Shown here: in pieces, positions 1-64,000 of the stretch
Layout: every line of letters begins with the position of its first letter
Position numbering within the stretch: the stretch's first letter is position 1
Virus record (IMG/VR): IMGVR_UViG_3300025711_000006
Strand: one strand, 5' to 3'
Source of the DNA: a virus
Lineage: Duplodnaviria; Heunggongvirae; Uroviricota; Caudoviricetes
Length of the DNA stretch: 64,000 nt
Position numbers and translations under genes: made by a program
Notes under the pieces: model-generated
The model's database searches: none
Seen by the model: only the letters and a program-made list of their open reading frames with translations
What the model was told of the DNA's origin: nothing

Positions 1-1
1 T

Positions 2-148
2 GAAGGAATGGAGCTGTATACCGACAAGACAAATAAATGGGTTTATAAGTTCGGCGGAGTTGAGCTTACAAAAATCGTACTGCACACCTGCATTCCACCA
101 CGAGATATGTGTTACCTAATTAGCCGACTTCGCTCTAGCAAGGGATGA
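2..148 (+). CDS. hypothetical protein, 5' end outside window (partial)
   Basis: Open frame runs from window edge to TGA at 146-148, overlapping next ATG (ATGAgatATG). Confidence 0.3.
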   Translation, partial: EGMELYTDKTNKWVYKFGGVELTKIVLHTCIPPRDMCYLISRLRSSKG

Positions 149-151
149 GAT

Positions 152-385
152 ATGAAGTTTCAAGAATACACTAAGCTACGCAAAGAATACGAACGCCTTC
201 CAATTGAAGAGCGTCTGGCCCGAGCAGAGTTCCTGGCCAACTACTACCTAGGCATGCTTACTAACGATGCAAACCTAGTTGTTGATGCGACGAAACACTG
301 GCCACAGTTTGCTGAAATGCGGAGACAAGCACCTGTAATTGATGCCGGAGCAGTAACTATGGCTGAGGTGTTCTTTGCTCAGTGA
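152..385 (+). CDS. hypothetical protein (77 aa)
   Basis: ORF in tightly packed co-oriented operon; GGGATGAGAT upstream. Confidence 0.5.
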   Translation: MKFQEYTKLRKEYERLPIEERLARAEFLANYYLGMLTNDANLVVDATKHWPQFAEMRRQAPVIDAGAVTMAEVFFAQ

Positions 386-683
386 AGACTGGATTGCCAA
401 GCACCGCGAAATAAGCGAGGCCGCAAACAGGTGTATTAGCCTCACAACTGAAGCACCTCGGGGTAGCTCCAGCATCATACGGGCAGGGGCCGCTGAAGGG
501 ATATACCCCGAGCAACTAAACGCGACGGCATTTGTATATGCACCCAAGATAAAAGACATACCAGCTTTCCAGCGCCGGATGGGGCAAAAGAAACGTTTCG
601 ATAAGTGGTGCGAGAAGATGGGTTACTTCCCGCACTCAAAGTATTTTGAGGCTTGGATGGCAGCGCTGGAGCCCGACCAATGA
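375..683 (+). CDS. hypothetical protein (102 aa)
   Basis: ORF overlapping previous stop; co-oriented operon. Confidence 0.4.
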   Translation: MLSEDWIAKHREISEAANRCISLTTEAPRGSSSIIRAGAAEGIYPEQLNATAFVYAPKIKDIPAFQRRMGQKKRFDKWCEKMGYFPHSKYFEAWMAALEPDQ

Positions 684-925
684 GGGACTTGACAGTCGTC
701 CTATATCGTGGTGAGGACGCAGATTTAACCTTACCGATTCGCTTGCTCAAGGAAGAAAAAATCCGGTGGGTGGTCGAGGACGATGTTTCAGAAATGATAC
801 GCCTGGGAGGCCCTGAAGCGGGGGCTGAGCGTGCTTGGTACGCTTATTTCCCGGCTTTCCGACAAGGGGCAAGCAGATGGACGGAAATCTATAAAATCTT
901 GGACACTCGCGGTTTACTTCTGTGA
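653..925 (+). CDS. hypothetical protein (90 aa)
   Basis: ORF, co-oriented. Confidence 0.35.
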   Translation: MDGSAGARPMRDLTVVLYRGEDADLTLPIRLLKEEKIRWVVEDDVSEMIRLGGPEAGAERAWYAYFPAFRQGASRWTEIYKILDTRGLLL

Positions 926-1051
926 TAAAATCTCTTACACTTCCCCTCATAGTGGCACTTTGGGCCGCTGTAATAGCGACAGTGGTGCTGAGGGATTTAC
1001 CAACCCCAGCGTATATGGTCGATAAGACCGCCAAAGAGAAGAGATTAAGTA

Positions 1052-1465
1052 ATGGGCAGCAAAGTGCAAGAGGGCAGCAAGCCTCTGGCGACGAAAGTAC
1101 AGCTTCCGGCGTTGACCGATGAACTGGTGAGAAAAGTAAATTTCAACTCTCAGTTTGATTGGAGTCGGGCGTCACTGCATATCGTTCAAACTGAGTATCT
1201 AATCAAACGCACCTCTGCCTTTGAGATTGGGAAGTTGGTTGGGGTGAGTGACCACGCTGTCTTTCGAGCCCTTCGGCTAATGGGCATTGCTATACGCCCC
1301 ATCGGTAGACTATCGCACCTCACAGAAGAGCAGCGGGTACAGGTTGTGGAGCTACTGAAAAGGCGAACTCTTCAGCAAATAGCCAACCTGTTCTCTGTAG
1401 ACAAGTTCGTCATCTATCGGATTAGCCAGAAGGTGAAGCGCAATGCCCAGTTCCAAGTTCACTGA
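1052..1465 (+). CDS. DNA-binding protein with two tandem helix-turn-helix motifs
   Basis: 137 aa; two HTH-like segments (SAFEIGKLVGVSDHAVFRALR and RRTLQQIANLFSVDKFVIYRIS). Confidence 0.5.
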   Translation: MGSKVQEGSKPLATKVQLPALTDELVRKVNFNSQFDWSRASLHIVQTEYLIKRTSAFEIGKLVGVSDHAVFRALRLMGIAIRPIGRLSHLTEEQRVQVVELLKRRTLQQIANLFSVDKFVIYRISQKVKRNAQFQVH

Positions 1466-2063
1466 AGCACCGCCAAAGTGCCAATTGCATTCCCTGGGTT
1501 GCCAGGGCTTTTGCGATTCTGACCGCGAAGTCAAAGAAGAACTCTGCCAAAAGTGCCTGGAGCTGAAAGACGCCCGGTTCTCGGGCGCCAAGGGTGACGC
1601 TTGGCACTTCGGCTATACCAACTACCGGGGCGAGTACTCTGAGCGCCGCGCAACACCAATCCGCTTTGAGTTCACCCATACTGAGCATCACCCCGAAGAA
1701 CAGTGGATCATGTTCGCCATGGATCACGACAAGGGCTATCGTGCCTTTGCAATGGCTGATATGGTCCTGGGCAATAAGCCGATCTTGCCGGAAGTTCTGG
1801 CGGATATCGTGGAGGTCGAAAGCCGCTTCCCAGGAATCTCGGATGAAGCCGCACTCCGCATTGCCGTACTTGAGGCGATGGTGGCGGATATGGTCGTCGG
1901 TGGGGCGAAGGTAAGGCCGGACGAACAACAGTCCCTGGCCCTCTTTGCGGAGTGGTACGACTCTGTGCGTAGTAAGAAGCCATTCAGTACCGTGAATATG
2001 CGGACTGAGCGCCAGAATGCCTACTTGGCTGGCCTGAATAAGGGCATTGAGTTGAGTAAGTAA
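1443..2063 (+). CDS. hypothetical protein (206 aa)
   Basis: Protein-like composition; fits plus-strand operon; the antisense 267-aa ORF looks like codon-bias junk. Confidence 0.5.
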   Translation: MPSSKFTEAPPKCQLHSLGCQGFCDSDREVKEELCQKCLELKDARFSGAKGDAWHFGYTNYRGEYSERRATPIRFEFTHTEHHPEEQWIMFAMDHDKGYRAFAMADMVLGNKPILPEVLADIVEVESRFPGISDEAALRIAVLEAMVADMVVGGAKVRPDEQQSLALFAEWYDSVRSKKPFSTVNMRTERQNAYLAGLNKGIELSK

Positions 2064-2166
2064 GGAGAAGCAGGGCGTCGTAACTCTTCCCCCACGGATA
2101 GTTACGATAAGCACCCCGTGCGCGCCCTGCGATGGCATTTTACCATACAGCTTTGAGAGCCTGCTA

Positions 2167-2373
2167 GTGAATCGAGAGCGAAAAGCGTGGATCATTGATC
2201 GAGCAAGAGGATTCGCCCAGGGCATTCTTGAGAACGCGGAAGTGTTGTGGCAGGAATGGGCCGAGGACTTTACCGATGAAGAGCATAAGCTGTGCTGCGC
2301 AGAACTAATGAAGCTCTCAAAGAAGATCGGCAGTACACGAACCTTCGCCTCGGTGGAGAAATCCGATGATTGA
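2167..2373 (+). CDS. hypothetical protein (68 aa)
   Basis: ORF in operon. Confidence 0.4.
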   Translation: MNRERKAWIIDRARGFAQGILENAEVLWQEWAEDFTDEEHKLCCAELMKLSKKIGSTRTFASVEKSDD

Positions 2374-2560
2374 AGATCGCCGCCCAGCCTTTGAAACAGC
2401 CTACACTAAATGGCTCATAGAGCAACTGGTTGACCCTGAAAGCGTCCCTATTTTCTTAGAGCGCTCTAAGCGTACCGGCCATTACTACTCAGTGCAAGTA
2501 GAGAGTGCATGGTGGGGCTGGAACACTGGTCTAGACAATGATAAGTCCGTAAGCGAGTAA
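2366..2560 (+). CDS. hypothetical protein (64 aa)
   Basis: ATGA start-stop overlap with previous gene. Confidence 0.4.
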   Translation: MIEDRRPAFETAYTKWLIEQLVDPESVPIFLERSKRTGHYYSVQVESAWWGWNTGLDNDKSVSE

Positions 2561-2564
2561 TGTA

Positions 2565-2774
2565 ATGTCGTTAGCTGCAAACCTCAAGCGTCACCGTACT
2601 GCCCTGGGCCTCACCCAGTTCGAATTGTCTGAGTTGTGCGAAGTAAGCTATACGCAGATCCAGCGTTATGAGCAGGGAAGAGCGGAGCCTAAGAAGGCCA
2701 CAGCGATACGCCTAGCAGTAGTGTTCGGTCTGACCGTTGAACAGCTAAAGGCTCCACAGGTGGAGGCAGCATGA
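2565..2774 (+). CDS. XRE-family helix-turn-helix transcriptional regulator (Cro/CI-like)
   Basis: 69 aa; motif LGLTQFELSELCEVSYTQIQRYEQG typical of HTH_XRE. Confidence 0.7.
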   Translation: MSLAANLKRHRTALGLTQFELSELCEVSYTQIQRYEQGRAEPKKATAIRLAVVFGLTVEQLKAPQVEAA

Positions 2775-3007
2775 GCAAAGTTATTGGCGTTAAGATGGAC
2801 ACGGGGGAAGTTATCTGGCATGCCCTGGGAGTTGTCTCCGACTACGACACAATGTGCGGCTTAGATGCAAACGACTCGGAAGCCGACACTTACGGCACAG
2901 TAGAGCCAAAGCGTGGCCAGAAGATCACTTGCGAGTCTTGCAAGTCTATCTGGGAACGTACTACAGCACTGAAGCTTCGTGCAACTGACTTCGATGTAGG
3001 TAACTGA
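2771..3007 (+). CDS. hypothetical protein (78 aa), Cys-containing
   Basis: ATGA overlap with previous gene; CGLD...CESC. Confidence 0.45.
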   Translation: MSKVIGVKMDTGEVIWHALGVVSDYDTMCGLDANDSEADTYGTVEPKRGQKITCESCKSIWERTTALKLRATDFDVGN

Positions 3008-3008
3008 G

Positions 3009-3296
3009 ATGGCTAAGAACCTCCCGCCGATCACTGAAGTCCAGGCTTGCCCCTATTGCGGCCACGATGAGTTTGCAATCAAGCAGAGCTATCAGGGCAG
3101 TGGGCTATACTACCGTCGAATGGATGGTTTCGAAGGGGCAGATAACACTGAGATGTACAACTGCCTCAGTAATAAGGTAGGAAAGCTCGCATACTGCGGA
3201 CAGTGCGAGAAGCCCATTGCTCGCTGGGATGAAGAAAAAGACCCCCAGCATTACAATAAGTTCAAAATCCACGACAAGTACGGCGCAGGAGACTAA
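3009..3296 (+). CDS. zinc-ribbon protein (95 aa)
   Basis: CPYCGHDEF ... CGQCEKP four-Cys arrangement. Confidence 0.5.
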   Translation: MAKNLPPITEVQACPYCGHDEFAIKQSYQGSGLYYRRMDGFEGADNTEMYNCLSNKVGKLAYCGQCEKPIARWDEEKDPQHYNKFKIHDKYGAGD

Positions 3297-3298
3297 AG

Positions 3299-3439
3299 AT
3301 GACTGTTGATGAACTTCGTGATGCGGTGCAACGCTTCTATGGTGATACTACCCGCTCCAGGGCAGAGACGAAGGAAGCACTTGAAGAGATCCTGGGCGAC
3401 ATTGAAAACATGATTGATAGTTTGGGCGATGACGACTAA
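3299..3439 (+). CDS. small acidic protein (46 aa), below ORF-track cutoff
   Basis: ATG 2 nt after previous stop (TAAAGATG); MTVDELRDAVQRFYGDTTRSRAETKEALEEILGDIENMIDSLGDDD. Confidence 0.3.
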   Translation: MTVDELRDAVQRFYGDTTRSRAETKEALEEILGDIENMIDSLGDDD

Positions 3440-3671
3440 CGCTGTGTTTAGTGTAGTCGATGACCATTACAACGTGAAGGTGTACTTTGTCCTCCACGAA
3501 CTATGTGTGGACAGGGCAGGGAAGGGTTTATTCATCGTGCCCGAGGGCGACGAAGCGCCCGCCCTAGCTACTGCTGCTGAGATTCGTAAAGCATTCCGTG
3601 AACGAGATGAAGTGAAGCTATCGGAGCGGGGTGATCGTGAATGGAAGTACAAGATGGTTCGTCACACTTGA
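3414..3671 (+). CDS. hypothetical protein (85 aa)
   Basis: ORF in operon. Confidence 0.4.
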   Translation: MIVWAMTTNAVFSVVDDHYNVKVYFVLHELCVDRAGKGLFIVPEGDEAPALATAAEIRKAFRERDEVKLSERGDREWKYKMVRHT

Positions 3672-3703
3672 TTAAGTAGCGTAACGGAAGACAGGAAGGC
3701 CAT

Positions 3704-4231
3704 ATGAATGCAGTAATGACTAATATTGACCCTCGTAAAATCCAAGCCGCCATCGAGGCCGCGAAGTGGCTTCCGCATGGGCCAGAAAGGGAGAATAGCC
3801 GCGAAGCAGACAAGTTCGTTATCCGGGCCTACGTGGAAATGTTCGAAGAACTGGGGCGCCTCGCTGGCCTTCAGCTCCGTAGCCGTAACTCTGAAGTGGT
3901 GATGGCTATCATTGACTCCATTGAAGGCCGTATTGGCTCAAGAAACGCACTAGATACACTGTGCCACTACCTGGGCGAAGAGCTGAGCACACAAGTGCTT
4001 GCTGTAGTCCCTGAGTTCAAGTTGTCCGACTGCTCCGAAGAAGACCGGTTTGTTGTCCGCTACCCTTTGGAAGTACGTGACGCCATGTTCCAGGCGGCTG
4101 AGAAAGAGGGGGCTGAGAGCGGTATTGCCTGGTTAGTAGGAACGCTACTATACTGGATCAATGCGCAGCGTAAGAAATACGCGCTTTACAGAGCACTCTC
4201 TGTAATCAACAGCTCTATCGAAGGGGAGTAA
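3704..4231 (+). CDS. hypothetical protein (175 aa)
   Basis: AGGAAGG upstream; protein-like. Confidence 0.5.
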   Translation: MNAVMTNIDPRKIQAAIEAAKWLPHGPERENSREADKFVIRAYVEMFEELGRLAGLQLRSRNSEVVMAIIDSIEGRIGSRNALDTLCHYLGEELSTQVLAVVPEFKLSDCSEEDRFVVRYPLEVRDAMFQAAEKEGAESGIAWLVGTLLYWINAQRKKYALYRALSVINSSIEGE

Positions 4232-4235
4232 GCAA

Positions 4236-4832
4236 GTGGAATTGATCCCAGCAGAGCAGTTGCCCGCTTTTCGGGAAGAAACGAAGCGGCAAGCGGAGGC
4301 TAATTTTGCTCGGGTCAATTCCAAGATCGACTTGAACAAGTACACGGCTAAGTTTCACCGTATTGCTGGCCTAAATATCACCGCAAAGGCGAAGACTTTG
4401 CAGATGTGGGAGCTGGGCACCGAGATTAGCAAGGCAGTTACACCGTTTTCTGCCTGTAAGCAGGGCTGTAGCTACTGCTGCAACATAGCTGCGACCATCA
4501 CCACCACTGAAGCACGGATTATCGGCAAGTATGTTGGCCGTAAGCCCCTGGTATTGACTAAGCGGGTAGATATCTTTGGCAACATACCCAAGTATTCCGG
4601 TACTCCCTGCCCATTTTTGAAACAGGGCCGGTGCAGCATCTATGAGGTTAGGCCACTGGCCTGCCGGATACACTTCAACTTGGCTGATTCGCCCTATTTC
4701 TGCAATACGGCTATCCCGTCTAAAGAGAGCTACGTGCCGCAACTGGACAACGATAGCATAGATGTTGCCCACTTTAAGGCTTTCAGCCAAGAGATATGGG
4801 CAGATATGCGGGACTTCTTCCCGCCGAAGTAA
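4236..4832 (+). CDS. CxxCxxCC-type putative Zn/Fe-chelating domain protein (YkgJ/UPF0153-like)
   Basis: 198 aa; CKQGCSYCC cluster plus downstream CPF...C..C. Confidence 0.45.
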   Translation: MELIPAEQLPAFREETKRQAEANFARVNSKIDLNKYTAKFHRIAGLNITAKAKTLQMWELGTEISKAVTPFSACKQGCSYCCNIAATITTTEARIIGKYVGRKPLVLTKRVDIFGNIPKYSGTPCPFLKQGRCSIYEVRPLACRIHFNLADSPYFCNTAIPSKESYVPQLDNDSIDVAHFKAFSQEIWADMRDFFPPK

Positions 4833-4836
4833 TTAA

Positions 4837-4863
4837 GGCCCGCCATCGAGCGGGCCTTTTTTA
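4837..4863 (+). terminator. rho-independent terminator
   Basis: GGCCCGCCATCGAGCGGGCC hairpin followed by T6. Confidence 0.7.
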
Positions 4864-4869
4864 TTGTAC

Positions 4870-4898
4870 TTGCGGTCTAAGTGCCATCACAGTACAAT
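4870..4898 (+). promoter_or_regulatory. sigma70-like promoter TTGCGG-N17-TACAAT
   Basis: Seen between the terminator and the 4928 gene; flanked by TTGTAC/GTACAA inverted repeat. Confidence 0.4.
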
Positions 4899-4927
4899 GC
4901 GGATTCCCCCACACTAAGGATTTCCAG

Positions 4928-5641
4928 ATGACTACTGGGAACACTCCAGGCGACTTCGAGAATGCCTACAGCGCCCTGGTTAACAGCACCGGTATCAGCG
5001 TAGTATCGCGGGCGACCGCCAATGCCCTGGTAGATCGTATGCTCCAGGGCAAAGAGAGCAGCCAAACCGCCTCGATCACCAAGCGTATTGCAGAGGCTGC
5101 TACTACCGGCAACACTGCCCTAATATTCAGTCTCACTGATGAGCTGAAGAAGATCAAGGACAGCGAGCAAGCCCGCAATGAGAAGCTGAAGGAGGTAGCT
5201 AGCGGCTACACCTTCACCGAGCTGCTGAGAGCCTATCCAGAGGATTACCGAGAACTGGTGCATGAGCTGGCCACCCTGGTACTCCAGACGAATGAAGAGG
5301 GGCTGGCCAAGGGCAAGAAGCGCAATTCCACCCCAGGTAATCGACCGTTCCGCGACACTGGTCCGCTGTACATTATCAGCCACGGCGGGAAGCATATCGA
5401 AGCCCGGAAGAACGTAGGTAGTCCGAAGCTCCCTGGAGCAGAGAAGGATTTCTATGAGTTCATGGGCCTGGAAGTATCGGAAGACGGCAAGCTGGTGAAC
5501 CCATCTTCGTTCACCAACATAAAGGGCGAGGTAGTGCCAACCAACTCCAAGAAGAACATCATTAATGATCTTCTGGCTGGCCACAAGTACTGGATTGATC
5601 GTGGCTTCCGCATCAAAGAGAAGCAGGTGCAGCCCGCTTAA
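4928..5641 (+). CDS. hypothetical protein (237 aa), insulated single-gene unit
   Basis: Listed ORF start at 4796 runs through a terminator; a Met at 4928 with AAGGA 9 nt upstream is more plausible. Confidence 0.5.
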   Translation: MTTGNTPGDFENAYSALVNSTGISVVSRATANALVDRMLQGKESSQTASITKRIAEAATTGNTALIFSLTDELKKIKDSEQARNEKLKEVASGYTFTELLRAYPEDYRELVHELATLVLQTNEEGLAKGKKRNSTPGNRPFRDTGPLYIISHGGKHIEARKNVGSPKLPGAEKDFYEFMGLEVSEDGKLVNPSSFTNIKGEVVPTNSKKNIINDLLAGHKYWIDRGFRIKEKQVQPA

Positions 5642-5648
5642 TAGAAAA

Positions 5649-5673
5649 GCCCCGCCATTGGCGGGGCTTTTTT
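5649..5673 (+). terminator. rho-independent terminator
   Basis: GCCCCGCCATTGGCGGGGC hairpin plus T6. Confidence 0.75.
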
Positions 5674-5822
5674 GTGTCTTTAAAAGACGGGGGTTTAGGG
5701 GTCCACCCGTCCCCAGGAGACGCTAATCTCCCAGTACCATTAGAGTGTTGAGTCCCTACTGGCTACCCATAAGGAAGGATGGGCAGATCCAATGTACCAC
5801 TAGGCGGTAATTGGTGCAATAG

Positions 5823-6092
5823 CTAGTTCATCCGAACGGTGCTGTAGCCCTTACCGATCATGCAATTCTGGTAGGCTTTCTGCTGCTTCATCTGGATATT
5901 GGCGCCCTCCATGAAGGTGCCACGGTACTCGAAGTCTGCGAACTGGACTTGTGCAGCAGCATTCTGGCACTTGGCGTCTTCTTGCGTGATCGTCTCCTGG
6001 GAGGCCCCAGGCTTGACCATCTCATACCTGGGGGTGGTGCAGCCAGCCAACAAGGCAACAGCCACACCAGCAACTAGCAAACGTCCTTTCAT
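5823..6092 (-). CDS. small lipoprotein (89 aa)
   Basis: Signal peptide with lipobox LLAGC. Confidence 0.65.
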   Translation of the reverse strand: MKGRLLVAGVAVALLAGCTTPRYEMVKPGASQETITQEDAKCQNAAAQVQFADFEYRGTFMEGANIQMKQQKAYQNCMIGKGYSTVRMN

Positions 6093-6155
6093 GCACTATG
6101 CTCCAGAGAATTTTGTTCTTCTAGGCGATAGTGCCACATTGATAGCAGAATGCAA

Positions 6156-6329
6156 GCGCTACTTGGGCCAGAATGTACGCTCTTCGTACTCTTCCACGGC
6201 AGTAGCAATAGCCAACAGCCGGTCGCTCTCGGGCGTGCCCAGGGGCGGGCACATCTCCATTAGCGTAGCGGCTTCCTCAAGAAACTTCCCGTGCTGGGAA
6301 TCGCTCTGGATAGTGATTGACTCAGACAT
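6156..6329 (-). CDS. small acidic protein (57 aa), below cutoff
   Basis: ATGTCTGA overlap with stop of upstream gene (translational coupling); MSESITIQSDSQHGKFLEEAATLMEMCPPLGTPESDRLLAIATAVEEYEERTFWPK. Confidence 0.3.
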
Positions 6330-6831
6330 AAGGTGCCCAGTGAGTAGGGTCTATCGGCTCACCATCGTTAGTGCTATCAACTTCAACCCAACCATTCTGG
6401 AAGGCTGCTGTACGGCCCCACTGGATACACCCGAACTGGTCGAAGTTGAACGCACGGATATAACTTCCATCAGTCGGGGCAGAGTCGATAGTGTTGTATT
6501 GGTGGGGGAAGGGCTTCGGTCTTGCCGATATCCACCCAGCGGGTTCATCATTCTGCGACTTCAATTTGTAGAAGGCCAGTAGCATATCAGTGAAGTTGCT
6601 TGGGTGGAAGCAGTAGCGCTTTTCTGCTGGACAATCACGGGTAACACCCAGACAGATGGCTTCAGTGAAGGCGAGCTTCATGATCCCGGCGTAGCTACCG
6701 TCTGGAAGTCTCTTTGCACCGATGTAAATGCCCTCATTCTCTTTGAGCATCCAGACTGTGAAATCGTCTTGCTGGTCCTTGGGCCGCATTAACTCCGCAA
6801 GGGTAATGCTTGGGTCGATATCTACTGCCAT
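6322..6831 (-). CDS. hypothetical protein (169 aa)
   Basis: ORF, protein-like. Confidence 0.55.
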   Translation of the reverse strand: MAVDIDPSITLAELMRPKDQQDDFTVWMLKENEGIYIGAKRLPDGSYAGIMKLAFTEAICLGVTRDCPAEKRYCFHPSNFTDMLLAFYKLKSQNDEPAGWISARPKPFPHQYNTIDSAPTDGSYIRAFNFDQFGCIQWGRTAAFQNGWVEVDSTNDGEPIDPTHWAPYV

Positions 6832-6833
6832 GA

Positions 6834-7187
6834 TTAGTTCTCAACTAGTGGGTAAGGTGGGGTGCCGAAGCGGGAATTAAGCAATCGGTGCAGTGCCTGT
6901 ATCTCTTCATCGTCACCGAGCAATACAACACGGGCTAGGCCAGTCTCAGGCATATGCTTGAAGAGCGGCTTAAAGGTTGGCGATGTAACGTGGCACTTCA
7001 AGGACTTGCTATAACGCACATGCCCAGGTGGGGCTATGGTCTGATACCAACCAAGATCCCGAGTGGCCTGGCCCCCCTCTAGACCGAAGCGGTCTGCATG
7101 CTCCTGCCTATTCACTTTACCGTAAGTAAGCAAGTGCCAGTCAATGCTTGCAAGGCGGGCTTGCTGGGCCAGCTTAATATCAGTCAT
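6834..7187 (-). CDS. hypothetical protein (117 aa)
   Basis: ORF. Confidence 0.5.
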   Translation of the reverse strand: MTDIKLAQQARLASIDWHLLTYGKVNRQEHADRFGLEGGQATRDLGWYQTIAPPGHVRYSKSLKCHVTSPTFKPLFKHMPETGLARVVLLGDDEEIQALHRLLNSRFGTPPYPLVEN

Positions 7188-7543
7188 GCCGTCATACTAC
7201 CTTTATCTTCGTGGTTGCTCCAGGCAATACCAACCCTGCCGCACATGATCTTGTGCCCACGCTCTGCTTCATCCCAGGTACAATAGCGGTCCATTCTTTC
7301 ATCGAACTTCCCGCCAAACACGATGGTTTCAAACAGTACGGGGGCACCTTCACCCCAGTGGTTGTGATCGAGGCCCAGGAAGACAGTAGACACGGTAACT
7401 TCCCCGTCCTGGGAGCGGGACTTTGCAACAATCCACTTCTCAGGCTCCATACGCTGCCGCGCAACCAGCAGAATATCTTGGGTGGCGATGGGCGTCTTAC
7501 CATCCGGGGCTAGGATGTAGAACAACTCTCCGGGGAATCGCAT
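7184..7543 (-). CDS. hypothetical protein (119 aa)
   Basis: ORF overlapping neighbour by 4 nt. Confidence 0.5.
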   Translation of the reverse strand: MRFPGELFYILAPDGKTPIATQDILLVARQRMEPEKWIVAKSRSQDGEVTVSTVFLGLDHNHWGEGAPVLFETIVFGGKFDERMDRYCTWDEAERGHKIMCGRVGIAWSNHEDKGSMTA

Positions 7544-7552
7544 CTCACCTCC

Positions 7553-7789
7553 TTACTCTATAACTGGATTCAAGGGACGCAGGCCGTGGTGCTTCAGGCC
7601 CCAATAGAGGGCGGTCATATCAGGGTGCTCTAGTCGAGCCTTAGCCACTGCATCCTGGCCCCGCTGGTCGTCCTCTACGTCAATCATGTACTCGACCACA
7701 TCGCTATTGCTGGGATCATTAGACCCCGTGGGGTACATCGCTACACAATACGTTCTCAATGCACTATCCCCTGGGCCAGCGTAGGCCAA
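7553..7789 (-). CDS. hypothetical protein (78 aa), paralog of next gene
   Basis: Shares pattern RTY.V ... DA..A....HPDM.A with the 7756-7974 product. Confidence 0.45.
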   Translation of the reverse strand: MAYAGPGDSALRTYCVAMYPTGSNDPSNSDVVEYMIDVEDDQRGQDAVAKARLEHPDMTALYWGLKHHGLRPLNPVIE

Positions 7790-7974
7790 CTACCTTCGGG
7801 TTTACCTCGACTCACCAACTTTGCATGCGTAGCCACCATGCCTGGGTGGGCCATCATGGCAGCGTGCATCGCATCATCTGCCCGCTGGTGTTCCTCAACT
7901 TCCCCTATGAAGGAAAGGGTCTTACTGCCTTGCTGGGCCCCCTGGCGTTGCAGGGTGACGCGGTATGTTCGCAC
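7756..7974 (-). CDS. hypothetical protein (72 aa), paralog of previous gene
   Basis: RADDAMHAAMMAHPGMVATH versus GQDAVAKARLEHPDMTALY. Confidence 0.45.
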   Translation of the reverse strand: MRTYRVTLQRQGAQQGSKTLSFIGEVEEHQRADDAMHAAMMAHPGMVATHAKLVSRGKPEGSWPTLAQGIVH

Positions 7975-8174
7975 TATCGCCTTACCTTAGCGTTACGGAG
8001 CAGATCGAGGTCACGGGTGTGCTCAGCGTGGAGCGATTCCCAGGACCGCAAGGAGAGCTGGATAGACAAGCTATCGGGGCTCTTCTCCAGCAGCTCTCTG
8101 TCACGGGCAATGAACTGACTGACCTGCACTAGCTGCCGCTCAAGCCAATCTATTCGCTCGGCTGTTGTTTGCAT
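7974..8174 (-). CDS. hypothetical coiled-coil protein (66 aa)
   Basis: ORF. Confidence 0.4.
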   Translation of the reverse strand: MQTTAERIDWLERQLVQVSQFIARDRELLEKSPDSLSIQLSLRSWESLHAEHTRDLDLLRNAKVRR

Positions 8175-8407
8175 GCCTGCCCCACCCGCTCGAAGTCTTC
8201 ATCGAAGAAGCACAGGTTAACCCTTTGGTCCGAGACATTTACGCCATCACGGTATATGTCGAAGTACACATACACCTCATCTTTGTTGGTGACGACCAGC
8301 TTATCAGTGGTGAGGATGAAGCCTATATCCCTCGCTCTCCACCAGTCATCACCACCAACCCTGTAGGTCTTACCAACTACGGCGGTCTGTGCCGTCCCTT
8401 TAGCCAT
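8150..8407 (-). CDS. hypothetical protein (85 aa)
   Basis: ORF immediately downstream of the integrase. Confidence 0.45.
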   Translation of the reverse strand: MAKGTAQTAVVGKTYRVGGDDWWRARDIGFILTTDKLVVTNKDEVYVYFDIYRDGVNVSDQRVNLCFFDEDFERVGQACKQQPSE

Positions 8408-8422
8408 ATTATCCCCGTGGGT

Positions 8423-9394
8423 TCACCCGCGTGGGTGAGACTGACGAACTACTTGTTTTGTGTACTGCAAATCCAAGTGGGTGTAGAGCTGAGTAGTGGC
8501 GATATTCGCGTGACCCAGAATCTCTTGCACTGCCCGGATATCCTGGGAGGATTGTAACAGATGTGTGGCACAAGAGTGGCGCATTGTGTGGGGGTGGAGA
8601 TGCTTACCCAGGGTGCGTTCGCCCATAGCCTTCACACGCTTCTGCACAGCCCGCTGAGTGAGGGCCTTACCGTGGATGCCCAGGAACACATTAGACTCTG
8701 GAGCCTTCAGTGTGCCCCGGTACTCCAGCCAGCGGGCCAGGGCCTCTAGGGCCTTGCTGCCTACCGGCACCTCACGCTCTTTGTTGCCCTTGCCGATCAC
8801 ACGGACATAGCCTTCCTTCATGTTGAGCTTGTCCATGGTCAACTCGACCAGCTCAGTGACACGCAGAGCAGCGGAATAGAAGAGTTCCAAGATAGCCTGG
8901 TCCCGTACACCCAGGAAGCCATCCACCTCGGCATCGAGCATCTGGGAGCACTCTTCAACGGCCAGCACCTGGGGCAGTGTCTTAGCCTGCTTGGGGCCTT
9001 GGAAGCCATCGGCAGGGTTGACCTGTACGAAGCCCTCAGACTTGAGGTGGCGGTAGAGGGTGCGAACAGTCGTGAGCATACGGTTGATCGACTTCGGGTT
9101 GATACCTGCCTTGAGTTCACTTCTCACCAGATCACGCAAGTGAGCAACAGTAAGGTCAGACCAACTATTGACCTTCTTCTTCGAGCAGAGGGCATAGACC
9201 TTCTTCAGGTCTTGCTGTTTAGCCGACACAGTATTGTCGGGGGCATAACGCTGGAAACGGAGATAGTCCAAGTAAGTTTCCACCTGCGCCTTCATCTGTT
9301 CCATTGCAACCCCCTGAAAATTACTTCGAAGCGGAACGCTTCTGTATATGGGAATTATAGCACTACCACCAAAATATCCAACTACTTGTTGCAC
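8423..9394 (-). CDS. int: tyrosine site-specific integrase/recombinase (XerC/XerD-like)
   Basis: Catalytic R...HxxR...Y signature (ALRVTEL; HPHTMRHSCATHLL; LGHANIATTQLYTHL). True start probably the Met at 9304 (MEQMKAQVETYLDYLRF...). Confidence 0.85.
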   Translation of the reverse strand: MQQVVGYFGGSAIIPIYRSVPLRSNFQGVAMEQMKAQVETYLDYLRFQRYAPDNTVSAKQQDLKKVYALCSKKKVNSWSDLTVAHLRDLVRSELKAGINPKSINRMLTTVRTLYRHLKSEGFVQVNPADGFQGPKQAKTLPQVLAVEECSQMLDAEVDGFLGVRDQAILELFYSAALRVTELVELTMDKLNMKEGYVRVIGKGNKEREVPVGSKALEALARWLEYRGTLKAPESNVFLGIHGKALTQRAVQKRVKAMGERTLGKHLHPHTMRHSCATHLLQSSQDIRAVQEILGHANIATTQLYTHLDLQYTKQVVRQSHPRG

Positions 9395-10473
9395 CTGCCT
9401 GGGCTGAAATATGGGGAAGTTTTTCCTTGGGAAATATTACCTGAAATTTCAAATCGGGGAATTACCAATCGGGAAGTTTACCAACTGGGGAATTTGAGAA
9501 ATATGTGGCTCGGTGCTTAACGCCTTTGCTCCTGGCTGTGCCCCCGGCCATGCACAATTCCAAAATATGGTCAAGCGCTTTCTTTGCCTGTAGTGCTACC
9601 GTTCGTCTGATAACAGCCTCTGAGTTCGCATAATGTCGATTATACGAACTGGGCTAGAGCCCCCGTCCTGCCTGGGCTAGGCCCTCATCTATAGCCATAT
9701 GATCTAGATATGGCCATATCTATAACCATGCGCAATCCCTCCCTATCCCTGGCCAGGGCCAGCAATTCACGCATTATCGAATTGAACTAACTCTATTCCC
9801 TTTATTGTTCCACGTGGAACGTGGGATAAATAATTAATTGAGTTCAAAAGAGAATGGCTTAACCCCATCGTCATAAATTACCTACGGTAGAGATTGGCTA
9901 TATGAGAGGGTTAATAGACTGTATGGCCAGCCATACGGGGATTAGGCCCTAGCTACGCTAGGTAGCATGCTAGGCTGATAGTCCTGGCCAGGGCCAGCGC
10001 TGTACACCTGGGGCAGGATAATACGCGGCAGTACACAAGGGGGCTAATAGATAACTCATTGCTACGCAATGCGGCCCTGTAATACGTGGCGTATGACGCC
10101 ACACAATAACGCTCTAAGCCACGTATCACGTGGCATTGCGGGCTTTTGAATTAGGGGGCTTTTTGCCCCTGCCCCCTCCTTATACTGGCAAGGCGTTAGC
10201 CTTGAGCGTAGTTAGCGTGTGTCGTATACGACACTATTATAATAGATATGCATTAGATAAATAACAGGCATATTCCCCAGAAAGGGGCCTAATAGAGGGC
10301 CTAAGCATAGGGCGGCTGTATCCTGGGGGGTTTATCCTGGGCAAGAAAAAAGGCCCTGGAATTGCTTCCTATGGGCCTTGTCGTGGGGTATTGCCTGGGG
10401 GTCGCTACCTGGGCTAATGCGGCCATGATATCCCCTAACTAAATGCCCCAGGCCGTAGCCTGGGGCGTTATAC
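9305..10473. promoter_or_regulatory. ORF-free palindrome-rich region next to int; candidate attP and control region
   Basis: Perfect 20-bp palindrome ATAGATATGGCCATATCTAT (~9704-9723); GTTCCACGTGGAAC; GTGTCGTATACGACAC; two copies of CCTGGCCAGGGCCAGC ~220 bp apart. Confidence 0.4.
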
Positions 10474-11217
10474 CTACTTACCGCCCTTCACTGGGTCAGC
10501 GTGTGCGGCCAGTTGCTGGGCTTGTTTACCCTGGGGCAATGGCTTGCCGGTGGCTGGCTTTGCAGCCTCGGGCTTAGCTGGGGGTTTTTCCTGGGCCTTA
10601 GCTGGGGCCGCTGGCTTGTCTTCAGCCTTTGCCGCTGGGGCAGGATCGACCGTGGCCGTTTTCGCTTCCTGGGCGGTTTCCTGGGGCTTTGCAGGGCTAG
10701 GCACTGGGGTAGCTACAGGCGTAGCCGGTGCCTGGGGAGCATCAAAGCTAAGTTGCCCCTGGGCGTCTGCCTTTTCAGTGGCCAGGGCCTTTACCTGGGA
10801 GGCTAGATATTGCTCGGGAACTGGGATTTGCCCCCGGTCATCGGCCTCTAGGCCGTTCAATACGATAGCCCGCAACAGTGCTACGGCATGGTCTGGGCCA
10901 TGGGCCCCCACTACCTGGGCGACCTTGCTATTAGCCAATACGGCATAATAGGAACGCTGCCCGCCAATGCGGTGAATAGCGAACGATGGCGCATATTCAG
11001 CAAAGAATGCTTTGCATTGGTTCCAATCGTCCTGGGGAGCGAACTCCGTTACATTGGTAATTGTGCCGTCATCGTTAAAAATGTAATGGTCTTCTACCGT
11101 CCCCAATACTTCAGCGACGGCATAGGCCAGGGTATCGGCGGCAAGTTCTGAATAGTGAACTTGAACGAACTTAGGCGATTTAGCCGCCTGGGGTTTGGGG
11201 GTTTGTTGTTTTGCCAT
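10474..11217 (-). CDS. hypothetical protein (247 aa) with basic Ala/Pro/Lys-rich tail
   Basis: C-terminal KPAA/AKPE low-complexity tail resembling histone-H1/AlgP-like DNA-binding tails. Confidence 0.55.
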   Translation of the reverse strand: MAKQQTPKPQAAKSPKFVQVHYSELAADTLAYAVAEVLGTVEDHYIFNDDGTITNVTEFAPQDDWNQCKAFFAEYAPSFAIHRIGGQRSYYAVLANSKVAQVVGAHGPDHAVALLRAIVLNGLEADDRGQIPVPEQYLASQVKALATEKADAQGQLSFDAPQAPATPVATPVPSPAKPQETAQEAKTATVDPAPAAKAEDKPAAPAKAQEKPPAKPEAAKPATGKPLPQGKQAQQLAAHADPVKGGK

Positions 11218-11244
11218 TGCTGCGCTTCCTTTGTGGTGAATTCG

Positions 11245-11841
11245 TTATTTGTTCAAATGGCGGATATTGCTATCAGCATCTATCCAGCCCGCCACCCAGT
11301 CATCACACTGGCTTTCATCCAAAGCCACGCATTCACAGCGGGCGTGATACCCGTGGTCATAGGGTTGGCGGTCTTCTAACTCTACGTCACTCTCACAGCC
11401 GGGCGCGTTATCCAGGCTCATCACTGGGGGCAGAATACCCCAAGCCTTACGGCCTTTGGTGAATTTAGCAAACAAGGTTTCACAGTGCGGGCACTGGGTC
11501 AGACTATCCCACGTTTCGCCCTGGGGCGCCGGTAGCGTCTTGATAATCTTTGTACACTTAGGGCAGCTACAAGCTACCAACTTCACGCCCTTAGCCTTGA
11601 GGCGCTTTACCTGGGCCTGATAGGTGGCCGAACGTGGTAGCCCTGCCGGGGTTGGCTTTGCCTCTACCTGGGCCGGTTCCTGGGCGGCTTCTTTATCCAT
11701 ATCGGCTTTAGTCCAATTATAGCCGTTATCGTAACAGCTACCTTGCCAGGAACCTGGGGCATACTTGCCGCTATGAGGTTTACCGGCCAGGGCGTCGGCT
11801 TTCCCCAAGTCGATATAATAGCTAGTGGTTTTAGCGGTCAT
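11245..11841 (-). CDS. Cys-rich hypothetical protein (198 aa)
   Basis: CSCPKC...CPHC; upstream gene TAG stop embedded in CCTAGTAAGG RBS motif. Confidence 0.55.
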   Translation of the reverse strand: MTAKTTSYYIDLGKADALAGKPHSGKYAPGSWQGSCYDNGYNWTKADMDKEAAQEPAQVEAKPTPAGLPRSATYQAQVKRLKAKGVKLVACSCPKCTKIIKTLPAPQGETWDSLTQCPHCETLFAKFTKGRKAWGILPPVMSLDNAPGCESDVELEDRQPYDHGYHARCECVALDESQCDDWVAGWIDADSNIRHLNK

Positions 11842-11856
11842 AGTCTTTTTACCTTA

Positions 11857-12330
11857 CTAGGCTTCAGTGGTGCCGGAAAGCATTACAGGCCGCTCCCCGC
11901 TTTCGTCTAACAGTTGGAAGTATGCCCCCGATTGGGCATAGTAGAAATCAGATGCCGGACCTTTATCGTCTGACTCGAAAACAATAACCCATTGTTCGCG
12001 GCGATAGTTTCCCACCCATTCCCGCTCAAACTTGCGAACGACGAATTTCTTACTTGCTGGGGGATACTTTTTCCACACGGTCGGATCAACCACTTTATAA
12101 GTGGTGGAGAACATGGACGACGGGTCGCGGATATAGGCAATAGCGCTATTATCTGCAAACTGTACTTTGCAGGTTTCCGCATTCCATACCACATTGGGGT
12201 ATAGTTCCTGGGCCTTGATCCAAAGGGCCCCACCCTCTACGCCAGTGCCTTTAATCTCATTGGCACTAGCTGGGGTAATATCGAAGGCTGCGCAAGTTGC
12301 CGCCATTACTTCCTGGGCATGCGTAGGCAT
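11857..12330 (-). CDS. hypothetical protein (157 aa)
   Basis: ORF. Confidence 0.55.
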   Translation of the reverse strand: MPTHAQEVMAATCAAFDITPASANEIKGTGVEGGALWIKAQELYPNVVWNAETCKVQFADNSAIAYIRDPSSMFSTTYKVVDPTVWKKYPPASKKFVVRKFEREWVGNYRREQWVIVFESDDKGPASDFYYAQSGAYFQLLDESGERPVMLSGTTEA

Positions 12331-12335
12331 GGCCG

Positions 12336-12620
12336 TTACTCCCCTTTCAAGCCGTAGCTTGCCCGCACCTGGGCACGGATTTTAGCGGTTCGCTCTTCAT
12401 AAGCAATGCGGGCAGCTTCACGACGGGCCGGGGCTTCAGCCTCCCATTTTGCCTGCCGTTCGGCAATTTCACCCATTAGGCGGGTATATTCAGGCGTGGG
12501 AGTGGTATCGGCCAGGGCGATGAGTACCATACAGCCGACAAAAACGACCAGGGCGACAACGGCTAGCGGGGCCATTGGGTTAGCGACGAATTCGGCATAA
12601 GTCATTGTCTGTTGCTCCAT
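12336..12620 (-). CDS. small membrane protein (94 aa)
   Basis: One hydrophobic TM helix; first gene after promoter cassette 1. Confidence 0.5.
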   Translation of the reverse strand: MEQQTMTYAEFVANPMAPLAVVALVVFVGCMVLIALADTTPTPEYTRLMGEIAERQAKWEAEAPARREAARIAYEERTAKIRAQVRASYGLKGE

Positions 12621-12668
12621 TGCCTTACTAGGCTTACCGGGGAGGCCCTTTGCCCCGCCAATGGAAGC

Positions 12669-12697
12669 ATTCTAGCGCTATATGGTATCTATAGCAA
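12669..12697 (-). promoter_or_regulatory. repeated promoter cassette copy 1 (TTGCTA-N17-TAGAAT)
   Basis: Minus-strand TTGCTAtagataccatatagcgcTAGAAT, then conserved UTR ...CCTAGTAAGGCA. Confidence 0.55.
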
Positions 12698-12744
12698 CAG
12701 GGGCAGTAAAAATAAATCGCCCAGGCGTACCCTGGGCGCCTGGG

Positions 12745-13440
12745 TCACAACTTCACGCCACGGGCCTGGAACCATTCGCACGCTTCAGCCGTGCCGAACT
12801 CCGTACAGGTCAGTACAAACTCAAGGTTACGCATATAAGCCGCGTAAAACTCGACGGGGGTGGATTCCTGGCCGTTTTCTTGGAAAGTTGCCAGCGTGTT
12901 ATCTGTTGCCTCAAGGTGCGCGGCGTTAACGCACTTTGGAACGCGGCTATAATCCGACCAGTTGCGCAAAATGTAGTCGCTGATTTCCTGGGCCGTCATA
13001 TTTACGGGGCTAACTTCAGCGTCTGCCACGCTATTACTGTAGCCAGCCAGGACACACAACAGACCGCCCAAGGTGAGGCTATTTTCCTGGCAATATTCGA
13101 TTACAGCGTCTGCCGTTTCACGGGTCATAGTGCCAGCGGCTTTAATACGCTCTACCAGACCGCCCAGCGACAAGGTTTTAATACCGCAATAGTTTACAAG
13201 CTGGGCGGCAAGGGTATTAGGGCAGACGCCTTCAGAAACTTGCGGAACCTTGCGAATAACAGTAACGATATGGCTTTTATCATGCGAACGACTGCAATCG
13301 TCGTTAAACAGGACAAGGGTTTTATCCGCTTTGGTGATTACTTTAACGACTTGGCGCGGTTGATCGAACAAACCTACATAGCTATCACCCGGTTTAACGT
13401 CCTGGGCGGTAATCATGATTTTGGTTTCGGTAGTATGCAT
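12745..13440 (-). CDS. hypothetical protein (~232 aa)
   Basis: Listed ORF begins inside the promoter -10; start is more likely MHTTETK with AAGGGGAAT RBS. Confidence 0.55.
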   Translation of the reverse strand: MHTTETKIMITAQDVKPGDSYVGLFDQPRQVVKVITKADKTLVLFNDDCSRSHDKSHIVTVIRKVPQVSEGVCPNTLAAQLVNYCGIKTLSLGGLVERIKAAGTMTRETADAVIEYCQENSLTLGGLLCVLAGYSNSVADAEVSPVNMTAQEISDYILRNWSDYSRVPKCVNAAHLEATDNTLATFQENGQESTPVEFYAAYMRNLEFVLTCTEFGTAEACEWFQARGVKL

Positions 13441-13507
13441 TCTATTCCCCTTTGCCTTACTAGGCGTTTTCAGGGGGCTGGCCCTATTGCCTTGCCCCTT
13501 GCTAAGC

Positions 13508-13536
13508 ATCTTATCGCTATAGGAACGCTATAGCAA
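13508..13536 (-). promoter_or_regulatory. repeated promoter cassette copy 2 (TTGCTA-N17-TAAGAT)
   Basis: TTGCTAtagcgttcctatagcgaTAAGAT, conserved UTR with CCTAGTAAGGCAAAGG. Confidence 0.55.
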
Positions 13537-13770
13537 CAGGCTAGGCAAATTTTTTTTGGGGTAGGCCAGGGCCTGGGCCTGCCGTTCGGCTCCCAGGGAT
13601 GTGAGGTATTCCAGGGCCTTTACCATGCTCCCACCATAGCGGCTTAGCAGGTCGCGCAACTGGCTATCGGTGAAGGGGCCCGCCTGGGCTTCCTGGGCGT
13701 ACTGCCGCATAGCGGCGACCATTGCCAGGGTAACGCCCTGGGTTAGAATTTCCAGCTTACTAGGTGCCAT
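13528..13770 (-). CDS. hypothetical protein (~80 aa)
   Basis: Probable start MAPSKLEIL with AAGGCAAGGA RBS; the longer listed ORF is GC-rich leader. Confidence 0.45.
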   Translation of the reverse strand: MAPSKLEILTQGVTLAMVAAMRQYAQEAQAGPFTDSQLRDLLSRYGGSMVKALEYLTSLGAERQAQALAYPKKNLPSLLL

Positions 13771-13862
13771 TCCTTGCCTTTCGTCCTTACCTGGGCGGGG
13801 GCCGTTCCCCCGCCCTGGGCCGGATTGTAAATCTCGGGCACTAGCTTTGTAAATCTCGCACA

Positions 13863-14075
13863 CTAGGCCCCAGGCCGGGCCCGATTGCCGGGGTAAACCC
13901 GCTTATGATGCACCGTATAAGACGAATAACCGCTATCCCAGGTTACGGCACAATCAAAGATTGAATCCAGGCAAGTTACCGGGGTTCGTTCTTCAATAGC
14001 GGCTAGCATGCTTTGCGTCTGGTCAATTACCAACTTAGCGAACTGGCCTCGGGTTAATTGTTTTGCACGGCGCAT
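13863..14075 (-). CDS. hypothetical protein (70 aa)
   Basis: ORF. Confidence 0.45.
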   Translation of the reverse strand: MRRAKQLTRGQFAKLVIDQTQSMLAAIEERTPVTCLDSIFDCAVTWDSGYSSYTVHHKRVYPGNRARPGA

Positions 14076-14088
14076 AATAGTAATTCCA

Positions 14089-14511
14089 TTACTTAGTTAA
14101 ACGGTAGAGATTGCCGTTAAACTCTAACAGCAAACAAAGTTCTTTGTAGTATTCAGCAAAATGCAACCATTGGCCAAGTTGCTCATTAAGGGAATCCAGA
14201 TAGCTACCGCTGTAGCTTTCAATATTCCACCCGTGGCGGGTTTTAACGTTGCCACGTATGCGCCAGTTTTCTACCCCTACCTTGATAACGTCACGGGATA
14301 CGCTGAAGGGGGCTAAGTCGCGGATATCAACAATTGCCGGACTTCCCGCCACCACAAAGCTAATCAGGTGCTTTGCATCCCGCTTTGCAACTTGCTTTTC
14401 GACCTTATGGGCGTGGGCCAGGAAGTCGCAAAAGGTTTCTTTATAGTTGCGGATAGTGGCGCCCATTGTATGGGCCTGGGTAAACTTATGAGCCAATGAC
14501 ATTGCATTCAT
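14089..14511 (-). CDS. hypothetical protein (140 aa)
   Basis: GTAAGTCAGTAAGGAA RBS element upstream. Confidence 0.55.
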   Translation of the reverse strand: MNAMSLAHKFTQAHTMGATIRNYKETFCDFLAHAHKVEKQVAKRDAKHLISFVVAGSPAIVDIRDLAPFSVSRDVIKVGVENWRIRGNVKTRHGWNIESYSGSYLDSLNEQLGQWLHFAEYYKELCLLLEFNGNLYRLTK

Positions 14512-14579
14512 AGCGGCGATTCCTTACTGACTTACAGCCGACCAGGGAAAGGGCCCAGGGTTTCCCCTGGGCGATTTAC

Positions 14580-15071
14580 TTACAAGCCTAATTCAGCATA
14601 TTTATCGGCACGGCGTTTAGCCGGGGCCAGGATAGTGGCCATTGCTTCACTGTCCGACCAATCCGACATTACTTCACTAGCGCTATTGCCGTATACAAGC
14701 CAGACCTTGCCGACCAGCTCCCCGTCTGCCTTGCGGAAAGCTAAAGTTTCCATATCGGTAGCGTAGATTTCCGCCATAACTTCACGCTCATTAGTAGAGC
14801 GTTTAACCGCCCACTCTTCACCGTCAAAGACGCTAACAGTATGGCCCAGCTTGATAGCGTTGCGGACGGCTGCGCGTACAACTGCCTTTTCCCCAGCGAT
14901 ACGGCGGTCGATTGCCTTATAACTTGCAACTTCAGCGACCAGTTCAACGCCACGTTTAATCAGGCGGTAGGCGTTAGCCAGGGCACGGCCCAGCAACTGG
15001 CGATAGGTGAGGCGGGAACCGGTGGCGCGTTCACGTTTGGCGATGAAGTGAGCGAATTGCATGGTATTCAT
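14580..15071 (-). CDS. hypothetical protein (163 aa)
   Basis: First gene after promoter cassette 3; AAGGAAGCTAAAAAATG. Confidence 0.55.
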   Translation of the reverse strand: MNTMQFAHFIAKRERATGSRLTYRQLLGRALANAYRLIKRGVELVAEVASYKAIDRRIAGEKAVVRAAVRNAIKLGHTVSVFDGEEWAVKRSTNEREVMAEIYATDMETLAFRKADGELVGKVWLVYGNSASEVMSDWSDSEAMATILAPAKRRADKYAELGL

Positions 15072-15134
15072 TTTTTAGCTTCCTTTGCCTTACTAGGCTT
15101 ATCGGGGAGGCCCTTTGCCGTCCCCGTGCTAAGC

Positions 15135-15163
15135 ATTCTATCGCTATAGATCCTCTATAGCAA
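15135..15163 (-). promoter_or_regulatory. repeated promoter cassette copy 3 (TTGCTA-N17-TAGAAT)
   Basis: TTGCTAtagaggatctatagcgaTAGAAT; best match to sigma70 consensus. Confidence 0.6.
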
Positions 15164-15171
15164 CATACTTT

Positions 15172-15381
15172 TTAGAAAATTTGTTTGCAGCCCTTCATAA
15201 AGGGCGACTCCCTACACTGGTAGTCGTTCCCCGTCGTTTGTGCCACCTGGGATAGGTCGGGGTTATCCGGCCTTGCCTGGGCCGCTTGCTGGGCCCTCCC
15301 AGCGGGTTTAAAGCTGGCCAGCCCCTTTGCCCCCAGTAGCACTAAACCCACCGCCAATAGCATTACCTTTAACGCCTTCAA
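15172..15381 (-). CDS. small secreted protein (69 aa)
   Basis: N-terminal signal peptide MKALKVMLLAVGLVLLGAKG. Confidence 0.5.
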   Translation of the reverse strand: MKALKVMLLAVGLVLLGAKGLASFKPAGRAQQAAQARPDNPDLSQVAQTTGNDYQCRESPFMKGCKQIF

Positions 15382-15580
15382 TCGCCCCTCCCCTTACCCT
15401 ACTTACTGCCCTACCTTTGATAGCCTTATGCTACTTAGTGCCACCATATAGCGCAATGCCTTCACCCTCCCCCCAGGCAATGAAAAGCCCCGCCCAGGCA
15501 AGCCCAGGCGGGGCTAATAGTTGTGAAGCAAGCTATCTATTTTTGATCCTGGGGGGCTATGCCCTCTAGCCCCCGAACGG

Positions 15581-15982
15581 TTAGCGGTTGCCGTCACGTG
15601 GCGGCCTTGGGGTTCTAGGGCCCCGCGCTGGGTGCCTGAATTCAGGCTTTCTATTTTCATTGGTGAGGTTGGCGGGTTGGCGTTCGTCGTGGTCATCGTC
15701 CGAACTTGTGCCGTCTTGCTGGTGTTTGATCTCCCTTTCAAGGAAGTCATACAACCCTTCTTCACATTCATCAATGATTTTACGCCACTCGCTAAGCTTG
15801 CCCAACATAGCCATAACGTCGGCCCCGCTGTATTGCACGTTATCGGTATAGATGGGGAGCGGGCAACGTTCCAACTTGACGAAAAAGCCCTTAGCATTCG
15901 GGGCATTCTTGATATGGCGAAACTTAAATTGCCGCTGCAAAATGCTTTGCAGTTGATCCATGGGAATATTACGGGTCGTCAT
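15581..15982 (-). CDS. hypothetical protein (133 aa) with disordered basic C-terminus
   Basis: More protein-like than the overlapping frame 15514-15906. Confidence 0.45.
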   Translation of the reverse strand: MTTRNIPMDQLQSILQRQFKFRHIKNAPNAKGFFVKLERCPLPIYTDNVQYSGADVMAMLGKLSEWRKIIDECEEGLYDFLEREIKHQQDGTSSDDDHDERQPANLTNENRKPEFRHPARGPRTPRPPRDGNR

Positions 15983-15995
15983 ATAGTCACCAATC

Positions 15996-16346
15996 TTAAA
16001 TTTTAATAAGTTCGCCGGTAGTGCTGCGCTTTATTTGTATCGGAACTTTTATTAGGCGCAGTAACCACTCATATTCATAAAGCAACTTTGCTACCACTTC
16101 AGCATGGGGACTAACTAATCCATACTTTGAAAGGTCGCCGGGGGGTATATGTTCGCCCCCGCTTCCCTGGCTTACAACGTGGAATGATGCACTATCCCCA
16201 GCTATACAAAAGCCCTTTAACGTTGCGGGACTTGCCTCTAATGCCTTCCTGGCCTCCTTTTCAATTTCTGATAGCGCAGCTTGTACGGCCTTTAGTAGGG
16301 CTTTATCAACGCGCAGCATGATACGGGTTAGAGCCTTGTTTGTCAT
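15996..16346 (-). CDS. hypothetical protein (116 aa)
   Basis: ORF. Confidence 0.5.
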   Translation of the reverse strand: MTNKALTRIMLRVDKALLKAVQAALSEIEKEARKALEASPATLKGFCIAGDSASFHVVSQGSGGEHIPPGDLSKYGLVSPHAEVVAKLLYEYEWLLRLIKVPIQIKRSTTGELIKI

Positions 16347-16537
16347 GCCTGGGCCCTCCCCTGGCGCCTTTTCAGGGCCTTAATATGGCTTTTCGCCTGC
16401 CAGCGGGAAACGTTCACGGGCAAACGGGTATGAAGCCAGCCCAGGCTAACTACTCTCACAAGCCCATCTAGCAGGCTGGCCACCCCGAAAACAATGTTGC
16501 TAAGGCACCCAGCGGGGTTACGGTTACGCTCTATCAT
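16343..16537 (-). CDS. hypothetical protein (64 aa)
   Basis: 4-nt overlaps on both sides. Confidence 0.35.
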   Translation of the reverse strand: MIERNRNPAGCLSNIVFGVASLLDGLVRVVSLGWLHTRLPVNVSRWQAKSHIKALKRRQGRAQA

Positions 16538-17079
16538 CGCGTGACCTGCCGCACACCTACAACGTCGGCTAGGTGGATGCGGTTAACGAAGTTATTAACG
16601 CAAACAAACCATACCCCCGTAGGCCCTACGCCCTTAGATGCGTTATGGGTCGCAAGCCCTTTAAGGATATAGCCGTGTTTATCCCTATAGCTTACTTCAG
16701 CACGCAAGCCCCGATAGTGGGCGTCGGCAATGAGGCCCCGCCAATAAATATCATCCTTGATAAGTCCCGAGGCGCGGCAAGCCTTTTCCCAATAGCGTAG
16801 GGACCGGGGATCATTACCCGGATGCAAAGAAAGGGTTTTATTCTCCCCGTCTTCAAAGAATGCGCGGTCCTGTATCACTTCAGTGGATAGCCAGCGGGGC
16901 GCACCTGGGAACGTATCACTACGCACGGTAAAGCCTTCAGACTGGATAAGCTCCACCGTTTCACGGAACGTATGGGCGACGTTTTCAAAATCAAAGCCGC
17001 GCTCTTGTACGTCCCCGTTAGCCGCGCTTTCCTCGGTTACAATTTCATACGACTGGGAAAGGATGATAGGCATAATCAC
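16534..17079 (-). CDS. hypothetical protein (181 aa)
   Basis: ORF. Confidence 0.55.
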   Translation of the reverse strand: MIMPIILSQSYEIVTEESAANGDVQERGFDFENVAHTFRETVELIQSEGFTVRSDTFPGAPRWLSTEVIQDRAFFEDGENKTLSLHPGNDPRSLRYWEKACRASGLIKDDIYWRGLIADAHYRGLRAEVSYRDKHGYILKGLATHNASKGVGPTGVWFVCVNNFVNRIHLADVVGVRQVTR

Positions 17080-17738
17080 GCCTCCCCTTTGCGAGCGGCA
17101 CGGGTTTGCAGGTAGTCATAAACTTTATCAAGCCGTTTAATACCTGGGGCCGCTTCATACAGCCAGGACGAAAGCCAGCCCTTGCCGCTGAAGTCTTCAC
17201 ACAAACCGAATTCAGTTTCCTGATTAAAGTCCCCGTGCATTGATTCTTGACTAGCCAGGGCCTCTAACAGCGTGCCCGCCTGATTATGATCCCAATCAGA
17301 GACGGGGCCCCAGTCGGCTAGGTCGTTCGAATAGAACGAATGGAAGCCGCTACAGCTAGTAAACTTTTCCGTTACCAACTGGGCCAGGGATTGGCGGTTT
17401 ACTTTCTGATACAGCCGCTCAAGTTCTGCCCCATCAATGAAGGCAAAAATACGGTCTGTATCAAAGTTGTATTCCCGAGGGCTTACAAGTTTTTCAAACT
17501 TGAGAGTTTCAAGCCCGAAAGCCTGGGCGAATGCTTCAGCGTATGCCTTTGCATAGCTGTCATGCACCTGGGAGAAGTTGCACAAATTGAAAAGGCGTTG
17601 CTCTAGCCCTTCGTTTCGTTGGGTGCCGGTGGCACTGTCCGAAAACATTTGTTCAACGGCATTATCTAGTGCCCCGTCATGCAGGGACTGATAAAAGCCG
17701 GAAAACGGCAGGGTAACGCTATGCGGGCTTAGCTTCAT
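17076..17738 (-). CDS. hypothetical acidic protein (220 aa)
   Basis: ORF; GGAG RBS. Confidence 0.55.
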   Translation of the reverse strand: MKLSPHSVTLPFSGFYQSLHDGALDNAVEQMFSDSATGTQRNEGLEQRLFNLCNFSQVHDSYAKAYAEAFAQAFGLETLKFEKLVSPREYNFDTDRIFAFIDGAELERLYQKVNRQSLAQLVTEKFTSCSGFHSFYSNDLADWGPVSDWDHNQAGTLLEALASQESMHGDFNQETEFGLCEDFSGKGWLSSWLYEAAPGIKRLDKVYDYLQTRAARKGEA

Positions 17739-17818
17739 TGCTCCATACTCCGTAACTTTCGGGACTTACTGACTTACTAAAACATGGTACTTCTACGGGC
17801 TTAGCCCCAATTAAGGGG

Positions 17819-18022
17819 CTAGGCGGCATTCTGTTGCATTCGCAACTTGAGTTCGTAAATTCTTTGCTCAAGGGCTAGGGCTACGCCTTCAGCAACGTCC
17901 GCCCAGGTCTGGCAAATTGTCGCACCCTCCCTTACAAAGCGTTCGTTCTTTGCCTGCCTTTCGCGTGCCGCTTTGGCGCGGGTTTCCAGGCGCTGCAAAT
18001 ACTCTTGATCCGTTAGAGCCAT
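17819..18022 (-). CDS. hypothetical coiled-coil protein (67 aa)
   Basis: ORF preceded by CCTAGTAAGGCA UTR element. Confidence 0.45.
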   Translation of the reverse strand: MALTDQEYLQRLETRAKAARERQAKNERFVREGATICQTWADVAEGVALALEQRIYELKLRMQQNAA

Positions 18023-18147
18023 TCCCTACCCCTTGCCCTACTGGGCGCTTGTGCCTTACTAGGCCGTTTCCGTCTTGCTTGGGCCCAGTCTAGTGGCATT
18101 TTGACTCAAGGTAAAGCCCCTAGACTAGCCTTTTTACGTTTCTTTAC

Positions 18148-18519
18148 TTAGAAGGTCTTTGTGATAGTCACCTGCCCGACCTCACAAGGTACGTCATCAA
18201 ACTTAGTTTCATGGGGCAAATCTTTGTTCCCGTGATAGAAAATTTCATTATCGTCTACCACGTACAGCCCAACTTGCGTACCCTTGCGAACGTTGCAACG
18301 GCAGACGCCGCCGACCAACTGGCTAGTAGTGATTAGCCAACCGTCGTGGGTCCATACGTCGGTATCACGGAACAAATCAAAGTTTTTATCATGCTCATTA
18401 GCACGGATACGCAAATCGGCTTGCGCGTCATTGCGGGACCGGCCCAGGTGTGCGGCGCTGCCCTCCCAAAGGTGGAAGCCCATTTGCAGCCGTTCATAAT
18501 GATCCGCTTTCTTTTTCAC
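18148..18519 (-). CDS. hypothetical protein (123 aa), GTG start
   Basis: Start codon is GTG (plus cac at 18517-18519); AAGG RBS. Confidence 0.5.
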   Translation of the reverse strand: MKKKADHYERLQMGFHLWEGSAAHLGRSRNDAQADLRIRANEHDKNFDLFRDTDVWTHDGWLITTSQLVGGVCRCNVRKGTQVGLYVVDDNEIFYHGNKDLPHETKFDDVPCEVGQVTITKTF

Positions 18520-18554
18520 TACCTTACGTCCTTACCTGGGTTTCTGTTGTGTTA

Positions 18555-18580
18555 ATGCTATAGCGTTTCTATAGAACGCC
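18555..18580 (-). promoter_or_regulatory. divergent variant of the CTATAG-N5-CTATAG dyad element (copy 4)
   Basis: CTATAGcgtttCTATAG upstream of 18519 gene; flanking hexamers differ from other copies. Confidence 0.4.
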
Positions 18581-18603
18581 TTAGCGGGTTAATTCTAAGT
18601 GTA

Positions 18604-18632
18604 CGAAAAAGCCCCGTCAAGGGGGACGGGGC
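18604..18632 (-). terminator. rho-independent terminator (minus strand)
   Basis: GCCCCGTCCCCCTTGACGGGGC hairpin followed by T5 on the minus strand. Confidence 0.65.
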
Positions 18633-18687
18633 TCTATAATAGCACTTTGAGGGCTAGTGTCAGAGAAAACCGACGAAAGCACGGGGC

Positions 18688-18861
18688 CTAATCCGCCCTA
18701 GCCACGTTCTGAGACGCCCAGGAACGGGGGACGCTAATCCGATCAAGGCAAGGGGCGCCCGTGGCTTGTGTGACGCCCTGGGCGGCTTCCTGGCTAACGC
18801 CAGGGCCTGGGCCTGGGATGCACAGCGTTACAACTAACGCGATTTCTGCAAACGGACTCAT
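18688..18861 (-). CDS. small hydrophobic protein (57 aa), below cutoff
   Basis: Strong SD AAGGAG 8 nt upstream of ATG; MSPFAEIALVVTLCIPGPGPGVSQEAAQ... Confidence 0.35.
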   Translation of the reverse strand: MSPFAEIALVVTLCIPGPGPGVSQEAAQGVTQATGAPCLDRISVPRSWASQNVARAD

Positions 18862-18878
18862 CTAGTAAATCTCCTTAC

Positions 18879-19166
18879 TTACTTTCGCCGGGGGTTAGGC
18901 CGTAGGGCCTTGATCTTTTCCAGGGGCGGGCCGTACCCGTCGAACATTCCCTTACTTACCAGTTGGTAAGCGGGGCCCTGTAGCTCTAGCTTGTCATACA
19001 GGGCCTTTACCTGGGCCCGCTCTAGCTCCCCTAGGCCCTCCCTATCTAGCTTGCCTATAAACGCCTTTAGAATGGCGGCAAGCTCGGGGGATAGCGCCTT
19101 AATGTCGAGTTGATCCCCTTTAATCAAGGGGGGCGGTGAAGGCCGTAGCCAGGGCGGTAGGTTCAT
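18879..19166 (-). CDS. hypothetical protein (95 aa)
   Basis: ORF. Confidence 0.45.
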   Translation of the reverse strand: MNLPPWLRPSPPPLIKGDQLDIKALSPELAAILKAFIGKLDREGLGELERAQVKALYDKLELQGPAYQLVSKGMFDGYGPPLEKIKALRPNPRRK

Positions 19167-19333
19167 TACAGCGGCCCTACTCTACCAGTCGAAGCGTACA
19201 GGGCAGAACGGGCCGTTTTGATACGACAAAATAGGCACGGCCCCATACCCTAGCATTTGAAGCGGCACCCAGTCTTTGCGGGTCACACAAAGGCTATGAG
19301 AATCACGGATAGCGTAAACGTACATAAAGCCCC

Positions 19334-19693
19334 CTATTGCGATAGACGTTTGATAATCTCGTCATGCGATAGATTAGCCAGTAATGCGTCCACCCTTGCG
19401 GCTTTTTCACTATCGGCCTTTTCCATTGCTTCACGGGCTTGGCGGTCTTCAGTGGTGGCAAGCTTTCCGGCCTCGGTTAGCTCGGGATCTACGGAAACAT
19501 AAAGGCTAATTTCCCGCCCTCCCTTATCCACAAAAACAGCGCGGCCAGACGCTTTAATCTTAACCGTGAATTGTGACTTTACCAGTCGCTCTACGGTAGG
19601 CCAATCGAACGAACCCGCGAAAGTCCCGCCCACCACTTTAACGGAGTTTCGGCTATCTAGGCGCGTGTGGTAGCAGATGTTTTTGTGAGTCAC
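19334..19693 (-). CDS. hypothetical protein (119 aa)
   Basis: ORF. Confidence 0.5.
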   Translation of the reverse strand: MTHKNICYHTRLDSRNSVKVVGGTFAGSFDWPTVERLVKSQFTVKIKASGRAVFVDKGGREISLYVSVDPELTEAGKLATTEDRQAREAMEKADSEKAARVDALLANLSHDEIIKRLSQ

Positions 19694-19986
19694 GGCTTAA
19701 CCTCCCTTGCTGGGGAACGCTGGGAGAATACGACCTTATCAAAGTAGGCGGATTTAGTAAGCCCGCCATTAACGGGCCGCTTGCGGTAAAGCTCCCAGAC
19801 TTCGATATCCTGGGCCTTACCGTCGCCCAGGTATTCCCCCTGGGCGTCATACTCCACGGTAATGACAGCCGAACGCACGCCATAGTTAGAGACGGTATCA
19901 CCAAAAAGGCGCATCGTCTTAGCGGTGAAAAAATGGGGTTCGTGCCCCGCTGCCTCTACCCTTGCAATAAGTTCTTTAACTTCCAT
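19690..19986 (-). CDS. hypothetical protein (98 aa)
   Basis: 4-nt overlap with next gene. Confidence 0.5.
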   Translation of the reverse strand: MEVKELIARVEAAGHEPHFFTAKTMRLFGDTVSNYGVRSAVITVEYDAQGEYLGDGKAQDIEVWELYRKRPVNGGLTKSAYFDKVVFSQRSPAREVKP

Positions 19987-20061
19987 TGCCTTTCCCTCTA
20001 CCCTGCCGCTTGTATTCTTGCATTAGCCTACCCAGCTTCAGATAGGCTAACCCAATAGCTA

Positions 20062-20247
20062 CTAGCTGTTAACTTCGACCGTATGGCAGTTGGTCACTTT
20101 GTAGCCGTCCTTTTCGGCCTTTTCAATTGCAGCCGTTCGGGCGTTGTCCTTGTCGCGGGCTTGGACACTAACAGGAAGCTTTTTAAACTCCCCGCTTTCG
20201 TCTTGAACCTGCAAAGTTACCTTGTAGCTTGTCTGGTCTGGCTTCAT
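20062..20247 (-). CDS. hypothetical protein (61 aa)
   Basis: ORF. Confidence 0.4.
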   Translation of the reverse strand: MKPDQTSYKVTLQVQDESGEFKKLPVSVQARDKDNARTAAIEKAEKDGYKVTNCHTVEVNS

Positions 20248-20251
20248 TGCT

Positions 20252-20575
20252 TTATTCCCCTATCTTAACGCGGCGTTTAATGAGACGGGATGGGTATTCA
20301 GGTACGTTTGTTCGGTACGCCTGCAAATCCCGCTTGGCTTCTTTGTAGTCGGTGCTGCCTGTTACGTCCTCCCACCGTTGCCCGTGCCCATAGTCCACTT
20401 GAACAATATGTTGAACTTCAGTGGTAGCAGGGCCCCGCGCTTTAGTAACGCGGATATCGGCGGGATACTCCCCACGCTCTACAAGGGATTTCCGCACTTC
20501 ATCGGCGGTAAAGCTACCCTCATAAGTTACCGTATCCAGCAACTTTCGACCGTTATACACTTTAAAGCTGGCCAT
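20252..20575 (-). CDS. hypothetical protein (107 aa)
   Basis: ORF. Confidence 0.5.
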   Translation of the reverse strand: MASFKVYNGRKLLDTVTYEGSFTADEVRKSLVERGEYPADIRVTKARGPATTEVQHIVQVDYGHGQRWEDVTGSTDYKEAKRDLQAYRTNVPEYPSRLIKRRVKIGE

Positions 20576-20578
20576 TGT

Positions 20579-20953
20579 TCAAGCCTCCCCACGCTTAGGC
20601 AACGTTGCAAGGTCTACAACATCACGGATATTACTAATGTCCTGGTAATGGTCATAAAGGGCCGCTTCCACGCCCTCTACGCTTTCCGCCCATACCGTGG
20701 TAGTAATGGCGTAGGTAACGCCCAGGGCCCCAGTAGAGCGCCCGTTAAAGGTGACGTTAAAGCACTTGTAGCCGGTGAGGTCGATAACGTCTACGCACTT
20801 AACAAAGTTTTCGTTTTCGTCGCTGCCCATATTGAAGCGCTGCCCGACAAAGTATTGGCGCGTTTCTTCAAAGGGTACGGCCCCGTTAACGTCGGTGACG
20901 TAGTTATAACGGGGGTTTTCCATGATGACTCTAACGCCCTTGAGACTGGCCAT
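20579..20953 (-). CDS. hypothetical protein (124 aa)
   Basis: ORF. Confidence 0.5.
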   Translation of the reverse strand: MASLKGVRVIMENPRYNYVTDVNGAVPFEETRQYFVGQRFNMGSDENENFVKCVDVIDLTGYKCFNVTFNGRSTGALGVTYAITTTVWAESVEGVEAALYDHYQDISNIRDVVDLATLPKRGEA

Positions 20954-21396
20954 TAATCAAGCCCCCACTTTTCGTTATCATACCCAGGAAGGGCGGGAAT
21001 CAGAATCCCGCGCAACTTATTTAACAGCTTGAATGCCTGGGTTTTCTCCCAGTTGTCGCACTCGCACGACTGATAAGCTAGGCAATCAATCAATTTGAGC
21101 GCCTGCAATACCGATACCGGGGCAGCTTTCAAATCAAGAACAACTTTACCTGTAAACGGTTCTTGCGAAACATCCGAACGATGCTTATAGCAATGATTAT
21201 AAGAACGGACGTTTTCAGCCATAAGCAAGTTTGCTTGCTGTTGCGCCGTTTTCAAGGCGTTCATTACATAATGATATGCCTCGGGATCATCCTGATATTG
21301 CCACGGGTTAACGCTACCATTGTAACGACGTTCGGCGTTAAACGCGGCCTGCAAAATGGCGGAAATAGTTTTATCGCTAACGACGAAGGCAGACAT
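20953..21396 (-). CDS. hypothetical protein (147 aa)
   Basis: ORF. Confidence 0.5.
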   Translation of the reverse strand: MSAFVVSDKTISAILQAAFNAERRYNGSVNPWQYQDDPEAYHYVMNALKTAQQQANLLMAENVRSYNHCYKHRSDVSQEPFTGKVVLDLKAAPVSVLQALKLIDCLAYQSCECDNWEKTQAFKLLNKLRGILIPALPGYDNEKWGLD

Positions 21397-22106
21397 TATT
21401 TAGCCCCCAGGTTATCGAATTCATCCGCCATATTTTGGAACTGCCCGAAAAGGTGGGAAAGTTCTTTAGGGCCGCTTGCGTCTTGATCGGCATAATCTGC
21501 CTTAAAAAGGTATTCATGCAGGGCACGACTACCGGGCACGCCCCAGGCTTGGAACTTATCCCCGTAGCCGTAGAGGGCAGAGTTAGGGCGGATAGATCCA
21601 TGTTTGATTTGAAGACGGCCCGCGTCCGTCCATTCGCAACGGGCGCCCATCTTTTTAAAGTTGTGCCGGTAGTCGGCACCTTTCGGCTCGCTTACCTCTA
21701 GCAAAATTTCGACAATACGTCCGCTTTTTGTGCAGTCATCCATGCGATGGAAAAACTTTACTTTAACCTCAGTGCTGGCCCCGCTGAAACTGGTATCAGT
21801 GATAAGGCTAGCGGCCCAGTCGTCGCAATAGTCTTCTTTATCAATGCCAGGGATAAGGGTCATTGGCTTGAAAAGCAACGTCGGGCCGTTGCGGTATTCA
21901 GTGAAGGGAACAACGGTAAACAGCTTGAGGGCTTCCAATGCTCCCCCCAGGCCCTCTACTGGAATGCGGGCCGTCGTTTCCCCATCCTGGGAAAAATGCA
22001 CAAAAGACGGGGCCAGGGGCAGCAAGGTCGCCACGGCGTGCTGTAGCTCAAGGTCGGCCAGTTCGCGGGCGTGCTTTGCCTTCAGCGCTTCGATACTTTT
22101 TAACAT
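21396..22106 (-). CDS. hypothetical protein (236 aa)
   Basis: First gene after promoter cassette 5; AAAGGAGAT RBS. Confidence 0.55.
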   Translation of the reverse strand: MLKSIEALKAKHARELADLELQHAVATLLPLAPSFVHFSQDGETTARIPVEGLGGALEALKLFTVVPFTEYRNGPTLLFKPMTLIPGIDKEDYCDDWAASLITDTSFSGASTEVKVKFFHRMDDCTKSGRIVEILLEVSEPKGADYRHNFKKMGARCEWTDAGRLQIKHGSIRPNSALYGYGDKFQAWGVPGSRALHEYLFKADYADQDASGPKELSHLFGQFQNMADEFDNLGAK

Positions 22107-22152
22107 TTTATCTCCTTTGCCCTACGGGGCGCTTCCTTTGTGTGTAGCCCGC

Positions 22153-22181
22153 ATTCTATCGCTATAGAATCTCTATAGCAA
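22153..22181 (-). promoter_or_regulatory. repeated promoter cassette copy 5 (TTGCTA-N17-TAGAAT)
   Basis: TTGCTAtagagattctatagcgaTAGAAT. Confidence 0.6.
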
Positions 22182-22189
22182 GCGTTTAT

Positions 22190-22471
22190 TTACTCGGGGT
22201 CAGCTACGCGGGTAACGCGCGTAACGGGGGTGGGTAGCTCCCCCTCAAAATGCATAAGCCCGCCCGTCTGTTGCAAGCCCTGGCCCCCGAACGTTTGAGG
22301 CTGGCGGTAGGTGGCGTTAACGGACGCTTGCAAGGCTTGCATTTTGCCCCCTGATTCCCCGGTGAAAATCACGCTTTCACCGATAGCCAAAGCATCCATG
22401 ATAGCTTTGCGGCTACGGATGGCCGGGGGATATGCGATATTGTGTTTACTGGTCACTCTCAGGGACTCCAT
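22190..22471 (-). CDS. hypothetical protein (93 aa)
   Basis: ORF. Confidence 0.45.
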   Translation of the reverse strand: MESLRVTSKHNIAYPPAIRSRKAIMDALAIGESVIFTGESGGKMQALQASVNATYRQPQTFGGQGLQQTGGLMHFEGELPTPVTRVTRVADPE

Positions 22472-22730
22472 AAGCAGATTCGATTAGGGTGGAACAATGG
22501 GCGCATTGTAGCGGTTCGCCCTCCCAATGGATATCACAGCCTGCCGCGTTCCACCCATCACGCAAGCCCGCCCGCGTTGCCTTGCTAATCAGGCGGTAAT
22601 TTTCCTTTGCGCACTTGCTGCAAAGGCACTCCCCATCCGCCATTACCAATACTTTCGGGTAGCCCCCAGGGAAGGCGTTAGGCTGGCGAATGAATTCCTT
22701 TACAGCTTGTACAACTTCGTTACGTGCCAT
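22446..22730 (-). CDS. zinc-finger protein (94 aa)
   Basis: CLCSKC ... CAHC Cys4 arrangement. Confidence 0.5.
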   Translation of the reverse strand: MARNEVVQAVKEFIRQPNAFPGGYPKVLVMADGECLCSKCAKENYRLISKATRAGLRDGWNAAGCDIHWEGEPLQCAHCSTLIESAYGVPESDQ

Positions 22731-22741
22731 ACGTGGCCCCT

Positions 22742-22951
22742 TTAAACGTAGTAGACGGTTTTGAATTGACGCTGAAACTTAGCGTCATTCTGTCCGTAAA
22801 AAGTATCGGTGCGAACGGCCCCCAGTTCAAAATCACGGTAGGCGTTTTCGCCAATTTCCCGTAACTTACCCTCGGGGCTTACAACGTGATACGTGACTTC
22901 ACCGTCGCTAACTCGCACACGGCGGCAAAGTTCTTTAGACTTCAGGGCCAT
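22742..22951 (-). CDS. hypothetical protein (69 aa)
   Basis: ORF. Confidence 0.45.
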   Translation of the reverse strand: MALKSKELCRRVRVSDGEVTYHVVSPEGKLREIGENAYRDFELGAVRTDTFYGQNDAKFQRQFKTVYYV

Positions 22952-23514
22952 TAGTTGCCCACCTTATCCAGGGGAGGCAAGCCCGCGCTTTTCATCATGC
23001 CGCCGATATGTTCGATAACCTGGGCTTTCAAAGCCTTCAGCGTTTTTTGTTCGGGAATGCCGTCTACAAGGCCCGCGCATTGGATACGTTGCACCCACTT
23101 GCCGAACGCTTTAACGCCTACTGCAATGGTCCCGCCTACGGCCTGGGGGTGGGCTACCTGATAAGTACAGCTAAGCCATTTATTGGTTTTCGCGTTGTCG
23201 GCTACCGCCTGGGCGATTTGCTCCACGGTCACTGTATTAACCTGGGGGACTACAGGGGCGGCAAACTTGCCCTCTACCTTGTAGCTTGCCCCGGCACTCT
23301 CAGACCATTTAAACGACAACAGTGATTCATCGCTGAAGCTAACCAGCATGAAAGTACAGCGCCCGCTATCGTTGCGCTTTTCGCTTTCCAGGTGGGCGGC
23401 TTCGAAGTGATAGCGTTTACCGGCGTAGTCTACGCAATAGCCCCCGGTCAAGGTAACAGCGGCCATGGGCTGGCTTACAATGTCGTGAACCTGGGCGGCA
23501 ATGGTCTTTTGCAT
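22951..23514 (-). CDS. hypothetical protein (187 aa)
   Basis: ORF. Confidence 0.55.
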   Translation of the reverse strand: MQKTIAAQVHDIVSQPMAAVTLTGGYCVDYAGKRYHFEAAHLESEKRNDSGRCTFMLVSFSDESLLSFKWSESAGASYKVEGKFAAPVVPQVNTVTVEQIAQAVADNAKTNKWLSCTYQVAHPQAVGGTIAVGVKAFGKWVQRIQCAGLVDGIPEQKTLKALKAQVIEHIGGMMKSAGLPPLDKVGN

Positions 23515-23589
23515 GGTTGTAGCTCCGTTGGTGCCATACGTGGCGTGGGGTACTTCTACGGGCTTAGCCCCAATTAAGGGGCTAAAGGT

Positions 23590-23745
23590 TATGACGCTTT
23601 CTTGCTAATGTCGCGGATGAAACTCTCTTTTGTCCTGGCCGTGGATTCCACGCCTAGGCGCTTTGCAAAGGCTTTCGCCTCCTTTAACGTCACAGCGTTG
23701 GTATCAAGTTTAGTTATCAGCAATTGCAAACTTTGCCGGTCCATT
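23590..23745 (-). CDS. small protein (51 aa), below cutoff
   Basis: Perfect SD AAGGAGG upstream of ATG; MDRQSLQLLITKLDTNAVTLKEAKAFAKRLGVESTARTKESFIRDISKKAS. Confidence 0.35.
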
Positions 23746-23746
23746 G

Positions 23747-23995
23747 CTAGCCCTCCTTACTTGCGAGATTAGGCCGAACATGCACGGGCGTAGCCTTGAT
23801 AACCGGCACCGTCCCCAGGCGGTAGGAATCCCCGAAAAGGCTAACGCCCATATCAGGACACTTTTTCAAATCGCCAGGGCACACGGTTTTCAAGTGGCCG
23901 TTAACCTCCACCGTATCGCCTGGGCGAATAGTGTTAACGTGTACCGGTTCACGGTCGCACAAAATGCCGTCGATTGTTACGCGGGTAGCGGCCAT
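23747..23995 (-). CDS. hypothetical protein (82 aa)
   Basis: ORF. Confidence 0.45.
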   Translation of the reverse strand: MAATRVTIDGILCDREPVHVNTIRPGDTVEVNGHLKTVCPGDLKKCPDMGVSLFGDSYRLGTVPVIKATPVHVRPNLASKEG

Positions 23996-24543
23996 TATTC
24001 GGCCACCTTATAAGCCTTGCTAAGGCCGTATTCCTTGAGGAAATCAGGGGCGCTAAGTTTCGCCGCTCCATTGCAATAATTGTCGCGGTAGTCGGTAAAG
24101 TTCGCATACAGGCGGGACAATTCAACTTTGCTAAGCTGGCCCATTGCCCGCCACTTAGCGTCAAAGTATTGCGGCCCGTATACCTCCTTAGCGGCCTGCA
24201 AAGCGGCCAGGATAATGCGGCGTTCGTCTTCAATCGGTGCCGCGCTTTCCTGGGTATCGGTGCCGTCTAATGCCTCCCCCAGGTATTCCAGGCGGATAGT
24301 CATATGTGAAACACTGGTGACTACCTTAGCCGGGGAAAAGGCATCCACCATAACGCCCATTTGCAAATCGCGCACAGCGGCGGCAACGTGGGAAAGGGGA
24401 TCAAGCGGGCCCAGGTCTAGCAGGTTGCGGACTTCACTGATAAGCAAAGCGGCTTCTTTAGCGGCCTCCTTATATTGCGCATCCACCACAGCGGCACCGC
24501 CCAGGGCGTCAAGGTTCCACAAAGTATCCTTAATATTCATCGC
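23995..24543 (-). CDS. hypothetical protein (~183 aa)
   Basis: Listed start 24618 overlaps the promoter; start is more likely MNIKDTLWN at 24543 with GGAG RBS. Confidence 0.5.
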   Translation of the reverse strand, partial: AMNIKDTLWNLDALGGAAVVDAQYKEAAKEAALLISEVRNLLDLGPLDPLSHVAAAVRDLQMGVMVDAFSPAKVVTSVSHMTIRLEYLGEALDGTDTQESAAPIEDERRIILAALQAAKEVYGPQYFDAKWRAMGQLSKVELSRLYANFTDYRDNYCNGAAKLSAPDFLKEYGLSKAYKVAE

Positions 24544-24599
24544 TTGCCTACTCCGTTGCTGCCCTACTGGGCGGGGTTGTCTTGCTTCGATAGGCGTTA

Positions 24600-24628
24600 C
24601 TCTATCGATATAGATCACCTATAGCAAG
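24600..24628 (-). promoter_or_regulatory. repeated promoter cassette copy 6 (TTGCTA-N17-TAGAGT)
   Basis: TTGCTAtaggtgatctatatcgaTAGAGT. Confidence 0.5.
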
Positions 24629-24639
24629 CCCCGTTGCGA

Positions 24640-25281
24640 AAATCTTTGCTCCCCTTCCTGGCGCCTCCCAGGACTGCCCCAGGTTGGCCCCCAGGGCCTG
24701 GGCTTGCGTAGGCATATAATGAAGGGAACCCGCTCCCAGGTAAACCAGGGCGGGCGCCTGGGCTGGCCAGGAAAATAAATCTAGCCGGGGCCTTGACCTG
24801 GGGCCTTGTGCTATATAATCTCTATAGCAGTAGCGGGAACGTAGCCAGGCGAAAGCGCCCAGGTGGATACCGGAGTTCAAGGGGGGAGTGTGGGCGCTAT
24901 TTAGATCGTTAGTTAGCTAAGCAACTGAATCGTTAGTTAGCTAATCAAGTATACTGGCGGGGTGTACAGGGGGTGCCGCCCGACTTGGAAGACTTTAGCC
25001 CATTGGCCCGGATCATTCCAGCGACCCCCCTGTAGCGCAAACAGTCTACCCCCTGTAGCGACAACTAGCTAGACCCCCTGTGAGGAAACCGGGTAACTAC
25101 CCTACCCCCTGTGATGGAGTTTTTGAGTACCCACTGTGAGGGAATTTTTGAGGAAGTGTGCGAGATTTTCATATTGGAGGGAGCTTACCCCCTTCCACTC
25201 TCTTGAATGAAAGCATATAGTGCCAGCATCTGAGTGGCAAGCTAGTGTCACAGATTCCATTGACGGGGAGTAAGAGCGGTA
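24640..25281. promoter_or_regulatory. complex control region between leftward early operons and rightward mvaT-like gene
   Basis: Degenerate 7th cassette copy (~24803-24830) reading TTGACC-N17-TAATCT on plus strand; 2 x ATCGTTAGTTAGCTAA direct repeats; 5 x CCCCCTGT(A/G)(G/A) boxes at ~25 bp spacing. Confidence 0.45.
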
Positions 25282-25665
25282 ATGAGTAAGATTGCACAGG
25301 TAAAGAACATCGAGGCACAGCTCAAAGCCCTTCAGGCACAGCTTGCAGCTCTCCAGGCAGACCCAGAGGTAAAGGCCGACCAAGAGTTCGAAGCAGAGCT
25401 TCGCCAGTTGCTCGCTAAGCACAGTCGCTCCCTGGTCGATGTGAATCGAGTGCTCGACCCCAACTATAAGCCTGCTAAAGCTCCCAAGGTGAATGGAGCT
25501 GGCCCAGGCGTAGCTACCAATCCGAAGCCTAAGCTCCGTACATGGCTCAACCCGCACACTCAGGAAAAGGTCGAGTCTACCCACGGCAATAACAAGGTTC
25601 TGAATGCTTGGCGGCAGCAGTGGGGTAAAGAAGCTGTAGCGAGCTGGAAGTTACCAGACGAGTGA
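25282..25665 (+). CDS. MvaT/MvaU-like H-NS family nucleoid-associated protein (xenogeneic silencer)
   Basis: 127 aa; N-terminal coiled coil (LKALQAQLAALQ) and C-terminal KLRTWLNPHTQEKVESTHGNNKVLNAWRQQWG matching the MvaT DNA-binding domain as I recall it. Confidence 0.75.
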   Translation: MSKIAQVKNIEAQLKALQAQLAALQADPEVKADQEFEAELRQLLAKHSRSLVDVNRVLDPNYKPAKAPKVNGAGPGVATNPKPKLRTWLNPHTQEKVESTHGNNKVLNAWRQQWGKEAVASWKLPDE

Positions 25666-25674
25666 TTACTACGA

Positions 25675-25700
25675 AGGGGCCGAAAGGCCCTTTCTTCGTT
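25675..25700 (+). terminator. rho-independent terminator
   Basis: GGGCCGAAAGGCCC hairpin plus TTTCTTCGTTTCT. Confidence 0.6.
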
Positions 25701-25717
25701 TCTGCATCGAGCAAAAG

Positions 25718-25888
25718 AAAGCCGCCTCGGTGGGCGGCTAAAGATCGGATGACGAGTCCGGTCTAAGACTGGTGAAGTGGATGACGAGTCCGCTCCGAGG
25801 TTGACGCTGTAAGTATATCCAGTGCTGTGTGAATGTACAGTGGTTTTCCTCTGAGCAAAGAAAAGCCGCCTCGGTGGGCGGCTCCTCG
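25718..25888 (-). terminator. pair of identical hairpin terminators (minus strand)
   Basis: AAAGAAAGCCGCCTCGGTGGGCGGCT at 25718-25745 and again at 25862-25888, with 2 x GGATGACGAGTCCG direct repeats between them. Confidence 0.5.
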
Positions 25889-26025
25889 TTTGTCGTCGTT
25901 GAGTAGGCGCTCTGTACAGCCGACCCGCTCAGCTTACCCAATGATGGCACCAATCGCAATGGATAGTGGCACCAATGTGGATCCATTCGTCTGATTGTAG
26001 GACTGTCCGTCAATCGGGGATTCCC

Positions 26026-26331
26026 TTACACCTCTTCAGGCGTGACTCTCAACTGGGTTTCCATCTGTCCTGGGTTGAACTCGCAGTCAAGCGTGTAGCC
26101 CGCCCGGACCAGCATCGTCATCAGCGTGTCAATGTTGAAGTCTTCTAGCTGGCCCTGCATGAGCCGGTTAACGTCTGCCGCGTCCACGTGCATCTCATTT
26201 GCCGCCAGTTGGTCTGACCACTCCCTTACCCGGATGTGGGTAATGAGCTGCATCCCGAGCTGCGACCTTACCTGCTTCAGGTTGTAGTCAACCGGATCAT
26301 TCGAGAACAGCTTGAATAGGTTCTGCCCCAT
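26026..26331 (-). CDS. XRE-like HTH DNA-binding protein (candidate repressor or antitoxin-type regulator)
   Basis: 101 aa; C-terminal WSDQLAANEMHVDAADVNRLMQGQ...TLMTMLVRAGYTL fits the HTH_XRE pattern; CCCCCTGTGG box at its RBS. Confidence 0.5.
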   Translation of the reverse strand: MGQNLFKLFSNDPVDYNLKQVRSQLGMQLITHIRVREWSDQLAANEMHVDAADVNRLMQGQLEDFNIDTLMTMLVRAGYTLDCEFNPGQMETQLRVTPEEV

Positions 26332-26368
26332 GGTATCCCCCTGTGGTAGTTCTCACGGACACAAGAAA

Positions 26369-26384
26369 GCCGCCCGAAGGCGGC
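26369..26384. terminator. bidirectional hairpin terminator
   Basis: GCCGCCCGAAGGCGGC flanked by A/T runs on both strands. Confidence 0.5.
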
Positions 26385-26498
26385 TCGCTGTCTTTCTTCG
26401 CTGCCCCTGGATCTTCGGTGGTGCTCTTAACCTGCCGACGATGTGAGCCCAGGCGCCTACGGGGGGCATCCTACCTCCCCACCCCCTGTGATGCAAAT

Positions 26499-26533
26499 CC
26501 TACAGGCAATAAAAAAGCCGCCCATGTGGAGGC
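26499..26533. terminator. bidirectional terminator AGGCAATAAAAAAGCCGCCC...GGCGGCTTT
   Basis: Hairpin with A-run before and T-run after; the same 20-mer leader recurs at 36898. Confidence 0.55.
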
Positions 26534-26822
26534 GGCTTTAGTGTCGGACGCCCCGGTCAACAAAGGAGGCGGAGGAAGCAGCGGCTGGAATCACTTCAAG
26601 GCTCAGGGAGATGGGCACAGAGGTGAAAGCGTCCGACAGGCGGCACTTTACATAGTTCGCCACTACCCTGCAACCCCTTCCCTCGAAAATGCCCAGGAAG
26701 GCCCCTGGGAGCCCCGTGGTGCAACGTACCGCTTTAGGGCCTGGTAGTGCCATTGGTGCCGTATGACGCTCTAGGATGCGAAGGCAGGGGCTTAGCTCCC
26801 GTGAACCGCTCAGAATCGACGT

Positions 26823-27790
26823 AGCGTCACTACTTGTATATACGTCTACGCATTTACGCATTTGCGTATCTACTCATCTACTCACTTACGCATCTACTCA
26901 AATGCGCATCTACGCACCTACTCATGTACGCATTTACTCACGTGAGTAGATACGCACCTACGCATTCACTCATCTACGCATTTGCGTGCTTACGCACGTA
27001 CTCACTCACGTGCGTACCTGGGCACGCAATCACTTGGCCACTCGATTACCCAATCACTCACCCACGTGGGCACTCACGTGATTGCCTACGCAATCACGCA
27101 ATTGGTCACGCACCTAAGCACGTGCTTGCTTGGGTGCTTGCTTGGGTAAGTAGGTGCGTGGGTAGGTAATTGGTTAAGCACGTGAGTGAGTACGTGCTTG
27201 CGTAAGCACGTGGTTGAGTAAGTGGCCAAGCAATTGGGTAGGTGCTTACCTGCTTGAGTGAGTGCTTGATTGCGTGGGCACGCACCTACGTGCTTGGGTG
27301 AGTAAGCAATTGCGCAATTAATTGAGTGAGTGAGTTGACACGCACCCACGTGCTTGAGTAAGCTCTTACGCAATGACGTAATTGATTAAGCAATCACCCA
27401 CGCAATTGAGTACCTGAGTAGGTACGTGATTGAGCCAGTACGTGATTGCGTGCTTGAGTAGGTAGGTAGGTAATGAGGTGCGTAACCACCCAATCACTCA
27501 CCCACTTGAGCACGTAGGTACGCAATTGGTTGCGTGGGTGGGTAAGCAAGCACTTCCCTACGTGTGCAGGTACTCACGTAAGTGGATGGCCAAGTAAGTG
27601 GTGAACTACGCAAGTGAGCGCTTACGTGGGGAAGTGCGTGGTTACTCAATTGGACAAGTAAGCCCGTAGGTAGGTAAGCACCTACTTACTCAAGTGAATG
27701 CGTGGCCACTCAAGTGGATGGTTGCGTAAGCACTTAATGACGTACATACTTACGCACTTGGGCCATTACTGGCTTCTATGCGTAACCAGG
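26823..27790. repeat. array 1 of 8-bp periodic repeats (candidate partition centromere or iterons)
   Basis: Over 100 consecutive 8-mers: block A (26838-27010) NNTAC(G/T)CA(T/C); block B (27010-27790) the complementary TG(A/C)GTA(A/G)G; starts TTGTATATACGTCTACGCA. Confidence 0.8.
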
Positions 27791-27900
27791 GGAATACCCG
27801 ATTGCTCACCATGCTGAGCAGTTGCCCACACAGCAGCCGCGTAAGCGGTAAACAGGCACGGAAATGCTCATACACGATGAGCATATAAAGAGGCGGTACT

Positions 27901-28638
27901 ATGAAAATCATCGCAGTAGCAAACGGTAAGGGTGGCGTAGGCAAGACCACCACCACTGCACACGTTGGGGTTAACCTTTTCCAGCGCGGTTACTTCTCCG
28001 CGTTCTTGGACACTGACCCCCTGCTCTCCCTTACTGACTGGTGGGATCTGCGCGAATCGGAAGACCCACAACTGATTTCCTGTGAGCTGAGTAAGCTGGA
28101 TGCAGCTATTGCTCAGCTTGAAGCAGCGGGCGTTGAGTACCTGCTGATTGATACTCCCGGCTTTATGAGCGGTCAGGTCAATAATCTGCTCAAGCGAGCG
28201 GACCTGATTCTGATGATGTCGAAAGCAAGTCCCTTGGACCTGCGAGGCACCATCCGCTCCCTGGACTTCATTGAGGCACAGGGCGTTACACAGCCTATGG
28301 TGTTCGTACTGAATGAAGTACGGAAGGGGACCAAGATCGAGAATGAGTCGATCCTCTCCCTTTCTCAGTTCGGCAAGCTGGCACCCGTTGTTCACTATAA
28401 AGATGCGTTCGTGAGCAGCATGATTAACGGTCATGTGCTGGAAGAAATCGCCAAGAACGACAACCCAGGTATTGCCCAGGTTGACGCACTGACTGAGTAC
28501 GTCCTGGCCCAGCTTGGCGTTAAGGATCCGAAACCTGTTGTCCGCGATGAGCCCGCACCCCAGGCAGGCGCCGAGGTGATTGACCTTGCGTCCAAGCGGG
28601 GTAAGAAGGCAAAAACCTCGGCTAAGCGTAAGGCGTAA
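27901..28638 (+). CDS. parA: ParA/Soj-family partition ATPase (small type Ib ParA)
   Basis: Deviant Walker A KGGVGKTT at N-terminus; 245 aa without N-terminal HTH; GAGG RBS. Confidence 0.85.
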   Translation: MKIIAVANGKGGVGKTTTTAHVGVNLFQRGYFSAFLDTDPLLSLTDWWDLRESEDPQLISCELSKLDAAIAQLEAAGVEYLLIDTPGFMSGQVNNLLKRADLILMMSKASPLDLRGTIRSLDFIEAQGVTQPMVFVLNEVRKGTKIENESILSLSQFGKLAPVVHYKDAFVSSMINGHVLEEIAKNDNPGIAQVDALTEYVLAQLGVKDPKPVVRDEPAPQAGAEVIDLASKRGKKAKTSAKRKA

Positions 28639-28662
28639 CCGACCGACCACCCCCAGGTTGTA

Positions 28663-28905
28663 TATACATCTACGCAAATGCGTAAATGAGTACTTACGCA
28701 CGTGCGTACTTGAGTAGGTAGGTGGTCACTCACGTGGCCACTTGACCACGCACCTAAGTGCGTGGTTAACTGCGTGCTTGCGTAAGCAGTTACCTGTGTG
28801 GGTGAGTAGGTAATTAAGTGGTGGAGTGGGTACACACGCACCTACGCACTTGGCCAAGCACTTGGTTAAGCAAGTAGTTGACTAGCCACGCAAGCGGACA
28901 AGCAG
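28663..28905. repeat. array 2 of the same 8-bp repeat family between parA and the RHH gene
   Basis: Starts TTGTATATACATCTACGCAAATGCG; GTGAGTA/TACGCAC/TAAGCAC units. Confidence 0.7.
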
Positions 28906-28915
28906 GTACACTAAG

Positions 28916-29443
28916 ATGGTAGCGAAAGCACAAAGAGGCTCACTGGCGGCAGCGGGCCTAGTAAGACATAAACCCACAAGCCCATCCTCGGTAGCAGAAG
29001 CTCCGATGGACCCGGATGCAGATGCAGCGAAAGTTGCCCAGGTGTCTCAGCCAGAGCCCGAGGCGACGAAGGAAGCTGTTCAACCAGAACCGGAGCTTGC
29101 CACCAAGCCTGAAGTCAAACCGGATCCTCCGAAGCCGGAACCGCAACAAGTTGCCCAGGAACCAACTTTCGAGCCTGAGCCGGAACCAGAGTTAGTTCGT
29201 AAGGTCGAAATACAGCCCGCACAGCCGGATGCAGCTTTGAACAATCCTTCAGAACTTCAAGTAGTCCGCATTGCGGCCCCGGTACATGCCCGCAAAAAGA
29301 AGCCCGACCAGATTCAACTGAGTGTCAAGCTTAAAGGCTCAATTCTGGAGCGATTCGAAAAGGCGCGGTATGAGACTGACCTTACAGGCCAAGAGATTGG
29401 GGTAGAGGCCATTGAAATCTGGTTGGCACACAACGGGTTTTAG
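28916..29443 (+). CDS. ribbon-helix-helix centromere-binding protein (ParG-like), long Pro/Glu-rich N-terminal tail
   Basis: C-terminal QLSVKLKGSILERFEKARYETDLTGQEIGVEAIEIWL is a canonical RHH fold pattern; located directly after parA. Confidence 0.6.
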   Translation: MVAKAQRGSLAAAGLVRHKPTSPSSVAEAPMDPDADAAKVAQVSQPEPEATKEAVQPEPELATKPEVKPDPPKPEPQQVAQEPTFEPEPEPELVRKVEIQPAQPDAALNNPSELQVVRIAAPVHARKKKPDQIQLSVKLKGSILERFEKARYETDLTGQEIGVEAIEIWLAHNGF

Positions 29444-29462
29444 TGGGATCTGATGTATAGCA

Positions 29463-29535
29463 AGGGGCCATATGGCCCCTTTAGTTGCTGCTGCACAATA
29501 AGCGGACAAAAGAAAAGGGCCTTTCGGCCCTTTCG
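29463..29535. terminator. convergent terminator pair
   Basis: GGGGCCATATGGCCCC plus TTT for the plus strand; AGGGCCTTTCGGCCCT followed by T-run on the minus strand. Confidence 0.6.
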
Positions 29536-29541
29536 TCGTTA

Positions 29542-30036
29542 TCATTCTGCCACTGTTTCTGCCTCTTCCTTCGGCTTCGGTGCGCGTCCTTTCTGAGTCT
29601 TCACCTGCTTTATCTGGTAGTACTTCTTAAAACGGGGCTGGATTTCTTCAAACTTGCCCTTGGCGACAAGCGTGGGGTTAACCATGAACTCTCCGTGACC
29701 GATGCGCCTCAGTACGTCGAGCCCCAGGAGGGCGTTCAAGTAGTTGTTGAAAGTGTTCACCTGAATACCCATCGCTTCACTCATCCTTACCCGCATGCCT
29801 GGGGTGAGGTAGAGCATATTATCGTATTCCATTTTGTGACCGAGATGGTGAACCATGGTCGCATGGTGGGACTTCAACCCCAACTCGGTCATCGCCTCCG
29901 TGTACACCTTCACGAAGGCGGGCTCCTGGGCGAACCTGTATGTGGTTGTCGTCTCTTCGCTCAGAACCTCCCCCGTCTGCTTGTCGATGGTGGTTTTTTC
30001 TGTACGATGTTTGATCGTTTTCGCATTGTTGGCCAT
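29542..30036 (-). CDS. winged-helix DNA-binding protein, RepL-like candidate replication initiator
   Basis: 164 aa; AGGGAG RBS; HTH-like MSEAMGIQVNTFNNYLNALLGLDVLRRIG; family assignment is from memory only. Confidence 0.35.
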   Translation of the reverse strand: MANNAKTIKHRTEKTTIDKQTGEVLSEETTTTYRFAQEPAFVKVYTEAMTELGLKSHHATMVHHLGHKMEYDNMLYLTPGMRVRMSEAMGIQVNTFNNYLNALLGLDVLRRIGHGEFMVNPTLVAKGKFEEIQPRFKKYYQIKQVKTQKGRAPKPKEEAETVAE

Positions 30037-30039
30037 AGC

Positions 30040-30765
30040 TTCGTGCTCCCTCTGGTGGTGGTCAAAATCAGCTAAATCAAGGTACTAGAGGATGCATCTA
30101 GAAATGCTCCCAGGTGCTCAGATGGCGACCCCGATTTTCCTAATGAAATAGCTTACGCTACCTAACCTATATCGGAAAGGCACGTAACCTATTTTATTAG
30201 GGAAAATCGGAAATCGGTAATAAAACCGGGAGGTCGCAAAAGCTTCTTTTCTTTTAGGGCCAGTTTCGGAGGGTTGACACGGTGGGGGATGCGACACTGC
30301 CGCGCTTCGCTTGGCGGCTACGTCCCGTCGCATCGTCCACCCTGGCGCTTCGCTGGGGTGGCCAATCCGCCGTGCCGCAGCTCTCTACACCAGAGGCCAG
30401 CGCCGTGTCAAGAAAAAAGGATTTTACGATTGGGTATTGCGTCGGGTTTCGAACGGGGCTAATCTTTGGCCCAGAAACGACAAAGCCCCTCACGAAGAGG
30501 GGCCTTGAAGTGGCCAAGCGGTGTTACCAGCACCCTAGGCCCGGAGTCGAGGGGAATTCTCAGCTTTAGCAGGCACGGGAATCTCGACTCAGTAGACCCT
30601 ATTATATTAGGGATAGGTCCGTCCTGTCTACTGATTCGCACCCCTACGACACAACTTTTTGCAGGATAAATCCGTCAACCAAACGGGTATTGTCCGCTGT
30701 GTAAGGGGTAATAAACCTTGAAGAATTTCTTCAATGGAATCAGTAACTTAGCGCCTCTGGGCCAA
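30040..30765. other. ORF-poor structured non-coding region (candidate origin or ncRNA)
   Basis: ~115-nt imperfect hairpin 30124-30238 (GCGACCCCGATTTTCCTAAT ... ATTAGGGAAAATCGG ... GGGAGGTCGC); GC-rich 30270-30560 with only short overlapping ORFs in several frames. Confidence 0.4.
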
Positions 30766-31209
30766 CTAGGCACAGAGTTCCAGGCGGATACCCTGGGCCC
30801 GCATAGCACCAAACAGAATATCGGCCACATGGGCTGGATCCTTGGCGACCATCAAACGGCGAATAGGTTCCACACCCGAGATGATTACCCGGCTAGTTGC
30901 CAACCGTTGACGGGAAATGATTCGACCCAACTTGCGGTCGAAGTTATCCGCGAAGGAACAACCCGCAAACCCCACCGCAATCGCCGGTTCTTCAGCAAGT
31001 GCCACTTCAGCACCCAGGGCCTTGGCCACCTCAGTAGGGGTCAGGTACTTGTAAGCCAAAGTTACCCCGCCCTTGTTGTGAATATGATCCCCTCGTTCCA
31101 AGTCCCACACATTCAATCGGATATGTTTGAACCGAACTTCACCGGTTAGCCCCTTCAATGGTGCAGCCAATACGGTGTAACTTTCTTTCGACATTTCTGA
31201 ATTACCCAC
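30766..31209 (-). CDS. hypothetical protein (147 aa), last gene of flotillin operon
   Basis: ORF. Confidence 0.5.
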   Translation of the reverse strand: MGNSEMSKESYTVLAAPLKGLTGEVRFKHIRLNVWDLERGDHIHNKGGVTLAYKYLTPTEVAKALGAEVALAEEPAIAVGFAGCSFADNFDRKLGRIISRQRLATSRVIISGVEPIRRLMVAKDPAHVADILFGAMRAQGIRLELCA

Positions 31210-31340
31210 TTACTTGATTACTCGCTTTTGACGTACTAAAAACTAGTACACTTCTCTCAGGAAACTAGCCGACAATGTTTGGAAAAGTCCCGCACTTCGA
31301 AGTAACGAGACATATTCCGTCGCACTTAGTTGTAAAACTC

Positions 31341-32645
31341 TTACTTGGTGGAAAGGTCTACACTCAGGTCTTTCGCAGCCTTCGCGGCCATGATCTGCAT
31401 CAGTTGACCGATCTCACCTTGGCGGCTCGAACCCTCACTACCGGCCCCACCCATCATGACGCTCGGGACAGGAGCTGTAGCAGCCGCACCGGCCCATGCA
31501 TGGTTGATCTGCACCAGGGCATCGAGCTTGGCTTGCAGGGCGCCGTCAGCGAGGATTACAGCCTTCTTGCGGTAGGCTTCGGCATCGGCAGTGGTCTTGG
31601 TCGCCTTCGCGTCGATTTCAGCCTTATCGAGCAGTTGCTGGGAGGTACGCTTGGCGATGATTGCCTCCTGCTCAGCCTGCTCGGCAGCGGTGATGACCAA
31701 CTTCTTCGCGGTTTCCGCCTCTGTGGTCTTCTCGACCTGGGTACGCAGCGTCTCCTGGCGTTTATCTTCGACCAGACGTTGACCCTTGGCGGTGGAGAGC
31801 AGCTTGGCTTCCTCTTCCTTCAGGCGGTCGGCTCGGGCTACAGCCAGGTCGGCCTGGGCGCTCTGCACCTTCACCATGCGTGCCAGGAACTGGTCATTGG
31901 GCAGGATGTTCGGCACACGTGCCTCTACAACTTCCACACCCATACCGACGAACACTTGCGGCTTGCGAATCTCACGGCCTTTATCGTCAGTCTCTTTCTC
32001 AGTGACGAACGCGGCACGCTTCTGCTCACCATCAGCACCGGCACCGGATACCAACTTATCGCCTTCGCTACGAGTGCTCTCTACGACCTGTTGAACTTCC
32101 TTGCGTTTAACAGCGAACTGGCCGTTACGCAGTTGGTCGTCAAAGTTCGCACTGAATTCAGAGCGGCTACCGGCGAAGTAGTCATCAGCGGTCATCAGAG
32201 AGGCACTAGTTTGCAGAGTCTCTTTAACGGCTGGAACTACGGCGGTCTGCATGAAGTTCTCTGGGGTGCGGTATTCACGCGCAATCTTCAGGAACTGCTC
32301 GCCCTGGGGCATACGGAAGCGGGTCGAGGCTTCGACCTTGCCGTCTACGTTGCCCAGGAAGGTTACACGGTAGTTATCTACGCCCACACCATCGTCAATC
32401 TCACGGCTAGTTTCACCTTCTTTGACGATACTGAATTGCAGGGTTTGAGCCTGCTTCCAGGGCGTAGCTTTACCGAACCACTTGGTGGCGTAGCCAACTT
32501 CGGTAATTACTTTCTCTTCACCAGTAATGGTTCGGATGTGAGTTTGATAGCCTGCTTCGTTGTATACGAAGATGCTATTGAAGGTGCCAACAAGCACCAG
32601 GGCACCGGCTGCAAGGCCAATACCAGCTTTCTGCATGAAGTTCAT
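31341..32645 (-). CDS. SPFH/band-7 (flotillin/YqiK-like) membrane protein with long Ala/Glu-rich coiled coil
   Basis: 434 aa; N-terminal TM (GIGLAAGALVLVGTF), SPFH-like core, then EA-rich heptad region (AEQEAIIAKR...). Confidence 0.75.
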   Translation of the reverse strand: MNFMQKAGIGLAAGALVLVGTFNSIFVYNEAGYQTHIRTITGEEKVITEVGYATKWFGKATPWKQAQTLQFSIVKEGETSREIDDGVGVDNYRVTFLGNVDGKVEASTRFRMPQGEQFLKIAREYRTPENFMQTAVVPAVKETLQTSASLMTADDYFAGSRSEFSANFDDQLRNGQFAVKRKEVQQVVESTRSEGDKLVSGAGADGEQKRAAFVTEKETDDKGREIRKPQVFVGMGVEVVEARVPNILPNDQFLARMVKVQSAQADLAVARADRLKEEEAKLLSTAKGQRLVEDKRQETLRTQVEKTTEAETAKKLVITAAEQAEQEAIIAKRTSQQLLDKAEIDAKATKTTADAEAYRKKAVILADGALQAKLDALVQINHAWAGAAATAPVPSVMMGGAGSEGSSRQGEIGQLMQIMAAKAAKDLSVDLSTK

Positions 32646-32771
32646 TATATTCCTGTCTTACTGACTTACGTTATCTTTCTGACTTACTTTCTTACAGACG
32701 CTTACAATGCCGCACACTATGAAGTACAGCACTGCTACGCCACCAATTACCGCTAGTACATTAGCCACTCA

Positions 32772-33287
32772 TTACCCCGCTGCGATAGGAATCCAATCGG
32801 CAACAGCCTCCTTGAACTTAGTAGGGTGGTGCGCCTCATTACCAGCAAGCCAGAGGCCATAGTTGAATGTTTCACCACCCTGCATTGCTGTTTGATCGTG
32901 ATACGCCTGCCACAACTCCAACTCCCGCTGTGTGATATCGGTCGGGAAAGCATCTGGGAAAGCGTAGGCCACTTGGAAGGCGGTAAGGCCCTCCATCTTT
33001 GGGTCGTACTTTTCATCAGGGATCACACAACCAGCAGCACACATCTGGCCTTCCGAGGTGCGGTATTGGCACCGGCTGGCTTGGGCACCCAGGGCAGGGT
33101 GTTCGGTCGGAACACGCTCAACTGCACGGGCTTTCTGTTTAATCAGGTGCTGCTCAATCTTTTCACGGGAACTAGCGAACATAGATTTTCCGGCGTTAGT
33201 TGCTGCGAAGATAACCGGGGGAAGTTCACTCACACGGATACCGCCTGTTTGGAGCTTACTGAAGGCCACTTTACAGGCTGCGGGCAA
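32772..33287 (-). CDS. hypothetical protein (171 aa)
   Basis: ORF. Confidence 0.5.
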   Translation of the reverse strand: MPAACKVAFSKLQTGGIRVSELPPVIFAATNAGKSMFASSREKIEQHLIKQKARAVERVPTEHPALGAQASRCQYRTSEGQMCAAGCVIPDEKYDPKMEGLTAFQVAYAFPDAFPTDITQRELELWQAYHDQTAMQGGETFNYGLWLAGNEAHHPTKFKEAVADWIPIAAG

Positions 33288-33822
33288 TATCAGCCAGTTG
33301 GCCAGCGGTCATGCCGGTAGAGCGCATCAGGTCTTGCAGGTTGCTAGTCACCTTGCCCACCTGCACCTTGTGATTGCAGGCCACCAGTACCTCCTGGGCC
33401 TCTGCCTGGATAGCACTCAGGCTCATGCCCTTCTCAAGCCACTTGGCGAAGCTCTCACTCAGCTCAGCACGGATCCCGAAGGCCGGGGTATGGGTGCGGT
33501 GAACGACCACAGGAGCGGCCTCAGCCGGGGCCATAGCGCGCATTGGGTAGTCGATACCGGCGACCTTGGCGAAGGCGTTCAAGCGGTAGGTATGGGTCAC
33601 ACGTGGATGGCCATCGCCATCGGTGTAGTCTTCCAAGTCCTGGGCTAGCTGGTTGAGCGTTTCCACCGCGCCGCTATCGAGCAGGGCCTTACACTCAGCA
33701 GCCAGGATCAACTTGTCCTTGGTGCGGAAGGTTGTACCAAAGCCTCGGCGGGGCAGGCCACGGGCTTCAGCCGCGAAGTATTTCTGTGCGAAGGTTTCAA
33801 CTGCTACGGGCAACTTAGTCAA
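33271..33822 (-). CDS. hypothetical protein (183 aa)
   Basis: ORF. Confidence 0.5.
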   Translation of the reverse strand: MTKLPVAVETFAQKYFAAEARGLPRRGFGTTFRTKDKLILAAECKALLDSGAVETLNQLAQDLEDYTDGDGHPRVTHTYRLNAFAKVAGIDYPMRAMAPAEAAPVVVHRTHTPAFGIRAELSESFAKWLEKGMSLSAIQAEAQEVLVACNHKVQVGKVTSNLQDLMRSTGMTAGQLADIARSL

Positions 33823-33954
33823 TGTATTTATTCCGGTCTTTTCGGTTGTACTTGGTCTTGTCCCTATGGGGGACGGACTTATGCTGTTTAGGTAAATTCT
33901 TAGCTACAAAATTGCGGGGAAGAGACTTCTTCTTCTTACCCTTTTTCTTCTTGC

Positions 33955-34272
33955 TCACAGACCTTGCGCCTGTAGCGAAGCAATGAGTGCGTTCCAGTGT
34001 GCATGTGCTGCACTGCGGTACTCTTCAGACTCATAGGGCGTCTCAAATGCGAGAATACCCTTGTGAGCCATGAAGGACTTCAGGAATACATACCCGTCAA
34101 GCGACTTATGCACTGCCGAGCATGCGGCTGTGTACTCTTCATCGGTGATAGCGTTGTGGAACTTGTAATCGCCAATGCAACTACAGAGCCACAAGTTTGG
34201 TATAGCAACCTCGAAGTTGAGGTAGTGGGGGTGCTGTAGTGCAATTTGCAGTACTTCGCTTGGCTTACGCAT
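33955..34272 (-). CDS. hypothetical protein (105 aa), first gene of minus operon
   Basis: ORF. Confidence 0.5.
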   Translation of the reverse strand: MRKPSEVLQIALQHPHYLNFEVAIPNLWLCSCIGDYKFHNAITDEEYTAACSAVHKSLDGYVFLKSFMAHKGILAFETPYESEEYRSAAHAHWNALIASLQAQGL

Positions 34273-34711
34273 TCCGGCTCCGATTCTTACTGACTTACGG
34301 TCTTACGGCCTTACTACCCTGGACGGACCTATTCTATCGGGTCAAATCCGGGCTTGAAAAACTCTGGACGCAACAAAGCCTGATGGTTAATACCTCCATC
34401 AGGCAGCGGACAGACTTGTATTGTGAGATCCCAGACCGGGCGAGTTTGGGGTAAAACAACAACCCGGTTGGGAAATTCCAGTTGGGCTGGGGGCCCTCTG
34501 GTTGTTGAACATGGCGATACGTTCGACGAGGTGCATTCAACCCGATTCATTCCGACAAGTCAATAGGTAGCGAGAAAATTTTCTCGCACACTAAGAACTA
34601 ACGGTGTAATCCAGGCAGGCTGTGGCCTAGACGCTCAGCGGCACTGGTGGCCAGGGGCCGCGTAAGGTAGAATCTCGGACACTTTTAGTAATGCAGATAG
34701 GACGTTAGGCA
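34273..34711. promoter_or_regulatory. divergent control region with operator-like palindromes
   Basis: Perfect 18-bp palindrome GCGAGAAAATTTTCTCGC (34570-34587); 9-bp-stem hairpin 34378-34404; 4 x CTTAC(T/G)G 8-bp repeats 34287-34320; TAGAAT -10-like box upstream of 34712. Confidence 0.5.
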
Positions 34712-34897
34712 GTGAAGCAAATGAGCTGGGCGGGAAAATTCTTTTTCGGGGTGGCACTGGTCATCAGCTTTGTGGCCATCGCGCTGTGCAAGCGGGGCGA
34801 ATGGGCCCTGGGTGCGTTGACGTTCTTCGTCGCTGTGCTGGAGTTCGGCCTGGCCTACAGCTCCACCAAGCTCAACGCTCAGCGGGTGAGGGGATGA
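34712..34897 (+). CDS. small transmembrane protein (61 aa, GTG start)
   Basis: Two hydrophobic helices. Confidence 0.45.
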   Translation: MKQMSWAGKFFFGVALVISFVAIALCKRGEWALGALTFFVAVLEFGLAYSSTKLNAQRVRG

Positions 34898-35055
34898 CTA
34901 AGGCCCTAGCAGGGGCCGTAGCCTTTTGTGCCTGTGTATCCATCTGGGCCCTGGCTGATAACCAACCGTGGGCCAGCTTGCTGTGGGCGTCCCTGGCCTT
35001 CGTCAACTCCCTATCGACCAGCGCCGCGTTCAAGCGTGAGGCCCTAGCGGGATGA
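34894..35055 (+). CDS. small transmembrane protein (54 aa)
   Basis: ATGA overlap with previous stop; MTKALAGAVAFCACVSIWALA... Confidence 0.4.
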   Translation: MTKALAGAVAFCACVSIWALADNQPWASLLWASLAFVNSLSTSAAFKREALAG

Positions 35056-35324
35056 CTGCCGCCCATGTTGAAGCCCTGATGAAGGCGTGCCAGCGGGGAG
35101 AGGTCAAGCTCGATGCGGCTAACAACCTTCTGGCCGACTGCTACGGCGCCCTGGGTAGACTGCTACTGGAGAACCAAGCCTTGCACAAGCAGGTCAAGGT
35201 CTTGCAGTCAGCCGAGAATAGTTACCAGACCGGCTACGACGATGGACGCCGGATGGGAAGCAAAGTGGCCCTCTCTGAGCGGCAGCAACTGAAAAGAGAA
35301 TTAGAGGCCCTTAGAGTCAAATGA
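35052..35324 (+). CDS. small coiled-coil protein (90 aa)
   Basis: ATGA overlap. Confidence 0.45.
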   Translation: MTAAHVEALMKACQRGEVKLDAANNLLADCYGALGRLLLENQALHKQVKVLQSAENSYQTGYDDGRRMGSKVALSERQQLKRELEALRVK

Positions 35325-35331
35325 GAAAAAG

Positions 35332-35655
35332 ATGAGAAAGCGTCTACTTACTATCGGCCTATATCTTGTCTCGGCATGGTGCGGCCTCATTAGCTGGAAC
35401 TGCTTTTACACGGACGACTACCCCCAGGGCGTGATCGGCGGCATTGTGTGCTTTGTGTTCTTCCACATGGCGCAGAAGTTTCGCAAACCAGAAGTTGAGG
35501 CAAAAGACTTGTTCCCAAGCCTCTGCATTGTGTGTGGGATGTTCTTTGCGATGGGTATCCGCTTTGCAATCCAGGGTGATTACACGGGGGCAGGGATGCA
35601 GTTCATTGTCACAGCAGTATGGTTGCGGGCAGCTTGGAAGGTGAAAAACGCATGA
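35332..35655 (+). CDS. transmembrane protein (107 aa)
   Basis: Three hydrophobic segments. Confidence 0.5.
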   Translation: MRKRLLTIGLYLVSAWCGLISWNCFYTDDYPQGVIGGIVCFVFFHMAQKFRKPEVEAKDLFPSLCIVCGMFFAMGIRFAIQGDYTGAGMQFIVTAVWLRAAWKVKNA

Positions 35656-35930
35656 GTTGGTTAAAGGGCAAGAAAGTACTACTGCTGGGCGCTTTCACGA
35701 ACGTTGTGGCGGTCATTTACATTGGGAAAATGGGCGTAGATGCCTGGGAAAGGTGCCAGACTGGCGAAGCCATGCTTGATGCCTGCCTAGTGGCTATGAA
35801 CTTCAGTATTCTGGTGTTCCAGTTTGAGACGCTGCTAACCAACCGACTAGTTGACAAGCGGCATGCCAAGGCCCACGCTGAATCAATGGTTATGCTGTCC
35901 GCTGAAGGCGGCGCCCAGGAGCAGAAATGA
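35652..35930 (+). CDS. transmembrane protein (~92 aa)
   Basis: Probable start MSWLKGKK overlapping previous stop. Confidence 0.45.
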   Translation: MSWLKGKKVLLLGAFTNVVAVIYIGKMGVDAWERCQTGEAMLDACLVAMNFSILVFQFETLLTNRLVDKRHAKAHAESMVMLSAEGGAQEQK

Positions 35931-36229
35931 GCAAAATAAGAGTTCACAACCCCGTAACCGGCGAAGTCCTAGAGTATCCAATCCCTCTTCGGTGGAGCAG
36001 AACGGCAGCAACGCTGATGACCCTCTATGCCCTGGGCCTAACTTGCTTTGCGGGCGTGGCTGCATATAACTTCAAAGTCGAAGACTATGTGACTGGGTTT
36101 CTCTTCACCGTCTTATCTGCTGCGTTGCTCTATGTGATGCGCGACCTGTACAAAGCCGTTCGCCTAGTGAGCAACGTGAACGCCCAGGTAGATGCAATGT
36201 TGAAGCAAGTTGAAGGGCAAGCCCAATGA
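35927..36229 (+). CDS. transmembrane protein (100 aa)
   Basis: ATGA overlap; two TM helices. Confidence 0.5.
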   Translation: MSKIRVHNPVTGEVLEYPIPLRWSRTAATLMTLYALGLTCFAGVAAYNFKVEDYVTGFLFTVLSAALLYVMRDLYKAVRLVSNVNAQVDAMLKQVEGQAQ

Positions 36230-36636
36230 CTGCACGCTACGCCGCCGTGTTCTTCTCGTTCATGACTCTGATCGGATATGCCCTCCGTACTCAGCAGTTA
36301 GACTGGATTTACATCATCACACCGCTAGCTGGTTATACGCTGCATCAGGTAGTCAAGTCAATCAATTCATACCCTAAGAAGTATCGTACACTGAAGACGA
36401 TTAGGGCCCTCATGACGATCTTCCTCATGTTCTTCGTCACGCTCACCATCATGCAGCTCGATGGCGGGTCGATCTGGAAGATTGCCCAGAATGCAATACT
36501 GGTACTTGTATACGCTTTCGTCATTTACAGCAATGGGCGGGTTTACCGGAACGGGCTGGCCATTGACGCTGATATCCAGCGATGGAAAGATGAGATGGCG
36601 GCACGCGAACTGAAGTGGGCTGAGCTGTATAAATAA
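36226..36636 (+). CDS. transmembrane protein (136 aa)
   Basis: ATGA overlap; four hydrophobic segments. Confidence 0.5.
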   Translation: MTARYAAVFFSFMTLIGYALRTQQLDWIYIITPLAGYTLHQVVKSINSYPKKYRTLKTIRALMTIFLMFFVTLTIMQLDGGSIWKIAQNAILVLVYAFVIYSNGRVYRNGLAIDADIQRWKDEMAARELKWAELYK

Positions 36637-36664
36637 AGTCTTAGATAATTAGTGGGGGTCGGTA

Positions 36665-36898
36665 ATGTCGCAGGCAAAGCTACCACGTGGGGATAACGAT
36701 CTAAGAGACTTGGTTGCTTGGGCTAAGGCCCAGGGCTTTTCATGCGATGTATCTAAGGGGCAGCACTTAGTGTTTAGGCGACCCAACACCAAGCCGGTCT
36801 TCGCATCCAATACACCACGATGCACAAGGGCCAGAAAGAACACAATGAGAGACTTGAAGCATGCCCTGCTAGAGTCCCAGCAAAGAGAACTTTCTTAG
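36665..36898 (+). CDS. HicA/YcfA-like small protein (possible toxin-fold RNA-binding protein)
   Basis: 77 aa; LVAWAKAQGFSCDVSKGQHLVFRRPNTKPV resembles the HicA core (GF...kGSH..f..p); no HicB partner seen. Confidence 0.35.
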   Translation: MSQAKLPRGDNDLRDLVAWAKAQGFSCDVSKGQHLVFRRPNTKPVFASNTPRCTRARKNTMRDLKHALLESQQRELS

Positions 36899-36935
36899 AG
36901 GCAATAAAAAAGCCGCCCTATGGGCGGCTTGTCTT
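36898..36935. terminator. bidirectional terminator AGGCAATAAAAAAGCCGCCCTATGGGCGGCTTGTCTTTTGG
   Basis: Hairpin with A-run and T-run; separates plus cluster from the lysis cassette. Confidence 0.7.
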
Positions 36936-37211
36936 TTGGTCGATGAGAATCTTCAGGTATTTATTTGTTGTCTCCTGATTCTCAGATAGGGCTTTGATTC
37001 TTAGGTCAAGTAGGCCGACCATCCTACTCTCTGATAGTTGCAGCTCTGCATGAGAGACTGATTCTTTTTGCAAGGCAGTTACCCGGTCCTCCAGCTTCGA
37101 TATCTCGGTATATTGCCAGGATACAAAGGCCAGGACAAAGGGGAGCATCCACTTGCTGCTAAAGTCCAGCAGGGCTTTACCCACTGTACTCATTTCTCCG
37201 TTATCGGCCAT
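36918..37211 (-). CDS. membrane-anchored coiled-coil protein (97 aa)
   Basis: One TM (WMLPFVLAFVSW) plus coiled coil; last gene of lysis operon. Confidence 0.5.
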   Translation of the reverse strand: MADNGEMSTVGKALLDFSSKWMLPFVLAFVSWQYTEISKLEDRVTALQKESVSHAELQLSESRMVGLLDLRIKALSENQETTNKYLKILIDQKTSRP

Positions 37212-37212
37212 C

Positions 37213-37536
37213 TTATTTACTCTTATCTTTCGAAACTGGGAACGTACCGTCTACCCAATTCCTGAATGCCTCAATCTTATCGTTACATCCTTTTCCGATA
37301 AGCAAGTTTCTTGCGTATGCTTTTTCTAGGCCGTGTTCTTCATTCCAGTCCACCATTTCATACTGGCAACCGACCAGTAGATAGCGTGGTACTTGAATGT
37401 CACTTAGAACATCTGTTGTCGGCGGGGAAGGTGGAGCAGAAGGTGTTGTCGAGCAACTGGCGCCACTCAGCATCAGTAGCCCCACCATCACCAGCCCCGG
37501 CATGGCCCGAGAGAGCTTGTGTAGAGCTTGTTTCAT
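37213..37536 (-). CDS. o-spanin-like proline-rich outer-membrane lipoprotein candidate (Rz1-like)
   Basis: Internal start MKQALHKL; signal sequence ending LSGASC then PSAPPSPPTT; overlaps i-spanin in another frame. Confidence 0.45.
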   Translation of the reverse strand: MKQALHKLSRAMPGLVMVGLLMLSGASCSTTPSAPPSPPTTDVLSDIQVPRYLLVGCQYEMVDWNEEHGLEKAYARNLLIGKGCNDKIEAFRNWVDGTFPVSKDKSK

Positions 37537-37915
37537 GGTTAACCCCTGGGGTAGTACTGGCTGAAGCCTTCCGTTGCTGCGAGAGGGCCGTAAAGGACTT
37601 CTCCAGCTCATTCGACTTGCCGTTGAGTTGGTTGAGCGACTGAATGTATTGCTCGCTGGTCTGTGCGTTGTTCTTGTAGTTGTCGCGGAGGACTGAATAG
37701 TCCACAGACATTTGCTGCACCTGGGCCTGGAGCGTGCTTTGTGTAGCCTCCAGCTTAGTTACGTCCTGTTGCAGCGTGGACATTTGCCAGCCCTGCCACA
37801 CCATGAAGGCGACGGCACCCAGCAATAGTCCAAGTTTAATTTTGTTCCAGACGGTCGCTAGAGGCAGCGAACTAACGACTTTAATTAGTGCGTTCATCAG
37901 TAACGTCCTCGGCAC
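37400..37915 (-). CDS. i-spanin-like (Rz-like) protein
   Basis: N-terminal TM then periplasmic coiled coil (TLQQDVTKLEATQSTLQAQVQQ). Confidence 0.55.
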   Translation of the reverse strand: MPRTLLMNALIKVVSSLPLATVWNKIKLGLLLGAVAFMVWQGWQMSTLQQDVTKLEATQSTLQAQVQQMSVDYSVLRDNYKNNAQTSEQYIQSLNQLNGKSNELEKSFTALSQQRKASASTTPGVNHETSSTQALSGHAGAGDGGATDAEWRQLLDNTFCSTFPADNRCSK

Positions 37916-38147
37916 AACTGTGCTGCTTTACTTTATCCAAGTCATCAATCTCCTGATCTAAGAGCTTGCCTATGCCAAACATAATGGCGAACATGAACCC
38001 CCATCCCACCAGCCATGCAACAGCTAGTGTGTCGGTCAGAATTCCAAGTAGCGCTAGTCCGGCCATGGAGATGGCATTCAGGAGGTTGGCGATAAAGGAA
38101 TAGAGGTGGTAGTGACGGCAGAGGTGTTTGTAAAGCTTATTTCTCAT
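37881..38147 (-). CDS. holin/pinholin-like small membrane protein
   Basis: Two TM helices; probable start MRNKLYKH; overlaps 3' end of endolysin. Confidence 0.45.
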   Translation of the reverse strand: MRNKLYKHLCRHYHLYSFIANLLNAISMAGLALLGILTDTLAVAWLVGWGFMFAIMFGIGKLLDQEIDDLDKVKQHSCAEDVTDERTN

Positions 38148-38709
38148 TACCGTAACCCCACGATTGTAGGGTGGTGCGATAGTCTGAGGGTACTTCACCC
38201 ATGCAGTATTCGTATCGCTTTGTGGCTCGAATAACGAGCCCTGGCATCTTCGTCATCACACCATTCACACGACCATAGACCCACCTAGTAAGTTGCTCAC
38301 AGGCGGCGTCATAACGCTTAGCGTTAAGGTTGGTGAGGTAGGTAGATGATGCCACGCTGGTGATGCCCATATGGAAGGTGAAGTCGGTTCCACTTCCCTT
38401 CATCCACTCAGAGCGGTAGGGCACTTTAACCACGTTGTCTAGTTGCTTTTCGTGTGCTACCCAATCTTTGACGAACAGTGCAACGCACTCATCTTCGGTG
38501 TACTCTTTCTTGAGTACTTCACCCTTCCTGGCCATGTGGCCGATGCAGTAGGTTTTAAGTCCGACCGGATCAACATAGACATTCGTGTGAAACCCTTCAG
38601 AGGGCATTGTATGATCGACGGCAATCCAGGCACTAGGTGCGGATACACCGGCAGCAAGTAGGGCAGCAAACACCTTACGCCTAAGCGAACTTGTGATGTT
38701 TACTTTCAT
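38137..38709 (-). CDS. SAR endolysin, glycoside hydrolase family 24 (phage lysozyme)
   Basis: Catalytic triad spacing E-x8-D-x5-T (SEGFHTNVYVDPVGLKT); N-terminal Gly/Ala-rich weakly hydrophobic signal-arrest-release segment. Confidence 0.8.
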   Translation of the reverse strand: MKVNITSSLRRKVFAALLAAGVSAPSAWIAVDHTMPSEGFHTNVYVDPVGLKTYCIGHMARKGEVLKKEYTEDECVALFVKDWVAHEKQLDNVVKVPYRSEWMKGSGTDFTFHMGITSVASSTYLTNLNAKRYDAACEQLTRWVYGRVNGVMTKMPGLVIRATKRYEYCMGEVPSDYRTTLQSWGYGNEK

Positions 38710-38712
38710 CGG

Positions 38713-39078
38713 TTATCTACCTTGGTAGTAGAAGCGTCCGAACAGCCTAACTCCCGCATACATAAGCCCAGCTCTCCAGCGTGCTACACCGCATGCCCTT
38801 AGAGCACGGTAGAACACCTTATCAGCGTCTTTCCGCCCAATGCCTGAGTCACCATATAGGTAGTCATGCACAACAGCGGCAGGGAAGCCGTAGCTATCGA
38901 ACAGGGCCAGGATAAGGGGAATACGGGGGAGGGTTAGACCGTTCGTAGTGAAGCGGGCGGGGATTTCAATCGGCCCCTCTACCTCATCCACGAAGATATA
39001 AGGTTGCAGGAGCTTCCAGCTCTTAGAGCTGTTTATATACTGGACGTTTAGCGGCAGAGGGAATCCGTTGCTAATCAT
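38713..39078 (-). CDS. DUF1353-like protein
   Basis: 121 aa with HDYLY motif as I recall for DUF1353; adjacent to lysis genes. Confidence 0.45.
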   Translation of the reverse strand: MISNGFPLPLNVQYINSSKSWKLLQPYIFVDEVEGPIEIPARFTTNGLTLPRIPLILALFDSYGFPAAVVHDYLYGDSGIGRKDADKVFYRALRACGVARWRAGLMYAGVRLFGRFYYQGR

Positions 39079-39120
39079 TGTTTACCCTTATATGAAAAGA
39101 GGGGGCATAAGCCCCCTCAA

Positions 39121-39372
39121 TTACTCGCCAGACTCAGGTGTTTCTGGGTCTGTTGCAGTAATGGTTACAACCGCTGCGTACTCTTTCAGCACCTGGGCAA
39201 CAAATACTTTTGCTGTTGGCTGTTGAGTAAGAATGTCCCGAGCCCGTGCATCTGCTTCTGCCTGAGTGGCATAGCGGACCATGTTGCTTGCGTCGTAGAC
39301 GTTGGTTGAGTTGATTGCTACATATGGCATGTTTGAAACTTCCTTTTGTGTGATATTGGTTTTTGTTGCCAT
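39121..39372 (-). CDS. hypothetical protein (83 aa) downstream of J
   Basis: ORF. Confidence 0.4.
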   Translation of the reverse strand: MATKTNITQKEVSNMPYVAINSTNVYDASNMVRYATQAEADARARDILTQQPTAKVFVAQVLKEYAAVVTITATDPETPESGE

Positions 39373-39458
39373 TTAAAAATAGGGCCGAGCAGATGCCTGA
39401 CCCCTTACCTCTTAGTTGTGAGGCAGCAGCTATTACCCTGCTGCCTGTGTGAAGGGAA

Positions 39459-42400
39459 TTACCAGATTCCCATACGCACTCTTAGTACCCCATCAACAAC
39501 AACTTGAATGCCGTCTTGGTTGAATACAGAGTAAGTATTTGCCCGCGTTGGGTGCCGAGTAATAACGTTCCCGACGTTGAAGTCCTGTGTCATAACAGGG
39601 CCACCCCAGTTGGTCTGGTATGCTGAGTAGATGCCAGAGCCGATGATGGCGTTAGTTACCGTTGCCTTATTGATAAAGGCGTCAGCAATAAACGTTTGAC
39701 CGTTCTGTACAACAAACGGCGAAGTCGCTGTTCCGTTTACCGAGTTGAGAATTGCAAACCGGTCAGCAACAAAGAGCACTTGGCTCTGCATGCCGCTCGG
39801 CGTGTTCTCAATCCCGATACCCATACCGGCACCGTAGTACTGACCGTTTGAGTTCACCGCCAACTTCACACTATAAAGAGCGTTAAGCTTTCCATTCGTA
39901 GAAGACTGGGTAGACGAAAGTGTCGAGATACTAGACGTATGGCTTCCAACCGTACTGGTTAGGCTTGAAATCGACGATGCCTGCGCGGTAATAGTTGAAC
40001 CTTGCTGCGTTACTGTTGTAGCTAACGAAGTCAGGGCGCGGGCACTAGGCCCTGCAACAAACGGTGAAGGTGTAGTACCATCCACAACTTGTTTTTCCAC
40101 CATGATGGAATCGACGGTCAAGTTTGCACTTGCTGCACCATTGATATTCGGGTAGATCAAGAGTGAAACTTTTGCTCTTGTGGGGACTGTGATAATCCCT
40201 GATTGCCGAGTACGTGTAGTGGTGAAGTTGACTGCAATTTGCCGAGATGTAGTCATGTCGTACAAGTTGAACAGCGCCTGACCGGCAGTAGTGCCTCGCA
40301 TGTACATGGAAACAATGTAGTTTCCAGGCTCTAACGTCATGTTCGTTGCTGCTGTGTTGGTGGCGGACGCAAGGTAGAGGGCTGCATAAGTGTTACTGCT
40401 GCCTGTCGCTACCAAGTTAATCCCGTAACCTGAATCCGAGCCCGCAACGGCCACCCCAGTCGCTGTCAAGCCGCTTGGAACCACAGGCGGCAAGGTCGTG
40501 GAAGTCAACCAGCTATACTCATCACTCAGCAGGTTAGTACCAGTGCCTCCAATCCCGTTGAGGGAGTTAGTCAAACTGGTGATGCTACTGGATGCACTTG
40601 TTAGAGCACCTTCCGTAGAAGTTACGCGGTTGGTTAGTGCAGTCAATGCGGTAGCTTGGGCCGATACGGCACTTGCACTTGGGCCTGCAACAAACGGGCT
40701 AGCCGTTGTTCCTGGGCCTGTCTGCTTCTCAACCATCACGGAGTCAACAGTTACTTCCTGGCCGCTCACGCCGCTCATGTTGTAGTAGAACAACACAGCC
40801 ATTGTGCTTGGAGCCCCAATGGTTACGGTGTGGCTGTAACGTGTCCGAGTGGAAGTTACAGTCTGTGCTACTGAATACGCACTTGTCGTAGTTGAATACA
40901 GACGCATACGCACAGATGCAGTGGTTGGGGTTGAAGCGTAGAACGACACAATGTATGTGCCCGCTTCAATTGGCATGTTGAACCCGGCTACGTTGTTGGT
41001 AGGGCAGAGCATCAAGTAGCAGCCCGTCGAGGTGCTAGTTGAAGTCATCTTGTATCCGAAGCCTGAAGCAGACCCAGACACAGCTACACCAACAGTAGTA
41101 GTTGCACTACCGTTCGTTGTCGGCAACGCTACGGAAGTTAGCCAGCTATACTCATCTCTGAGCAAGTTGTTACCCGAGCCAGAGATTCCGCCAACTTGGT
41201 TTTGCAACGTCGTTACCGAAGAGCCCTGGGAAGTGATATTCCCTTCAGCAGTGGTTACACGTGACGTTAGAGCAGCGAGAGCAGAGCTATCGGCCTTGTT
41301 CGCCACTGTGTTGGTCAAGCTGGTGATCGAGGTGCCTTGACTTGTAATTGTCCCTTCCGCCGATGTTACTCGGGTATCCAGGGCAGACAGAGCCGTAGCT
41401 TGTGCTGAGTCCTGGGCGGCACGTTTACGAATCACAGGTGACGATACAAACACATCACTAGCGTTGCCCGCTGATACACGGAAGCACATCGCAATGCGGA
41501 TAACACCGGCTGGAATAACACGTGTTCCAGTCAGCTTCGTCCAAGTCGCAGCGGTGCTAGTCAGGCGCACACCGTCACCGCTTGCAGCCACCCAATCATG
41601 AGTGATCGAAGTACCGGCAGCGTCGTACATCTGAATCCAGATACCTACTTGGCGAGAGGCGCTTGTGTAAGCGTACATCTCGAAGTCGTATGTATCACCA
41701 GCCGCAACAACCATGTTATGAGTAACACCGGTTTCTGGAGCCTTGACGTTTGGAGTTACGATGAACCCCATGTACAAGTTGCTTGCACCTGTTGCTAGAG
41801 CCCACTTCAGTACCCGAGCGCTTGGGGATCCATCTGGTACACCGGCATCTGATCGAGCAACAACGGTAACAGCAGATTGGTTAGTGCCGTGACCAGCCGA
41901 GAACGTCGGGTCATTGACCAAGTTGTCTGTAGCAACCGAGCCAACACTTGATTGCAGGCTGGTAATCGAAGTGCCCTGGCTAGTGATCGTACCTTCTGCA
42001 TTTGTAACGCGGTTGGTTAGAGAACTTAGCGCCGTAGACTGTGCTTCGACTTGGCGAGCACTATTACCAACACTGAATGTGCTTGGCTCTGTACCAGTAC
42101 CAATCTGTTCTTCCAGCATGAAGCCGTCGTAGATGTGTGAGCTAGTTCCCGCAGTAGCGTTCTGGAAGACAAGGATCTGTGCATCACCCGCCACTGCTGC
42201 TGGAGTTGTAATCACCGCACTTACGCGGGTCCAGGTTGTGGTCACAGGCACTGTAGCTACTGCTACCTCTACAAATGATCCTGCTGCGTTTTTATAACGA
42301 AGGCGCAACTGTGAAGTCCTTGCCGCATCACCTTGAACCCAGAACGACATAATGTAGTTCTTAGTCGGCTTCAATTTCAGTGGGCAATCAGTTGAGGATG

Positions 42401-45400
42401 CTGTGAGATAGAAGTAATTGGACTGCGATACCGTGCTCACAACACGAAGAGCGTAGTTACCATACGCAGAGGTATTCGCCTCAGTTGTAATGGTGACGTT
42501 AGCCTGCTTGTGTTGCGTAGGTGCTGTGGCACCAAACACGGAGAACTCAGCGGGCATCAAGTTAACAGCAGCATTGATCCCATTGAAGGAGTTAGTCAGG
42601 CTGGTAATGCTCTGGCCCTGGCTTGTTACTGTTGTACCTTGTTGGGTCACAGTCGAAGTCAGAGAACTTAGAGCGCTTGATGTTGCGGCGATATCCGAGG
42701 CCAAGCCTTGACCGTTATCGTGCCAACCGCTTGCTTTAGAACCCGCCTCAACTTGAGGTCTTGCGAACTCAATTGTTCCGTTTGTGGCAGTAGCAGTCGT
42801 ACCGTATACGCGGTAGTAGATGTTCGCTTGAGTAGCATCAGCCGGGGCTGTTGCAGTCAAGGTGATACGTGATCCATCCACAGTGATCGGGGTCAAACTG
42901 CTCGACGGTGTTGAAAGCAGTGTTCCGGCAGCGTTTAGGAACTGGAAGTACAGTCGCATGTTCATCAGGCCAGCTTCAGCCATTCTACGAACATAGATGG
43001 ATGAAGTGAAGGTCTGCCCACCAGCAACCTTAGCCCGTGTTGTCGAAGTAGTTAGCAGCGACATATAAGGGGTAGAGCTAGTGATTCCTGTAATCGCTAC
43101 GCGCTGTGCGCGTTCGCCTGAGTTCATCCAAGATGTAACTAGGCTAGGATTCAGTCCCGCTGTGCCTTCTAGCTGCCAGCCTTCCGGCCAGTTCGCATTA
43201 GTTGCACTTGTACGGGTGAACGTCGGGTTGTACAGCAAGTTCTCAGCGCCTGCATCACCCAAAGCGTTATCCAGTTGCGTGATGTTGCTTGACGCAGTGG
43301 TGATATTGCCTTCTGCTGCTGTTACGCGGTTAGTCAGGGCGGTAAGGGCGGAAGCATCAGCCTTATTGCTCACAGTGTTAGTCAGGGATGTGATCGAGTT
43401 ACCTTGAGAGGTGATCGTGTTACCCTGGTTAGTTACTGTGGTAGTTAGGGCTGTAGTTGCATCAGCGTTGGCTTGATCCGCTGCTGTACGGCGGCGAATC
43501 ATAATGTTGCACCACAGTGATCGACCTACGTTGTCGGTCGTCTCATGGCGGATAACAATCCGGGCAGATACCGAACCTGCTGGAGCAGTGATGCTACCAG
43601 TGTAAGTCTGGAACCCGTTAGTGCCAGCCACACACTGCGCGCCAGTGTAGTAACCAATGTTCGCTGAGTTCTTATCAAAGAACTGCATCTGGAGGCGTGC
43701 CCACTGACCAGCAGTGAAGTAGTTGTTCCAGATATCCGCAGAGGTGTCGAATACTTCCCCTGGTGCTGTGATGATGTTGCGAGTAGTACCGCAGAAGCTA
43801 TTAGCGTAGAACTGGATAGCCTTACCGTATGCAGAGTGGGCTGTAATGCCTACTACGGTTGGATCGTTAGTCCAAGGACCGATATCACCATCCTCGAAAG
43901 TACCCTTCAGTACCAGATTATCTGGCGACTGTGAGAGCGACGATTGAAGCGCTGTGAGTGAGTTCCCTTGGCTAGTGATCGTGTTGCCCTGGGTGGTCAC
44001 TGTTGAGGTCAGACCGCTAATAGCGCTGCCCTGGCTAGTGATATTCCCCTCAGCCGTAGAAATACGGTTGGTTAGGCTTGTGATCGAGCTGCTTTGAGAA
44101 GTGATCGTGCCTTCAGCGGCTGTAACTCTGTTGGTCAGTGCCTGGAGTGCGGTCCCTTGTGCAGCGGCTTGCGTGTAGCTGCTTCCGCCGTTGTACGTGG
44201 ATGGCTCTGAGGATGCACCAACTTGCTTTTCAACCATGAACCGGTCGAAGTAAACTTCAGTACCCGATACACCTGAGTTGTTCGGCATGAGTGCGAAAGC
44301 CATACGGTTTCCGCTGAATGTCGAAGCGTTGGTTAGATCCATTACCGCGCTGTATCGAACCCAACTTGTGGTTAGGGTGATTAGAGCGGATACGGCGTTC
44401 ACCGCAACATCAGAACTATTCAATGCACGGAGGTATGCACGAATCTGGCGACCAGCAACGTTCGTCTTGGCGTAGAACGAGATAATGTATTTAGCATTAT
44501 CATAAGACATATTCCAGCCATCAGCAGTAGCGTTTGAAACATGCAAGTAGCAGGCAAGGGAGTTAGTAGCCAAAGAGCTAGTAAACTTCAGTGCGTAGCC
44601 ATTTTGGCATGCAGCATCAACCACCGTCGTGAAAGTCAGTCCTGCGTTGATTGCACCAATAGGCGGAACATTGGCCGAGAACACAGAGTACTCGGAAGGC
44701 ATCAAGTTAGTACCGTTACCACCAATCGCATTAACGCTGTTGGTTAGGTTGGTAATGCTCTGGCCTTGCGAAGTTGTTGTGCCTTCAACAGCAGTTACCC
44801 GGCTAGTCAGTGCTGTTACAGCGGAGCTGTCTGCCTTGTTCGCTACAGTGTTGGTCAAGCTAGTTAGTGCCGAACCTTGCGAAGTGATTGTGTTACCTTG
44901 CTGTGTAACTGTTGCAGTTAGAGCGGTTGTTGCTGCTGCGTTAGCAGCCTCACCAGCACTCTGAATAGCAACGCGCAAGTTGCCCAGCCACATCTTGAAG
45001 CCAACCGGGGAAACTGCTTCAGTCGCAAGATACACGCGGAATCCAGCAGATCCAGCAGGGAGTGTGTATTGCGTCGAGAGGGCTTGCCAGCCACCTGTTG
45101 CAGCAACGTAGCCCAGTACACGAACGTTACCTACGCTGATTGTGTTGCCTGCCGAATCGACCGGGGTAATGCAGAGCTTACCGGCGTTCGTAACAGCGTT
45201 TTCACAGAACATATGGCATGAGATATTAATTACATCTCCAGCGTTCGCCCTGGTGAAGATTTGATAGTCGTTCCCGATCTTGTTTGTGGAGGTAAGTACA
45301 ACACCGCCCCAGTTATTATCGGTTGCCTTCTTCAATCTCCACAGCAGTCTTCCAGCAGGTGGGTTAGCCGGTACACCACTGTCTGTGGCGTTGGCATAGT

Positions 45401-48400
45401 CCATCTGGTACAGGCTACCGTTCTCGGTCTTGAGAATGCCCGCTGGATCCCAGTTCGGGTTAAGCAGAACATCATCTTGCGATGTGTTACCCAGACTTGT
45501 TTGCAAGTTGGTGATGCTTTGCCCTTGGGCAGTAGCTACACCCTCTGCATTCGATACCCGGCTCGTAAGTGCCGAAGTAGCGGAAGAGTTTGCATCAATC
45601 TGTACTTGCTCGGTTACGTCTTCTACTGTGTAGTAGTCAAGAACCGCTACACCGCCTTTGCTGTTGTAGTTCGCAATCACCATTGGCGAGAACCATGCGG
45701 TTCCTGCTTTCAGGCGTTTAGGGTCAGCCGCAGTACCTGCACCTGCACCACCGTTCTCAGTTGGTGATGTGTGTCCCTTAATGTGTACGCTTACTTCTAC
45801 CCATTGACCAGTAGGGTTAATGACGTTGTTCATCAGCAAGTAGTGCGACGAACTTACGGAGTTTGCTCCCGAGTTATTAATACGGGTCACACCGTCTTCT
45901 GCGAAGCAGTTCAAGCCGAGGTATGTGGATGGCGAGGCCAAACTTACTGAAACCTGCTTCACGCGGGCAGATAGTTTGTACACGCGGGTAGGGTCAAAGC
46001 GGATGCGGCGAGTTGATTCACCCCACCAGTGACCGTTACCAGCTCCACCGCTAAGCACCATTACACCGTCATTGGTGCTGCCTGCCTCAGTACCGTAAAC
46101 GGCTGTAGCAGTCGAAGTGCTTGCATTGGATACCCACTTATCGGTTGCCATAGCGCCGAAGACGCTTTGGTAAACCTTCGTTGGCGAATTGTCCAGCGAA
46201 CCGGTTAGCTTGTTATCAAGCTGGGTAATGCTTTCTCCTTGGGATGTAACATTACCTTCGGCGGTAGTTACTCGGCTGGTCAGGGCCTGGAGGGCAGAGC
46301 TATCGGCTTTGTTTGATACTGTGTTGGTCAGGCTAGTAATCGCTTGACCTTGTGAAGTGATATTACCTTCAGCCGAAGTAACGCGGTTAGTCAAAGACTG
46401 GATTGCATTGCCTTGTGCTGCAACTTGGCCTGCGCTATTACCAATCACGAATGTGGAAGGCGTTGTCCCTGTAGCAACTTGCTCTTCGACCATGATCTTA
46501 TCGACCCACACCGGAACGCCATAGGCGCCTGATCCAGACTTCGGATCAATGCAGAGAATCATCTTCTCGGCAGGGGAAGCAGTCATATCAATGATCGTGG
46601 TATAACGTGCCCAGGAGGTCGTTACGGTCATGTTGCTTGGGTAGTGGAAGACTACGGTGCCATCGGTCTGGATAGCGCGGAAACCAGCACGTAGTTGGTG
46701 TCCATCTGTTCCAGCTCGGACATACATCGAGACGATGTATTTCTTCTGCTTCATCTGCATGTTTGCAGAACCAATCACTGTGGAAGGTGAGAGGTAAACA
46801 GTGGCTGTCCCTGAGTCCTTCTGGAAGCGCAGAGCGTAGCCAGCGAATGTTCCTGCATCTGCCTCTACAACAGCAGTAATGCCACCACCTACAACCATGC
46901 TTGGGGCTGTGTTGCTGAATGTGCAGTACTCGGCAGGGAGCAAGTTGCTACCTGTTCCGCTAATCGCACCAACTGTTGTGCTCAAGTTCGTGATCGCAGT
47001 ACCTTGAGAGGTAATTGATCCGCCCTGGGCAGTAACGGTATTGGTCAGGCCACTGATTGCAGTTCCCTGCGATGTTAGTGTGCCTTCCGCTGTTGTTACA
47101 CGGTTGGTTAGATTGGTTAGCGACGTTCCCTGAGAAGTGATCGTCCCTTCGGCAGTAGTAACACGTGCAGTCAAAGCGCTTGTAGCACTTGCTGCGTTCG
47201 TAACCGAGATAGCGCTTGTACCAGCAACGAATGGTGAAGCAGTGTTTGTTGCACCGATACGCTTCTCAACCATCACGCTATCAATGATAACTTCCATTCC
47301 CGCAACGTTAGTGCGGTTCGGGTAGATGGTTACGGCAGTGCGAGCACTATCCGTTACAGTAACCGGTAGGGTTACACGTGTACGGGCAGTGGTGAAGTTG
47401 CCGAGGCTTGTGTAACGGTGTGTGCCGTCATACAGAGAAACGATAACCTGCCCAGCATTGTTACCCTTGATGTAGAACGAAACTAGGTAAGTTCCAGGCT
47501 CAATGCGGATGTTGTATCCGGCAGCGTTATTGGTAGGCGAGAGCATCAGGAACTGGCTGCTAGCCGTAGAGTTACCGATCTGGTAGCCAAACTTCGAATC
47601 AGCCTCAGCTACTGCAACAGCCGCCGTAGTCAGGGCCGTAGTTTTTGCAACAGCGGGCAGGGTGGTCGAGGTCAACCAGCTATAAGTATCCTCCAGCAGG
47701 TTAGTGCCAGACCCTGCGATACCGTCTACAGTCGCCTGGACGTTGGTGATCGACTGACCTTGCGAGGTCAGGGTATTGCCTTGCTGAGTTACTGTGCTGC
47801 TCAAATTGCTCAGGGCATTTGAGGTTCCAGTGATATTCGTCTCAGCGTTTGTGATGCGTGTTGTGAGCCCTGTGAGCTGCGATGTGTGCGAAGTAAGGGT
47901 GTTGCCCTGGTTCGTGATCGTCGTGGTGTTTGTGCTCACCTGGGCGGCTGTTGCACCGGCTTCTTGCAGGATGGTTCCTACGTCTTTCCAGTACGTCACG
48001 TTAGGTGGAGTCTTGTTCACCGGAACGGCAATCAGAGCCTGATACAGGCGTTGACCTTTGCGGACAATATCGCCAACTGCGTAGGTCTTGGTTGCGTCGT
48101 ACTCAGCAGCCTTAACAGCTGCATCGAGGTCGGTACGCAGGCCAGCAACTGTGGTATCAACTGCATTCGCACGGTTGGTCAAAGTAGTAACACTTTGGTT
48201 CAACGAGGTAACGGAGTTGTTTACGCTTGTTTGAAGAGCTGTTACATCACCTTTAACACCAGTGATCTGGCTATTTAGGTCGTTCTTCGTATTGGTGATC
48301 TGAGTATTGAGCGAGCCTACTTGATTGGTTAGGTCGTTCTTTACATTGGTGATCTGGGTATTGATCGCTGAAACATCAGACTTAACCTTGGTATCCAGGG

Positions 48401-51020
48401 CTGTAATGTCCGACTTAGTTTTAGCAACATCGGTCTGGATTGTCCCTACATCAGTCTTAACTTGGTTAAGCGTGGTCGCAGTAGTATTAAGTTCGCCCAG
48501 TAGTTCCTGGCCAAGCTCAGTACGCCCAATCTCACCGGTAATAGACTCTAGGATCTTATCCGTACCATACTCGGAAATACCGTAAGTCCAAGCAGACCAC
48601 GGACCTTGATTGCCAGTACGGTCAATCAATCGAGCACGGAAGTAAGCAGACACACCGCCAAGCATGTTCGTCTTAACGTAACTAGTGGCCGGATATGCAA
48701 CCATTGTAAGCTCAGTTACATTGGCTCCAGTCTGAGAAGTTGCTTGTTGAATCTGGATGTACGCGGTATCTTCTGCACCGGTAGGGAATGTCCAGCTCAG
48801 GCGGATACCGAAGATTTCCGAAGCAGTGCTGAATGAAGCAGTAGCAGGCGGTAGCCCTTCCTTACCATTCAGTTGCGTATTAGCGGATTCAGTCCATACA
48901 GAGCGGGTGCCAATAGCGTTGATCGCACGTACACGGGCCTGATAGGCGCCGGAGTAGATGCCACGGACTTCGAAGCCGGTGCTTGCAGTGTTGCCGACGT
49001 TGTTCCAGTCACCACCATCTTTACGCCATTGAGCCTCATAATTCATGGCGCCCTTGGCAGGGTTCCACTTCACCGAGAGGGTTGTTACAGCCAGCGTCTG
49101 CTCAATGAATGTGAATGTGGAGAGCACTAATCCTGTAGGCGCATCTTGACCACCAGCAGGAATGCTAGTGATTGGACGGCTCTCCAGGCGAGCCCCAGTG
49201 TCGATGGCAGCGTACTTGCTATCTTCGTATTGCACGCCAGTTACTTCAAACTTGGCGTCGTTCTCAGCCCAGACCACTTTCGTGATACGGTATAGCTGAG
49301 ACTTGAGTGTTGTTTTCTCTACATACCATCCCAGCTCGGCGGTTGGAATAGCGGAGTAGTTAGCTGTTACAGTAATGACCTTACCGTTAACACTTTGGAT
49401 GGTGCGGCCTTCTCCTGAAGTTCCATCGGCCTTGTTAACGTAGAGGATATCACCAGCAACACAGTTTGGTACGCGGTCGCAAGTTACGGTCTTGAGGGTA
49501 GCTGCACTGATGCGGCCAGAGAAGCTGGATCCAGCCAACACTTGGTCGGCAATACCAACTACCTCGCCTGGGCGGGGCAGATAACCGTTCAAGCCAAGCT
49601 TGAAAGTCACCATACGGTTAATGCTGTTGGTAAGCATCTGGTACTTACCTTTACGCTGGGCTTGGCCACGGCTAGTAACGCCGATAGCAGCAATCTCAGC
49701 TTGGTTCCAAGTCTTGTAACGCTGGACTAGAGTGAGGTCGTTAACGGCCTCTACAGCGGTTTCAAAGTGGTTATCCGGGTCGTCAAACGACACAAGGGCC
49801 GTTGTGGCAATCGTCTTCTCAGAAGTAGAGCCGTAAGTGAACTTACCGTCTACAACGTTGCTACGGCTGTAAGTACGCAGGGTATTTACTGCAACAGGCA
49901 TATCCGCTGTTGCAACAATCTGTGTACCGCTCCAGTGCAGCATACCATTGAAGATGGCTACAACGTCGCGTAGGACTTGCCACGCTTCTTTGCGAGACTG
50001 GATGTAAATGTTGCAAGTGTAGCGGGGCTCTGTTCCGCCTTTACCATCCGGCACTAGTACGTCGCAGTACTGAGCCACTTGGTACAGGGTCCACTTATCG
50101 ACCATATCTGGAGTGATTCGAGCACCAAGGCCGAAACGCTCGTTTGTAACTAGGTCGTAGAATACCCAGGCAGGGTTATTAGTCCAGGCCCATTTAAATG
50201 TACCATTCCAAACTCCTGTGTACTGCCTTGTTTCAGGACTGTAGTTGGATGGTACTTGAACCATGCGACCTTTAGTCTTTACGGAAATCTTCGGGATCGA
50301 GGATCCACCGAAAGTTTCAGCATCAAACTCAACGAACAGCAGGGCTGTGTTCGGGTAGCGTAGTTTAGCGTCGATCACTTCTGCAATCGACTTAACACTC
50401 ATTATATCGCCAAACTTACCGTTGTTCTTATTCGGTGTAAGGCGGCGAATGCGGATTGTCCAAGAAGTTCCTGGCTTAGTCAGGTTGATACGGTGGGTAC
50501 GGTTGTACTCTACAGTAGTCTTCTGGCTGTTAGTGCTCCATTTCCCTTGTTCAACGTATGCTCCACCATTGGTGGACAGGTCAATGGCGTACTCAATGTT
50601 GTAGCCGACGATATCGCCATTGTCTTTCTGTTCGAACACTGCTGGGAAGGCGAGTGTTACACGAATAGCATCAAGACCTTGGGTTGTAATCAGGCGGGTC
50701 CATGGGGTTTGATCGGTGAGGGCAAGGTTAACTGCAAACTCGTTCGATACATCCGGCACGCCTGTAATATACGACTGATCGCTGCGACCAGAACGGTATT
50801 CCCACTTAACTCCGCCGAAGTTTTGCAGACCACCCGCACTTTGAAGAGGGGTGCCGTCAAGGAAAATGTTTTCAGCAGTGGGATTGCCAGCGAACTCACC
50901 TTCACCAATGGCTAGAAGCACTTTGGCGTATGATTTCGATAGCAGGGTATTCTTTTCCTCTACGGGAGTATGTTGTTTCCCGGCGCCGCCTTTGTGGCCT
51001 TGCAGAACTTTCTGATCCAT
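39459..51020 (-). CDS. giant host-specificity/central tail fiber protein (lambda J-like N-terminus + about 11 repeated beta-sandwich modules on TSQG-repeat stalks), 3853 aa
   Basis: N-terminal ~1100 aa resembles lambda gpJ domain order; position after I; C-terminal 2700 aa built of repeated ~170-aa modules ending VDSVMVEKQ.G..T.SPFVAG, separated by ALT.LTNRVT.AEG.ITSQG.SIT repeats. Confidence 0.9.
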   Translation of the reverse strand: MDQKVLQGHKGGAGKQHTPVEEKNTLLSKSYAKVLLAIGEGEFAGNPTAENIFLDGTPLQSAGGLQNFGGVKWEYRSGRSDQSYITGVPDVSNEFAVNLALTDQTPWTRLITTQGLDAIRVTLAFPAVFEQKDNGDIVGYNIEYAIDLSTNGGAYVEQGKWSTNSQKTTVEYNRTHRINLTKPGTSWTIRIRRLTPNKNNGKFGDIMSVKSIAEVIDAKLRYPNTALLFVEFDAETFGGSSIPKISVKTKGRMVQVPSNYSPETRQYTGVWNGTFKWAWTNNPAWVFYDLVTNERFGLGARITPDMVDKWTLYQVAQYCDVLVPDGKGGTEPRYTCNIYIQSRKEAWQVLRDVVAIFNGMLHWSGTQIVATADMPVAVNTLRTYSRSNVVDGKFTYGSTSEKTIATTALVSFDDPDNHFETAVEAVNDLTLVQRYKTWNQAEIAAIGVTSRGQAQRKGKYQMLTNSINRMVTFKLGLNGYLPRPGEVVGIADQVLAGSSFSGRISAATLKTVTCDRVPNCVAGDILYVNKADGTSGEGRTIQSVNGKVITVTANYSAIPTAELGWYVEKTTLKSQLYRITKVVWAENDAKFEVTGVQYEDSKYAAIDTGARLESRPITSIPAGGQDAPTGLVLSTFTFIEQTLAVTTLSVKWNPAKGAMNYEAQWRKDGGDWNNVGNTASTGFEVRGIYSGAYQARVRAINAIGTRSVWTESANTQLNGKEGLPPATASFSTASEIFGIRLSWTFPTGAEDTAYIQIQQATSQTGANVTELTMVAYPATSYVKTNMLGGVSAYFRARLIDRTGNQGPWSAWTYGISEYGTDKILESITGEIGRTELGQELLGELNTTATTLNQVKTDVGTIQTDVAKTKSDITALDTKVKSDVSAINTQITNVKNDLTNQVGSLNTQITNTKNDLNSQITGVKGDVTALQTSVNNSVTSLNQSVTTLTNRANAVDTTVAGLRTDLDAAVKAAEYDATKTYAVGDIVRKGQRLYQALIAVPVNKTPPNVTYWKDVGTILQEAGATAAQVSTNTTTITNQGNTLTSHTSQLTGLTTRITNAETNITGTSNALSNLSSTVTQQGNTLTSQGQSITNVQATVDGIAGSGTNLLEDTYSWLTSTTLPAVAKTTALTTAAVAVAEADSKFGYQIGNSTASSQFLMLSPTNNAAGYNIRIEPGTYLVSFYIKGNNAGQVIVSLYDGTHRYTSLGNFTTARTRVTLPVTVTDSARTAVTIYPNRTNVAGMEVIIDSVMVEKRIGATNTASPFVAGTSAISVTNAASATSALTARVTTAEGTITSQGTSLTNLTNRVTTAEGTLTSQGTAISGLTNTVTAQGGSITSQGTAITNLSTTVGAISGTGSNLLPAEYCTFSNTAPSMVVGGGITAVVEADAGTFAGYALRFQKDSGTATVYLSPSTVIGSANMQMKQKKYIVSMYVRAGTDGHQLRAGFRAIQTDGTVVFHYPSNMTVTTSWARYTTIIDMTASPAEKMILCIDPKSGSGAYGVPVWVDKIMVEEQVATGTTPSTFVIGNSAGQVAAQGNAIQSLTNRVTSAEGNITSQGQAITSLTNTVSNKADSSALQALTSRVTTAEGNVTSQGESITQLDNKLTGSLDNSPTKVYQSVFGAMATDKWVSNASTSTATAVYGTEAGSTNDGVMVLSGGAGNGHWWGESTRRIRFDPTRVYKLSARVKQVSVSLASPSTYLGLNCFAEDGVTRINNSGANSVSSSHYLLMNNVINPTGQWVEVSVHIKGHTSPTENGGAGAGTAADPKRLKAGTAWFSPMVIANYNSKGGVAVLDYYTVEDVTEQVQIDANSSATSALTSRVSNAEGVATAQGQSITNLQTSLGNTSQDDVLLNPNWDPAGILKTENGSLYQMDYANATDSGVPANPPAGRLLWRLKKATDNNWGGVVLTSTNKIGNDYQIFTRANAGDVINISCHMFCENAVTNAGKLCITPVDSAGNTISVGNVRVLGYVAATGGWQALSTQYTLPAGSAGFRVYLATEAVSPVGFKMWLGNLRVAIQSAGEAANAAATTALTATVTQQGNTITSQGSALTSLTNTVANKADSSAVTALTSRVTAVEGTTTSQGQSITNLTNSVNAIGGNGTNLMPSEYSVFSANVPPIGAINAGLTFTTVVDAACQNGYALKFTSSLATNSLACYLHVSNATADGWNMSYDNAKYIISFYAKTNVAGRQIRAYLRALNSSDVAVNAVSALITLTTSWVRYSAVMDLTNASTFSGNRMAFALMPNNSGVSGTEVYFDRFMVEKQVGASSEPSTYNGGSSYTQAAAQGTALQALTNRVTAAEGTITSQSSSITSLTNRISTAEGNITSQGSAISGLTSTVTTQGNTITSQGNSLTALQSSLSQSPDNLVLKGTFEDGDIGPWTNDPTVVGITAHSAYGKAIQFYANSFCGTTRNIITAPGEVFDTSADIWNNYFTAGQWARLQMQFFDKNSANIGYYTGAQCVAGTNGFQTYTGSITAPAGSVSARIVIRHETTDNVGRSLWCNIMIRRRTAADQANADATTALTTTVTNQGNTITSQGNSITSLTNTVSNKADASALTALTNRVTAAEGNITTASSNITQLDNALGDAGAENLLYNPTFTRTSATNANWPEGWQLEGTAGLNPSLVTSWMNSGERAQRVAITGITSSTPYMSLLTTSTTRAKVAGGQTFTSSIYVRRMAEAGLMNMRLYFQFLNAAGTLLSTPSSSLTPITVDGSRITLTATAPADATQANIYYRVYGTTATATNGTIEFARPQVEAGSKASGWHDNGQGLASDIAATSSALSSLTSTVTQQGTTVTSQGQSITSLTNSFNGINAAVNLMPAEFSVFGATAPTQHKQANVTITTEANTSAYGNYALRVVSTVSQSNYFYLTASSTDCPLKLKPTKNYIMSFWVQGDAARTSQLRLRYKNAAGSFVEVAVATVPVTTTWTRVSAVITTPAAVAGDAQILVFQNATAGTSSHIYDGFMLEEQIGTGTEPSTFSVGNSARQVEAQSTALSSLTNRVTNAEGTITSQGTSITSLQSSVGSVATDNLVNDPTFSAGHGTNQSAVTVVARSDAGVPDGSPSARVLKWALATGASNLYMGFIVTPNVKAPETGVTHNMVVAAGDTYDFEMYAYTSASRQVGIWIQMYDAAGTSITHDWVAASGDGVRLTSTAATWTKLTGTRVIPAGVIRIAMCFRVSAGNASDVFVSSPVIRKRAAQDSAQATALSALDTRVTSAEGTITSQGTSITSLTNTVANKADSSALAALTSRVTTAEGNITSQGSSVTTLQNQVGGISGSGNNLLRDEYSWLTSVALPTTNGSATTTVGVAVSGSASGFGYKMTSTSTSTGCYLMLCPTNNVAGFNMPIEAGTYIVSFYASTPTTASVRMRLYSTTTSAYSVAQTVTSTRTRYSHTVTIGAPSTMAVLFYYNMSGVSGQEVTVDSVMVEKQTGPGTTASPFVAGPSASAVSAQATALTALTNRVTSTEGALTSASSSITSLTNSLNGIGGTGTNLLSDEYSWLTSTTLPPVVPSGLTATGVAVAGSDSGYGINLVATGSSNTYAALYLASATNTAATNMTLEPGNYIVSMYMRGTTAGQALFNLYDMTTSRQIAVNFTTTRTRQSGIITVPTRAKVSLLIYPNINGAASANLTVDSIMVEKQVVDGTTPSPFVAGPSARALTSLATTVTQQGSTITAQASSISSLTSTVGSHTSSISTLSSTQSSTNGKLNALYSVKLAVNSNGQYYGAGMGIGIENTPSGMQSQVLFVADRFAILNSVNGTATSPFVVQNGQTFIADAFINKATVTNAIIGSGIYSAYQTNWGGPVMTQDFNVGNVITRHPTRANTYSVFNQDGIQVVVDGVLRVRMGIW

Positions 51021-51031
51021 TTGATTCCTCT

Positions 51032-51667
51032 TTAAGTCCGGTCCTCTGCAAAGATTCCGGCTGAAATAACGGCACCGCCGATTTCACGCTCTCCGTATAG
51101 GAGGCCAACCGGCGTACCTTGAGCTGTAGTGTTTACTGGCCCGCCGAACGCATAGGCCGAAGTGTTCTCGCCATCACTCTTGGTCTTTAAACCAGTGTTA
51201 GCGGTGGGGGTGAGCATTTGAACAACGCCCCCTACGGCCATAGCGAAGCCAGCCATTGCCAGAGCCCCAGTGAAGCCACCAGCGGAGAGCGCGCCACCCC
51301 AGCCTGCCGCACCTAGTACGCCAAGACCGGCTACACCCCCTGTAGCAACAACGGCAATGGCCATAAGTGCTACGCCGAGAACTACCGAGAACCCACCGCC
51401 ATTCTTTCGACCCCCATAAATAGGGGCGATACGAATTTCTGGTTTGGCGCCTAGCGTTAGTTCTTCTTCAGTAATGTTCCGTTTGCCATTAAAAACGGCA
51501 AATGCCATACCCCGGTACTCCGAGGTTTCGATAAAGTGTTTGAAGCCAGGAAGCATCACGCCCAGGGCATGAACGGCTTCGGCTGGGCTCTTCACAGAAA
51601 CTTCGAACTCGCGGCCAAACTTTCGCAAGTGGCCGTAGAGTTTTACTTTAACAAGTCTCTCCGACAT
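51032..51667 (-). CDS. tail assembly protein I-like
   Basis: 211 aa; Gly-rich hydrophobic central region typical of the lambda gpI family; position between K and J. Confidence 0.75.
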   Translation of the reverse strand: MSERLVKVKLYGHLRKFGREFEVSVKSPAEAVHALGVMLPGFKHFIETSEYRGMAFAVFNGKRNITEEELTLGAKPEIRIAPIYGGRKNGGGFSVVLGVALMAIAVVATGGVAGLGVLGAAGWGGALSAGGFTGALAMAGFAMAVGGVVQMLTPTANTGLKTKSDGENTSAYAFGGPVNTTAQGTPVGLLYGEREIGGAVISAGIFAEDRT

Positions 51668-52469
51668 AATCTTTGTGCCTTAGAATAAAGGATGTGCGGT
51701 GCAGCCACTGTCCTCCGTAGATTTCAACAGCCGATTTACGCGAATGCATGTGGTGCAGGATGAATGGACCTTGGCCGAAGATATCCAACTCTTCATCTGG
51801 AAGTTTTGGATCTGAGCCGAGGTAGATAGCTGCGTGGTTGGGGTGATAAGTTCGCCCAATCTGCATCACTATCAAATCACCTACTTGAATTTCATCTAGG
51901 GGGACTTTATAGAAGCCGCATTCTTTGAAGTTATCTTCGTACCAAGAAACTCCGTCCTTGTCTTCCCACCAGTTATCTTCACGCTGGAAGTTGGGGAAGG
52001 TGAGGCCAGAAGTGCGGAAGTAGTAGTCTGCACAGCACTGCCAACAGTCGTGGAGGCCGTGAACAAACTCCCTACCAGTGAGAGGTACGCCACCTTGGGC
52101 TACAATCTGCCTAAAATCACCGTCTGGCCACGATACGATGATCCAGGGGGTTGGCTTGGCTTCAGGGTCTAAGGCCAGCTCCAGGGCGTAGTAGCGTTCC
52201 ATGAAGGCTAAGTCGAATGTACTGGGCTGGCTGGTTGCGTCTGGGTGGGAATGCACGATGGCTTCCAACTCTCCCAGGTCCAGGGCGTCAGTCATATCTT
52301 CCGGGCACATCTGAAACTCTTGGGTGGGATCTTCAGAGACGTTCTTGCAAGGGAAGTATTGCGGATGGCCTTCAATACTCACGATAACGCCACAGGCTTC
52401 CCGTGGATATTCCTTGGCTGCGTGACGACGAATGTCCTCTCGCAGATTCTCATCTTCAAATACTTCCAT
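51648..52469 (-). CDS. tail assembly protein K-like (JAMM/MPN + NlpC/P60)
   Basis: HSHPDATSQPSTFD = HxHx7Sx2D JAMM motif; C-terminal Cys/His NlpC/P60-like; 20-nt overlap with I. Confidence 0.85.
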   Translation of the reverse strand: MEVFEDENLREDIRRHAAKEYPREACGVIVSIEGHPQYFPCKNVSEDPTQEFQMCPEDMTDALDLGELEAIVHSHPDATSQPSTFDLAFMERYYALELALDPEAKPTPWIIVSWPDGDFRQIVAQGGVPLTGREFVHGLHDCWQCCADYYFRTSGLTFPNFQREDNWWEDKDGVSWYEDNFKECGFYKVPLDEIQVGDLIVMQIGRTYHPNHAAIYLGSDPKLPDEELDIFGQGPFILHHMHSRKSAVEIYGGQWLHRTSFILRHKDYVGETC

Positions 52470-52477
52470 GTACTTCC

Positions 52478-53209
52478 TTAGTTCATTAGGGCACTTGCAG
52501 GGAAGCCGCCGAAACTCAGGGGGTTTGTTGCCCCCTGGCGGGGCTTACAGCCGGTGCCGAGCAGACCTGAGCACCTATCCTTGGCTGGGTCTGTTACTGG
52601 GTTGCCATCCGCATCGAAGTAAGCTGTGCCTGTATAGCCGCAATCAGCTCCGCGATACTGCCCCTGGAGCATCCAATAGCAAATGCTGTGGATCTGCCGA
52701 GCAGGAATGAGTTTGCCGGTAGTGTCCGCTGGGTTGGATAGGCTCCATGAAATGGAAACGTTATCCTCATTAGTCTTGCGGTCGATGTACCAGACTTGTA
52801 CAAACTCTTGGGATGGGTCAGCCCCAGGTTCGCCGTCCAAGTAGTGCTGGAAGGTGATGTGAATAGTTACCTTTGCCTGGGCAAGGTCATTAAGTGCAAG
52901 GCACAGAGAGCTAATTGTGGCGTCAACGTTTGCAACCGATAGGGTCGGGTTTGCTGTTGAGCCAGTACCATCAATCTCAATGCCGTCGAGGTCATATGGC
53001 CAGCAAGCGTATTCTTGCCCTTGCCAGATAAGTTTCTTCGGCGGTAGCTCTGTACCAAGATATTGTGCTGCTTGTAATTCGGACTGTGTGTATTCCACGT
53101 TGTAGTTGTGGAAGTGCAGCAAAGGACCGTTGAATTCTGTGCAGTCAACTTCGATTAGTCGGACCCGCTGGCCCGGTTCGAGCTTCTGCACATCTAATTT
53201 GATAGGCAT
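52478..53209 (-). CDS. minor tail protein L-like
   Basis: 243 aa; C-terminal Cys cluster (CGYTG...CSGLLGTGC); gene order M-L-K-I. Confidence 0.8.
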   Translation of the reverse strand: MPIKLDVQKLEPGQRVRLIEVDCTEFNGPLLHFHNYNVEYTQSELQAAQYLGTELPPKKLIWQGQEYACWPYDLDGIEIDGTGSTANPTLSVANVDATISSLCLALNDLAQAKVTIHITFQHYLDGEPGADPSQEFVQVWYIDRKTNEDNVSISWSLSNPADTTGKLIPARQIHSICYWMLQGQYRGADCGYTGTAYFDADGNPVTDPAKDRCSGLLGTGCKPRQGATNPLSFGGFPASALMN

Positions 53210-53221
53210 CAGCTCTCCTAA

Positions 53222-53560
53222 TTAAGCTGCATATGCTTTGGTAAACGTGCCTGTAAAGGAGAAAGTATTCCCGCCAACTTCCATTGGCTTAGGGTCTTTG
53301 CACTTGTACAAGCCGATCTGGCCTAGAGGGTTCGTCCAGAAGAACGATTTATACCCAGCCAGGGCATCAAGGAAGGTCATAATGGCGAGGACTTCAGTGT
53401 CCGTGCCGGTAAAACTCACTTCCCAGGATTCTGTTTTGTTGTTAACGCCTTCACCTACGTCTTGACTGTAACCATCTCCGAACTGAGCAGAGCGAACGGT
53501 ATAGCCAATAGTGGGCTGGGCCTGGGTACTGATTACCCAAGTGAATGTTGGTGTTGCCAT
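53222..53560 (-). CDS. minor tail protein M-like
   Basis: 112 aa; position after the tape measure gene. Confidence 0.7.
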   Translation of the reverse strand: MATPTFTWVISTQAQPTIGYTVRSAQFGDGYSQDVGEGVNNKTESWEVSFTGTDTEVLAIMTFLDALAGYKSFFWTNPLGQIGLYKCKDPKPMEVGGNTFSFTGTFTKAYAA

Positions 53561-53599
53561 AACTTCCTCAAAGAAACAGGGGGCCGGGGCCCCCTTAAA

Positions 53600-56500
53600 T
53601 CAACCTTGCATTGATTTCCAGATATCACCACCTGGCTGTAGGTCTTTGCTGATAAGTTGCTTGTAGCGCTGGTCTACGAACTCACCTACCTGGCTTCCGA
53701 ACGAAGAGTAATCAGGCGAAGACGTTGAAGTCTGCTTGTTGCCCTGTCCGTCGATGGTGATGTAAACTTGTACACCTCCACCGCTGTTCTGTTGCAGGCC
53801 AGATACATCGACCGATGCACGAACACCCAGAGAGCCGTCTGAGGCCCGAGTCAGTGGCATAATTGCCTCTGGCCCAGCTTCACCCATGACGTTGTTGTTG
53901 CTCTTGTTGGTAGAGAACGAGGTGGGTTTGTTAACGATAGAGTTGGTGAAAGCACCACCCTTAGCGAAGTACTGAGTACCGCCGTCGAATGCAGCTCCCT
54001 TGGCAGCCATCATGCCCATATCCATTGCCGAAGCACTGTTCATGGAAGCACCAGATGGAGCGCTTGGAGCGGCCCACATAGTCAACACAGCAGCGAGAGC
54101 CCGTGAAGTAGCAATACGCACAGCCATTCGCGCCAAGTCATTCAAGATGGCCTTGGTGAGGTCTGCAAATGAAGCCTTACCGGTTGTAACGAAACTCACA
54201 AGCGAATCTTCCATGCTGTTGAAGGCATTGGTGAAGACTTGGTTAGTCATTGCGGCGTAGTTTTGGCCATCCTCAATGTACTGCTTGTAAGCACTGCTGA
54301 TACCGGCACCCCAGTCTGCCTGGGCCGCTTTCATATCTTCGTAGTTGCTGATGATCTGCTTCTTCATTGCAGTGTGGGCCGCAGCCGATGCACGAAGGTT
54401 GGCAATCACTTCCTCTTGGTCACGCCCTGGCTCACCCAGTTGCAGGGTAAGAGTACGCTGTTCGTCGTTGTAACGATCATCTTCCGCGTTGAGCTGGTCT
54501 TGCAGACCGGCTTGGCCACTGCTCATCGAGAGGGCAGCGCGTTGACGTTGACCAGCAACCTCCAGGTTCTTAACCATTTGGTTGAGGTTTTCAGCGTAGG
54601 CAGAGATAGCCTTATTCTGCTTAGCCAGTCGGGCTTCTTCATCCCCGGCAAGCTTCTTCAGCTTCTTCTCAGACTCTTCCTGGGCAACCACCATCTTCGA
54701 GCGAGCATCAGCAATTTGCCGATCAAGTGAGATGGTCTGGTTAGCAGAAATGTTCTTACTGCCTTTCAGCTTCTCCAGAGAATCAATTTGATTCTGGTAA
54801 GCCTGTGATACCTGCTTGGCTTCCTCTTGCAGAAGAGCCTTACGCTTCTCAACTCCCGCAGACAACCCGATAGTACCGGCGTTCTGCTGCTGAATGATTT
54901 CCTCATTCAGGGTTTGATACCGGGCCTTAACTTCGTTGACTTGGTTCTGGAACTCATTGGCGTCTGTGTTATCGAGAATGGCGGAACGTGGTTTACGTCC
55001 TTGCTTCTCTTTAAACTTACGCTCAGCTTCAGCTTTGAGTGTGTCGTAAGCACCGCCCTTATATCCGCCTTCCTTCGTCCAAGTGACGCCTTCCAGCATC
55101 TTTGGTAGGGTCTTCAGCGTCTTGGCGTTTTCTACGAGGTCATCAAACTGTTTGTTAAGCGCTTCGAGGTATGTGTTCTTCTTGGCGTCTTTACCGGCGT
55201 TCTCAAGATCCTTGAATAGTTTCTTCTCAGTCTCTACTACTTCTTGGTTCGCTTTGGTTCGCCTTGCAACTTCCTCGTCGTACTTATTCTTGAAGTCGCG
55301 GCGTCTGATAAGCGATTGAAGTTGCTCAGCAAGTGCCTCGTCTGAGTTTGCACCGAAGCCCATAAAGCTTGAAACGAAGCCTGTAACGCCACCCTCTTTG
55401 CGGGTCTTAAGGATCCGCTGAATCTGCACGATTTCATCGTTTAGATCGGGGAAGAGTTCGGCACGTACAGCACCATAAGCATTACTGATCGCCGTCTTTA
55501 CATCCATCCAATCTCTTTCGAGGTCGGAGAGAGATTCACGATAGCGCTCCAGTCGCTCCTGGGCGTTGTCTGCAAGACCTTGGCTCAATACGTCCATGGC
55601 CTCTTCGGTTTCGCCTTTCTTCTCCAGGGCGCGAATAGTTTCATACTGAGCAGCGGTAACAAGACCGTACTTAGCACTAAGCTTCTCGGCTTTCTCGGCA
55701 GCGGTATCACCCAGGGTTGCAAGCTCTTCGGCAACCTTGGCAATGTCTTGCCCGGAGGTTACAGCAATGGCTTGCGCAGCCTTACCGAAATTGGCTAGAC
55801 GGCCAGCGGAAACTTCACCAGTAGCAGCAAGAGCCCTGATGGCGTCCTGAGCTTCAGCGATAGAGTTACCGGCGACTGTGGCGCCTTCAGCAATGATTTC
55901 CAGGCCGTACTTGGAAGTGCCGACCAGCTCATTACCTTTGTAGATGGCAGCGTTGAGGGCCGACATACGGCGCTCTGTGTCATACCAGATAGCTGCGAGG
56001 CCGACGAATACAGCACCTACGGCCATACCCGGTGTAACTAGGGACATAAGGCCCTGGGCAACACCTTTAAGGGCAGGACCAACACCGCCGAACATATCCT
56101 TAATCTGACCACCCTGTTGCAGGAACACGGTCAGAGGGGCTTGGCCACCTTGGAGGGATACTGCAATGTCGGTGAACTGAGCGGGGAGGCCCATCTGTGC
56201 CATCTGAAGCTGCTTAGCAGTCAGGGCAGTGCGGCCTAGGGAGTCTTTGTAGCGGTCAGTCTTGGCGCGAAGTTCGTCAATCTTGCTCTGATACTTGGTG
56301 CGTTGCTCTTCGGTAACATCACCTTTGGCATACGCGGTATTCAGGGAATTTTCGAGCTTGGCTAGACGTTGACGCTCTTTTGTAACTGGGTCGATGGCGG
56401 CTAGGAGGTTATCCAGAGCCTTCGCTTCGTCTTCAGCAGAAGCCTTGCGGCGTTTCGAGTTACTTACGGCAGCGTCGGCTGAGTCATTATCAGCCTTAAT

Positions 56501-57346
56501 GCCAGCAAGTGTACTATTCTTTTTCTCTTTGTCAAGAGCCAAGAGGCGATTATGAGCATCATTTCGGTATTTAACCCGAGATTTTTCAGTTGCCTCTTCC
56601 TGCTTGAGGTATTCCTTGTTCTGCTTGTCGCCTTCCTTCAGCCAGTTGTTAAGGCGAGACTTCTCAGCGGCCTCTTCCTCTTCAGCTAGTTTCTGGCGAG
56701 CCTTTGAAGCACTGGCCAGGGCTGAATGCCGGTCGTTAATCTCTTTGGCTTCGGCTTGCTTCTGCTTTTCAGCACTTGCATACCAGTTTTGAAGGCGTTG
56801 ATCCTCGGCGGCTGCTTCTTCTGCGTTTCGCTTCTGGCGAGCCTGGGAGCCCTTGGCTAGTGAGTCGAGGTATTCCGACTGGACAGTCTTCTGCGTTTCG
56901 GCGCTACTGTACCAAGCATCGAGGCGCTGTCTTTCTGCCGCCGCCTCTTTCTTGTTGACCTGCTCAACTACGTTCCCCCGCTCAATGATCTTTTGGCGCT
57001 GGGTGTCAATGATCTGGTTGTACTTCGCGGCAGTCTCATCGGAGTAAGTACCAGCAGCACGGGCTTCATTGAGAAGCTGTTGTTGCTTGGCCAACTTGTT
57101 GAGGCTGCTGGTCTGTCTATCAATCTGCTCAAGCAGCTTGTTGCCATCCGGTGCAGGCTTCGGCGTAGCGGGCTTAGGTTGAGCAGGGGCTTTAGGTGGG
57201 GGAGTGGGTTTAACGGGCGGAGCTGGCTTATTCAGGGGGCTATTTTCTAGCCCCTTGGAAGCCTGGATCAACTCATTAACTTTGTCTGTGGCTGCTTCTA
57301 CTTGCGTGGAGTCAACCTTAATTTGCAAGTTAGCAATAAACGTCAT
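53600..57346 (-). CDS. tail tape measure protein (1248 aa)
   Basis: Coiled-coil rich; three Trp-containing tandem repeats (AAERQRLDAWYSSAE / EDQRLQNWYASAE / EKSRLNNWLKEG); Pro-rich N-terminal segment; position after G/T. Confidence 0.9.
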   Translation of the reverse strand: MTFIANLQIKVDSTQVEAATDKVNELIQASKGLENSPLNKPAPPVKPTPPPKAPAQPKPATPKPAPDGNKLLEQIDRQTSSLNKLAKQQQLLNEARAAGTYSDETAAKYNQIIDTQRQKIIERGNVVEQVNKKEAAAERQRLDAWYSSAETQKTVQSEYLDSLAKGSQARQKRNAEEAAAEDQRLQNWYASAEKQKQAEAKEINDRHSALASASKARQKLAEEEEAAEKSRLNNWLKEGDKQNKEYLKQEEATEKSRVKYRNDAHNRLLALDKEKKNSTLAGIKADNDSADAAVSNSKRRKASAEDEAKALDNLLAAIDPVTKERQRLAKLENSLNTAYAKGDVTEEQRTKYQSKIDELRAKTDRYKDSLGRTALTAKQLQMAQMGLPAQFTDIAVSLQGGQAPLTVFLQQGGQIKDMFGGVGPALKGVAQGLMSLVTPGMAVGAVFVGLAAIWYDTERRMSALNAAIYKGNELVGTSKYGLEIIAEGATVAGNSIAEAQDAIRALAATGEVSAGRLANFGKAAQAIAVTSGQDIAKVAEELATLGDTAAEKAEKLSAKYGLVTAAQYETIRALEKKGETEEAMDVLSQGLADNAQERLERYRESLSDLERDWMDVKTAISNAYGAVRAELFPDLNDEIVQIQRILKTRKEGGVTGFVSSFMGFGANSDEALAEQLQSLIRRRDFKNKYDEEVARRTKANQEVVETEKKLFKDLENAGKDAKKNTYLEALNKQFDDLVENAKTLKTLPKMLEGVTWTKEGGYKGGAYDTLKAEAERKFKEKQGRKPRSAILDNTDANEFQNQVNEVKARYQTLNEEIIQQQNAGTIGLSAGVEKRKALLQEEAKQVSQAYQNQIDSLEKLKGSKNISANQTISLDRQIADARSKMVVAQEESEKKLKKLAGDEEARLAKQNKAISAYAENLNQMVKNLEVAGQRQRAALSMSSGQAGLQDQLNAEDDRYNDEQRTLTLQLGEPGRDQEEVIANLRASAAAHTAMKKQIISNYEDMKAAQADWGAGISSAYKQYIEDGQNYAAMTNQVFTNAFNSMEDSLVSFVTTGKASFADLTKAILNDLARMAVRIATSRALAAVLTMWAAPSAPSGASMNSASAMDMGMMAAKGAAFDGGTQYFAKGGAFTNSIVNKPTSFSTNKSNNNVMGEAGPEAIMPLTRASDGSLGVRASVDVSGLQQNSGGGVQVYITIDGQGNKQTSTSSPDYSSFGSQVGEFVDQRYKQLISKDLQPGGDIWKSMQG

Positions 57347-57360
57347 TGTGCCTCCAGGCG

Positions 57361-57630
57361 CTATTTATCTCTCCCCTCGGCCATCTTCTTCAAAGCTTCC
57401 GCTTCCATAACGCGGATATCATTAAACGCCAGGGGCATATCTTCTTCATCGACTTCAAGGTACTTCGCAACTACCGGAATAGCCTTGTAGTCAAGACCGA
57501 TAGCACCGCCCATACCGACATTCCATTGAGTGGACATTGCTTCGAAGAGCAGGAACGCTGGCCATACGTCAGGCCAGATTTCAATCTCTTCTTCGATCAA
57601 ATCCCCAAAAGAAAAGCCCCAGGCCGCCAT
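57361..57630 (-). CDS. tail assembly chaperone T-like portion (made as G-T fusion by -1 frameshift)
   Basis: Frame is open upstream into the 3' end of G; joined through slippery heptamer. Confidence 0.7.
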   Translation of the reverse strand: MAAWGFSFGDLIEEEIEIWPDVWPAFLLFEAMSTQWNVGMGGAIGLDYKAIPVVAKYLEVDEEDMPLAFNDIRVMEAEALKKMAEGRDK

Positions 57631-57677
57631 CTTGGAAGCATCTGGGGCTCTGTCGTAAAGCGCACGGGCGGCGCTTC

Positions 57678-58055
57678 TTAGTTTTTTAGGCGAGCCTCTG
57701 CATACTCTTTGCGGTATGCTTCAACAATAACCTGTGCAGCGTAAGCGCTGGTGTTGCAAAGAGCTTCAATGCTTTCGTCATTGAATTCATCTTCGAAACC
57801 CCAACCCATTACAATGTCTTTGATCTGCTGATGCTGAATGCTGGTATCGGCTTCAGCCAGGGCAGAGAACGTAAGGTCATCATCATCTAGGGAAAATCCT
57901 TTAGCTGATTCGCTCCACTTGTCGTACAGAGCAGCTAGCTCTTTACGCCCAAGACGGCGGAAGGTGAAACTTACGTCAATCGGATCACCGCCGACACGTG
58001 GGATGCCCACAGTAGCAGTGAAGGTTGGATTCTGGGCAATTTTAAACTTTGCCAT
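57678..58055 (-). CDS. tail assembly chaperone G-like
   Basis: 125 aa between major tail gene and tape measure; slippery site at its stop codon. Confidence 0.75.
   Translation of the reverse strand: MAKFKIAQNPTFTATVGIPRVGGDPIDVSFTFRRLGRKELAALYDKWSESAKGFSLDDDDLTFSALAEADTSIQHQQIKDIVMGWGFEDEFNDESIEALCNTSAYAAQVIVEAYRKEYAEARLKN
57681..57687 (-). promoter_or_regulatory. programmed -1 ribosomal frameshift site A_AAA_AAC
   Basis: Minus-strand CTA AAA AAC TAA; -1 slip reads CTA AGA AGC GCC ... into MAAWGFSF (T frame). Confidence 0.75.
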
Positions 58056-58106
58056 AATAACTAATTCCTTGTTATTGAAAGCCGCCCCGAAGGGCGGCTA
58101 TTGTCC

Positions 58107-58748
58107 TTACAGACGGGTTGGACGTGCTTGCAGCGATAGGGTAATGACGCGGGTCATCAGTTCATCGCGGGTTACAGTCGGAGTTGCTGTGATCGAGATG
58201 ATCGCGTTGTAAGCCATGACCGAGCCAGAGACTAGGTTTAGGCGAACTGGGCGAGCTTTCAGGTCGATATCAGCCGCTTCGATAACAGGCACGTAAGCCA
58301 GGGTTGGGTCATCAGCAACAGTCAGAGACATAGAGATAGCCGACTTAGAAGTAGGCATCTGCTTCTCATCAACGTCTTCGAGGAAGGCGAAGTTAATGAA
58401 CTGTTGTTCACCACCAGAGAACGATACTTCAGTAATCTGTGGGATTGTTACCCAGGTCAGTACTTTCTGGAACGAACCAGCGCCTTGTCCTGCTGGGAAC
58501 AGTGTTGTGCTTGTGGTATCAACACCAGCCAGAGTGAACGAGTCAGTTGTGCTGGTCGCTACTTTGAACACGCGGTTATTCAGCTTGCTCCAGGCAGAGG
58601 TGATAACGATGAAGTCGCCAACAACAAGGCCGTGACCAGTTGAGCTTACAGCCGGTGCAGTAGCGTTAGTGATAGCGGTAAAAGTTTTTGCTGTTGCAAG
58701 AGTGTTTGCAACGTCAAAGGTGCTGCCGTTCGGCAATGCATATGCCAT
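58107..58748 (-). CDS. major tail tube protein (V position)
   Basis: 213 aa; position before G/T; partial terminator hairpin GCCGCCCTTCGGGGCGGC downstream. Confidence 0.7.
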   Translation of the reverse strand: MAYALPNGSTFDVANTLATAKTFTAITNATAPAVSSTGHGLVVGDFIVITSAWSKLNNRVFKVATSTTDSFTLAGVDTTSTTLFPAGQGAGSFQKVLTWVTIPQITEVSFSGGEQQFINFAFLEDVDEKQMPTSKSAISMSLTVADDPTLAYVPVIEAADIDLKARPVRLNLVSGSVMAYNAIISITATPTVTRDELMTRVITLSLQARPTRL

Positions 58749-58761
58749 GTGAGTTTCCTCG

Positions 58762-59172
58762 TTAGTATGTATCAGAGCGGTAGTTAAAGGAGACGGGGGT
58801 CATGTATGTACCGCCGTCTGTAATACCCATGAAGGTTTGAATAGGCGTCATAATCACGGCTTCAAAATCACCGTAACTAACTCGACCATAGAGCGGGAAG
58901 AGTTCTTGCAACTCATCAATGATGGTTGTGATGCGTCCTGTTCCTTCTCCAGCCGGAACAACAATCTGAATCTGGAATACTCCGCGATACGTCCTGCCAT
59001 CACCCGCTAAAGTAGAGGCCCGTGGGGTGGATGGGCCTAGTGTTGTTTTGAGATAAGGTTGATAAGGGGGTGGAGTAGCTACAGAGTTCTCTAGAACCAC
59101 TAACCAGCCTTTCGATGTTCCATACTCTCGAACAATGTCATTAAAAGCTTTGCGAATTTTGCTATCGCTCAT
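58762..59172 (-). CDS. tail terminator-like protein (U position)
   Basis: 136 aa; position upstream of the major tail gene. Confidence 0.5.
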   Translation of the reverse strand: MSDSKIRKAFNDIVREYGTSKGWLVVLENSVATPPPYQPYLKTTLGPSTPRASTLAGDGRTYRGVFQIQIVVPAGEGTGRITTIIDELQELFPLYGRVSYGDFEAVIMTPIQTFMGITDGGTYMTPVSFNYRSDTY

Positions 59173-59624
59173 TATTTCACCCGGTTCCTTGCAATGGCTT
59201 CTTCAGCCAGGGCGTCAAACTCAGCGAGAGTTCTTTGAGCTGGTTGGTATGCGGGTGTAACTGCCCAACCTTTAACTTCTACTTGGTACGCATAATCAAG
59301 GTTGTTAACGATGTAGGCTGTCTGCCCAGGAGTGAGAGTTGACGCAATAGACTTGAGTCGGGCTAGTGTGGCTTGCCCTGTTTCGTCATAAGAGTTGAGG
59401 CTATGAGTTGAAGCGGAGCCTACAGTCATTTGCCAGTTGGCCATGAATCGGCCTGTGAGTACTGGAGAGAACTTAACTAGGCAACCGCTTACCTCAATCA
59501 TGATTTCACGGTAGGTGTTCGTCATGGCCTGCTCTGCAAGTCTGCCGAACTCTTCAAGATCCTTCGTGAAGGAATCGAATTCTTTCGCCATTAGGCAGTC
59601 CTTAATTGGACTTGCCACCCACAC
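59172..59624 (-). CDS. head-tail joining/tail completion protein candidate
   Basis: 150 aa; positional. Confidence 0.45.
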   Translation of the reverse strand: MWVASPIKDCLMAKEFDSFTKDLEEFGRLAEQAMTNTYREIMIEVSGCLVKFSPVLTGRFMANWQMTVGSASTHSLNSYDETGQATLARLKSIASTLTPGQTAYIVNNLDYAYQVEVKGWAVTPAYQPAQRTLAEFDALAEEAIARNRVK

Positions 59625-59980
59625 TTTACTCCAGCGTTATCCCAGTTCTTTACCGAGATGATCGTATATGAAGTACCGTCTAGTTGGATTTCATCCGTAG
59701 TCAGTGGAGTGGGGCAGGGTGTGTCATCGAGCAGTACAGGGCAAAGGTAGAACTTAACGTCGCTCATTCGAATAAGCTGGCCGTCTACATGCCGCAGGGA
59801 GTAGGTCGCCCGTAGTCCTGAGATATCATGAGCGGACTCAATAATCTCGTTCATATCGGTGGACGGGTTGTAAACATAGTCTTGGCGAAGAAGGAGGCCG
59901 GCCATTCCGTTACCGCCTTCAGTACGTGGCTTGAGACGGCGGATAGTCATCGCTCTTAGGCGGTCAAACATATCAGCCAT
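59591..59980 (-). CDS. head-tail joining protein candidate (~130 aa)
   Basis: Likely starts at internal MADMFDRL (ATGA overlap with upstream gene) rather than the listed 60085. Confidence 0.4.
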   Translation of the reverse strand: MADMFDRLRAMTIRRLKPRTEGGNGMAGLLLRQDYVYNPSTDMNEIIESAHDISGLRATYSLRHVDGQLIRMSDVKFYLCPVLLDDTPCPTPLTTDEIQLDGTSYTIISVKNWDNAGVKCGWQVQLRTA

Positions 59981-59981
59981 A

Positions 59982-60419
59982 TCAGCACCCGCATGGTGTA
60001 TCGCAAGAGCAGTGCTTACGGCAGTGGCTACCGAACTTCCAAGGATTGCACTGTCCTTCGCATGAAAGGTCTGTTGACCGATCAAGCTTTGTTTTCTTAA
60101 CTTCCGCTACCCATGGCATCAAGTTAGGTGGGATGCGAGCTACTGGATCATTAATCAGGTAGTCCATCGCCTTCAGATAGTTGGGGGCGAAAGTGTTTTC
60201 AATCGTCAAGTCCCCAATCACTTCTCTTGTATTGATAGAGCCAATAATCATCGTGGCACTGATTGCCATAATGCGCGTGGCTTTATCAATGTTCTCTCCA
60301 ACTGTACCGAGTACCATTGTGTACTCGTCGTCTGTGAACATGGGATAGAGGGGGTTGGTAGTTACATCACCGATACGGAGCTTGATAAACGCAATTCTTT
60401 CTTCAGTTGTTGCAGCCAT
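59982..60419 (-). CDS. head-tail connector/head completion protein candidate with Cys-rich C-terminus
   Basis: 145 aa; unusual tail CEGQCNPWKFGSHCRKHCSCDTPCGC. Confidence 0.45.
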   Translation of the reverse strand: MAATTEERIAFIKLRIGDVTTNPLYPMFTDDEYTMVLGTVGENIDKATRIMAISATMIIGSINTREVIGDLTIENTFAPNYLKAMDYLINDPVARIPPNLMPWVAEVKKTKLDRSTDLSCEGQCNPWKFGSHCRKHCSCDTPCGC

Positions 60420-60428
60420 CTTGCTTCC

Positions 60429-61067
60429 TTAATATCTGGTGTTGTCTCCCTGGAGGGCCAGGGTAATTGTTCGCGTCATCAACTGGTCACGCTGCAACTT
60501 GGGCGTCTTCGTGATCGAGGCCAAGCTTGCATAGACGATGTAGTCGCTATTGATTAGGCTCAGGCGTTGCACCTGAATTTCCTGTGTTCTTGCTGCCGCT
60601 TCGATAGTGGCGAACAGAGGAAGGGATTTGTCGTCAGCTACTTCGATAGTCATAACCGAACCAGACTTGGTGGTTGGGCGACTAACTTCCTTCCCCGAGC
60701 GGGAAGGGCTGTACGTGGTGTATTGCTGTTCTCCACCCGATAGTTCGAGGTTGAGAATCTGAGGTACTTTTACCCATGAGGTGACGCCACGTACTGTGCC
60801 GTAGTTCGTCCCTGCGTTGCGTTTGGTGTCTGTTGTGTCAGCACCTTGCAAGGTGAAGGTGTTGCCAGTCACCGATGAGACTCTGAAGGCGCGTCCGTCG
60901 AGATCCCACCAACCAGACTTCATCATGACGATCTGGCCAATCGTGAAGGTATGACCAACAGCGGTGAAAATTGTGTTAGCGGCACGGGTCACGAATGTGA
61001 TGGGAAAGAACGGCGTATACCCGCTAGCAAATTCAAAGGTTGATCCGTTAGGGAGTTGATACGCCAT
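60429..61067 (-). CDS. second major-tail-tube-like paralog located inside the head gene block
   Basis: 212 aa; clear homology to the 58107-58748 product (MAYxLPNGSTF ... SGGEQQ ... LMTR.ITL.LQ). Confidence 0.6.
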   Translation of the reverse strand: MAYQLPNGSTFEFASGYTPFFPITFVTRAANTIFTAVGHTFTIGQIVMMKSGWWDLDGRAFRVSSVTGNTFTLQGADTTDTKRNAGTNYGTVRGVTSWVKVPQILNLELSGGEQQYTTYSPSRSGKEVSRPTTKSGSVMTIEVADDKSLPLFATIEAAARTQEIQVQRLSLINSDYIVYASLASITKTPKLQRDQLMTRTITLALQGDNTRY

Positions 61068-61076
61068 GCTTCTTCC

Positions 61077-61262
61077 TTACGAAAGGTCTTTCAGAGCAGC
61101 GATGATCTGATTGAGCTTGGTCGCCACTTGCTCTGCTGTTGCTGAGGCTGGAGTAGCGATAGGGGTCAGGGCTTGAATGCCCGCTTGGTCAGGAAGTTGA
61201 GCTGCGATTTGACGGCAGGTTGCAATCCATCCCAATTTAGTGTGTAATTGATTCAGGTCCAC
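61077..61262 (-). CDS. small protein (~61 aa, GTG start)
   Basis: Listed ORF start lies inside the capsid-gene terminator hairpin; GGAGA plus GTG start is more plausible. Confidence 0.35.
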   Translation of the reverse strand: MDLNQLHTKLGWIATCRQIAAQLPDQAGIQALTPIATPASATAEQVATKLNQIIAALKDLS

Positions 61263-61280
61263 AATACTTCTCCTAGAGGG

Positions 61281-61314
61281 AAGAAAAGGGGCGGCACAAG
61301 ACCGCCCCAATCAG
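61281..61314 (-). terminator. terminator/attenuator after capsid gene
   Basis: Minus strand GGGGCGGTCTTGTGCCGCCCC followed by TTTTCTTCC. Confidence 0.55.
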
Positions 61315-62397
61315 TTACGCCAGAGTCAGAGTCTTGACCGCCTTCGGATACAGCAGGGCGTTCATGAAGTTCTGTTCTGTTGTGATCTGGATCTTCTCGT
61401 CGGTTGCCTTCTCGAACCAGTACGAACCTTGCGACTTCTTGTTAACAGCCGAGAAGCGGTTAGCCGGTGCGTAGTAGGTTTTAGCGATGTTGGTCAGACC
61501 AACAGGCAGCAGGATGGCTTCATCGTCGGCAACGAACGGAACGAACGTATCACCTACGTCGTAACCGGAAACACCTACGTCAACGTAAGTGATACCGAAC
61601 AGGCTGATGCTTGGGAAACGCTCATTCAGACCAGCGAAGCGCGGATCATCGGCGTTAACACCCAGCAGAGTGCTCAGCGACTGGGAAGTCGGCAGGCTCT
61701 TCAGCATTTCAGTAACATACGGGTTCATAATCACCTTGGTGAAGAACTCGCTTCCGCACAGTGCAACTACACCACGCAGAGTACCTTGGGCGCCGCGCAT
61801 ATCTTTACGCAGGTTGGCCAGTACTTCACGGGACTGAGCACGTGGGTCTACAGTGTTACCGAAGTCCATTGCGATGCTATCGCGGGTCAGACCGAACTCG
61901 GTGTAGTAGTTAACGGTATCGCCGTAGCTAGTACGCAGTGTTTTGTTTGGTGCGTATACAGTACCGTCACGCAGCAGTTGGAAGCGGGCTGCAACCTGGG
62001 TCAGGTTGTGAGCTTCTTTCAGCAGCAGCATTTTCTCAGCACGGATATCCGCGACCTGAGCCAGGTTCATGACTTCAACCGAGTCATCAATCTGTACTAC
62101 GCCGTCAACGTCGTGCGGGTAGATGGCATCTTCGCTCTTGAAGTGCGGGATGGCCAGTTGCAGTGCTTCGCGCTCTGGTTCGAACGCCAGGGTTTGCCCG
62201 CGACCGTCCCAGTTGCTATCACCGATGATTTGTTGGTTGTGAGTCTTACGAACTACTTCAACAACTTTCTGTGTGCTGTAGTAGTCGCTAAAGATGCCCA
62301 GCGCCTCGGTAATGTCTGCTGTGTACGGAACATCCACAAGGATATCTGTACGATCAACAACTTTACCTAGGTTGTTGCGGTTTAGTGTAATTGGCAT
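61315..62397 (-). CDS. major capsid protein candidate (E position)
   Basis: 360 aa; follows protease/scaffold and D-like gene in lambda order; terminator downstream as usual for capsid genes. Confidence 0.55.
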   Translation of the reverse strand: MPITLNRNNLGKVVDRTDILVDVPYTADITEALGIFSDYYSTQKVVEVVRKTHNQQIIGDSNWDGRGQTLAFEPEREALQLAIPHFKSEDAIYPHDVDGVVQIDDSVEVMNLAQVADIRAEKMLLLKEAHNLTQVAARFQLLRDGTVYAPNKTLRTSYGDTVNYYTEFGLTRDSIAMDFGNTVDPRAQSREVLANLRKDMRGAQGTLRGVVALCGSEFFTKVIMNPYVTEMLKSLPTSQSLSTLLGVNADDPRFAGLNERFPSISLFGITYVDVGVSGYDVGDTFVPFVADDEAILLPVGLTNIAKTYYAPANRFSAVNKKSQGSYWFEKATDEKIQITTEQNFMNALLYPKAVKTLTLA

Positions 62398-62448
62398 AGA
62401 TAGAATCTCGTTATTCTAATGAGTGGTTAGTAGCCGGGGAAACCGTTG

Positions 62449-62901
62449 TTAAACAACAACGGTGTCGATCACGACGATGCCTTGCTTTTCCAGGGCTTGA
62501 GCAAGTGCAGCGAACTGAGTTGCGTTAAGGGCCGAGTGGATCTGCTTAGGCAGGTAGTCTTTAATCTTCATTGGCCCGCTTGTGTAAGCGATGGCATTGA
62601 ACTTGCCAGCAGCGATTGCTTCAGGCTTGAACGAAGTCTGGTAGCCATAGTGATTACCTAGGACAACGGCATATTCGTTAGTCAGGGCAATGTCACCCAC
62701 AGCACTTACAACTGCGAACGGTGCTGTTTCGTCTGTTGACTTAGCACGGAACACAATGGTCCCCAGTTTTACTGGAGCACTTGCGGCTGGTGGTGTAATG
62801 TTGATATCACGACGGTTGTAACCTTCGATGACTTCGAAGCCTTCGAAGAGAACTAGGTCAGACAGACGCTTGTCGCGTACTGGTAGCGATTGGAAAGGCA
62901 T
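62449..62901 (-). CDS. head decoration protein candidate (D position)
   Basis: 150 aa; positional only. Confidence 0.4.
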   Translation of the reverse strand: MPFQSLPVRDKRLSDLVLFEGFEVIEGYNRRDINITPPAASAPVKLGTIVFRAKSTDETAPFAVVSAVGDIALTNEYAVVLGNHYGYQTSFKPEAIAAGKFNAIAYTSGPMKIKDYLPKQIHSALNATQFAALAQALEKQGIVVIDTVVV

Positions 62902-62926
62902 AGTTATTCCTTGATGTGGGGTTGGA

Positions 62927-64000
62927 TTAAGTACGGGTCATGCGCTTTACAGCGGCACGAGTTGCAGCATCAGCCGGGTCTACTTCAGAGTCGGCTTTAT
63001 CAGCGTCTAGGTCTGTGTCCTGGCCGAGTTCAGTCATTAGTGCGGACTGTTCTACGGTTGCTTTGGTGGCAGCGAAGCCATCAACTACAGCTTGGAAAGT
63101 TGCGTCATCGAGTGAGGCAAGGCTTGTCATCAGGCCGTCTACGCGGTCAGCAGCTACAGCAGCGGAAAGGGAGGCTTTGCGAGCAGCCAGAGCCATTTCT
63201 GCCTTCTCTTCTTTCAGCGAAGTTAGTTCGCTCTCTGCGGCAGCTAGGGATGTAGTGGCCGCTTCGAGCTGCGCAGTCATCTCAGCGATGTTGCTAGCGA
63301 CAGCTTCAAGAGCAGAAGTCTTCTCAGCAAGAGCGACTTCGGAAGTTTCAAGTTTGGCTGTAAGCTCATCGAATTGAGCTTGTAGTTCAGCAAGTTTCAT
63401 AGGGTCATCCTGTTCGGACATTGATTTAAAAATTCGTGGTTTAAACACGGAGGCACCACTCATGTTGGTCTGGGCTTCATCAGCCAGATATGAATAAAAC
63501 TCTTCAGGAGTCATTACTTGGTCAGCAAGACCCAACTCAACAGCCTCATTAGCCATAAACATGCGGGCTTGAGTTGATCTAACTGCTTCGACTGAGATGC
63601 CCCTGAATTCAGCAACATGCTCTGTGAAGTCTTTGTAGCAAATGTCTACTTTCTTCTGGAGGTCGGCCAAGAAGCCTTCACGCCAACTTCCATCTTCAGC
63701 AAATGGAATCTTGTCGTCACCGGCTGTAATGAATGTCCGTTCGTAGCCCTCTTTCTCCAGAGCCTTGGAATCGTTAATGAGCTGTACAAGTACGCCCACA
63801 CTTCCAAGCTCAGAATCCCGAGCTGCGATAACTTCATCTGCGATTGCTGTAAGGCCATAAGCAGCAGAGGCCGAGCGGCCATCTACATACGCCAGGAGGC
63901 GTACACCATTGTCGTCTAGTAGCTTGCGGATATAGCGAGCCGAGTCCGACATTTGATGTGCTTCACCACCACCACTATCAACCATCCAGGCAATTGTCTT
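62927..64000 (-). CDS. prohead protease (S49/ClpP-like, lambda C-like) fused in frame to coiled-coil scaffold; 5' end outside window
   Basis: Frame open to the window edge (KTIAWMVDSGGGEAHQ...); C-terminal ELQAQFDELTAKLETSEVALAEK coiled coil; internal Met codons at 63421 and 63400 could give a nested Nu3-like scaffold. Confidence 0.65.
   Translation of the reverse strand, partial: KTIAWMVDSGGGEAHQMSDSARYIRKLLDDNGVRLLAYVDGRSASAAYGLTAIADEVIAARDSELGSVGVLVQLINDSKALEKEGYERTFITAGDDKIPFAEDGSWREGFLADLQKKVDICYKDFTEHVAEFRGISVEAVRSTQARMFMANEAVELGLADQVMTPEEFYSYLADEAQTNMSGASVFKPRIFKSMSEQDDPMKLAELQAQFDELTAKLETSEVALAEKTSALEAVASNIAEMTAQLEAATTSLAAAESELTSLKEEKAEMALAARKASLSAAVAADRVDGLMTSLASLDDATFQAVVDGFAATKATVEQSALMTELGQDTDLDADKADSEVDPADAATRAAVKRMTRT

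Follow-up and report, generated by a model that had tools for sequence, protein, structure and literature searches.

Do an SPFH operon and the small-gene cluster that diverges from it form one device, or are they two separable units? The window analysed here, 64,000 nucleotides long, is part of the 107-kb genome of a metagenomic siphovirus or phage-plasmid, probably with a Pseudomonas host. A preliminary description had read positions 30766-36898 as a single moron-type exclusion or abortive-infection cassette between the lysis and partition modules. Its placement is correct (Table 1), and its interpretation is partly supported overall: the annotation-level reading stands, whereas the single cassette is not supported, given that SPFH is a core gene, that the small-TM genes do not travel with it and that PADLOC gives no match. 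To that description our analysis adds a micro-ORF 5′ of SPFH, a genome-wide leader motif and a covarying structured element adjoining the rep gene.

Table 1 Features of the interval and its flanks, in window coordinates
Feature	Position	Strand	Evidence and remarks
ParA	27901-28638		
RepL	29542-30036		
Left-hand terminator	30507->30481		Unidirectional; 260 nt beyond g147, behind a separate promoter-like site
g147, 147 aa from GTG	30766-31209	-	Last gene of the operon; 42-61% identical in relatives; alternative start ATG 31194 (142 aa); no match in family searches
SPFH/Band-7 protein, 434 aa	31341-32645	-	Pfam Band_7, phrog_11908, AF2 model
Single-TM micro-ORF, 36 aa, MANVLAVIGGVAVLYFIVCGIVSVCKKVSQKDNVSQ	32658-32768	-	Uncalled by the gene caller; stop 12 nt upstream of the SPFH ATG
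g171, Cys-containing, 171 aa from TTG	32772-33287	-	phrog_17693 (E=4e-15); 46-59% identical in relatives; alternative start as called, GTG 33233 (153 aa)
g183, 183 aa	33271-33822	-	27-54% identical in relatives; no family match in Pfam, PHROG or NCBIfam
Lys-rich ORF, 47 aa, GTG start	33815-33958	-	GTGA overlap with g105; weak DUF7230 match (E=6e-4); missed by the assembly's gene caller
g105, 105 aa	33955-34272	-	First gene of the operon; ORF with no known domain; no match in Pfam, PHROG or NCBIfam; 29-55% identical in L006, L007, L008, L015, L016 and L018
Divergent control region, 439 bp	34273-34711	.	Sequence and comparison with relatives
Four GTAAG-N3 repeats (8-bp-period CTTAC)	34285-34314	-	Directly upstream of the g105 SD
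Hairpin with 9-bp stem, then TTTGTTG	34378-34404	-	Leader of the leftward operon; attenuator-like
Promoter-like block toward g105	34535-34563	-	TTGACT (34563-34558), 17 nt, TTGAAT (34540-34535)
Perfect 18-bp palindrome GCGAGAAAATTTTCTCGC	34570-34587	.	0.01 expected by chance
Rightward cluster	34712-36898	+	ORFs of 61, 53, 90, 107, 92, 100, 136 and 77 aa
tm61, 61 aa, GTG start, 2 hydrophobic segments	34712-34897	+	First gene of the cluster; homologue only in L014 (45%)
tm53, 53 aa, hydrophobic	34894-35055	+	ATGA overlap; no homologues found
cc90, 90 aa, soluble coiled coil without TM	35052-35324	+	ORF; no homologues found
tm107, 107-aa membrane protein	35332-35655	+	27-31% identical to 121-aa proteins of L006 and L008; also in L014 and L016
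tm92, 92 aa, 2 hydrophobic segments	35652-35930	+	Weak match to a 90-aa protein of L008 (E=7e-5, small database)
tm100, 100-aa membrane protein	35927-36229	+	~40% identical in L006, L008 and L014; only 3 homologues among 5.8 billion clusters
tm136, 136-aa membrane protein	36226-36636	+	Weak matches to a 145-aa protein of L006 and in L015 (24%)
Orphan HicA-superfamily protein, 77 aa	36665-36898	+	Missed by the assembly's gene caller
Bidirectional intrinsic terminator	36910-36930	both	Between the HicA-like gene and g97; 9-bp stem, 7 GC pairs, T-runs on either strand
g97, TM and coiled-coil protein			Convergent to the HicA-like gene, lysis side
Lysis genes	37213-38709		
Spanins	37213-37915		Lysis module
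TM protein	37881-38198		phrog_21126; lysis module
Endolysin	38137-38709		Lysis module

Sequence and structure identify the 434-aa product as a true member of the SPFH family. With Pfam Band_7 it scores 37.2 bits, where the cut-off is 23.6, and it matches phrog_11908 over the full length (E=2e-63, profile positions 1-426 of 430). One member of phrog_11908 is gp385 of Sinorhizobium phage phiN3, which carries the annotation 'membrane protease subunit stomatin/prohibitin'. The window phage is a temperate-type phage-plasmid, whereas the carriers of phrog_11908 are large lytic phages. The membrane anchor and long coiled coil described earlier are both present: a hydrophobic N-terminal segment spans residues 9-27, and the AF2 model (pLDDT 74) places after this TM helix an SPFH domain, a single 140-residue wall helix (251-390; Ala 22%, Glu 9%) and a C-terminal helix. 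The best Foldseek matches are HflK/C (7vhq), prohibitin (8rrh), erlin, vault, QmcA, flotillin and stomatin, with E values of 1e-8 to 1e-5. In its domain order (TM anchor first, then the SPFH domain, a long wall helix and a C-terminal cap) the protein agrees with the solved cages (HflK/C-FtsH, prohibitin, erlin, stomatin, flotillin, QmcA-YbbJ), but at 9-16% identity and with no sequence-level match; its cage is a prediction. Homologues at E<=1e-20 number 377.

SPFH is found in all eight related ~105-kb genomes with conserved operon synteny, the listed carriers being L006, L007, L008, L014, L015, L017 and L018. Four of these loci were retrieved through the neighbouring g97 marker, independently of SPFH, and all four of these informative loci carry the gene. 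SPFH identity among relatives is 67-90%, compared with 29-61% for its operon partners, and purifying selection on the gene is strong among these genomes; where it is 90, 70 and 78% identical, the small-TM genes are 27-42% identical or undetectable. The arm around it, rep and par included, is variable. Present in every relative and better conserved than any other gene of its arm, SPFH is, together with its operon, core to the ~105-kb family and not a moron. Core superinfection-exclusion genes exist, and core conservation is compatible with an exclusion function.

Outside this family, tblastn recovers SPFH at 25-41% identity over more than 90% of its length in Milchi, Astolliot, Alishewanella phages, phiN3 and pVp-1, and the SPFH family extends to several large lytic phage types (T4-like, T5-like pVp-1, Milchi, phiN3). 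In a T4-like contig the gene order is rIIA-rIIB-SPFH, and in L002 and L020 the context is RNR-linked. Pseudomonas megaplasmids also carry the gene, and a P. alcaligenes chromosome has the order cysS-glnS-ppiB-lpxH-SPFH, its SPFH product sharing 57% identity with that of the window. PaFlo9 of P. aeruginosa (PA14_41420) sits after ppiB-lpxH in the same synteny (PMC13086221), and on the basis of this synteny the P. alcaligenes site presumably corresponds to the PaFlo9 housekeeping locus. PaFlo9, like the window gene, is a single SPFH gene without an NfeD partner (family searches and neighbourhood comparison found none here), and its patchy distribution has been attributed to horizontal transfer (PMC13086221), in keeping with the copies in phages and megaplasmids. 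It differs in that the window SPFH belongs to a phage operon and is core to its phage family, and such phage genes often follow a single-TM micropeptide gene; the P. alcaligenes copy, a presumed ortholog by synteny, has no such micro-ORF. The occurrence of SPFH in lytic phages and at a housekeeping Pseudomonas locus argues against a prophage-specific defence role. Beyond the ~105-kb family, no neighbouring gene is shared across unrelated contexts, the divergent small-TM genes included.

The leftward operon had been described as five genes. These genes are real but the count was too low: there are six conserved ORFs plus the 36-aa TM micro-ORF. The 47-aa Lys-rich ORF is 73-90% identical in eight relatives, above its neighbours, and g147 directly follows SPFH in L006, L008, L014, L015 and L017 and lies further downstream in L007. 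The micro-ORF has homologues in all eight ~105-kb genomes, with an identical start position; an SD-like GGAG or GAGG precedes it in six of the seven genomes checked, the window having GGGG. Its pN of 0.32 against a pS of 0.63 gives a pN/pS of ~0.5, and GTAAG repeats lie inside its 3′ part. Analogous ORFs abut SPFH in four further lineages, making five of 13 independent lineages. With a background frequency no higher than 3.8%, this recurrence has a binomial p of ~8e-5, although the number of lineages and the test of the background are both rough. The other eight lineages, chromosomal and megaplasmid copies among them, have no such ORF, and likeness between lineages is architectural only (25-31% identity).

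Between the two units lies the shared control region, measured at 439 bp against the ~440 bp given before, and the palindrome and hairpin reported in it are both confirmed. The palindrome is situated 6 bp upstream of the -35 box, at about -43 to -60, and its half-site does not recur elsewhere within the window; L006 and L008 retain only ATTTTCTC, and L007 has ATTTTCT-N12-AGAAAAT. Candidate functions for it are those of an operator, an activator site or a UP-like A/T tract. The promoter-like block, followed by a conserved initial transcribed block, may be the g105 promoter; its arrangement is the same in L006 and L008 and near-consensus in L007 (TTGACA-16-TAGAAT), and it was missing from the promoter scan because its -10 lacks an A at position 2. 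L008, whose SPFH is only 70% identical, shares an identical stretch of ~60 nt that takes in the hairpin; the hairpin is absent in L006. The CTTACTG repeats are present but not specific to this region, being part of a genome-wide leader motif of the window phage: the exact 12-mer occurs in four copies, each 5′ of a minus-strand gene, and loose matches number 18 against 4.1 expected. The motif is absent in L006, L007 and L008. Likewise, the insulation by bidirectional terminators proposed earlier holds on the right side, but the left-hand terminator is unidirectional. The divergent promoters, with a palindrome that is both perfect and unique, could place the two units under common control; more probably, the units share this region because of the genome layout. 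Within the ~105-kb family they are always adjacent, which whole-genome synteny explains without proving adjacency irrelevant.

The rightward unit had been called a battery of translationally coupled small TM proteins. The cluster and its five exact ATGA overlaps stand, and GC3 exceeds GC2 in all its ORFs, but only six of the products are hydrophobic and the 90-aa protein is soluble. Between relatives its small-TM genes are 24-45% identical or undetectable, and the cluster is a mosaic of ~1.1 to 2.8 kb. Of the two units it alone behaves as a variable accessory region, with host interaction or superinfection exclusion as candidate roles. Small membrane exclusion or membrane-acting phage proteins such as T4 Imm/Sp, lambda RexB/SieB and T4 rI/rIII are similarly small, with 1-3 TM segments, accessory, fast-evolving and near lysis or early regions; PHROG and PADLOC searches revealed no sequence or profile similarity of the cluster to them.

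At the end of this cluster, the assignment of a HicA fold is upheld by structure, relatives and a conserved histidine, the Pfam HicA_toxin match by itself being sub-threshold (E=1.2e-3, 19.4 bits, threshold 27). PADLOC HicA-like (1.9e-4) and phrog_2089 (7e-8) also match. The AF2 model (pLDDT 77) has the alpha-beta-beta-beta-alpha order, and its best PDB folds are the HicA structures 6g26, 1whz and 4c26, with E values of only 0.2-2. Among 45 relatives, 18 match HicA_toxin, the best reaching 2e-6, and His34 of the G-x-H motif is at least 90% conserved. The protein differs from HicAB toxins in the Lys that replaces this His in two close relatives, in its occurrence in lytic phages (Milchi, Astolliot) and in having no HicB partner, since its neighbours are a membrane-protein gene on the upstream side and a terminator downstream; it is a predicted toxin only. 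Six of the eight ~105-kb relatives carry the gene.

Based on the observed gene content, fold, conservation pattern, distribution and micro-ORF association, we propose that the interval comprises a conserved SPFH operon and a separable, fast-changing small-gene cluster, and that the SPFH protein, the operon's centrepiece, would serve the phage's own infection cycle; taken jointly, these two statements are on balance probable, if narrowly so. The operon runs g105, the 47-aa basic ORF, g183, g171, the micropeptide, SPFH and g147, with an SPFH of the PaFlo9 type. Its N-terminal helix may anchor the protein in the inner membrane, and the 140-residue helix may let it oligomerize into a cage of the HflK/C or flotillin kind around a membrane patch. 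Such a cage might hold or shield a membrane client, candidates being phage membrane proteins and a protease of the FtsH type, or might keep the membrane intact until lysis, and the micropeptide encoded just 5′ would be its most likely partner. Cage assembly, clients, timing and purpose are what we infer; the preference for the phage's own cycle over the exclusion of other phages is an argument from distribution.

A rival reading, which we consider unlikely, has the cage capture or modulate host FtsH in the manner of HflK/C, stabilising phage regulators or small membrane proteins and, in this temperate-type phage, biasing lysis-lysogeny or plasmid maintenance. The best structural matches do include HflK/C alone and with FtsH (7vhq, 9paw, 9cz2, 7wi3), the single N-terminal TM with K6 on its N-side suggests an HflK/C-like type II orientation, and the adjacent genes encode many small membrane proteins, a class typical of FtsH substrates. 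That HflKC-FtsH controls lambda CII is established (cited in PMC13086221). Yet neither single-sequence nor profile searches of the PDB found HflK or HflC at the sequence level, and the window encodes one protomer type, with no K/C pair and no second SPFH paralogue; the wall helix, about twice the HflK/C length, is of flotillin length. SPFH also occurs in strictly lytic phages, and a lysogeny decision therefore cannot be its general role.

This last distribution would suit an rII-like function, in which cage and micropeptide stabilise the energised inner membrane, preventing premature lysis or countering a membrane-depolarising host Abi. Strong purifying selection within the ~105-kb family and the position of SPFH immediately after rIIA-rIIB in a T4-like contig point the same way, as may its location 1-5 kb or less from a spanin or endolysin gene in the window, L002, L009, L020 and Milchi. 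The rII adjacency is seen in one context only, however, the copies on chromosomes and megaplasmids show no evident tie to phage infection, and PaFlo9 knockout phenotypes are only subtle (PMC13086221); we regard this function as improbable to the same degree as FtsH control.

We give still less credence to the original proposal that the SPFH operon and the small-TM battery make up, together with the HicA-like gene, one membrane-based exclusion or abortive-infection moron in a lysis-partition hotspot. The common control region with its unique palindrome, the right-hand terminator, a mosaic of fast-evolving genes as expected in an arms race, a toxin-type fold and the variability of the surrounding arm are all in its favour. 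Against these stand the core status of SPFH, its presence in lytic phages and at a housekeeping locus, the absence of the small-TM genes beside it outside the ~105-kb family and the zero PADLOC matches for the operon proteins, as well as a HicA-like gene that lacks HicB and lies more than 130 kb from SPFH in Milchi and Astolliot. Equally doubtful is that the rightward cluster extends the lysis cassette with holins, antiholins or lysis-timing regulators: it lies 300 bp from that module and its proteins, with 1-3 hydrophobic segments, are holin-sized, but it is convergent to the lysis genes across a bidirectional terminator, has no PHROG lysis-family match and is variable where the lysis genes are 67-94% conserved.

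Lastly, the distribution of SPFH suggests that the gene, core to this phage family, has spread horizontally among phages, megaplasmids and Pseudomonas chromosomes, either solo or with an abutting micropeptide gene.

The SPFH protein encoded in the leftward operon scores 37.2 bits (cut-off 23.6, E = 4e-9) for the Pfam domain Band_7 (PF01145), which all of its listed homologues bear, and aligns end to end with phrog_11908 (E = 2e-63). An AlphaFold2 model built with 33 homologues as input (pLDDT 74) consists of a helix at residues 3-25, a mixed beta/alpha SPFH region (26-249), a helix of 140 residues without interruption (251-390) and a C-terminal helix (409-431). In a Foldseek comparison of this model with the PDB, the top 45 matches are all SPFH or vault cage proteins and include HflK/C, prohibitin, erlin, QmcA, flotillin and stomatin (E 1e-8 to 1e-5, 9-16% identity); no sequence match in the PDB was obtained with phmmer or with the 33-sequence profile. 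The protein is thus predicted to have the architecture of the solved cages, with a membrane anchor, an alpha/beta domain, a wall helix and a C-terminal segment.

HflK and HflC are two paralogues encoded together, whereas the phage gene is single (a whole-window tblastn search recovers only itself), and similarity to them was found neither by phmmer against the PDB, nor with the 33-sequence profile, nor in NCBIfam. The SPFH-NfeD operons (QmcA-YbbJ, YqiJK, FloA/FloT) contain an NfeD partner, whereas none of the proteins of the phage operon matches NfeD; the ORF that recurs upstream of SPFH encodes a single-TM peptide of 32-52 aa, too short for an OB domain. Compared with the flotillins (FloT/YqiK, flotillin-1/2), the helix length is flotillin-like and the structures 9l3g and 9bq2 rank 27-41 in Foldseek; Pfam returns Band_7 alone, and the anchor resembles a single TM helix rather than a membrane hairpin.

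A search of 5.8 billion protein clusters returned 377 SPFH homologues at E <= 1e-20, about 40 of which, 62-91% identical, lie on contigs of 98-108 kb. The SPFH operon was found in 8/8 related genomes, and the gene is present in 4/4 informative loci retrieved via g97, i.e., independently of SPFH. The window and three relatives, L006, L007 and L008 (SPFH 90%, 78% and 70% identical, respectively), share the order tail, lysis, g97, a small-gene cluster on the opposite strand, and then g105, g47 (a 47-aa ORF), g183, g15x (g171 in the window), SPFH and g147, followed by rep, ParA and MvaT. Gene by gene, the lysis genes and g97 are 67-94% identical in L006/L008 and 46-71% identical or undetectable in L007, and across the three relatives identity is 29-61% for the operon partners of SPFH, 27-42% or undetectable for the small-TM genes, and 28-46% for the rep/par genes where these are not replaced. 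SPFH thus stands out as an island of purifying selection within a rapidly changing arm and, judged by these comparisons, is a strongly conserved core gene of a phage family of about 105 kb rather than a moron. The operon had been described as having five genes; it contains instead six conserved ORFs and a micro-ORF. The extremely Lys-rich 47-aa ORF is its second most conserved gene, with 73-90% identity in eight relatives. A role of g147 as an SPFH partner across phages was considered and dropped, the motif GGxTLxYK...CxxxDxxxRKxG being shared with one ORF of L002, an SPFH locus from another context, in a single pairwise match (E = 0.002) that is absent by tblastn. A scan of genome contigs with SPFH gave one distant match, in Schekmanbacteria, and a single-protein scan of IMG/VR with g183 gave nothing.

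The micro-ORF ends 12 nt ahead of the SPFH ATG. In L007, a called 42-aa ORF just 5' of SPFH matches nucleotides 32768-32706 of the window, and homologues occur in 8/8 family genomes with the start codon at a constant position. An SD-like GGAG or GAGG lies 6-10 nt upstream in 6/7 genomes checked (GGGG in the window), and pN is 0.32 vs a pS of 0.63 over 22 ungapped codons. Directly before SPFH, single-TM ORFs of 32-52 aa are found also in Vibrio phage pVp-1 (1-nt gap) and in three SPFH loci from other contexts, L020 (0 nt), L026 (4-nt overlap) and L027 (37 nt), so that 5 of 13 independent lineages show the arrangement; for the remaining ORFs of 150 aa or more in these sequences, the figure is no higher than 3.8% (binomial p ~8e-5, a rough test). 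Between lineages the likeness is architectural only, and while pVp-1 carries a micropeptide ORF, Pseudomonas phage Milchi is without one. This micro-ORF is the sole link between SPFH and a small TM protein that is backed by the data; it is not the link drawn in the preliminary description, and the association is a new, minor observation. By extension, SPFH and the abutting 32-52-aa micropeptide might constitute a minimal two-gene membrane-cage module, with the micropeptide replacing NfeD, that is swapped horizontally among temperate phage-plasmids, T5-like and other large lytic phages and that controls, in the course of infection, either a membrane protease or the integrity of the inner membrane, as an rII-like counter-defence or for lysis timing; we regard this broader proposal as a long shot.

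The distribution of the family in phages and megaplasmids was established by tblastn with the SPFH protein. It occurs in Pseudomonas phages Milchi and Astolliot (41% identity), Alishewanella phages (35%), Sinorhizobium phage phiN3 (33%, annotated as stomatin/prohibitin), T5-like Vibrio phages such as pVp-1 (25%) and Pseudomonas megaplasmids of about 1 Mb (47-60%). In a T4-like locus (L009 6632-11323, on a 108.5-kb contig of Logan ERR13925545), a 62%-identical SPFH gene lies directly 3' of rIIA (755 aa) and rIIB (PF26926); a T4-type spanin is found 2 kb beyond it, and the rII-SPFH adjacency was observed once. Copies 64-69% identical come after ribonucleotide reductase genes, 1-3 kb from spanin/endolysin genes, and one further copy is located 5' of a RecA/UvsX-like gene. 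On the chromosome of P. alcaligenes, the 57%-identical homologue P0084 stands in the order cysS-glnS-ppiB-lpxH-SPFH. In P. aeruginosa, PaFlo9 (PA14_41420) is a monocistronic, NfeD-less SPFH gene beside ppiB-lpxH, with a patchy distribution ascribed to horizontal transfer and only subtle knockout phenotypes (PMC13086221). P0084 has the synteny of PaFlo9, and a possible kinship of the phage protein with the PaFlo9 type rests on the synteny of this homologue, the phage copy itself lying outside that locus. With both lytic phages and the host itself making use of the SPFH gene, a general role in prophage defence is unlikely. Annotators have noted SPFH proteins in phages for two decades, T4-like phages being one example (PMC1524935), and phage GIB1 has a separate SPFH-domain lipoprotein (PMC13239085); we found no functional study of any phage SPFH protein in the literature.

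In the rightward cluster, the ORF coordinates reported previously are exact, and the ATGA overlaps, five in number, are exact as well. Hydrophobic segments of at least 19 residues occur in 6/7 of the small proteins; the seventh, of 90 aa (cc90), is a soluble coiled coil. All seven ORFs were called by the assembly's gene caller, and GC3 exceeds GC2 in all small plus-strand ORFs. The genes for tm107, tm100 and the HicA-like protein are readily found in relatives (27-61% identity); tm92, tm136 and tm61 give weak or single matches there, and tm53 and cc90 none. A word-indexed search returned three tm100 homologues in the entire protein database, and the single-protein scan of IMG/VR with tm136 was empty. 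Gene order varies among genomes, and the size of the cluster ranges from ~1.1 to 2.8 kb. These are real, fast-evolving, mosaic accessory genes, with the variable presence and content expected of a moron or accessory cassette, a feature that the SPFH operon does not show. A part in exclusion or host interaction is possible; profile similarity to known systems was not found in PHROGs or PADLOC. In PADLOC-DB v2, g105, g183, g171, SPFH and g147 are all without a match, and proteins of the region match weakly to HicA (1.9e-4), KwaA (8e-3) and ThsA (4e-3). Beyond such weak matches, g105, g183, g147 and the small TM proteins belong to no family of Pfam, PHROGs, NCBIfam or PADLOC; those to KwaA, MspA, LIC10906 and ThsA are probably compositional.

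The HicA-like fold attributed to the last protein of the cluster is borne out, although the protein taken by itself is marginal. Its own score against Pfam HicA_toxin is sub-threshold (19.4 bits, cut-off 27, E = 1.2e-3; PADLOC 1.9e-4). An AF2 model from the single sequence (pLDDT 77) has the dsRBD-like order alpha-beta-beta-beta-alpha (H13-22, E26-30, E34-38, E44-48, H58-76), and its top folds among 350,000 PDB chains, 6g26, 1whz and 4c26, are non-significant (TM 0.5-0.63, E 0.2-2). A word-indexed search for homologues was empty, but an exhaustive HMMER scan found 50 relatives, of which 45 were aligned; 18 of these independently match HicA_toxin at E <= 0.01 (best 2e-6), conservation of His34, in the G-x-H motif, is 90% or more, and the best PDB match of the family profile is 1whz, aligned across that motif. 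In a HicAB toxin-antitoxin pair an adjacent HicB is expected, whereas here tm136 precedes the gene and a terminator follows 12 nt after it. Homologues are present in the lytic phages Milchi and Astolliot, and L006 and L008 have Lys in place of the His. The lack of HicB, the 3' terminator, this replacement and the lytic-phage homologues all speak against a working toxin-antitoxin module, and we class the protein as an orphan member of the HicA superfamily. In L006 and L008, the same two genomes that have the Lys, the end of the HicA-like gene shares 4 nt with a conserved 73-aa ORF (L006 4886-5107, L008 4852-5073), which is not in the window and has no PHROG match.

The palindrome and the hairpin of the control region are both present as described (Table). 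The promoter-like block toward g105 is near-consensus in L007 (TTGACA-16-TAGAAT), and the -10 box is poor in 3/4 genomes compared. Upstream of the -35 box, a gap of 6 bp separates it from the palindrome (about -43 to -60). Of the palindrome, L006 and L008 retain just the half-site ATTTTCTC, and in L007 the sequence is ATTTTCT-N12-AGAAAAT. The palindrome is possibly an operator, an activator site or a UP-like A/T tract. We discarded the idea that it belongs to a repressor regulon with further sites, the half-site not being enriched elsewhere in the window. The hairpin and its flanks (~60 nt) are identical in L008 and TTTGTTG follows, which is why we read it as an attenuator-like leader element. 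The repeats ascribed to the control region do occur there with an 8-bp period, but they belong to a genome-wide motif, GTAAGTCAGTAAG, that precedes at least five minus-strand start codons, that of SPFH among them, by 10-27 nt. The window contains four exact 12-mers and 18 matches at up to two mismatches vs 4.1 expected; the motif is specific to this genome, and the loci examined in L006, L007 and L008 do not have it. With its 8-nt period, it puts TAA in all three frames. It might be a leader element, a promoter or a protein-binding site. As for the proposed insulation by bidirectional terminators, the right-hand one is confirmed, while the left boundary is a unidirectional terminator 260 nt past the last gene.

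Features of the SPFH region and its surroundings in the window
Feature	Coordinates (nt)	Strand	Remarks
ParA	27901-28638		
RepL	29542-30036		
MvaT-type DNA-binding protein			
Structured noncoding element	30299-30381	minus	between g147 and repL
Strong terminator	30507->30481	minus	within 30472-30630
Promoter-like site	30630->30601	minus	TAGACA-18-TATAAT; 11/12 matches
Micro-ORF	GTG 32768 to TAA 32658	minus	encodes MANVLAVIGGVAVLYFIVCGIVSVCKKVSQKDNVSQ; one TM helix and charged tail
47-aa Lys-rich ORF	33815-33958	minus	begins MSKKKKGKKKKSLPRNF; uncalled; weak DUF7230 match
8-bp-period CTTAC repeats	34285-34314	minus	GTAAG-N3-GTAAG in coding-strand reading
GTAAGTCAGTAAG motif	14523-14534, 17765-17776, 18520-18535, 32657-32712, 34285-34314	minus	GTAAG-N3-GTAAG
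9-bp hairpin	34378-34404		followed by TTTGTTG
Promoter-like block toward g105	34563-34558 (TTGACT), 34540-34535 (TTGAAT)	minus	17-nt spacer; conserved in relatives, with conserved initial transcribed sequence
18-bp perfect palindrome	34570-34587		0.01 expected by chance
Bidirectional terminator	36910-36930		strong
g97	36918-37211	minus	N-terminal TM segment and coiled coil; phrog_4172; end of lysis cassette
Rz-like spanins	37213-37915		
Phage lysozyme	38137-38709		
Tail protein	39459-51020	minus	single, 3853 aa; J-type; GpJ-type FNIII, Phage-tail_3 and tail-tip domains
Tape-measure-sized gene			

The SPFH protein of the window is residue-identical to a product of the 107,073-bp ENA metagenome contig ERZ27252354:k141_90731, and searches of phage and plasmid collections found no near-identical DNA to the 6.2-kb region. 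The closest cultured phage is Pseudomonas phage vB_PpS_SYP (head protease 53% identical) and 64/64 phage homologues of g97 come from Pseudomonas phages; on this basis we infer a Pseudomonas-like host for the element, a siphovirus or phage-plasmid. The protein g97 is 68-93% conserved in the family; KPP10/PB1-like myoviruses are among its 64 records, and it may have a lysis-associated role that has gone unrecognised. The tail protein differs in length in relatives (2851 aa in L006, 3828 aa in L008). The window also encodes HTH proteins, for example at 26026-26331, and its MvaT-like protein lies at 25282-25665.

Beside rep, a structured element is 84-95% identical in 7/7 relatives, even where the adjoining rep gene differs: RepL is found in the window, L007, L014, L015, L017 and L018, an HTH_36 protein takes its place in L006 (12710-13276) and L008 (12728-13318), and the upstream element is kept in all. 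It comprises one long and one short hairpin, each capped by GCGAAGC, with 29 predicted pairs and 97% of cells paired. Eight pairs show double-sided compensatory changes, as compared to 2.5+-1.1 after shuffling (0/500) and at most 3 in slid controls, and G-U pairs favour the minus strand; no Rfam family was found across 28.5-38 kb. The hyper-stable mini-hairpin of the phiX174 and G4 origins is d(GCGAAGC). The element, a new, minor observation in itself, is a candidate replication origin, ssDNA initiation site or copy-control RNA. Next to it, the promoter-like site and terminator within 30472-30630 delimit a candidate small RNA of ~124 nt (MFE -52 kcal/mol, z = -3.6), inside a 380-nt noncoding block 72-79% identical to L006, L008, L014, L015 and L017; the called ORF 30282-30569+ is probably spurious.

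The above data establish gene content, fold, conservation pattern, distribution and the association with the micro-ORF. Going beyond them, we modestly favour a reading in which SPFH subunits would assemble at the inner membrane into a cage of the HflK/C or flotillin type, the micropeptide probably taking part, and the cage would serve the phage's own cycle through protease control, client shielding, membrane integrity or lysis timing. Two specific sub-mechanisms, control of FtsH and an rII-like role, each seem improbable. It is very unlikely that the SPFH operon and the small-TM cluster form a single exclusion or abortive-infection device, as the preliminary description had it: the mosaic character of the rightward cluster would suit such a device, but the SPFH operon has no PADLOC match, its core gene is also found in lytic phages and on a host chromosome, and an all-against-all comparison of flanking ORFs revealed no neighbour common to unrelated SPFH contexts, the divergent small-TM genes included. 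The cassette does not amount to a new type of system, and its SPFH gene is an addition to a known, uncharacterised phage family.

The analysis removes a tempting yet unsupported defence-system annotation. A single SPFH family is now seen to occur in lytic and temperate phages that are unrelated to one another, as well as in megaplasmids and on Pseudomonas chromosomes. Lastly, SPFH and the micropeptide provide a concrete, testable pair for the roles of SPFH cages in bacteria and phages, with pVp-1 and Milchi among the cultured carriers.

Follow-up and report, generated by a model that had tools for sequence, protein, structure and literature searches.

A giant lambda-J-type tail-tip protein with eleven predicted jelly-roll modules on a segmented coiled-coil rod

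The DNA analyzed here (the window) comprises 64 kb of a 107-kb contig from a short-read MEGAHIT metagenome assembly of sample ERZ27252354. It carries phage tail genes in the order M-L-K-I-J, the last being an exceptionally long ORF here named giant J. The following features were found at the locus:

53600-57346, minus strand: tape measure protein of 1248 aa (PHROG 24, E 9e-156)
53222-53560, minus strand: gene M (PHROG 14)
52478-53209, minus strand: gene L (PHROG 18)
51648-52469, minus strand: gene K (PHROG 30)
51032-51667, minus strand: gene I (PHROG 32)
39459-51020, minus strand: giant J, 3853 aa
39099-39372, minus strand: small ORF of 83 aa after J, then a terminator-like hairpin (39118-39099)

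Within the M-L-K-I block (51032-53560) the Pfam families Phage_tail_L, Prok-JAB and NLPC_P60 were recognized. As had been read from the letters alone, the ORF of giant J is uninterrupted: it starts with ATG, contains no internal stop codon and was called as an identical 3853-aa protein on four contigs. A Shine-Dalgarno sequence (AGAGGA) lies 6 nt 5' of the start codon, right behind the stop of gene I. In the 64-kb window no other fibre gene was present between J and the lysis cassette. Pfam searches of several other ORFs of the window and a megablast of the DNA against phages gave no matches.

Giant J matched PHROG 2589 (E 0, 10 stretches), PHROG 31 and the Pfam J domains FNIII-A_GpJ (aa 91-218) and Phage-tail_3 (aa 343-506), both above their cut-offs, as well as Phage_Tail_Tip. 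Its score against the NCBIfam model lambda_TipJ (469 bits) was far below the cut-off of 1950 bits. Comparison with PDB sequences (phmmer) revealed that aa 12-848 are collinear with residues 4-839 of lambda gpJ (E 1.7e-103) and aa 4-861 with residues 3-860 of the F2-pyocin central fibre (E 8.6e-264). At the other end of the protein, aa 3695-3818 match gpJ 842-964 and F2-pyocin fibre 1034-1181. Since collinearity with gpJ resumes on the far side of the rod (839 to 842), the roughly 2830 residues in between represent a single insertion at one junction. The conserved tail-tip-fibre domain PF09327 at aa 3698-3800 (E 1.5e-36, 125.7 bits with a cut-off of 22) had not been mentioned in the sequence-only reading.

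The alignment ends at residue 964 of the 1132 residues of gpJ. As the tip domain is followed by no more than about 35 aa, giant J is without the lambda-type C-terminal receptor-binding domain, i.e. the last ~150 aa of gpJ that bind LamB. This LamB-binding domain is specific to lambda and not a trait of the wider gpJ family.

Judged by its sequence, giant J is a real lambda-J-type tail-tip protein into which a long module-bearing rod was inserted before the tip. The J-like identity proposed earlier is thus borne out by the gene order, the Pfam J domains and the collinearity with the solved gpJ and F2-pyocin fibre structures. The gpJ-like part had been taken to cover the N-terminal ~1100 aa, but collinearity does not extend beyond about aa 850 and aa 851-1101 are coiled coil. 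The parts of giant J are arranged as follows:

48471-51020, minus strand: gpJ-type hub and FNIII domains, aa 1-850, collinear with gpJ and the F2-pyocin fibre
47718-48470, minus strand: proximal coiled-coil stalk, aa 851-1101, matching DUF4795, SlyX and SMC; hydrophobic period 3.6
47976-48113, minus strand: small CBM5/12-like insert in the proximal stalk, aa 970-1015 (Pfam CBM_5_12, sub-threshold)
47211-47717, minus strand: M1, type A1, aa 1102-1270 (phmmer E ~1e-41 to M10 and M11)
46431-46964, minus strand: M2, type A2, aa 1353-1530 (phmmer E 1e-21 to 1e-32 to M5 and M8)
45603-46211, minus strand: M3, distinct type C, aa 1604-1806, unlike the other modules
44955-45494, minus strand: M4, type B, aa 1843-2022 (phmmer E 5e-7 to M6, 7e-6 to M9)
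44175-44726, minus strand: M5, type A2, aa 2099-2282 (phmmer and A2 alignment)
43479-43937, minus strand: M6, type B, aa 2362-2514 (hhalign B6-B9 96%)
42705-43265, minus strand: M7, divergent type B', bridging A2 and B, aa 2586-2772 (phmmer and hhalign)
42057-42584, minus strand: M8, type A2, aa 2813-2988 (phmmer and A2 alignment)
41412-41945, minus strand: M9, type B, aa 3026-3203 (phmmer and hhalign)
40671-41189, minus strand: M10, type A1, aa 3278-3450 (structure modelled)
40038-40556, minus strand: M11, type A1, aa 3489-3661 (phmmer and A1 alignment)
39459-40037, minus strand: C-terminal part with the final coiled coil (44 aa), the tail-tip-fibre domain and a short cap, aa 3662-3853

The insertion consists of 13 heptad coiled-coil segments and 11 globular modules of 153-203 aa; the alternation of about eleven modules with a stalk, noticed before, is therefore correct. 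The coiled coil amounts to ~880 aa in total, which would correspond to ~130 nm if fully helical. Its segments (36-148 aa) are separated by the modules, and the one next to the tip domain measures just 44 aa. Every stalk segment has a hydrophobic period of 3.5-3.7, and the autocorrelation of L/I/V/M was 3.1x, 3.0x and 3.4x at lags 7, 14 and 21, respectively. The strand pattern SxSxxMxxLxS, the fold-switch motif of the F7 pyocin, occurred 19 times in the coiled coil compared to 13.3 +/- 3.5 in shuffles, an excess that is not significant. The TSQG-type heptad-repeat linkers are conserved between copies as well as between phages. The CBM5/12-like insert of the proximal stalk (E 3.2e-4, 21.1 bits, below the cut-off of 26.2) recurs in gp20 of Pseudomonas phage Lana and in other giant relatives.

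Internal module repeats were found by BLAST of protein fragments. Six modules belong to type A (A1 and A2), four to type B including the divergent M7, and M3 is distinct. In profile comparisons 10 of the 11 modules form one superfamily: M4 was linked to M9 by hhalign at 99%, and M7 was connected to M8 (phmmer E 5e-5) and M9 (3e-4) and, with hhalign values of 93-98%, to A2, B4, B6 and B9. No significant match of M3 to any other module was obtained by phmmer or hhalign. The two flavours distinguished in the sequence-only reading consequently stand as A and B but resolve further into A1, A2, B with the divergent M7, and the separate M3. The motifs quoted in that reading are present as well. VDS(V/I)MVEKQ..GTT.SPFVAG terminates M1, M10 and M11, with variants at the end of M2, M5 and M8; NLV..PTF opens M6, M7 and M9, whereas RRR/RKR is found at the end of just M6 and M9.

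At the DNA level the module copies are 60-80% identical (previously estimated at ~70%). There are no long exact repeats in the J gene, and no tandem arrays were detected by TRF. This degree of identity fits the suggestion of old, maintained duplications. A diversity-generating or invertible system was considered and rejected, as a scan of the window revealed no inverted repeats and no repeat by which J is connected with the remaining sequence.

AlphaFold2 predicted M3 (block pLDDT mostly >90) and M4 to be all-beta, and the predicted structures have the beta-jelly-roll fold of CBM4/9/22 (CenC-like) modules that had been expected. The top structural matches were CBMs binding xylan, xyloglucan, cellulose, porphyran and laminarin at 6-16% identity; ephrin-receptor, MAM and reelin domains with the same jelly-roll were matched as well. 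In the BFVD, many tail proteins of phages have CenC-like CBMs with the same fold. Profile searches against CBM families, also proposed earlier, yielded sub-threshold matches: CBM_4_9 matched M3 (18.0 bits, E 0.004), M6 (19.5 bits, E 0.0013) and M9 (17.6 bits, E 0.005), all below the Pfam gathering cut-off of 25.9 bits, which no module exceeded, and type A modules had no match at all. No conserved ligand site was identified, and the residues conserved among the type A copies sit mainly in the start- and end-of-module motifs. The modules are thus best described as predicted CBM4/9/22-like beta-jelly-rolls of at least three sequence types, a fold which suggests that they may bind carbohydrates or receptors.

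Taking these features together, we consider it fairly probable that giant J is a trimeric central fibre that binds host glycans in a multivalent and multi-specific manner and exchanges its modules via the linkers. It would belong to a temperate lambda-like siphophage and, as its gpJ homologue, form the central tail fibre, with the first 850 residues building the tail-tip hub and FNIII collar and the last ~190 the distal tip. By analogy with the solved gpJ and F-pyocin structures, a trimer would be a rod with 11 bead-like whorls, each of three lectin-like domains, giving 33 such domains per virion. The modules would capture host surface polysaccharide (O-antigen, capsule or exopolysaccharide) reversibly but with high avidity and so bring the distal tip to the final receptor, and the differing module types could provide several glycan specificities and hence a broader or more robust host range. 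As a side-fibre gene is absent from the stretch separating J from the lysis genes, giant J probably provides primary adsorption. The heptad-repeat linkers might serve as recombination sites at which modules are gained, lost and exchanged.

Alternatively, the modules could be structural spacers, i.e. jelly-rolls without ligand in a rod that sets the length and stiffness of the fibre, for instance to get through a thick capsule, slime or S-layer, with only the distal tip binding a receptor. The great length of the stalk (~880 coiled-coil residues versus 1248 aa of the tape measure), the restriction of type A conservation mainly to module boundaries and the wide range of fibre length in relatives would agree with this. 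We nevertheless regard it as unlikely, given that coiled coil alone would be a far cheaper way to length and that the modules are structurally closest to bona fide glycan binders and to adhesion proteins of phages. Moreover, at least three divergent module families are kept across many phages at 50-83% identity, and because each of them is conserved, selection on the modules themselves is suggested.

A different possibility is that the array does more than adhere passively. For the central fibres of F-type pyocins and siphophages a fold-switching coiled coil with a coiled-coil-to-beta-prism trigger was recently proposed (PMC12874032). The module array could be an elaborated form of this conformational spring, which F-type pyocin fibres and those of many siphophages have at precisely the same site: the binding of glycans by successive whorls could set off a rearrangement of the coiled coil or pass it on along the fibre, and the tail tip could be pulled ~130 nm towards the cell surface and opened. 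In the fold-switching type, ~160 aa of coiled coil run without interruption up to the beta-prism seed of the tip domain (PMC12874032), a feature that is not present in giant J with its 13 segments and 44 aa at the tip. We think a spring of this kind distinctly unlikely. In a weaker version, each module type may be a separate host-range determinant, the fibre forming a multi-host receptor panel reprogrammable by recombination.

It is also conceivable that the targets of the modules are habitat polysaccharides (plant or algal cell-wall glycans, mucins, biofilm matrix) rather than those of the host. Virions would then be retained in places where hosts live, a role that has been proposed for Ig-like decorations of capsids. 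Both the ligands of the top structural matches and the metagenomic origin of the sequence would be compatible with such a role. However, the domains are located on the infection organelle and not on the capsid, CBMs of siphophage tail tips were shown to bind the host (PMC7291167), and a fold similarity at 6-16% identity is uninformative on specificity; this explanation is improbable in our opinion. That some modules, especially M3, are glycan-degrading enzymes (GH16- or lyase-like jelly-rolls) with which the fibre digests capsule or exopolysaccharide appears very unlikely. Finally, a mis-joined or expanded repeat in the assembly or a decaying pseudogene, which internally repeated modules in a short-read MEGAHIT contig might suggest, can practically be dismissed, as 11.5 kb are free of stops, the identical protein was found on four contigs, relatives (3200-4000 aa) sharing this architecture are known, also from cultured phages, and short reads are able to resolve the modules because their copies are merely 60-80% identical and lack long exact repeats.

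Lambda-like central fibres are usually treated as proteins of ~1100 residues with a single receptor-binding end. Giant J and its relatives demonstrate that exchangeable lectin-like cassettes, kilobases in total, can be accommodated where the collar meets the tip. Provided that the modules bind glycans, such proteins would represent naturally occurring adhesins of high avidity and multiple specificity, and their parts could readily be used to retarget phages or pyocins. They also raise the question how a coiled-coil-to-beta-prism trigger would pass its signal, or deliver the tip to the membrane, along a segmented rod of ~130 nm.

Giant J resembles lambda gpJ in its position after M-L-K-I, the hub/FNIII region and the distal tip-fibre domain. 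In contrast to the ~2830 residues of giant J, gpJ has nothing between collar and tip, and F-type pyocin fibres have one coiled coil of ~160 residues at this site. Species-representative genomes (Serratia, Pectobacterium, Proteus, Morganella and others) contain J homologues with 44-49% identity, most of them module-free proteins of 1050-1340 aa. They point neither to the host nor to close relatives.

Giant relatives were recovered by an exhaustive search of representative proteins; a word-indexed search with M9 alone gave no match in a set of 5.8 billion proteins, from which only hits of up to about 1100 aa seemed to be obtained. The plan of J core, alternating heptad stalk and jelly-roll modules, and tip domain is present in the metagenomic proteins P0121-P0132 as well. 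The relatives carry 4 to 11 modules in fibres of 2300 to 4000 aa, and the 11 of giant J are the highest number among the giant J proteins examined. P0121-P0126 (3186-3992 aa) carry 7-10 modules of the same families, 60-88% identical to those of giant J, with order and content different in each. The best match of each giant J module falls in a different protein. M2 is 82% identical to a module of P0121, and M5 and M3 are 82% and 83% identical, respectively, to modules of P0122. The expected variation in module number is thus real, and together with the scattered best matches it fits the idea of a substrate for module shuffling. Giant J is not singular, however, since four metagenomic giant J proteins have 10 modules each and a 3489-aa central fibre occurs in a cultured phage. 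By sequence, the giant multi-module J type is already represented in databases and cultured phages and is covered by PHROG 2589. Our literature search found no paper describing this architecture, although it is present in GenBank phages (Lana, AM106).

The 'tail fiber protein' gp20 of Pseudomonas phage Lana (Lanavirus; 2505 aa, ~35% identity) shares the plan of giant J: J core, coiled coil with the CBM5/12-like insert, TSQG-type heptads, modules and tip domain. M9 matched gp20 at 1620-1793 with an E value of 7e-32. Lana gp20 has five modules (A1-A2-B-A2-A1) versus 11, lacks modules of the M3, M4, M6 and M7 types and differs at the C-terminal end. The 'central fiber' orf49 of Acinetobacter phage AM106 (3489 aa) and those of the Acba_ series are giant fibres of cultured temperate phages. 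As in giant J, the TSQG-type coiled coil of orf49 alternates with globular beta modules, M3-like and A-like ones among them, and the C-terminus reads '...RVRIGRW'. Most of its modules belong to other families with weak matches to those of giant J, and a separate side-fibre gene follows.

CBM-bearing Tal extensions bind host saccharides in streptococcal and lactococcal phages (PMC7291167). In the 'evolved' Dit and Tal proteins and Tal extensions of Gram-positive phages (STP1, DT1, Tuc2009 BppA) one to few CBMs are located in Dit galectin loops, the Tal N-terminal domain or Tal extensions, without a serial array. Giant J, in contrast, is a gpJ-type protein of a proteobacterial phage with 11 serial modules on a segmented coiled coil.

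The giant J-like protein is encoded by a single uninterrupted ORF of 3853 codons (39459..51020, minus strand), as the sequence-only reading had called it. A Shine-Dalgarno sequence (AGAGGA) is found six bases 5' of the ATG start codon, and the stop codon of the gene before J comes immediately ahead of this site. Gene calls on four contigs in public assemblies gave exactly this 3853-residue protein; the contig displayed is a 107-kb ENA MEGAHIT contig. The DNA repeats within the gene were only 60-80% identical, bracketing the earlier figure of ~70%. Since, in addition, Tandem Repeats Finder reported nothing in the gene and no long exact repeats were found inside it, the collapsed repeats that the earlier reading had cautioned about, and mis-joined ones, are very unlikely, and an assembly artefact as source of the ORF is effectively excluded.

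Three Pfam domains were found far above cut-off:
J residues 91-218: FNIII-A_GpJ
J residues 343-506: Phage-tail_3
J residues 3698-3800: Phage_Tail_Tip (PF09327)

Among solved structures, lambda gpJ aligned collinearly over residues 12-848 of giant J (gpJ 4-839, E 1.7e-103) and the F2-pyocin central fibre over residues 4-861 (fibre residues 3-860, E 8.6e-264). Residues 3695-3818 align to lambda gpJ 842-964 and F2-pyocin fibre 1034-1181. The two conserved parts, adjacent in lambda gpJ (839 / 842), are thus ~2830 residues apart in giant J, and at the place of this insertion the F-pyocin fibres have one coiled coil of ~160 residues (PMC12874032). Just ~35 residues remain beyond the tip domain, so the lambda-type LamB-binding domain is absent; the C-terminal end is similar to that of the pyocin type. 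These last residues (window 39459-39560, minus strand), ending '...VVVDGVLRVRMGIW', carry a conserved terminal motif which recurs as '...RV(R/K)(M/L/I)G(I/V/R)W' at the extreme end of otherwise dissimilar giant fibres (P0121, P0126, P0164, P0178 and AM106 orf49).

The insertion contains eleven globular modules of 153-203 aa (M1-M11), separated by linkers of 36-82 aa, with borders set by fragment self-BLAST, inspection and all-against-all phmmer. This agrees with the number of about 11 proposed before. The two flavours proposed, A and B, are both present, but five classes were resolved:
A1: M1, M10, M11; mutual E ~1e-41
A2: M2, M5, M8; mutual E 1e-21 to 1e-32, versus A1 1e-6 to 1e-23
B: M4, M6, M9; weakly related among themselves
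B': M7; bridges A2 (5e-5) and B (3e-4)
C: M3; without match to any other module

In profile-profile comparison, using family alignments made from relatives, A1, A2 and the profiles of M4, M6, M7 and M9 joined as a single superfamily, each link in the chain having a probability of 93-100%, and M3 was linked only weakly (63% one way, 9.5% the reverse). A model of M10 (residues 3278-3450), for which paralogues and homologues were aligned in 16 rows, reached pLDDT 94.4 and pTM 0.89. Foldseek against viral models retrieved CenC-like carbohydrate-binding modules (CBMs) in many phage tail proteins, and M3, M6 and M9 matched Pfam CBM_4_9, all below threshold. For types A and B this confirms the beta-sandwich/CBM-like fold predicted by the sequence-only reading; for M3 the fold is probable, and for M7 it is assigned by homology only.

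Linkers, proximal stalk (280 residues, 822-1101) and distal stalk (44 residues) comprise ~930 residues in all, including one insert:
47976-48113, minus strand: CBM5/12-like (chitin-binding type 3-like) mini-domain of ~46 residues, J residues 970-1015 (Pfam E 3e-4, below cut-off)

The insert interrupts the proximal coiled coil. As it is present at the equivalent place in Pseudomonas phage Lana gp20 and the fetched giant relatives inspected, sequence comparison marks it as a conserved lineage feature. Every stalk segment had a hydrophobic period of 3.5-3.7, and the L/I/V/M autocorrelation peaked at lags 7, 14 and 21 (3.1x, 3.0x and 3.4x). The stalk is a canonical heptad coiled coil, the 21-residue repeat of which is the 'TSQG' unit recognized earlier. 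With ~880 helical residues at 0.148 nm per residue it would measure ~130 nm; the tail is estimated at ~190 nm via the tape measure.

According to a 2026 preprint the coiled coil of the F7 pyocin fibre, located at the position of the giant J insertion, turns into a beta-prism upon receptor binding and thereby powers tip opening, and such a switch was predicted for many siphophage fibres too (PMC12874032). Unlike that of F7, the coiled coil of giant J is split into 13 segments, with just 44 residues adjoining the tip. The reported strand motif was not significantly enriched in the stalk (19 matches versus 13.3 +/- 3.5 in shuffles), and no positive evidence of a switch was obtained for giant J.

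Upstream of J and on the same strand lie, in this order, head maturation protease, major head protein, two major tail proteins, tape measure (1248 aa) and homologues of lambda M, L, K and I, which adjoin J. Downstream are an 83-aa ORF, a hairpin, a DUF1353 gene, an endolysin and a spanin-like gene. Positions of several of these features, and of an integrase gene, in the window are:
8423-9394, minus strand: tyrosine-integrase homologue (PHROG 1, E 1e-45)
38713-39078, minus strand: DUF1353 gene (PHROG 1158, labelled 'tail assembly chaperone')
39118-39099: strong terminator-like hairpin
58107-58748, minus strand: major tail protein, 213 aa (PHROG 584, E 7e-77)
60429-61067, minus strand: major tail protein, 212 aa (PHROG 584, E 8e-56)

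The window comes from a lambda-like siphophage, either a temperate phage or a prophage; the integrase homologue indicates the temperate or integrated state. No side-fibre gene was found between J and the lysis genes, and no tRNA genes anywhere in the window. Because the hairpin lies between it and J, and the endolysin comes next, the DUF1353 gene may be part of the lysis unit and not a gene for the fibre. Siphophages normally have one tail tube protein; the two major tail protein genes here are paralogues. Elsewhere, neither PHROG nor Pfam gave a match for a 493-aa ORF (31275-32756, plus strand), and an antisense 434-aa ORF (31341-32645, minus strand) covers nearly all of it.

When the six A modules were made into a profile and searched against 1.84 billion representative proteins, 589 proteins scored at E 1e-3 or better, several of them giants. 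Module number, counted over all module types in fetched proteins, does vary:
This J protein: 3853 aa, 11 modules
P0121, P0122, P0123, P0124: 3585-3992 aa, 10 each
P0130: 3236 aa, 8
P0125, P0126: 3258 and 3186 aa, 7 each
P0129 (Lana gp20), P0127, P0128, P0135: 2413-3061 aa, 5 each
P0131, P0132: 2327 and 2452 aa, 4 each

Lana gp20 shares the plan with its own module order A1-A2-B-A2-A1. Acinetobacter phage AM106 orf49 (3489 aa, annotated 'central fiber') has the same alternation, but its modules belong mostly to other families. PHROG 2589 (profile length 3686) matched giant J in ten stretches. The nearest homologues in species-representative bacterial genomes (Serratia, Pectobacterium, Proteus, Morganella and others; 44-49% identity, plus one at 32%; mostly 1050-1340 aa) carried no modules. 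Best matches of the individual parts were scattered over different proteins:
N-terminal core: P0127, 79%
M2 and M4: P0121, 82% and 70%
M3 and M5: P0122, 83% and 82%
M6, M9, M10 and tip: P0126, 77%, 63%, 74% and 88%
M7: P0130, 53%
M8: P0141, 60%

Judged from these matches, the family is clearly mosaic. Many A-type and M3-type modules were also seen outside the window in P0137 (7239 aa) and P0161 (6542 aa), the N-termini of which are not J-like; another giant fibre class thus uses the same cassettes.

No published description of this architecture was found in a literature search. Proteins of this kind are already known from annotated proteins of cultured phages, a PHROG family and many metagenomic proteins, and are uncharacterised. 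The present one had the highest module count among the proteins examined, ahead by one only.

The best-supported reading is that giant J forms a trimeric beaded central fibre. Before the distal tip engages, the 33 lectin-like domains of this fibre would bind polysaccharide on the host surface, at high avidity and with several different specificities, and the conserved heptad linkers would be recombination sites where modules are exchanged. Alternatively, the modules might be pure spacers with a length function, might bind glycans of the habitat instead of the host, or some of them, M3 especially, might have depolymerase activity. In phages of Gram-positive bacteria, evolved Dit/Tal proteins and Tal extensions with CBMs form a parallel to the proposed polysaccharide-capturing fibre, and such CBMs were demonstrated to bind the host (PMC7291167).
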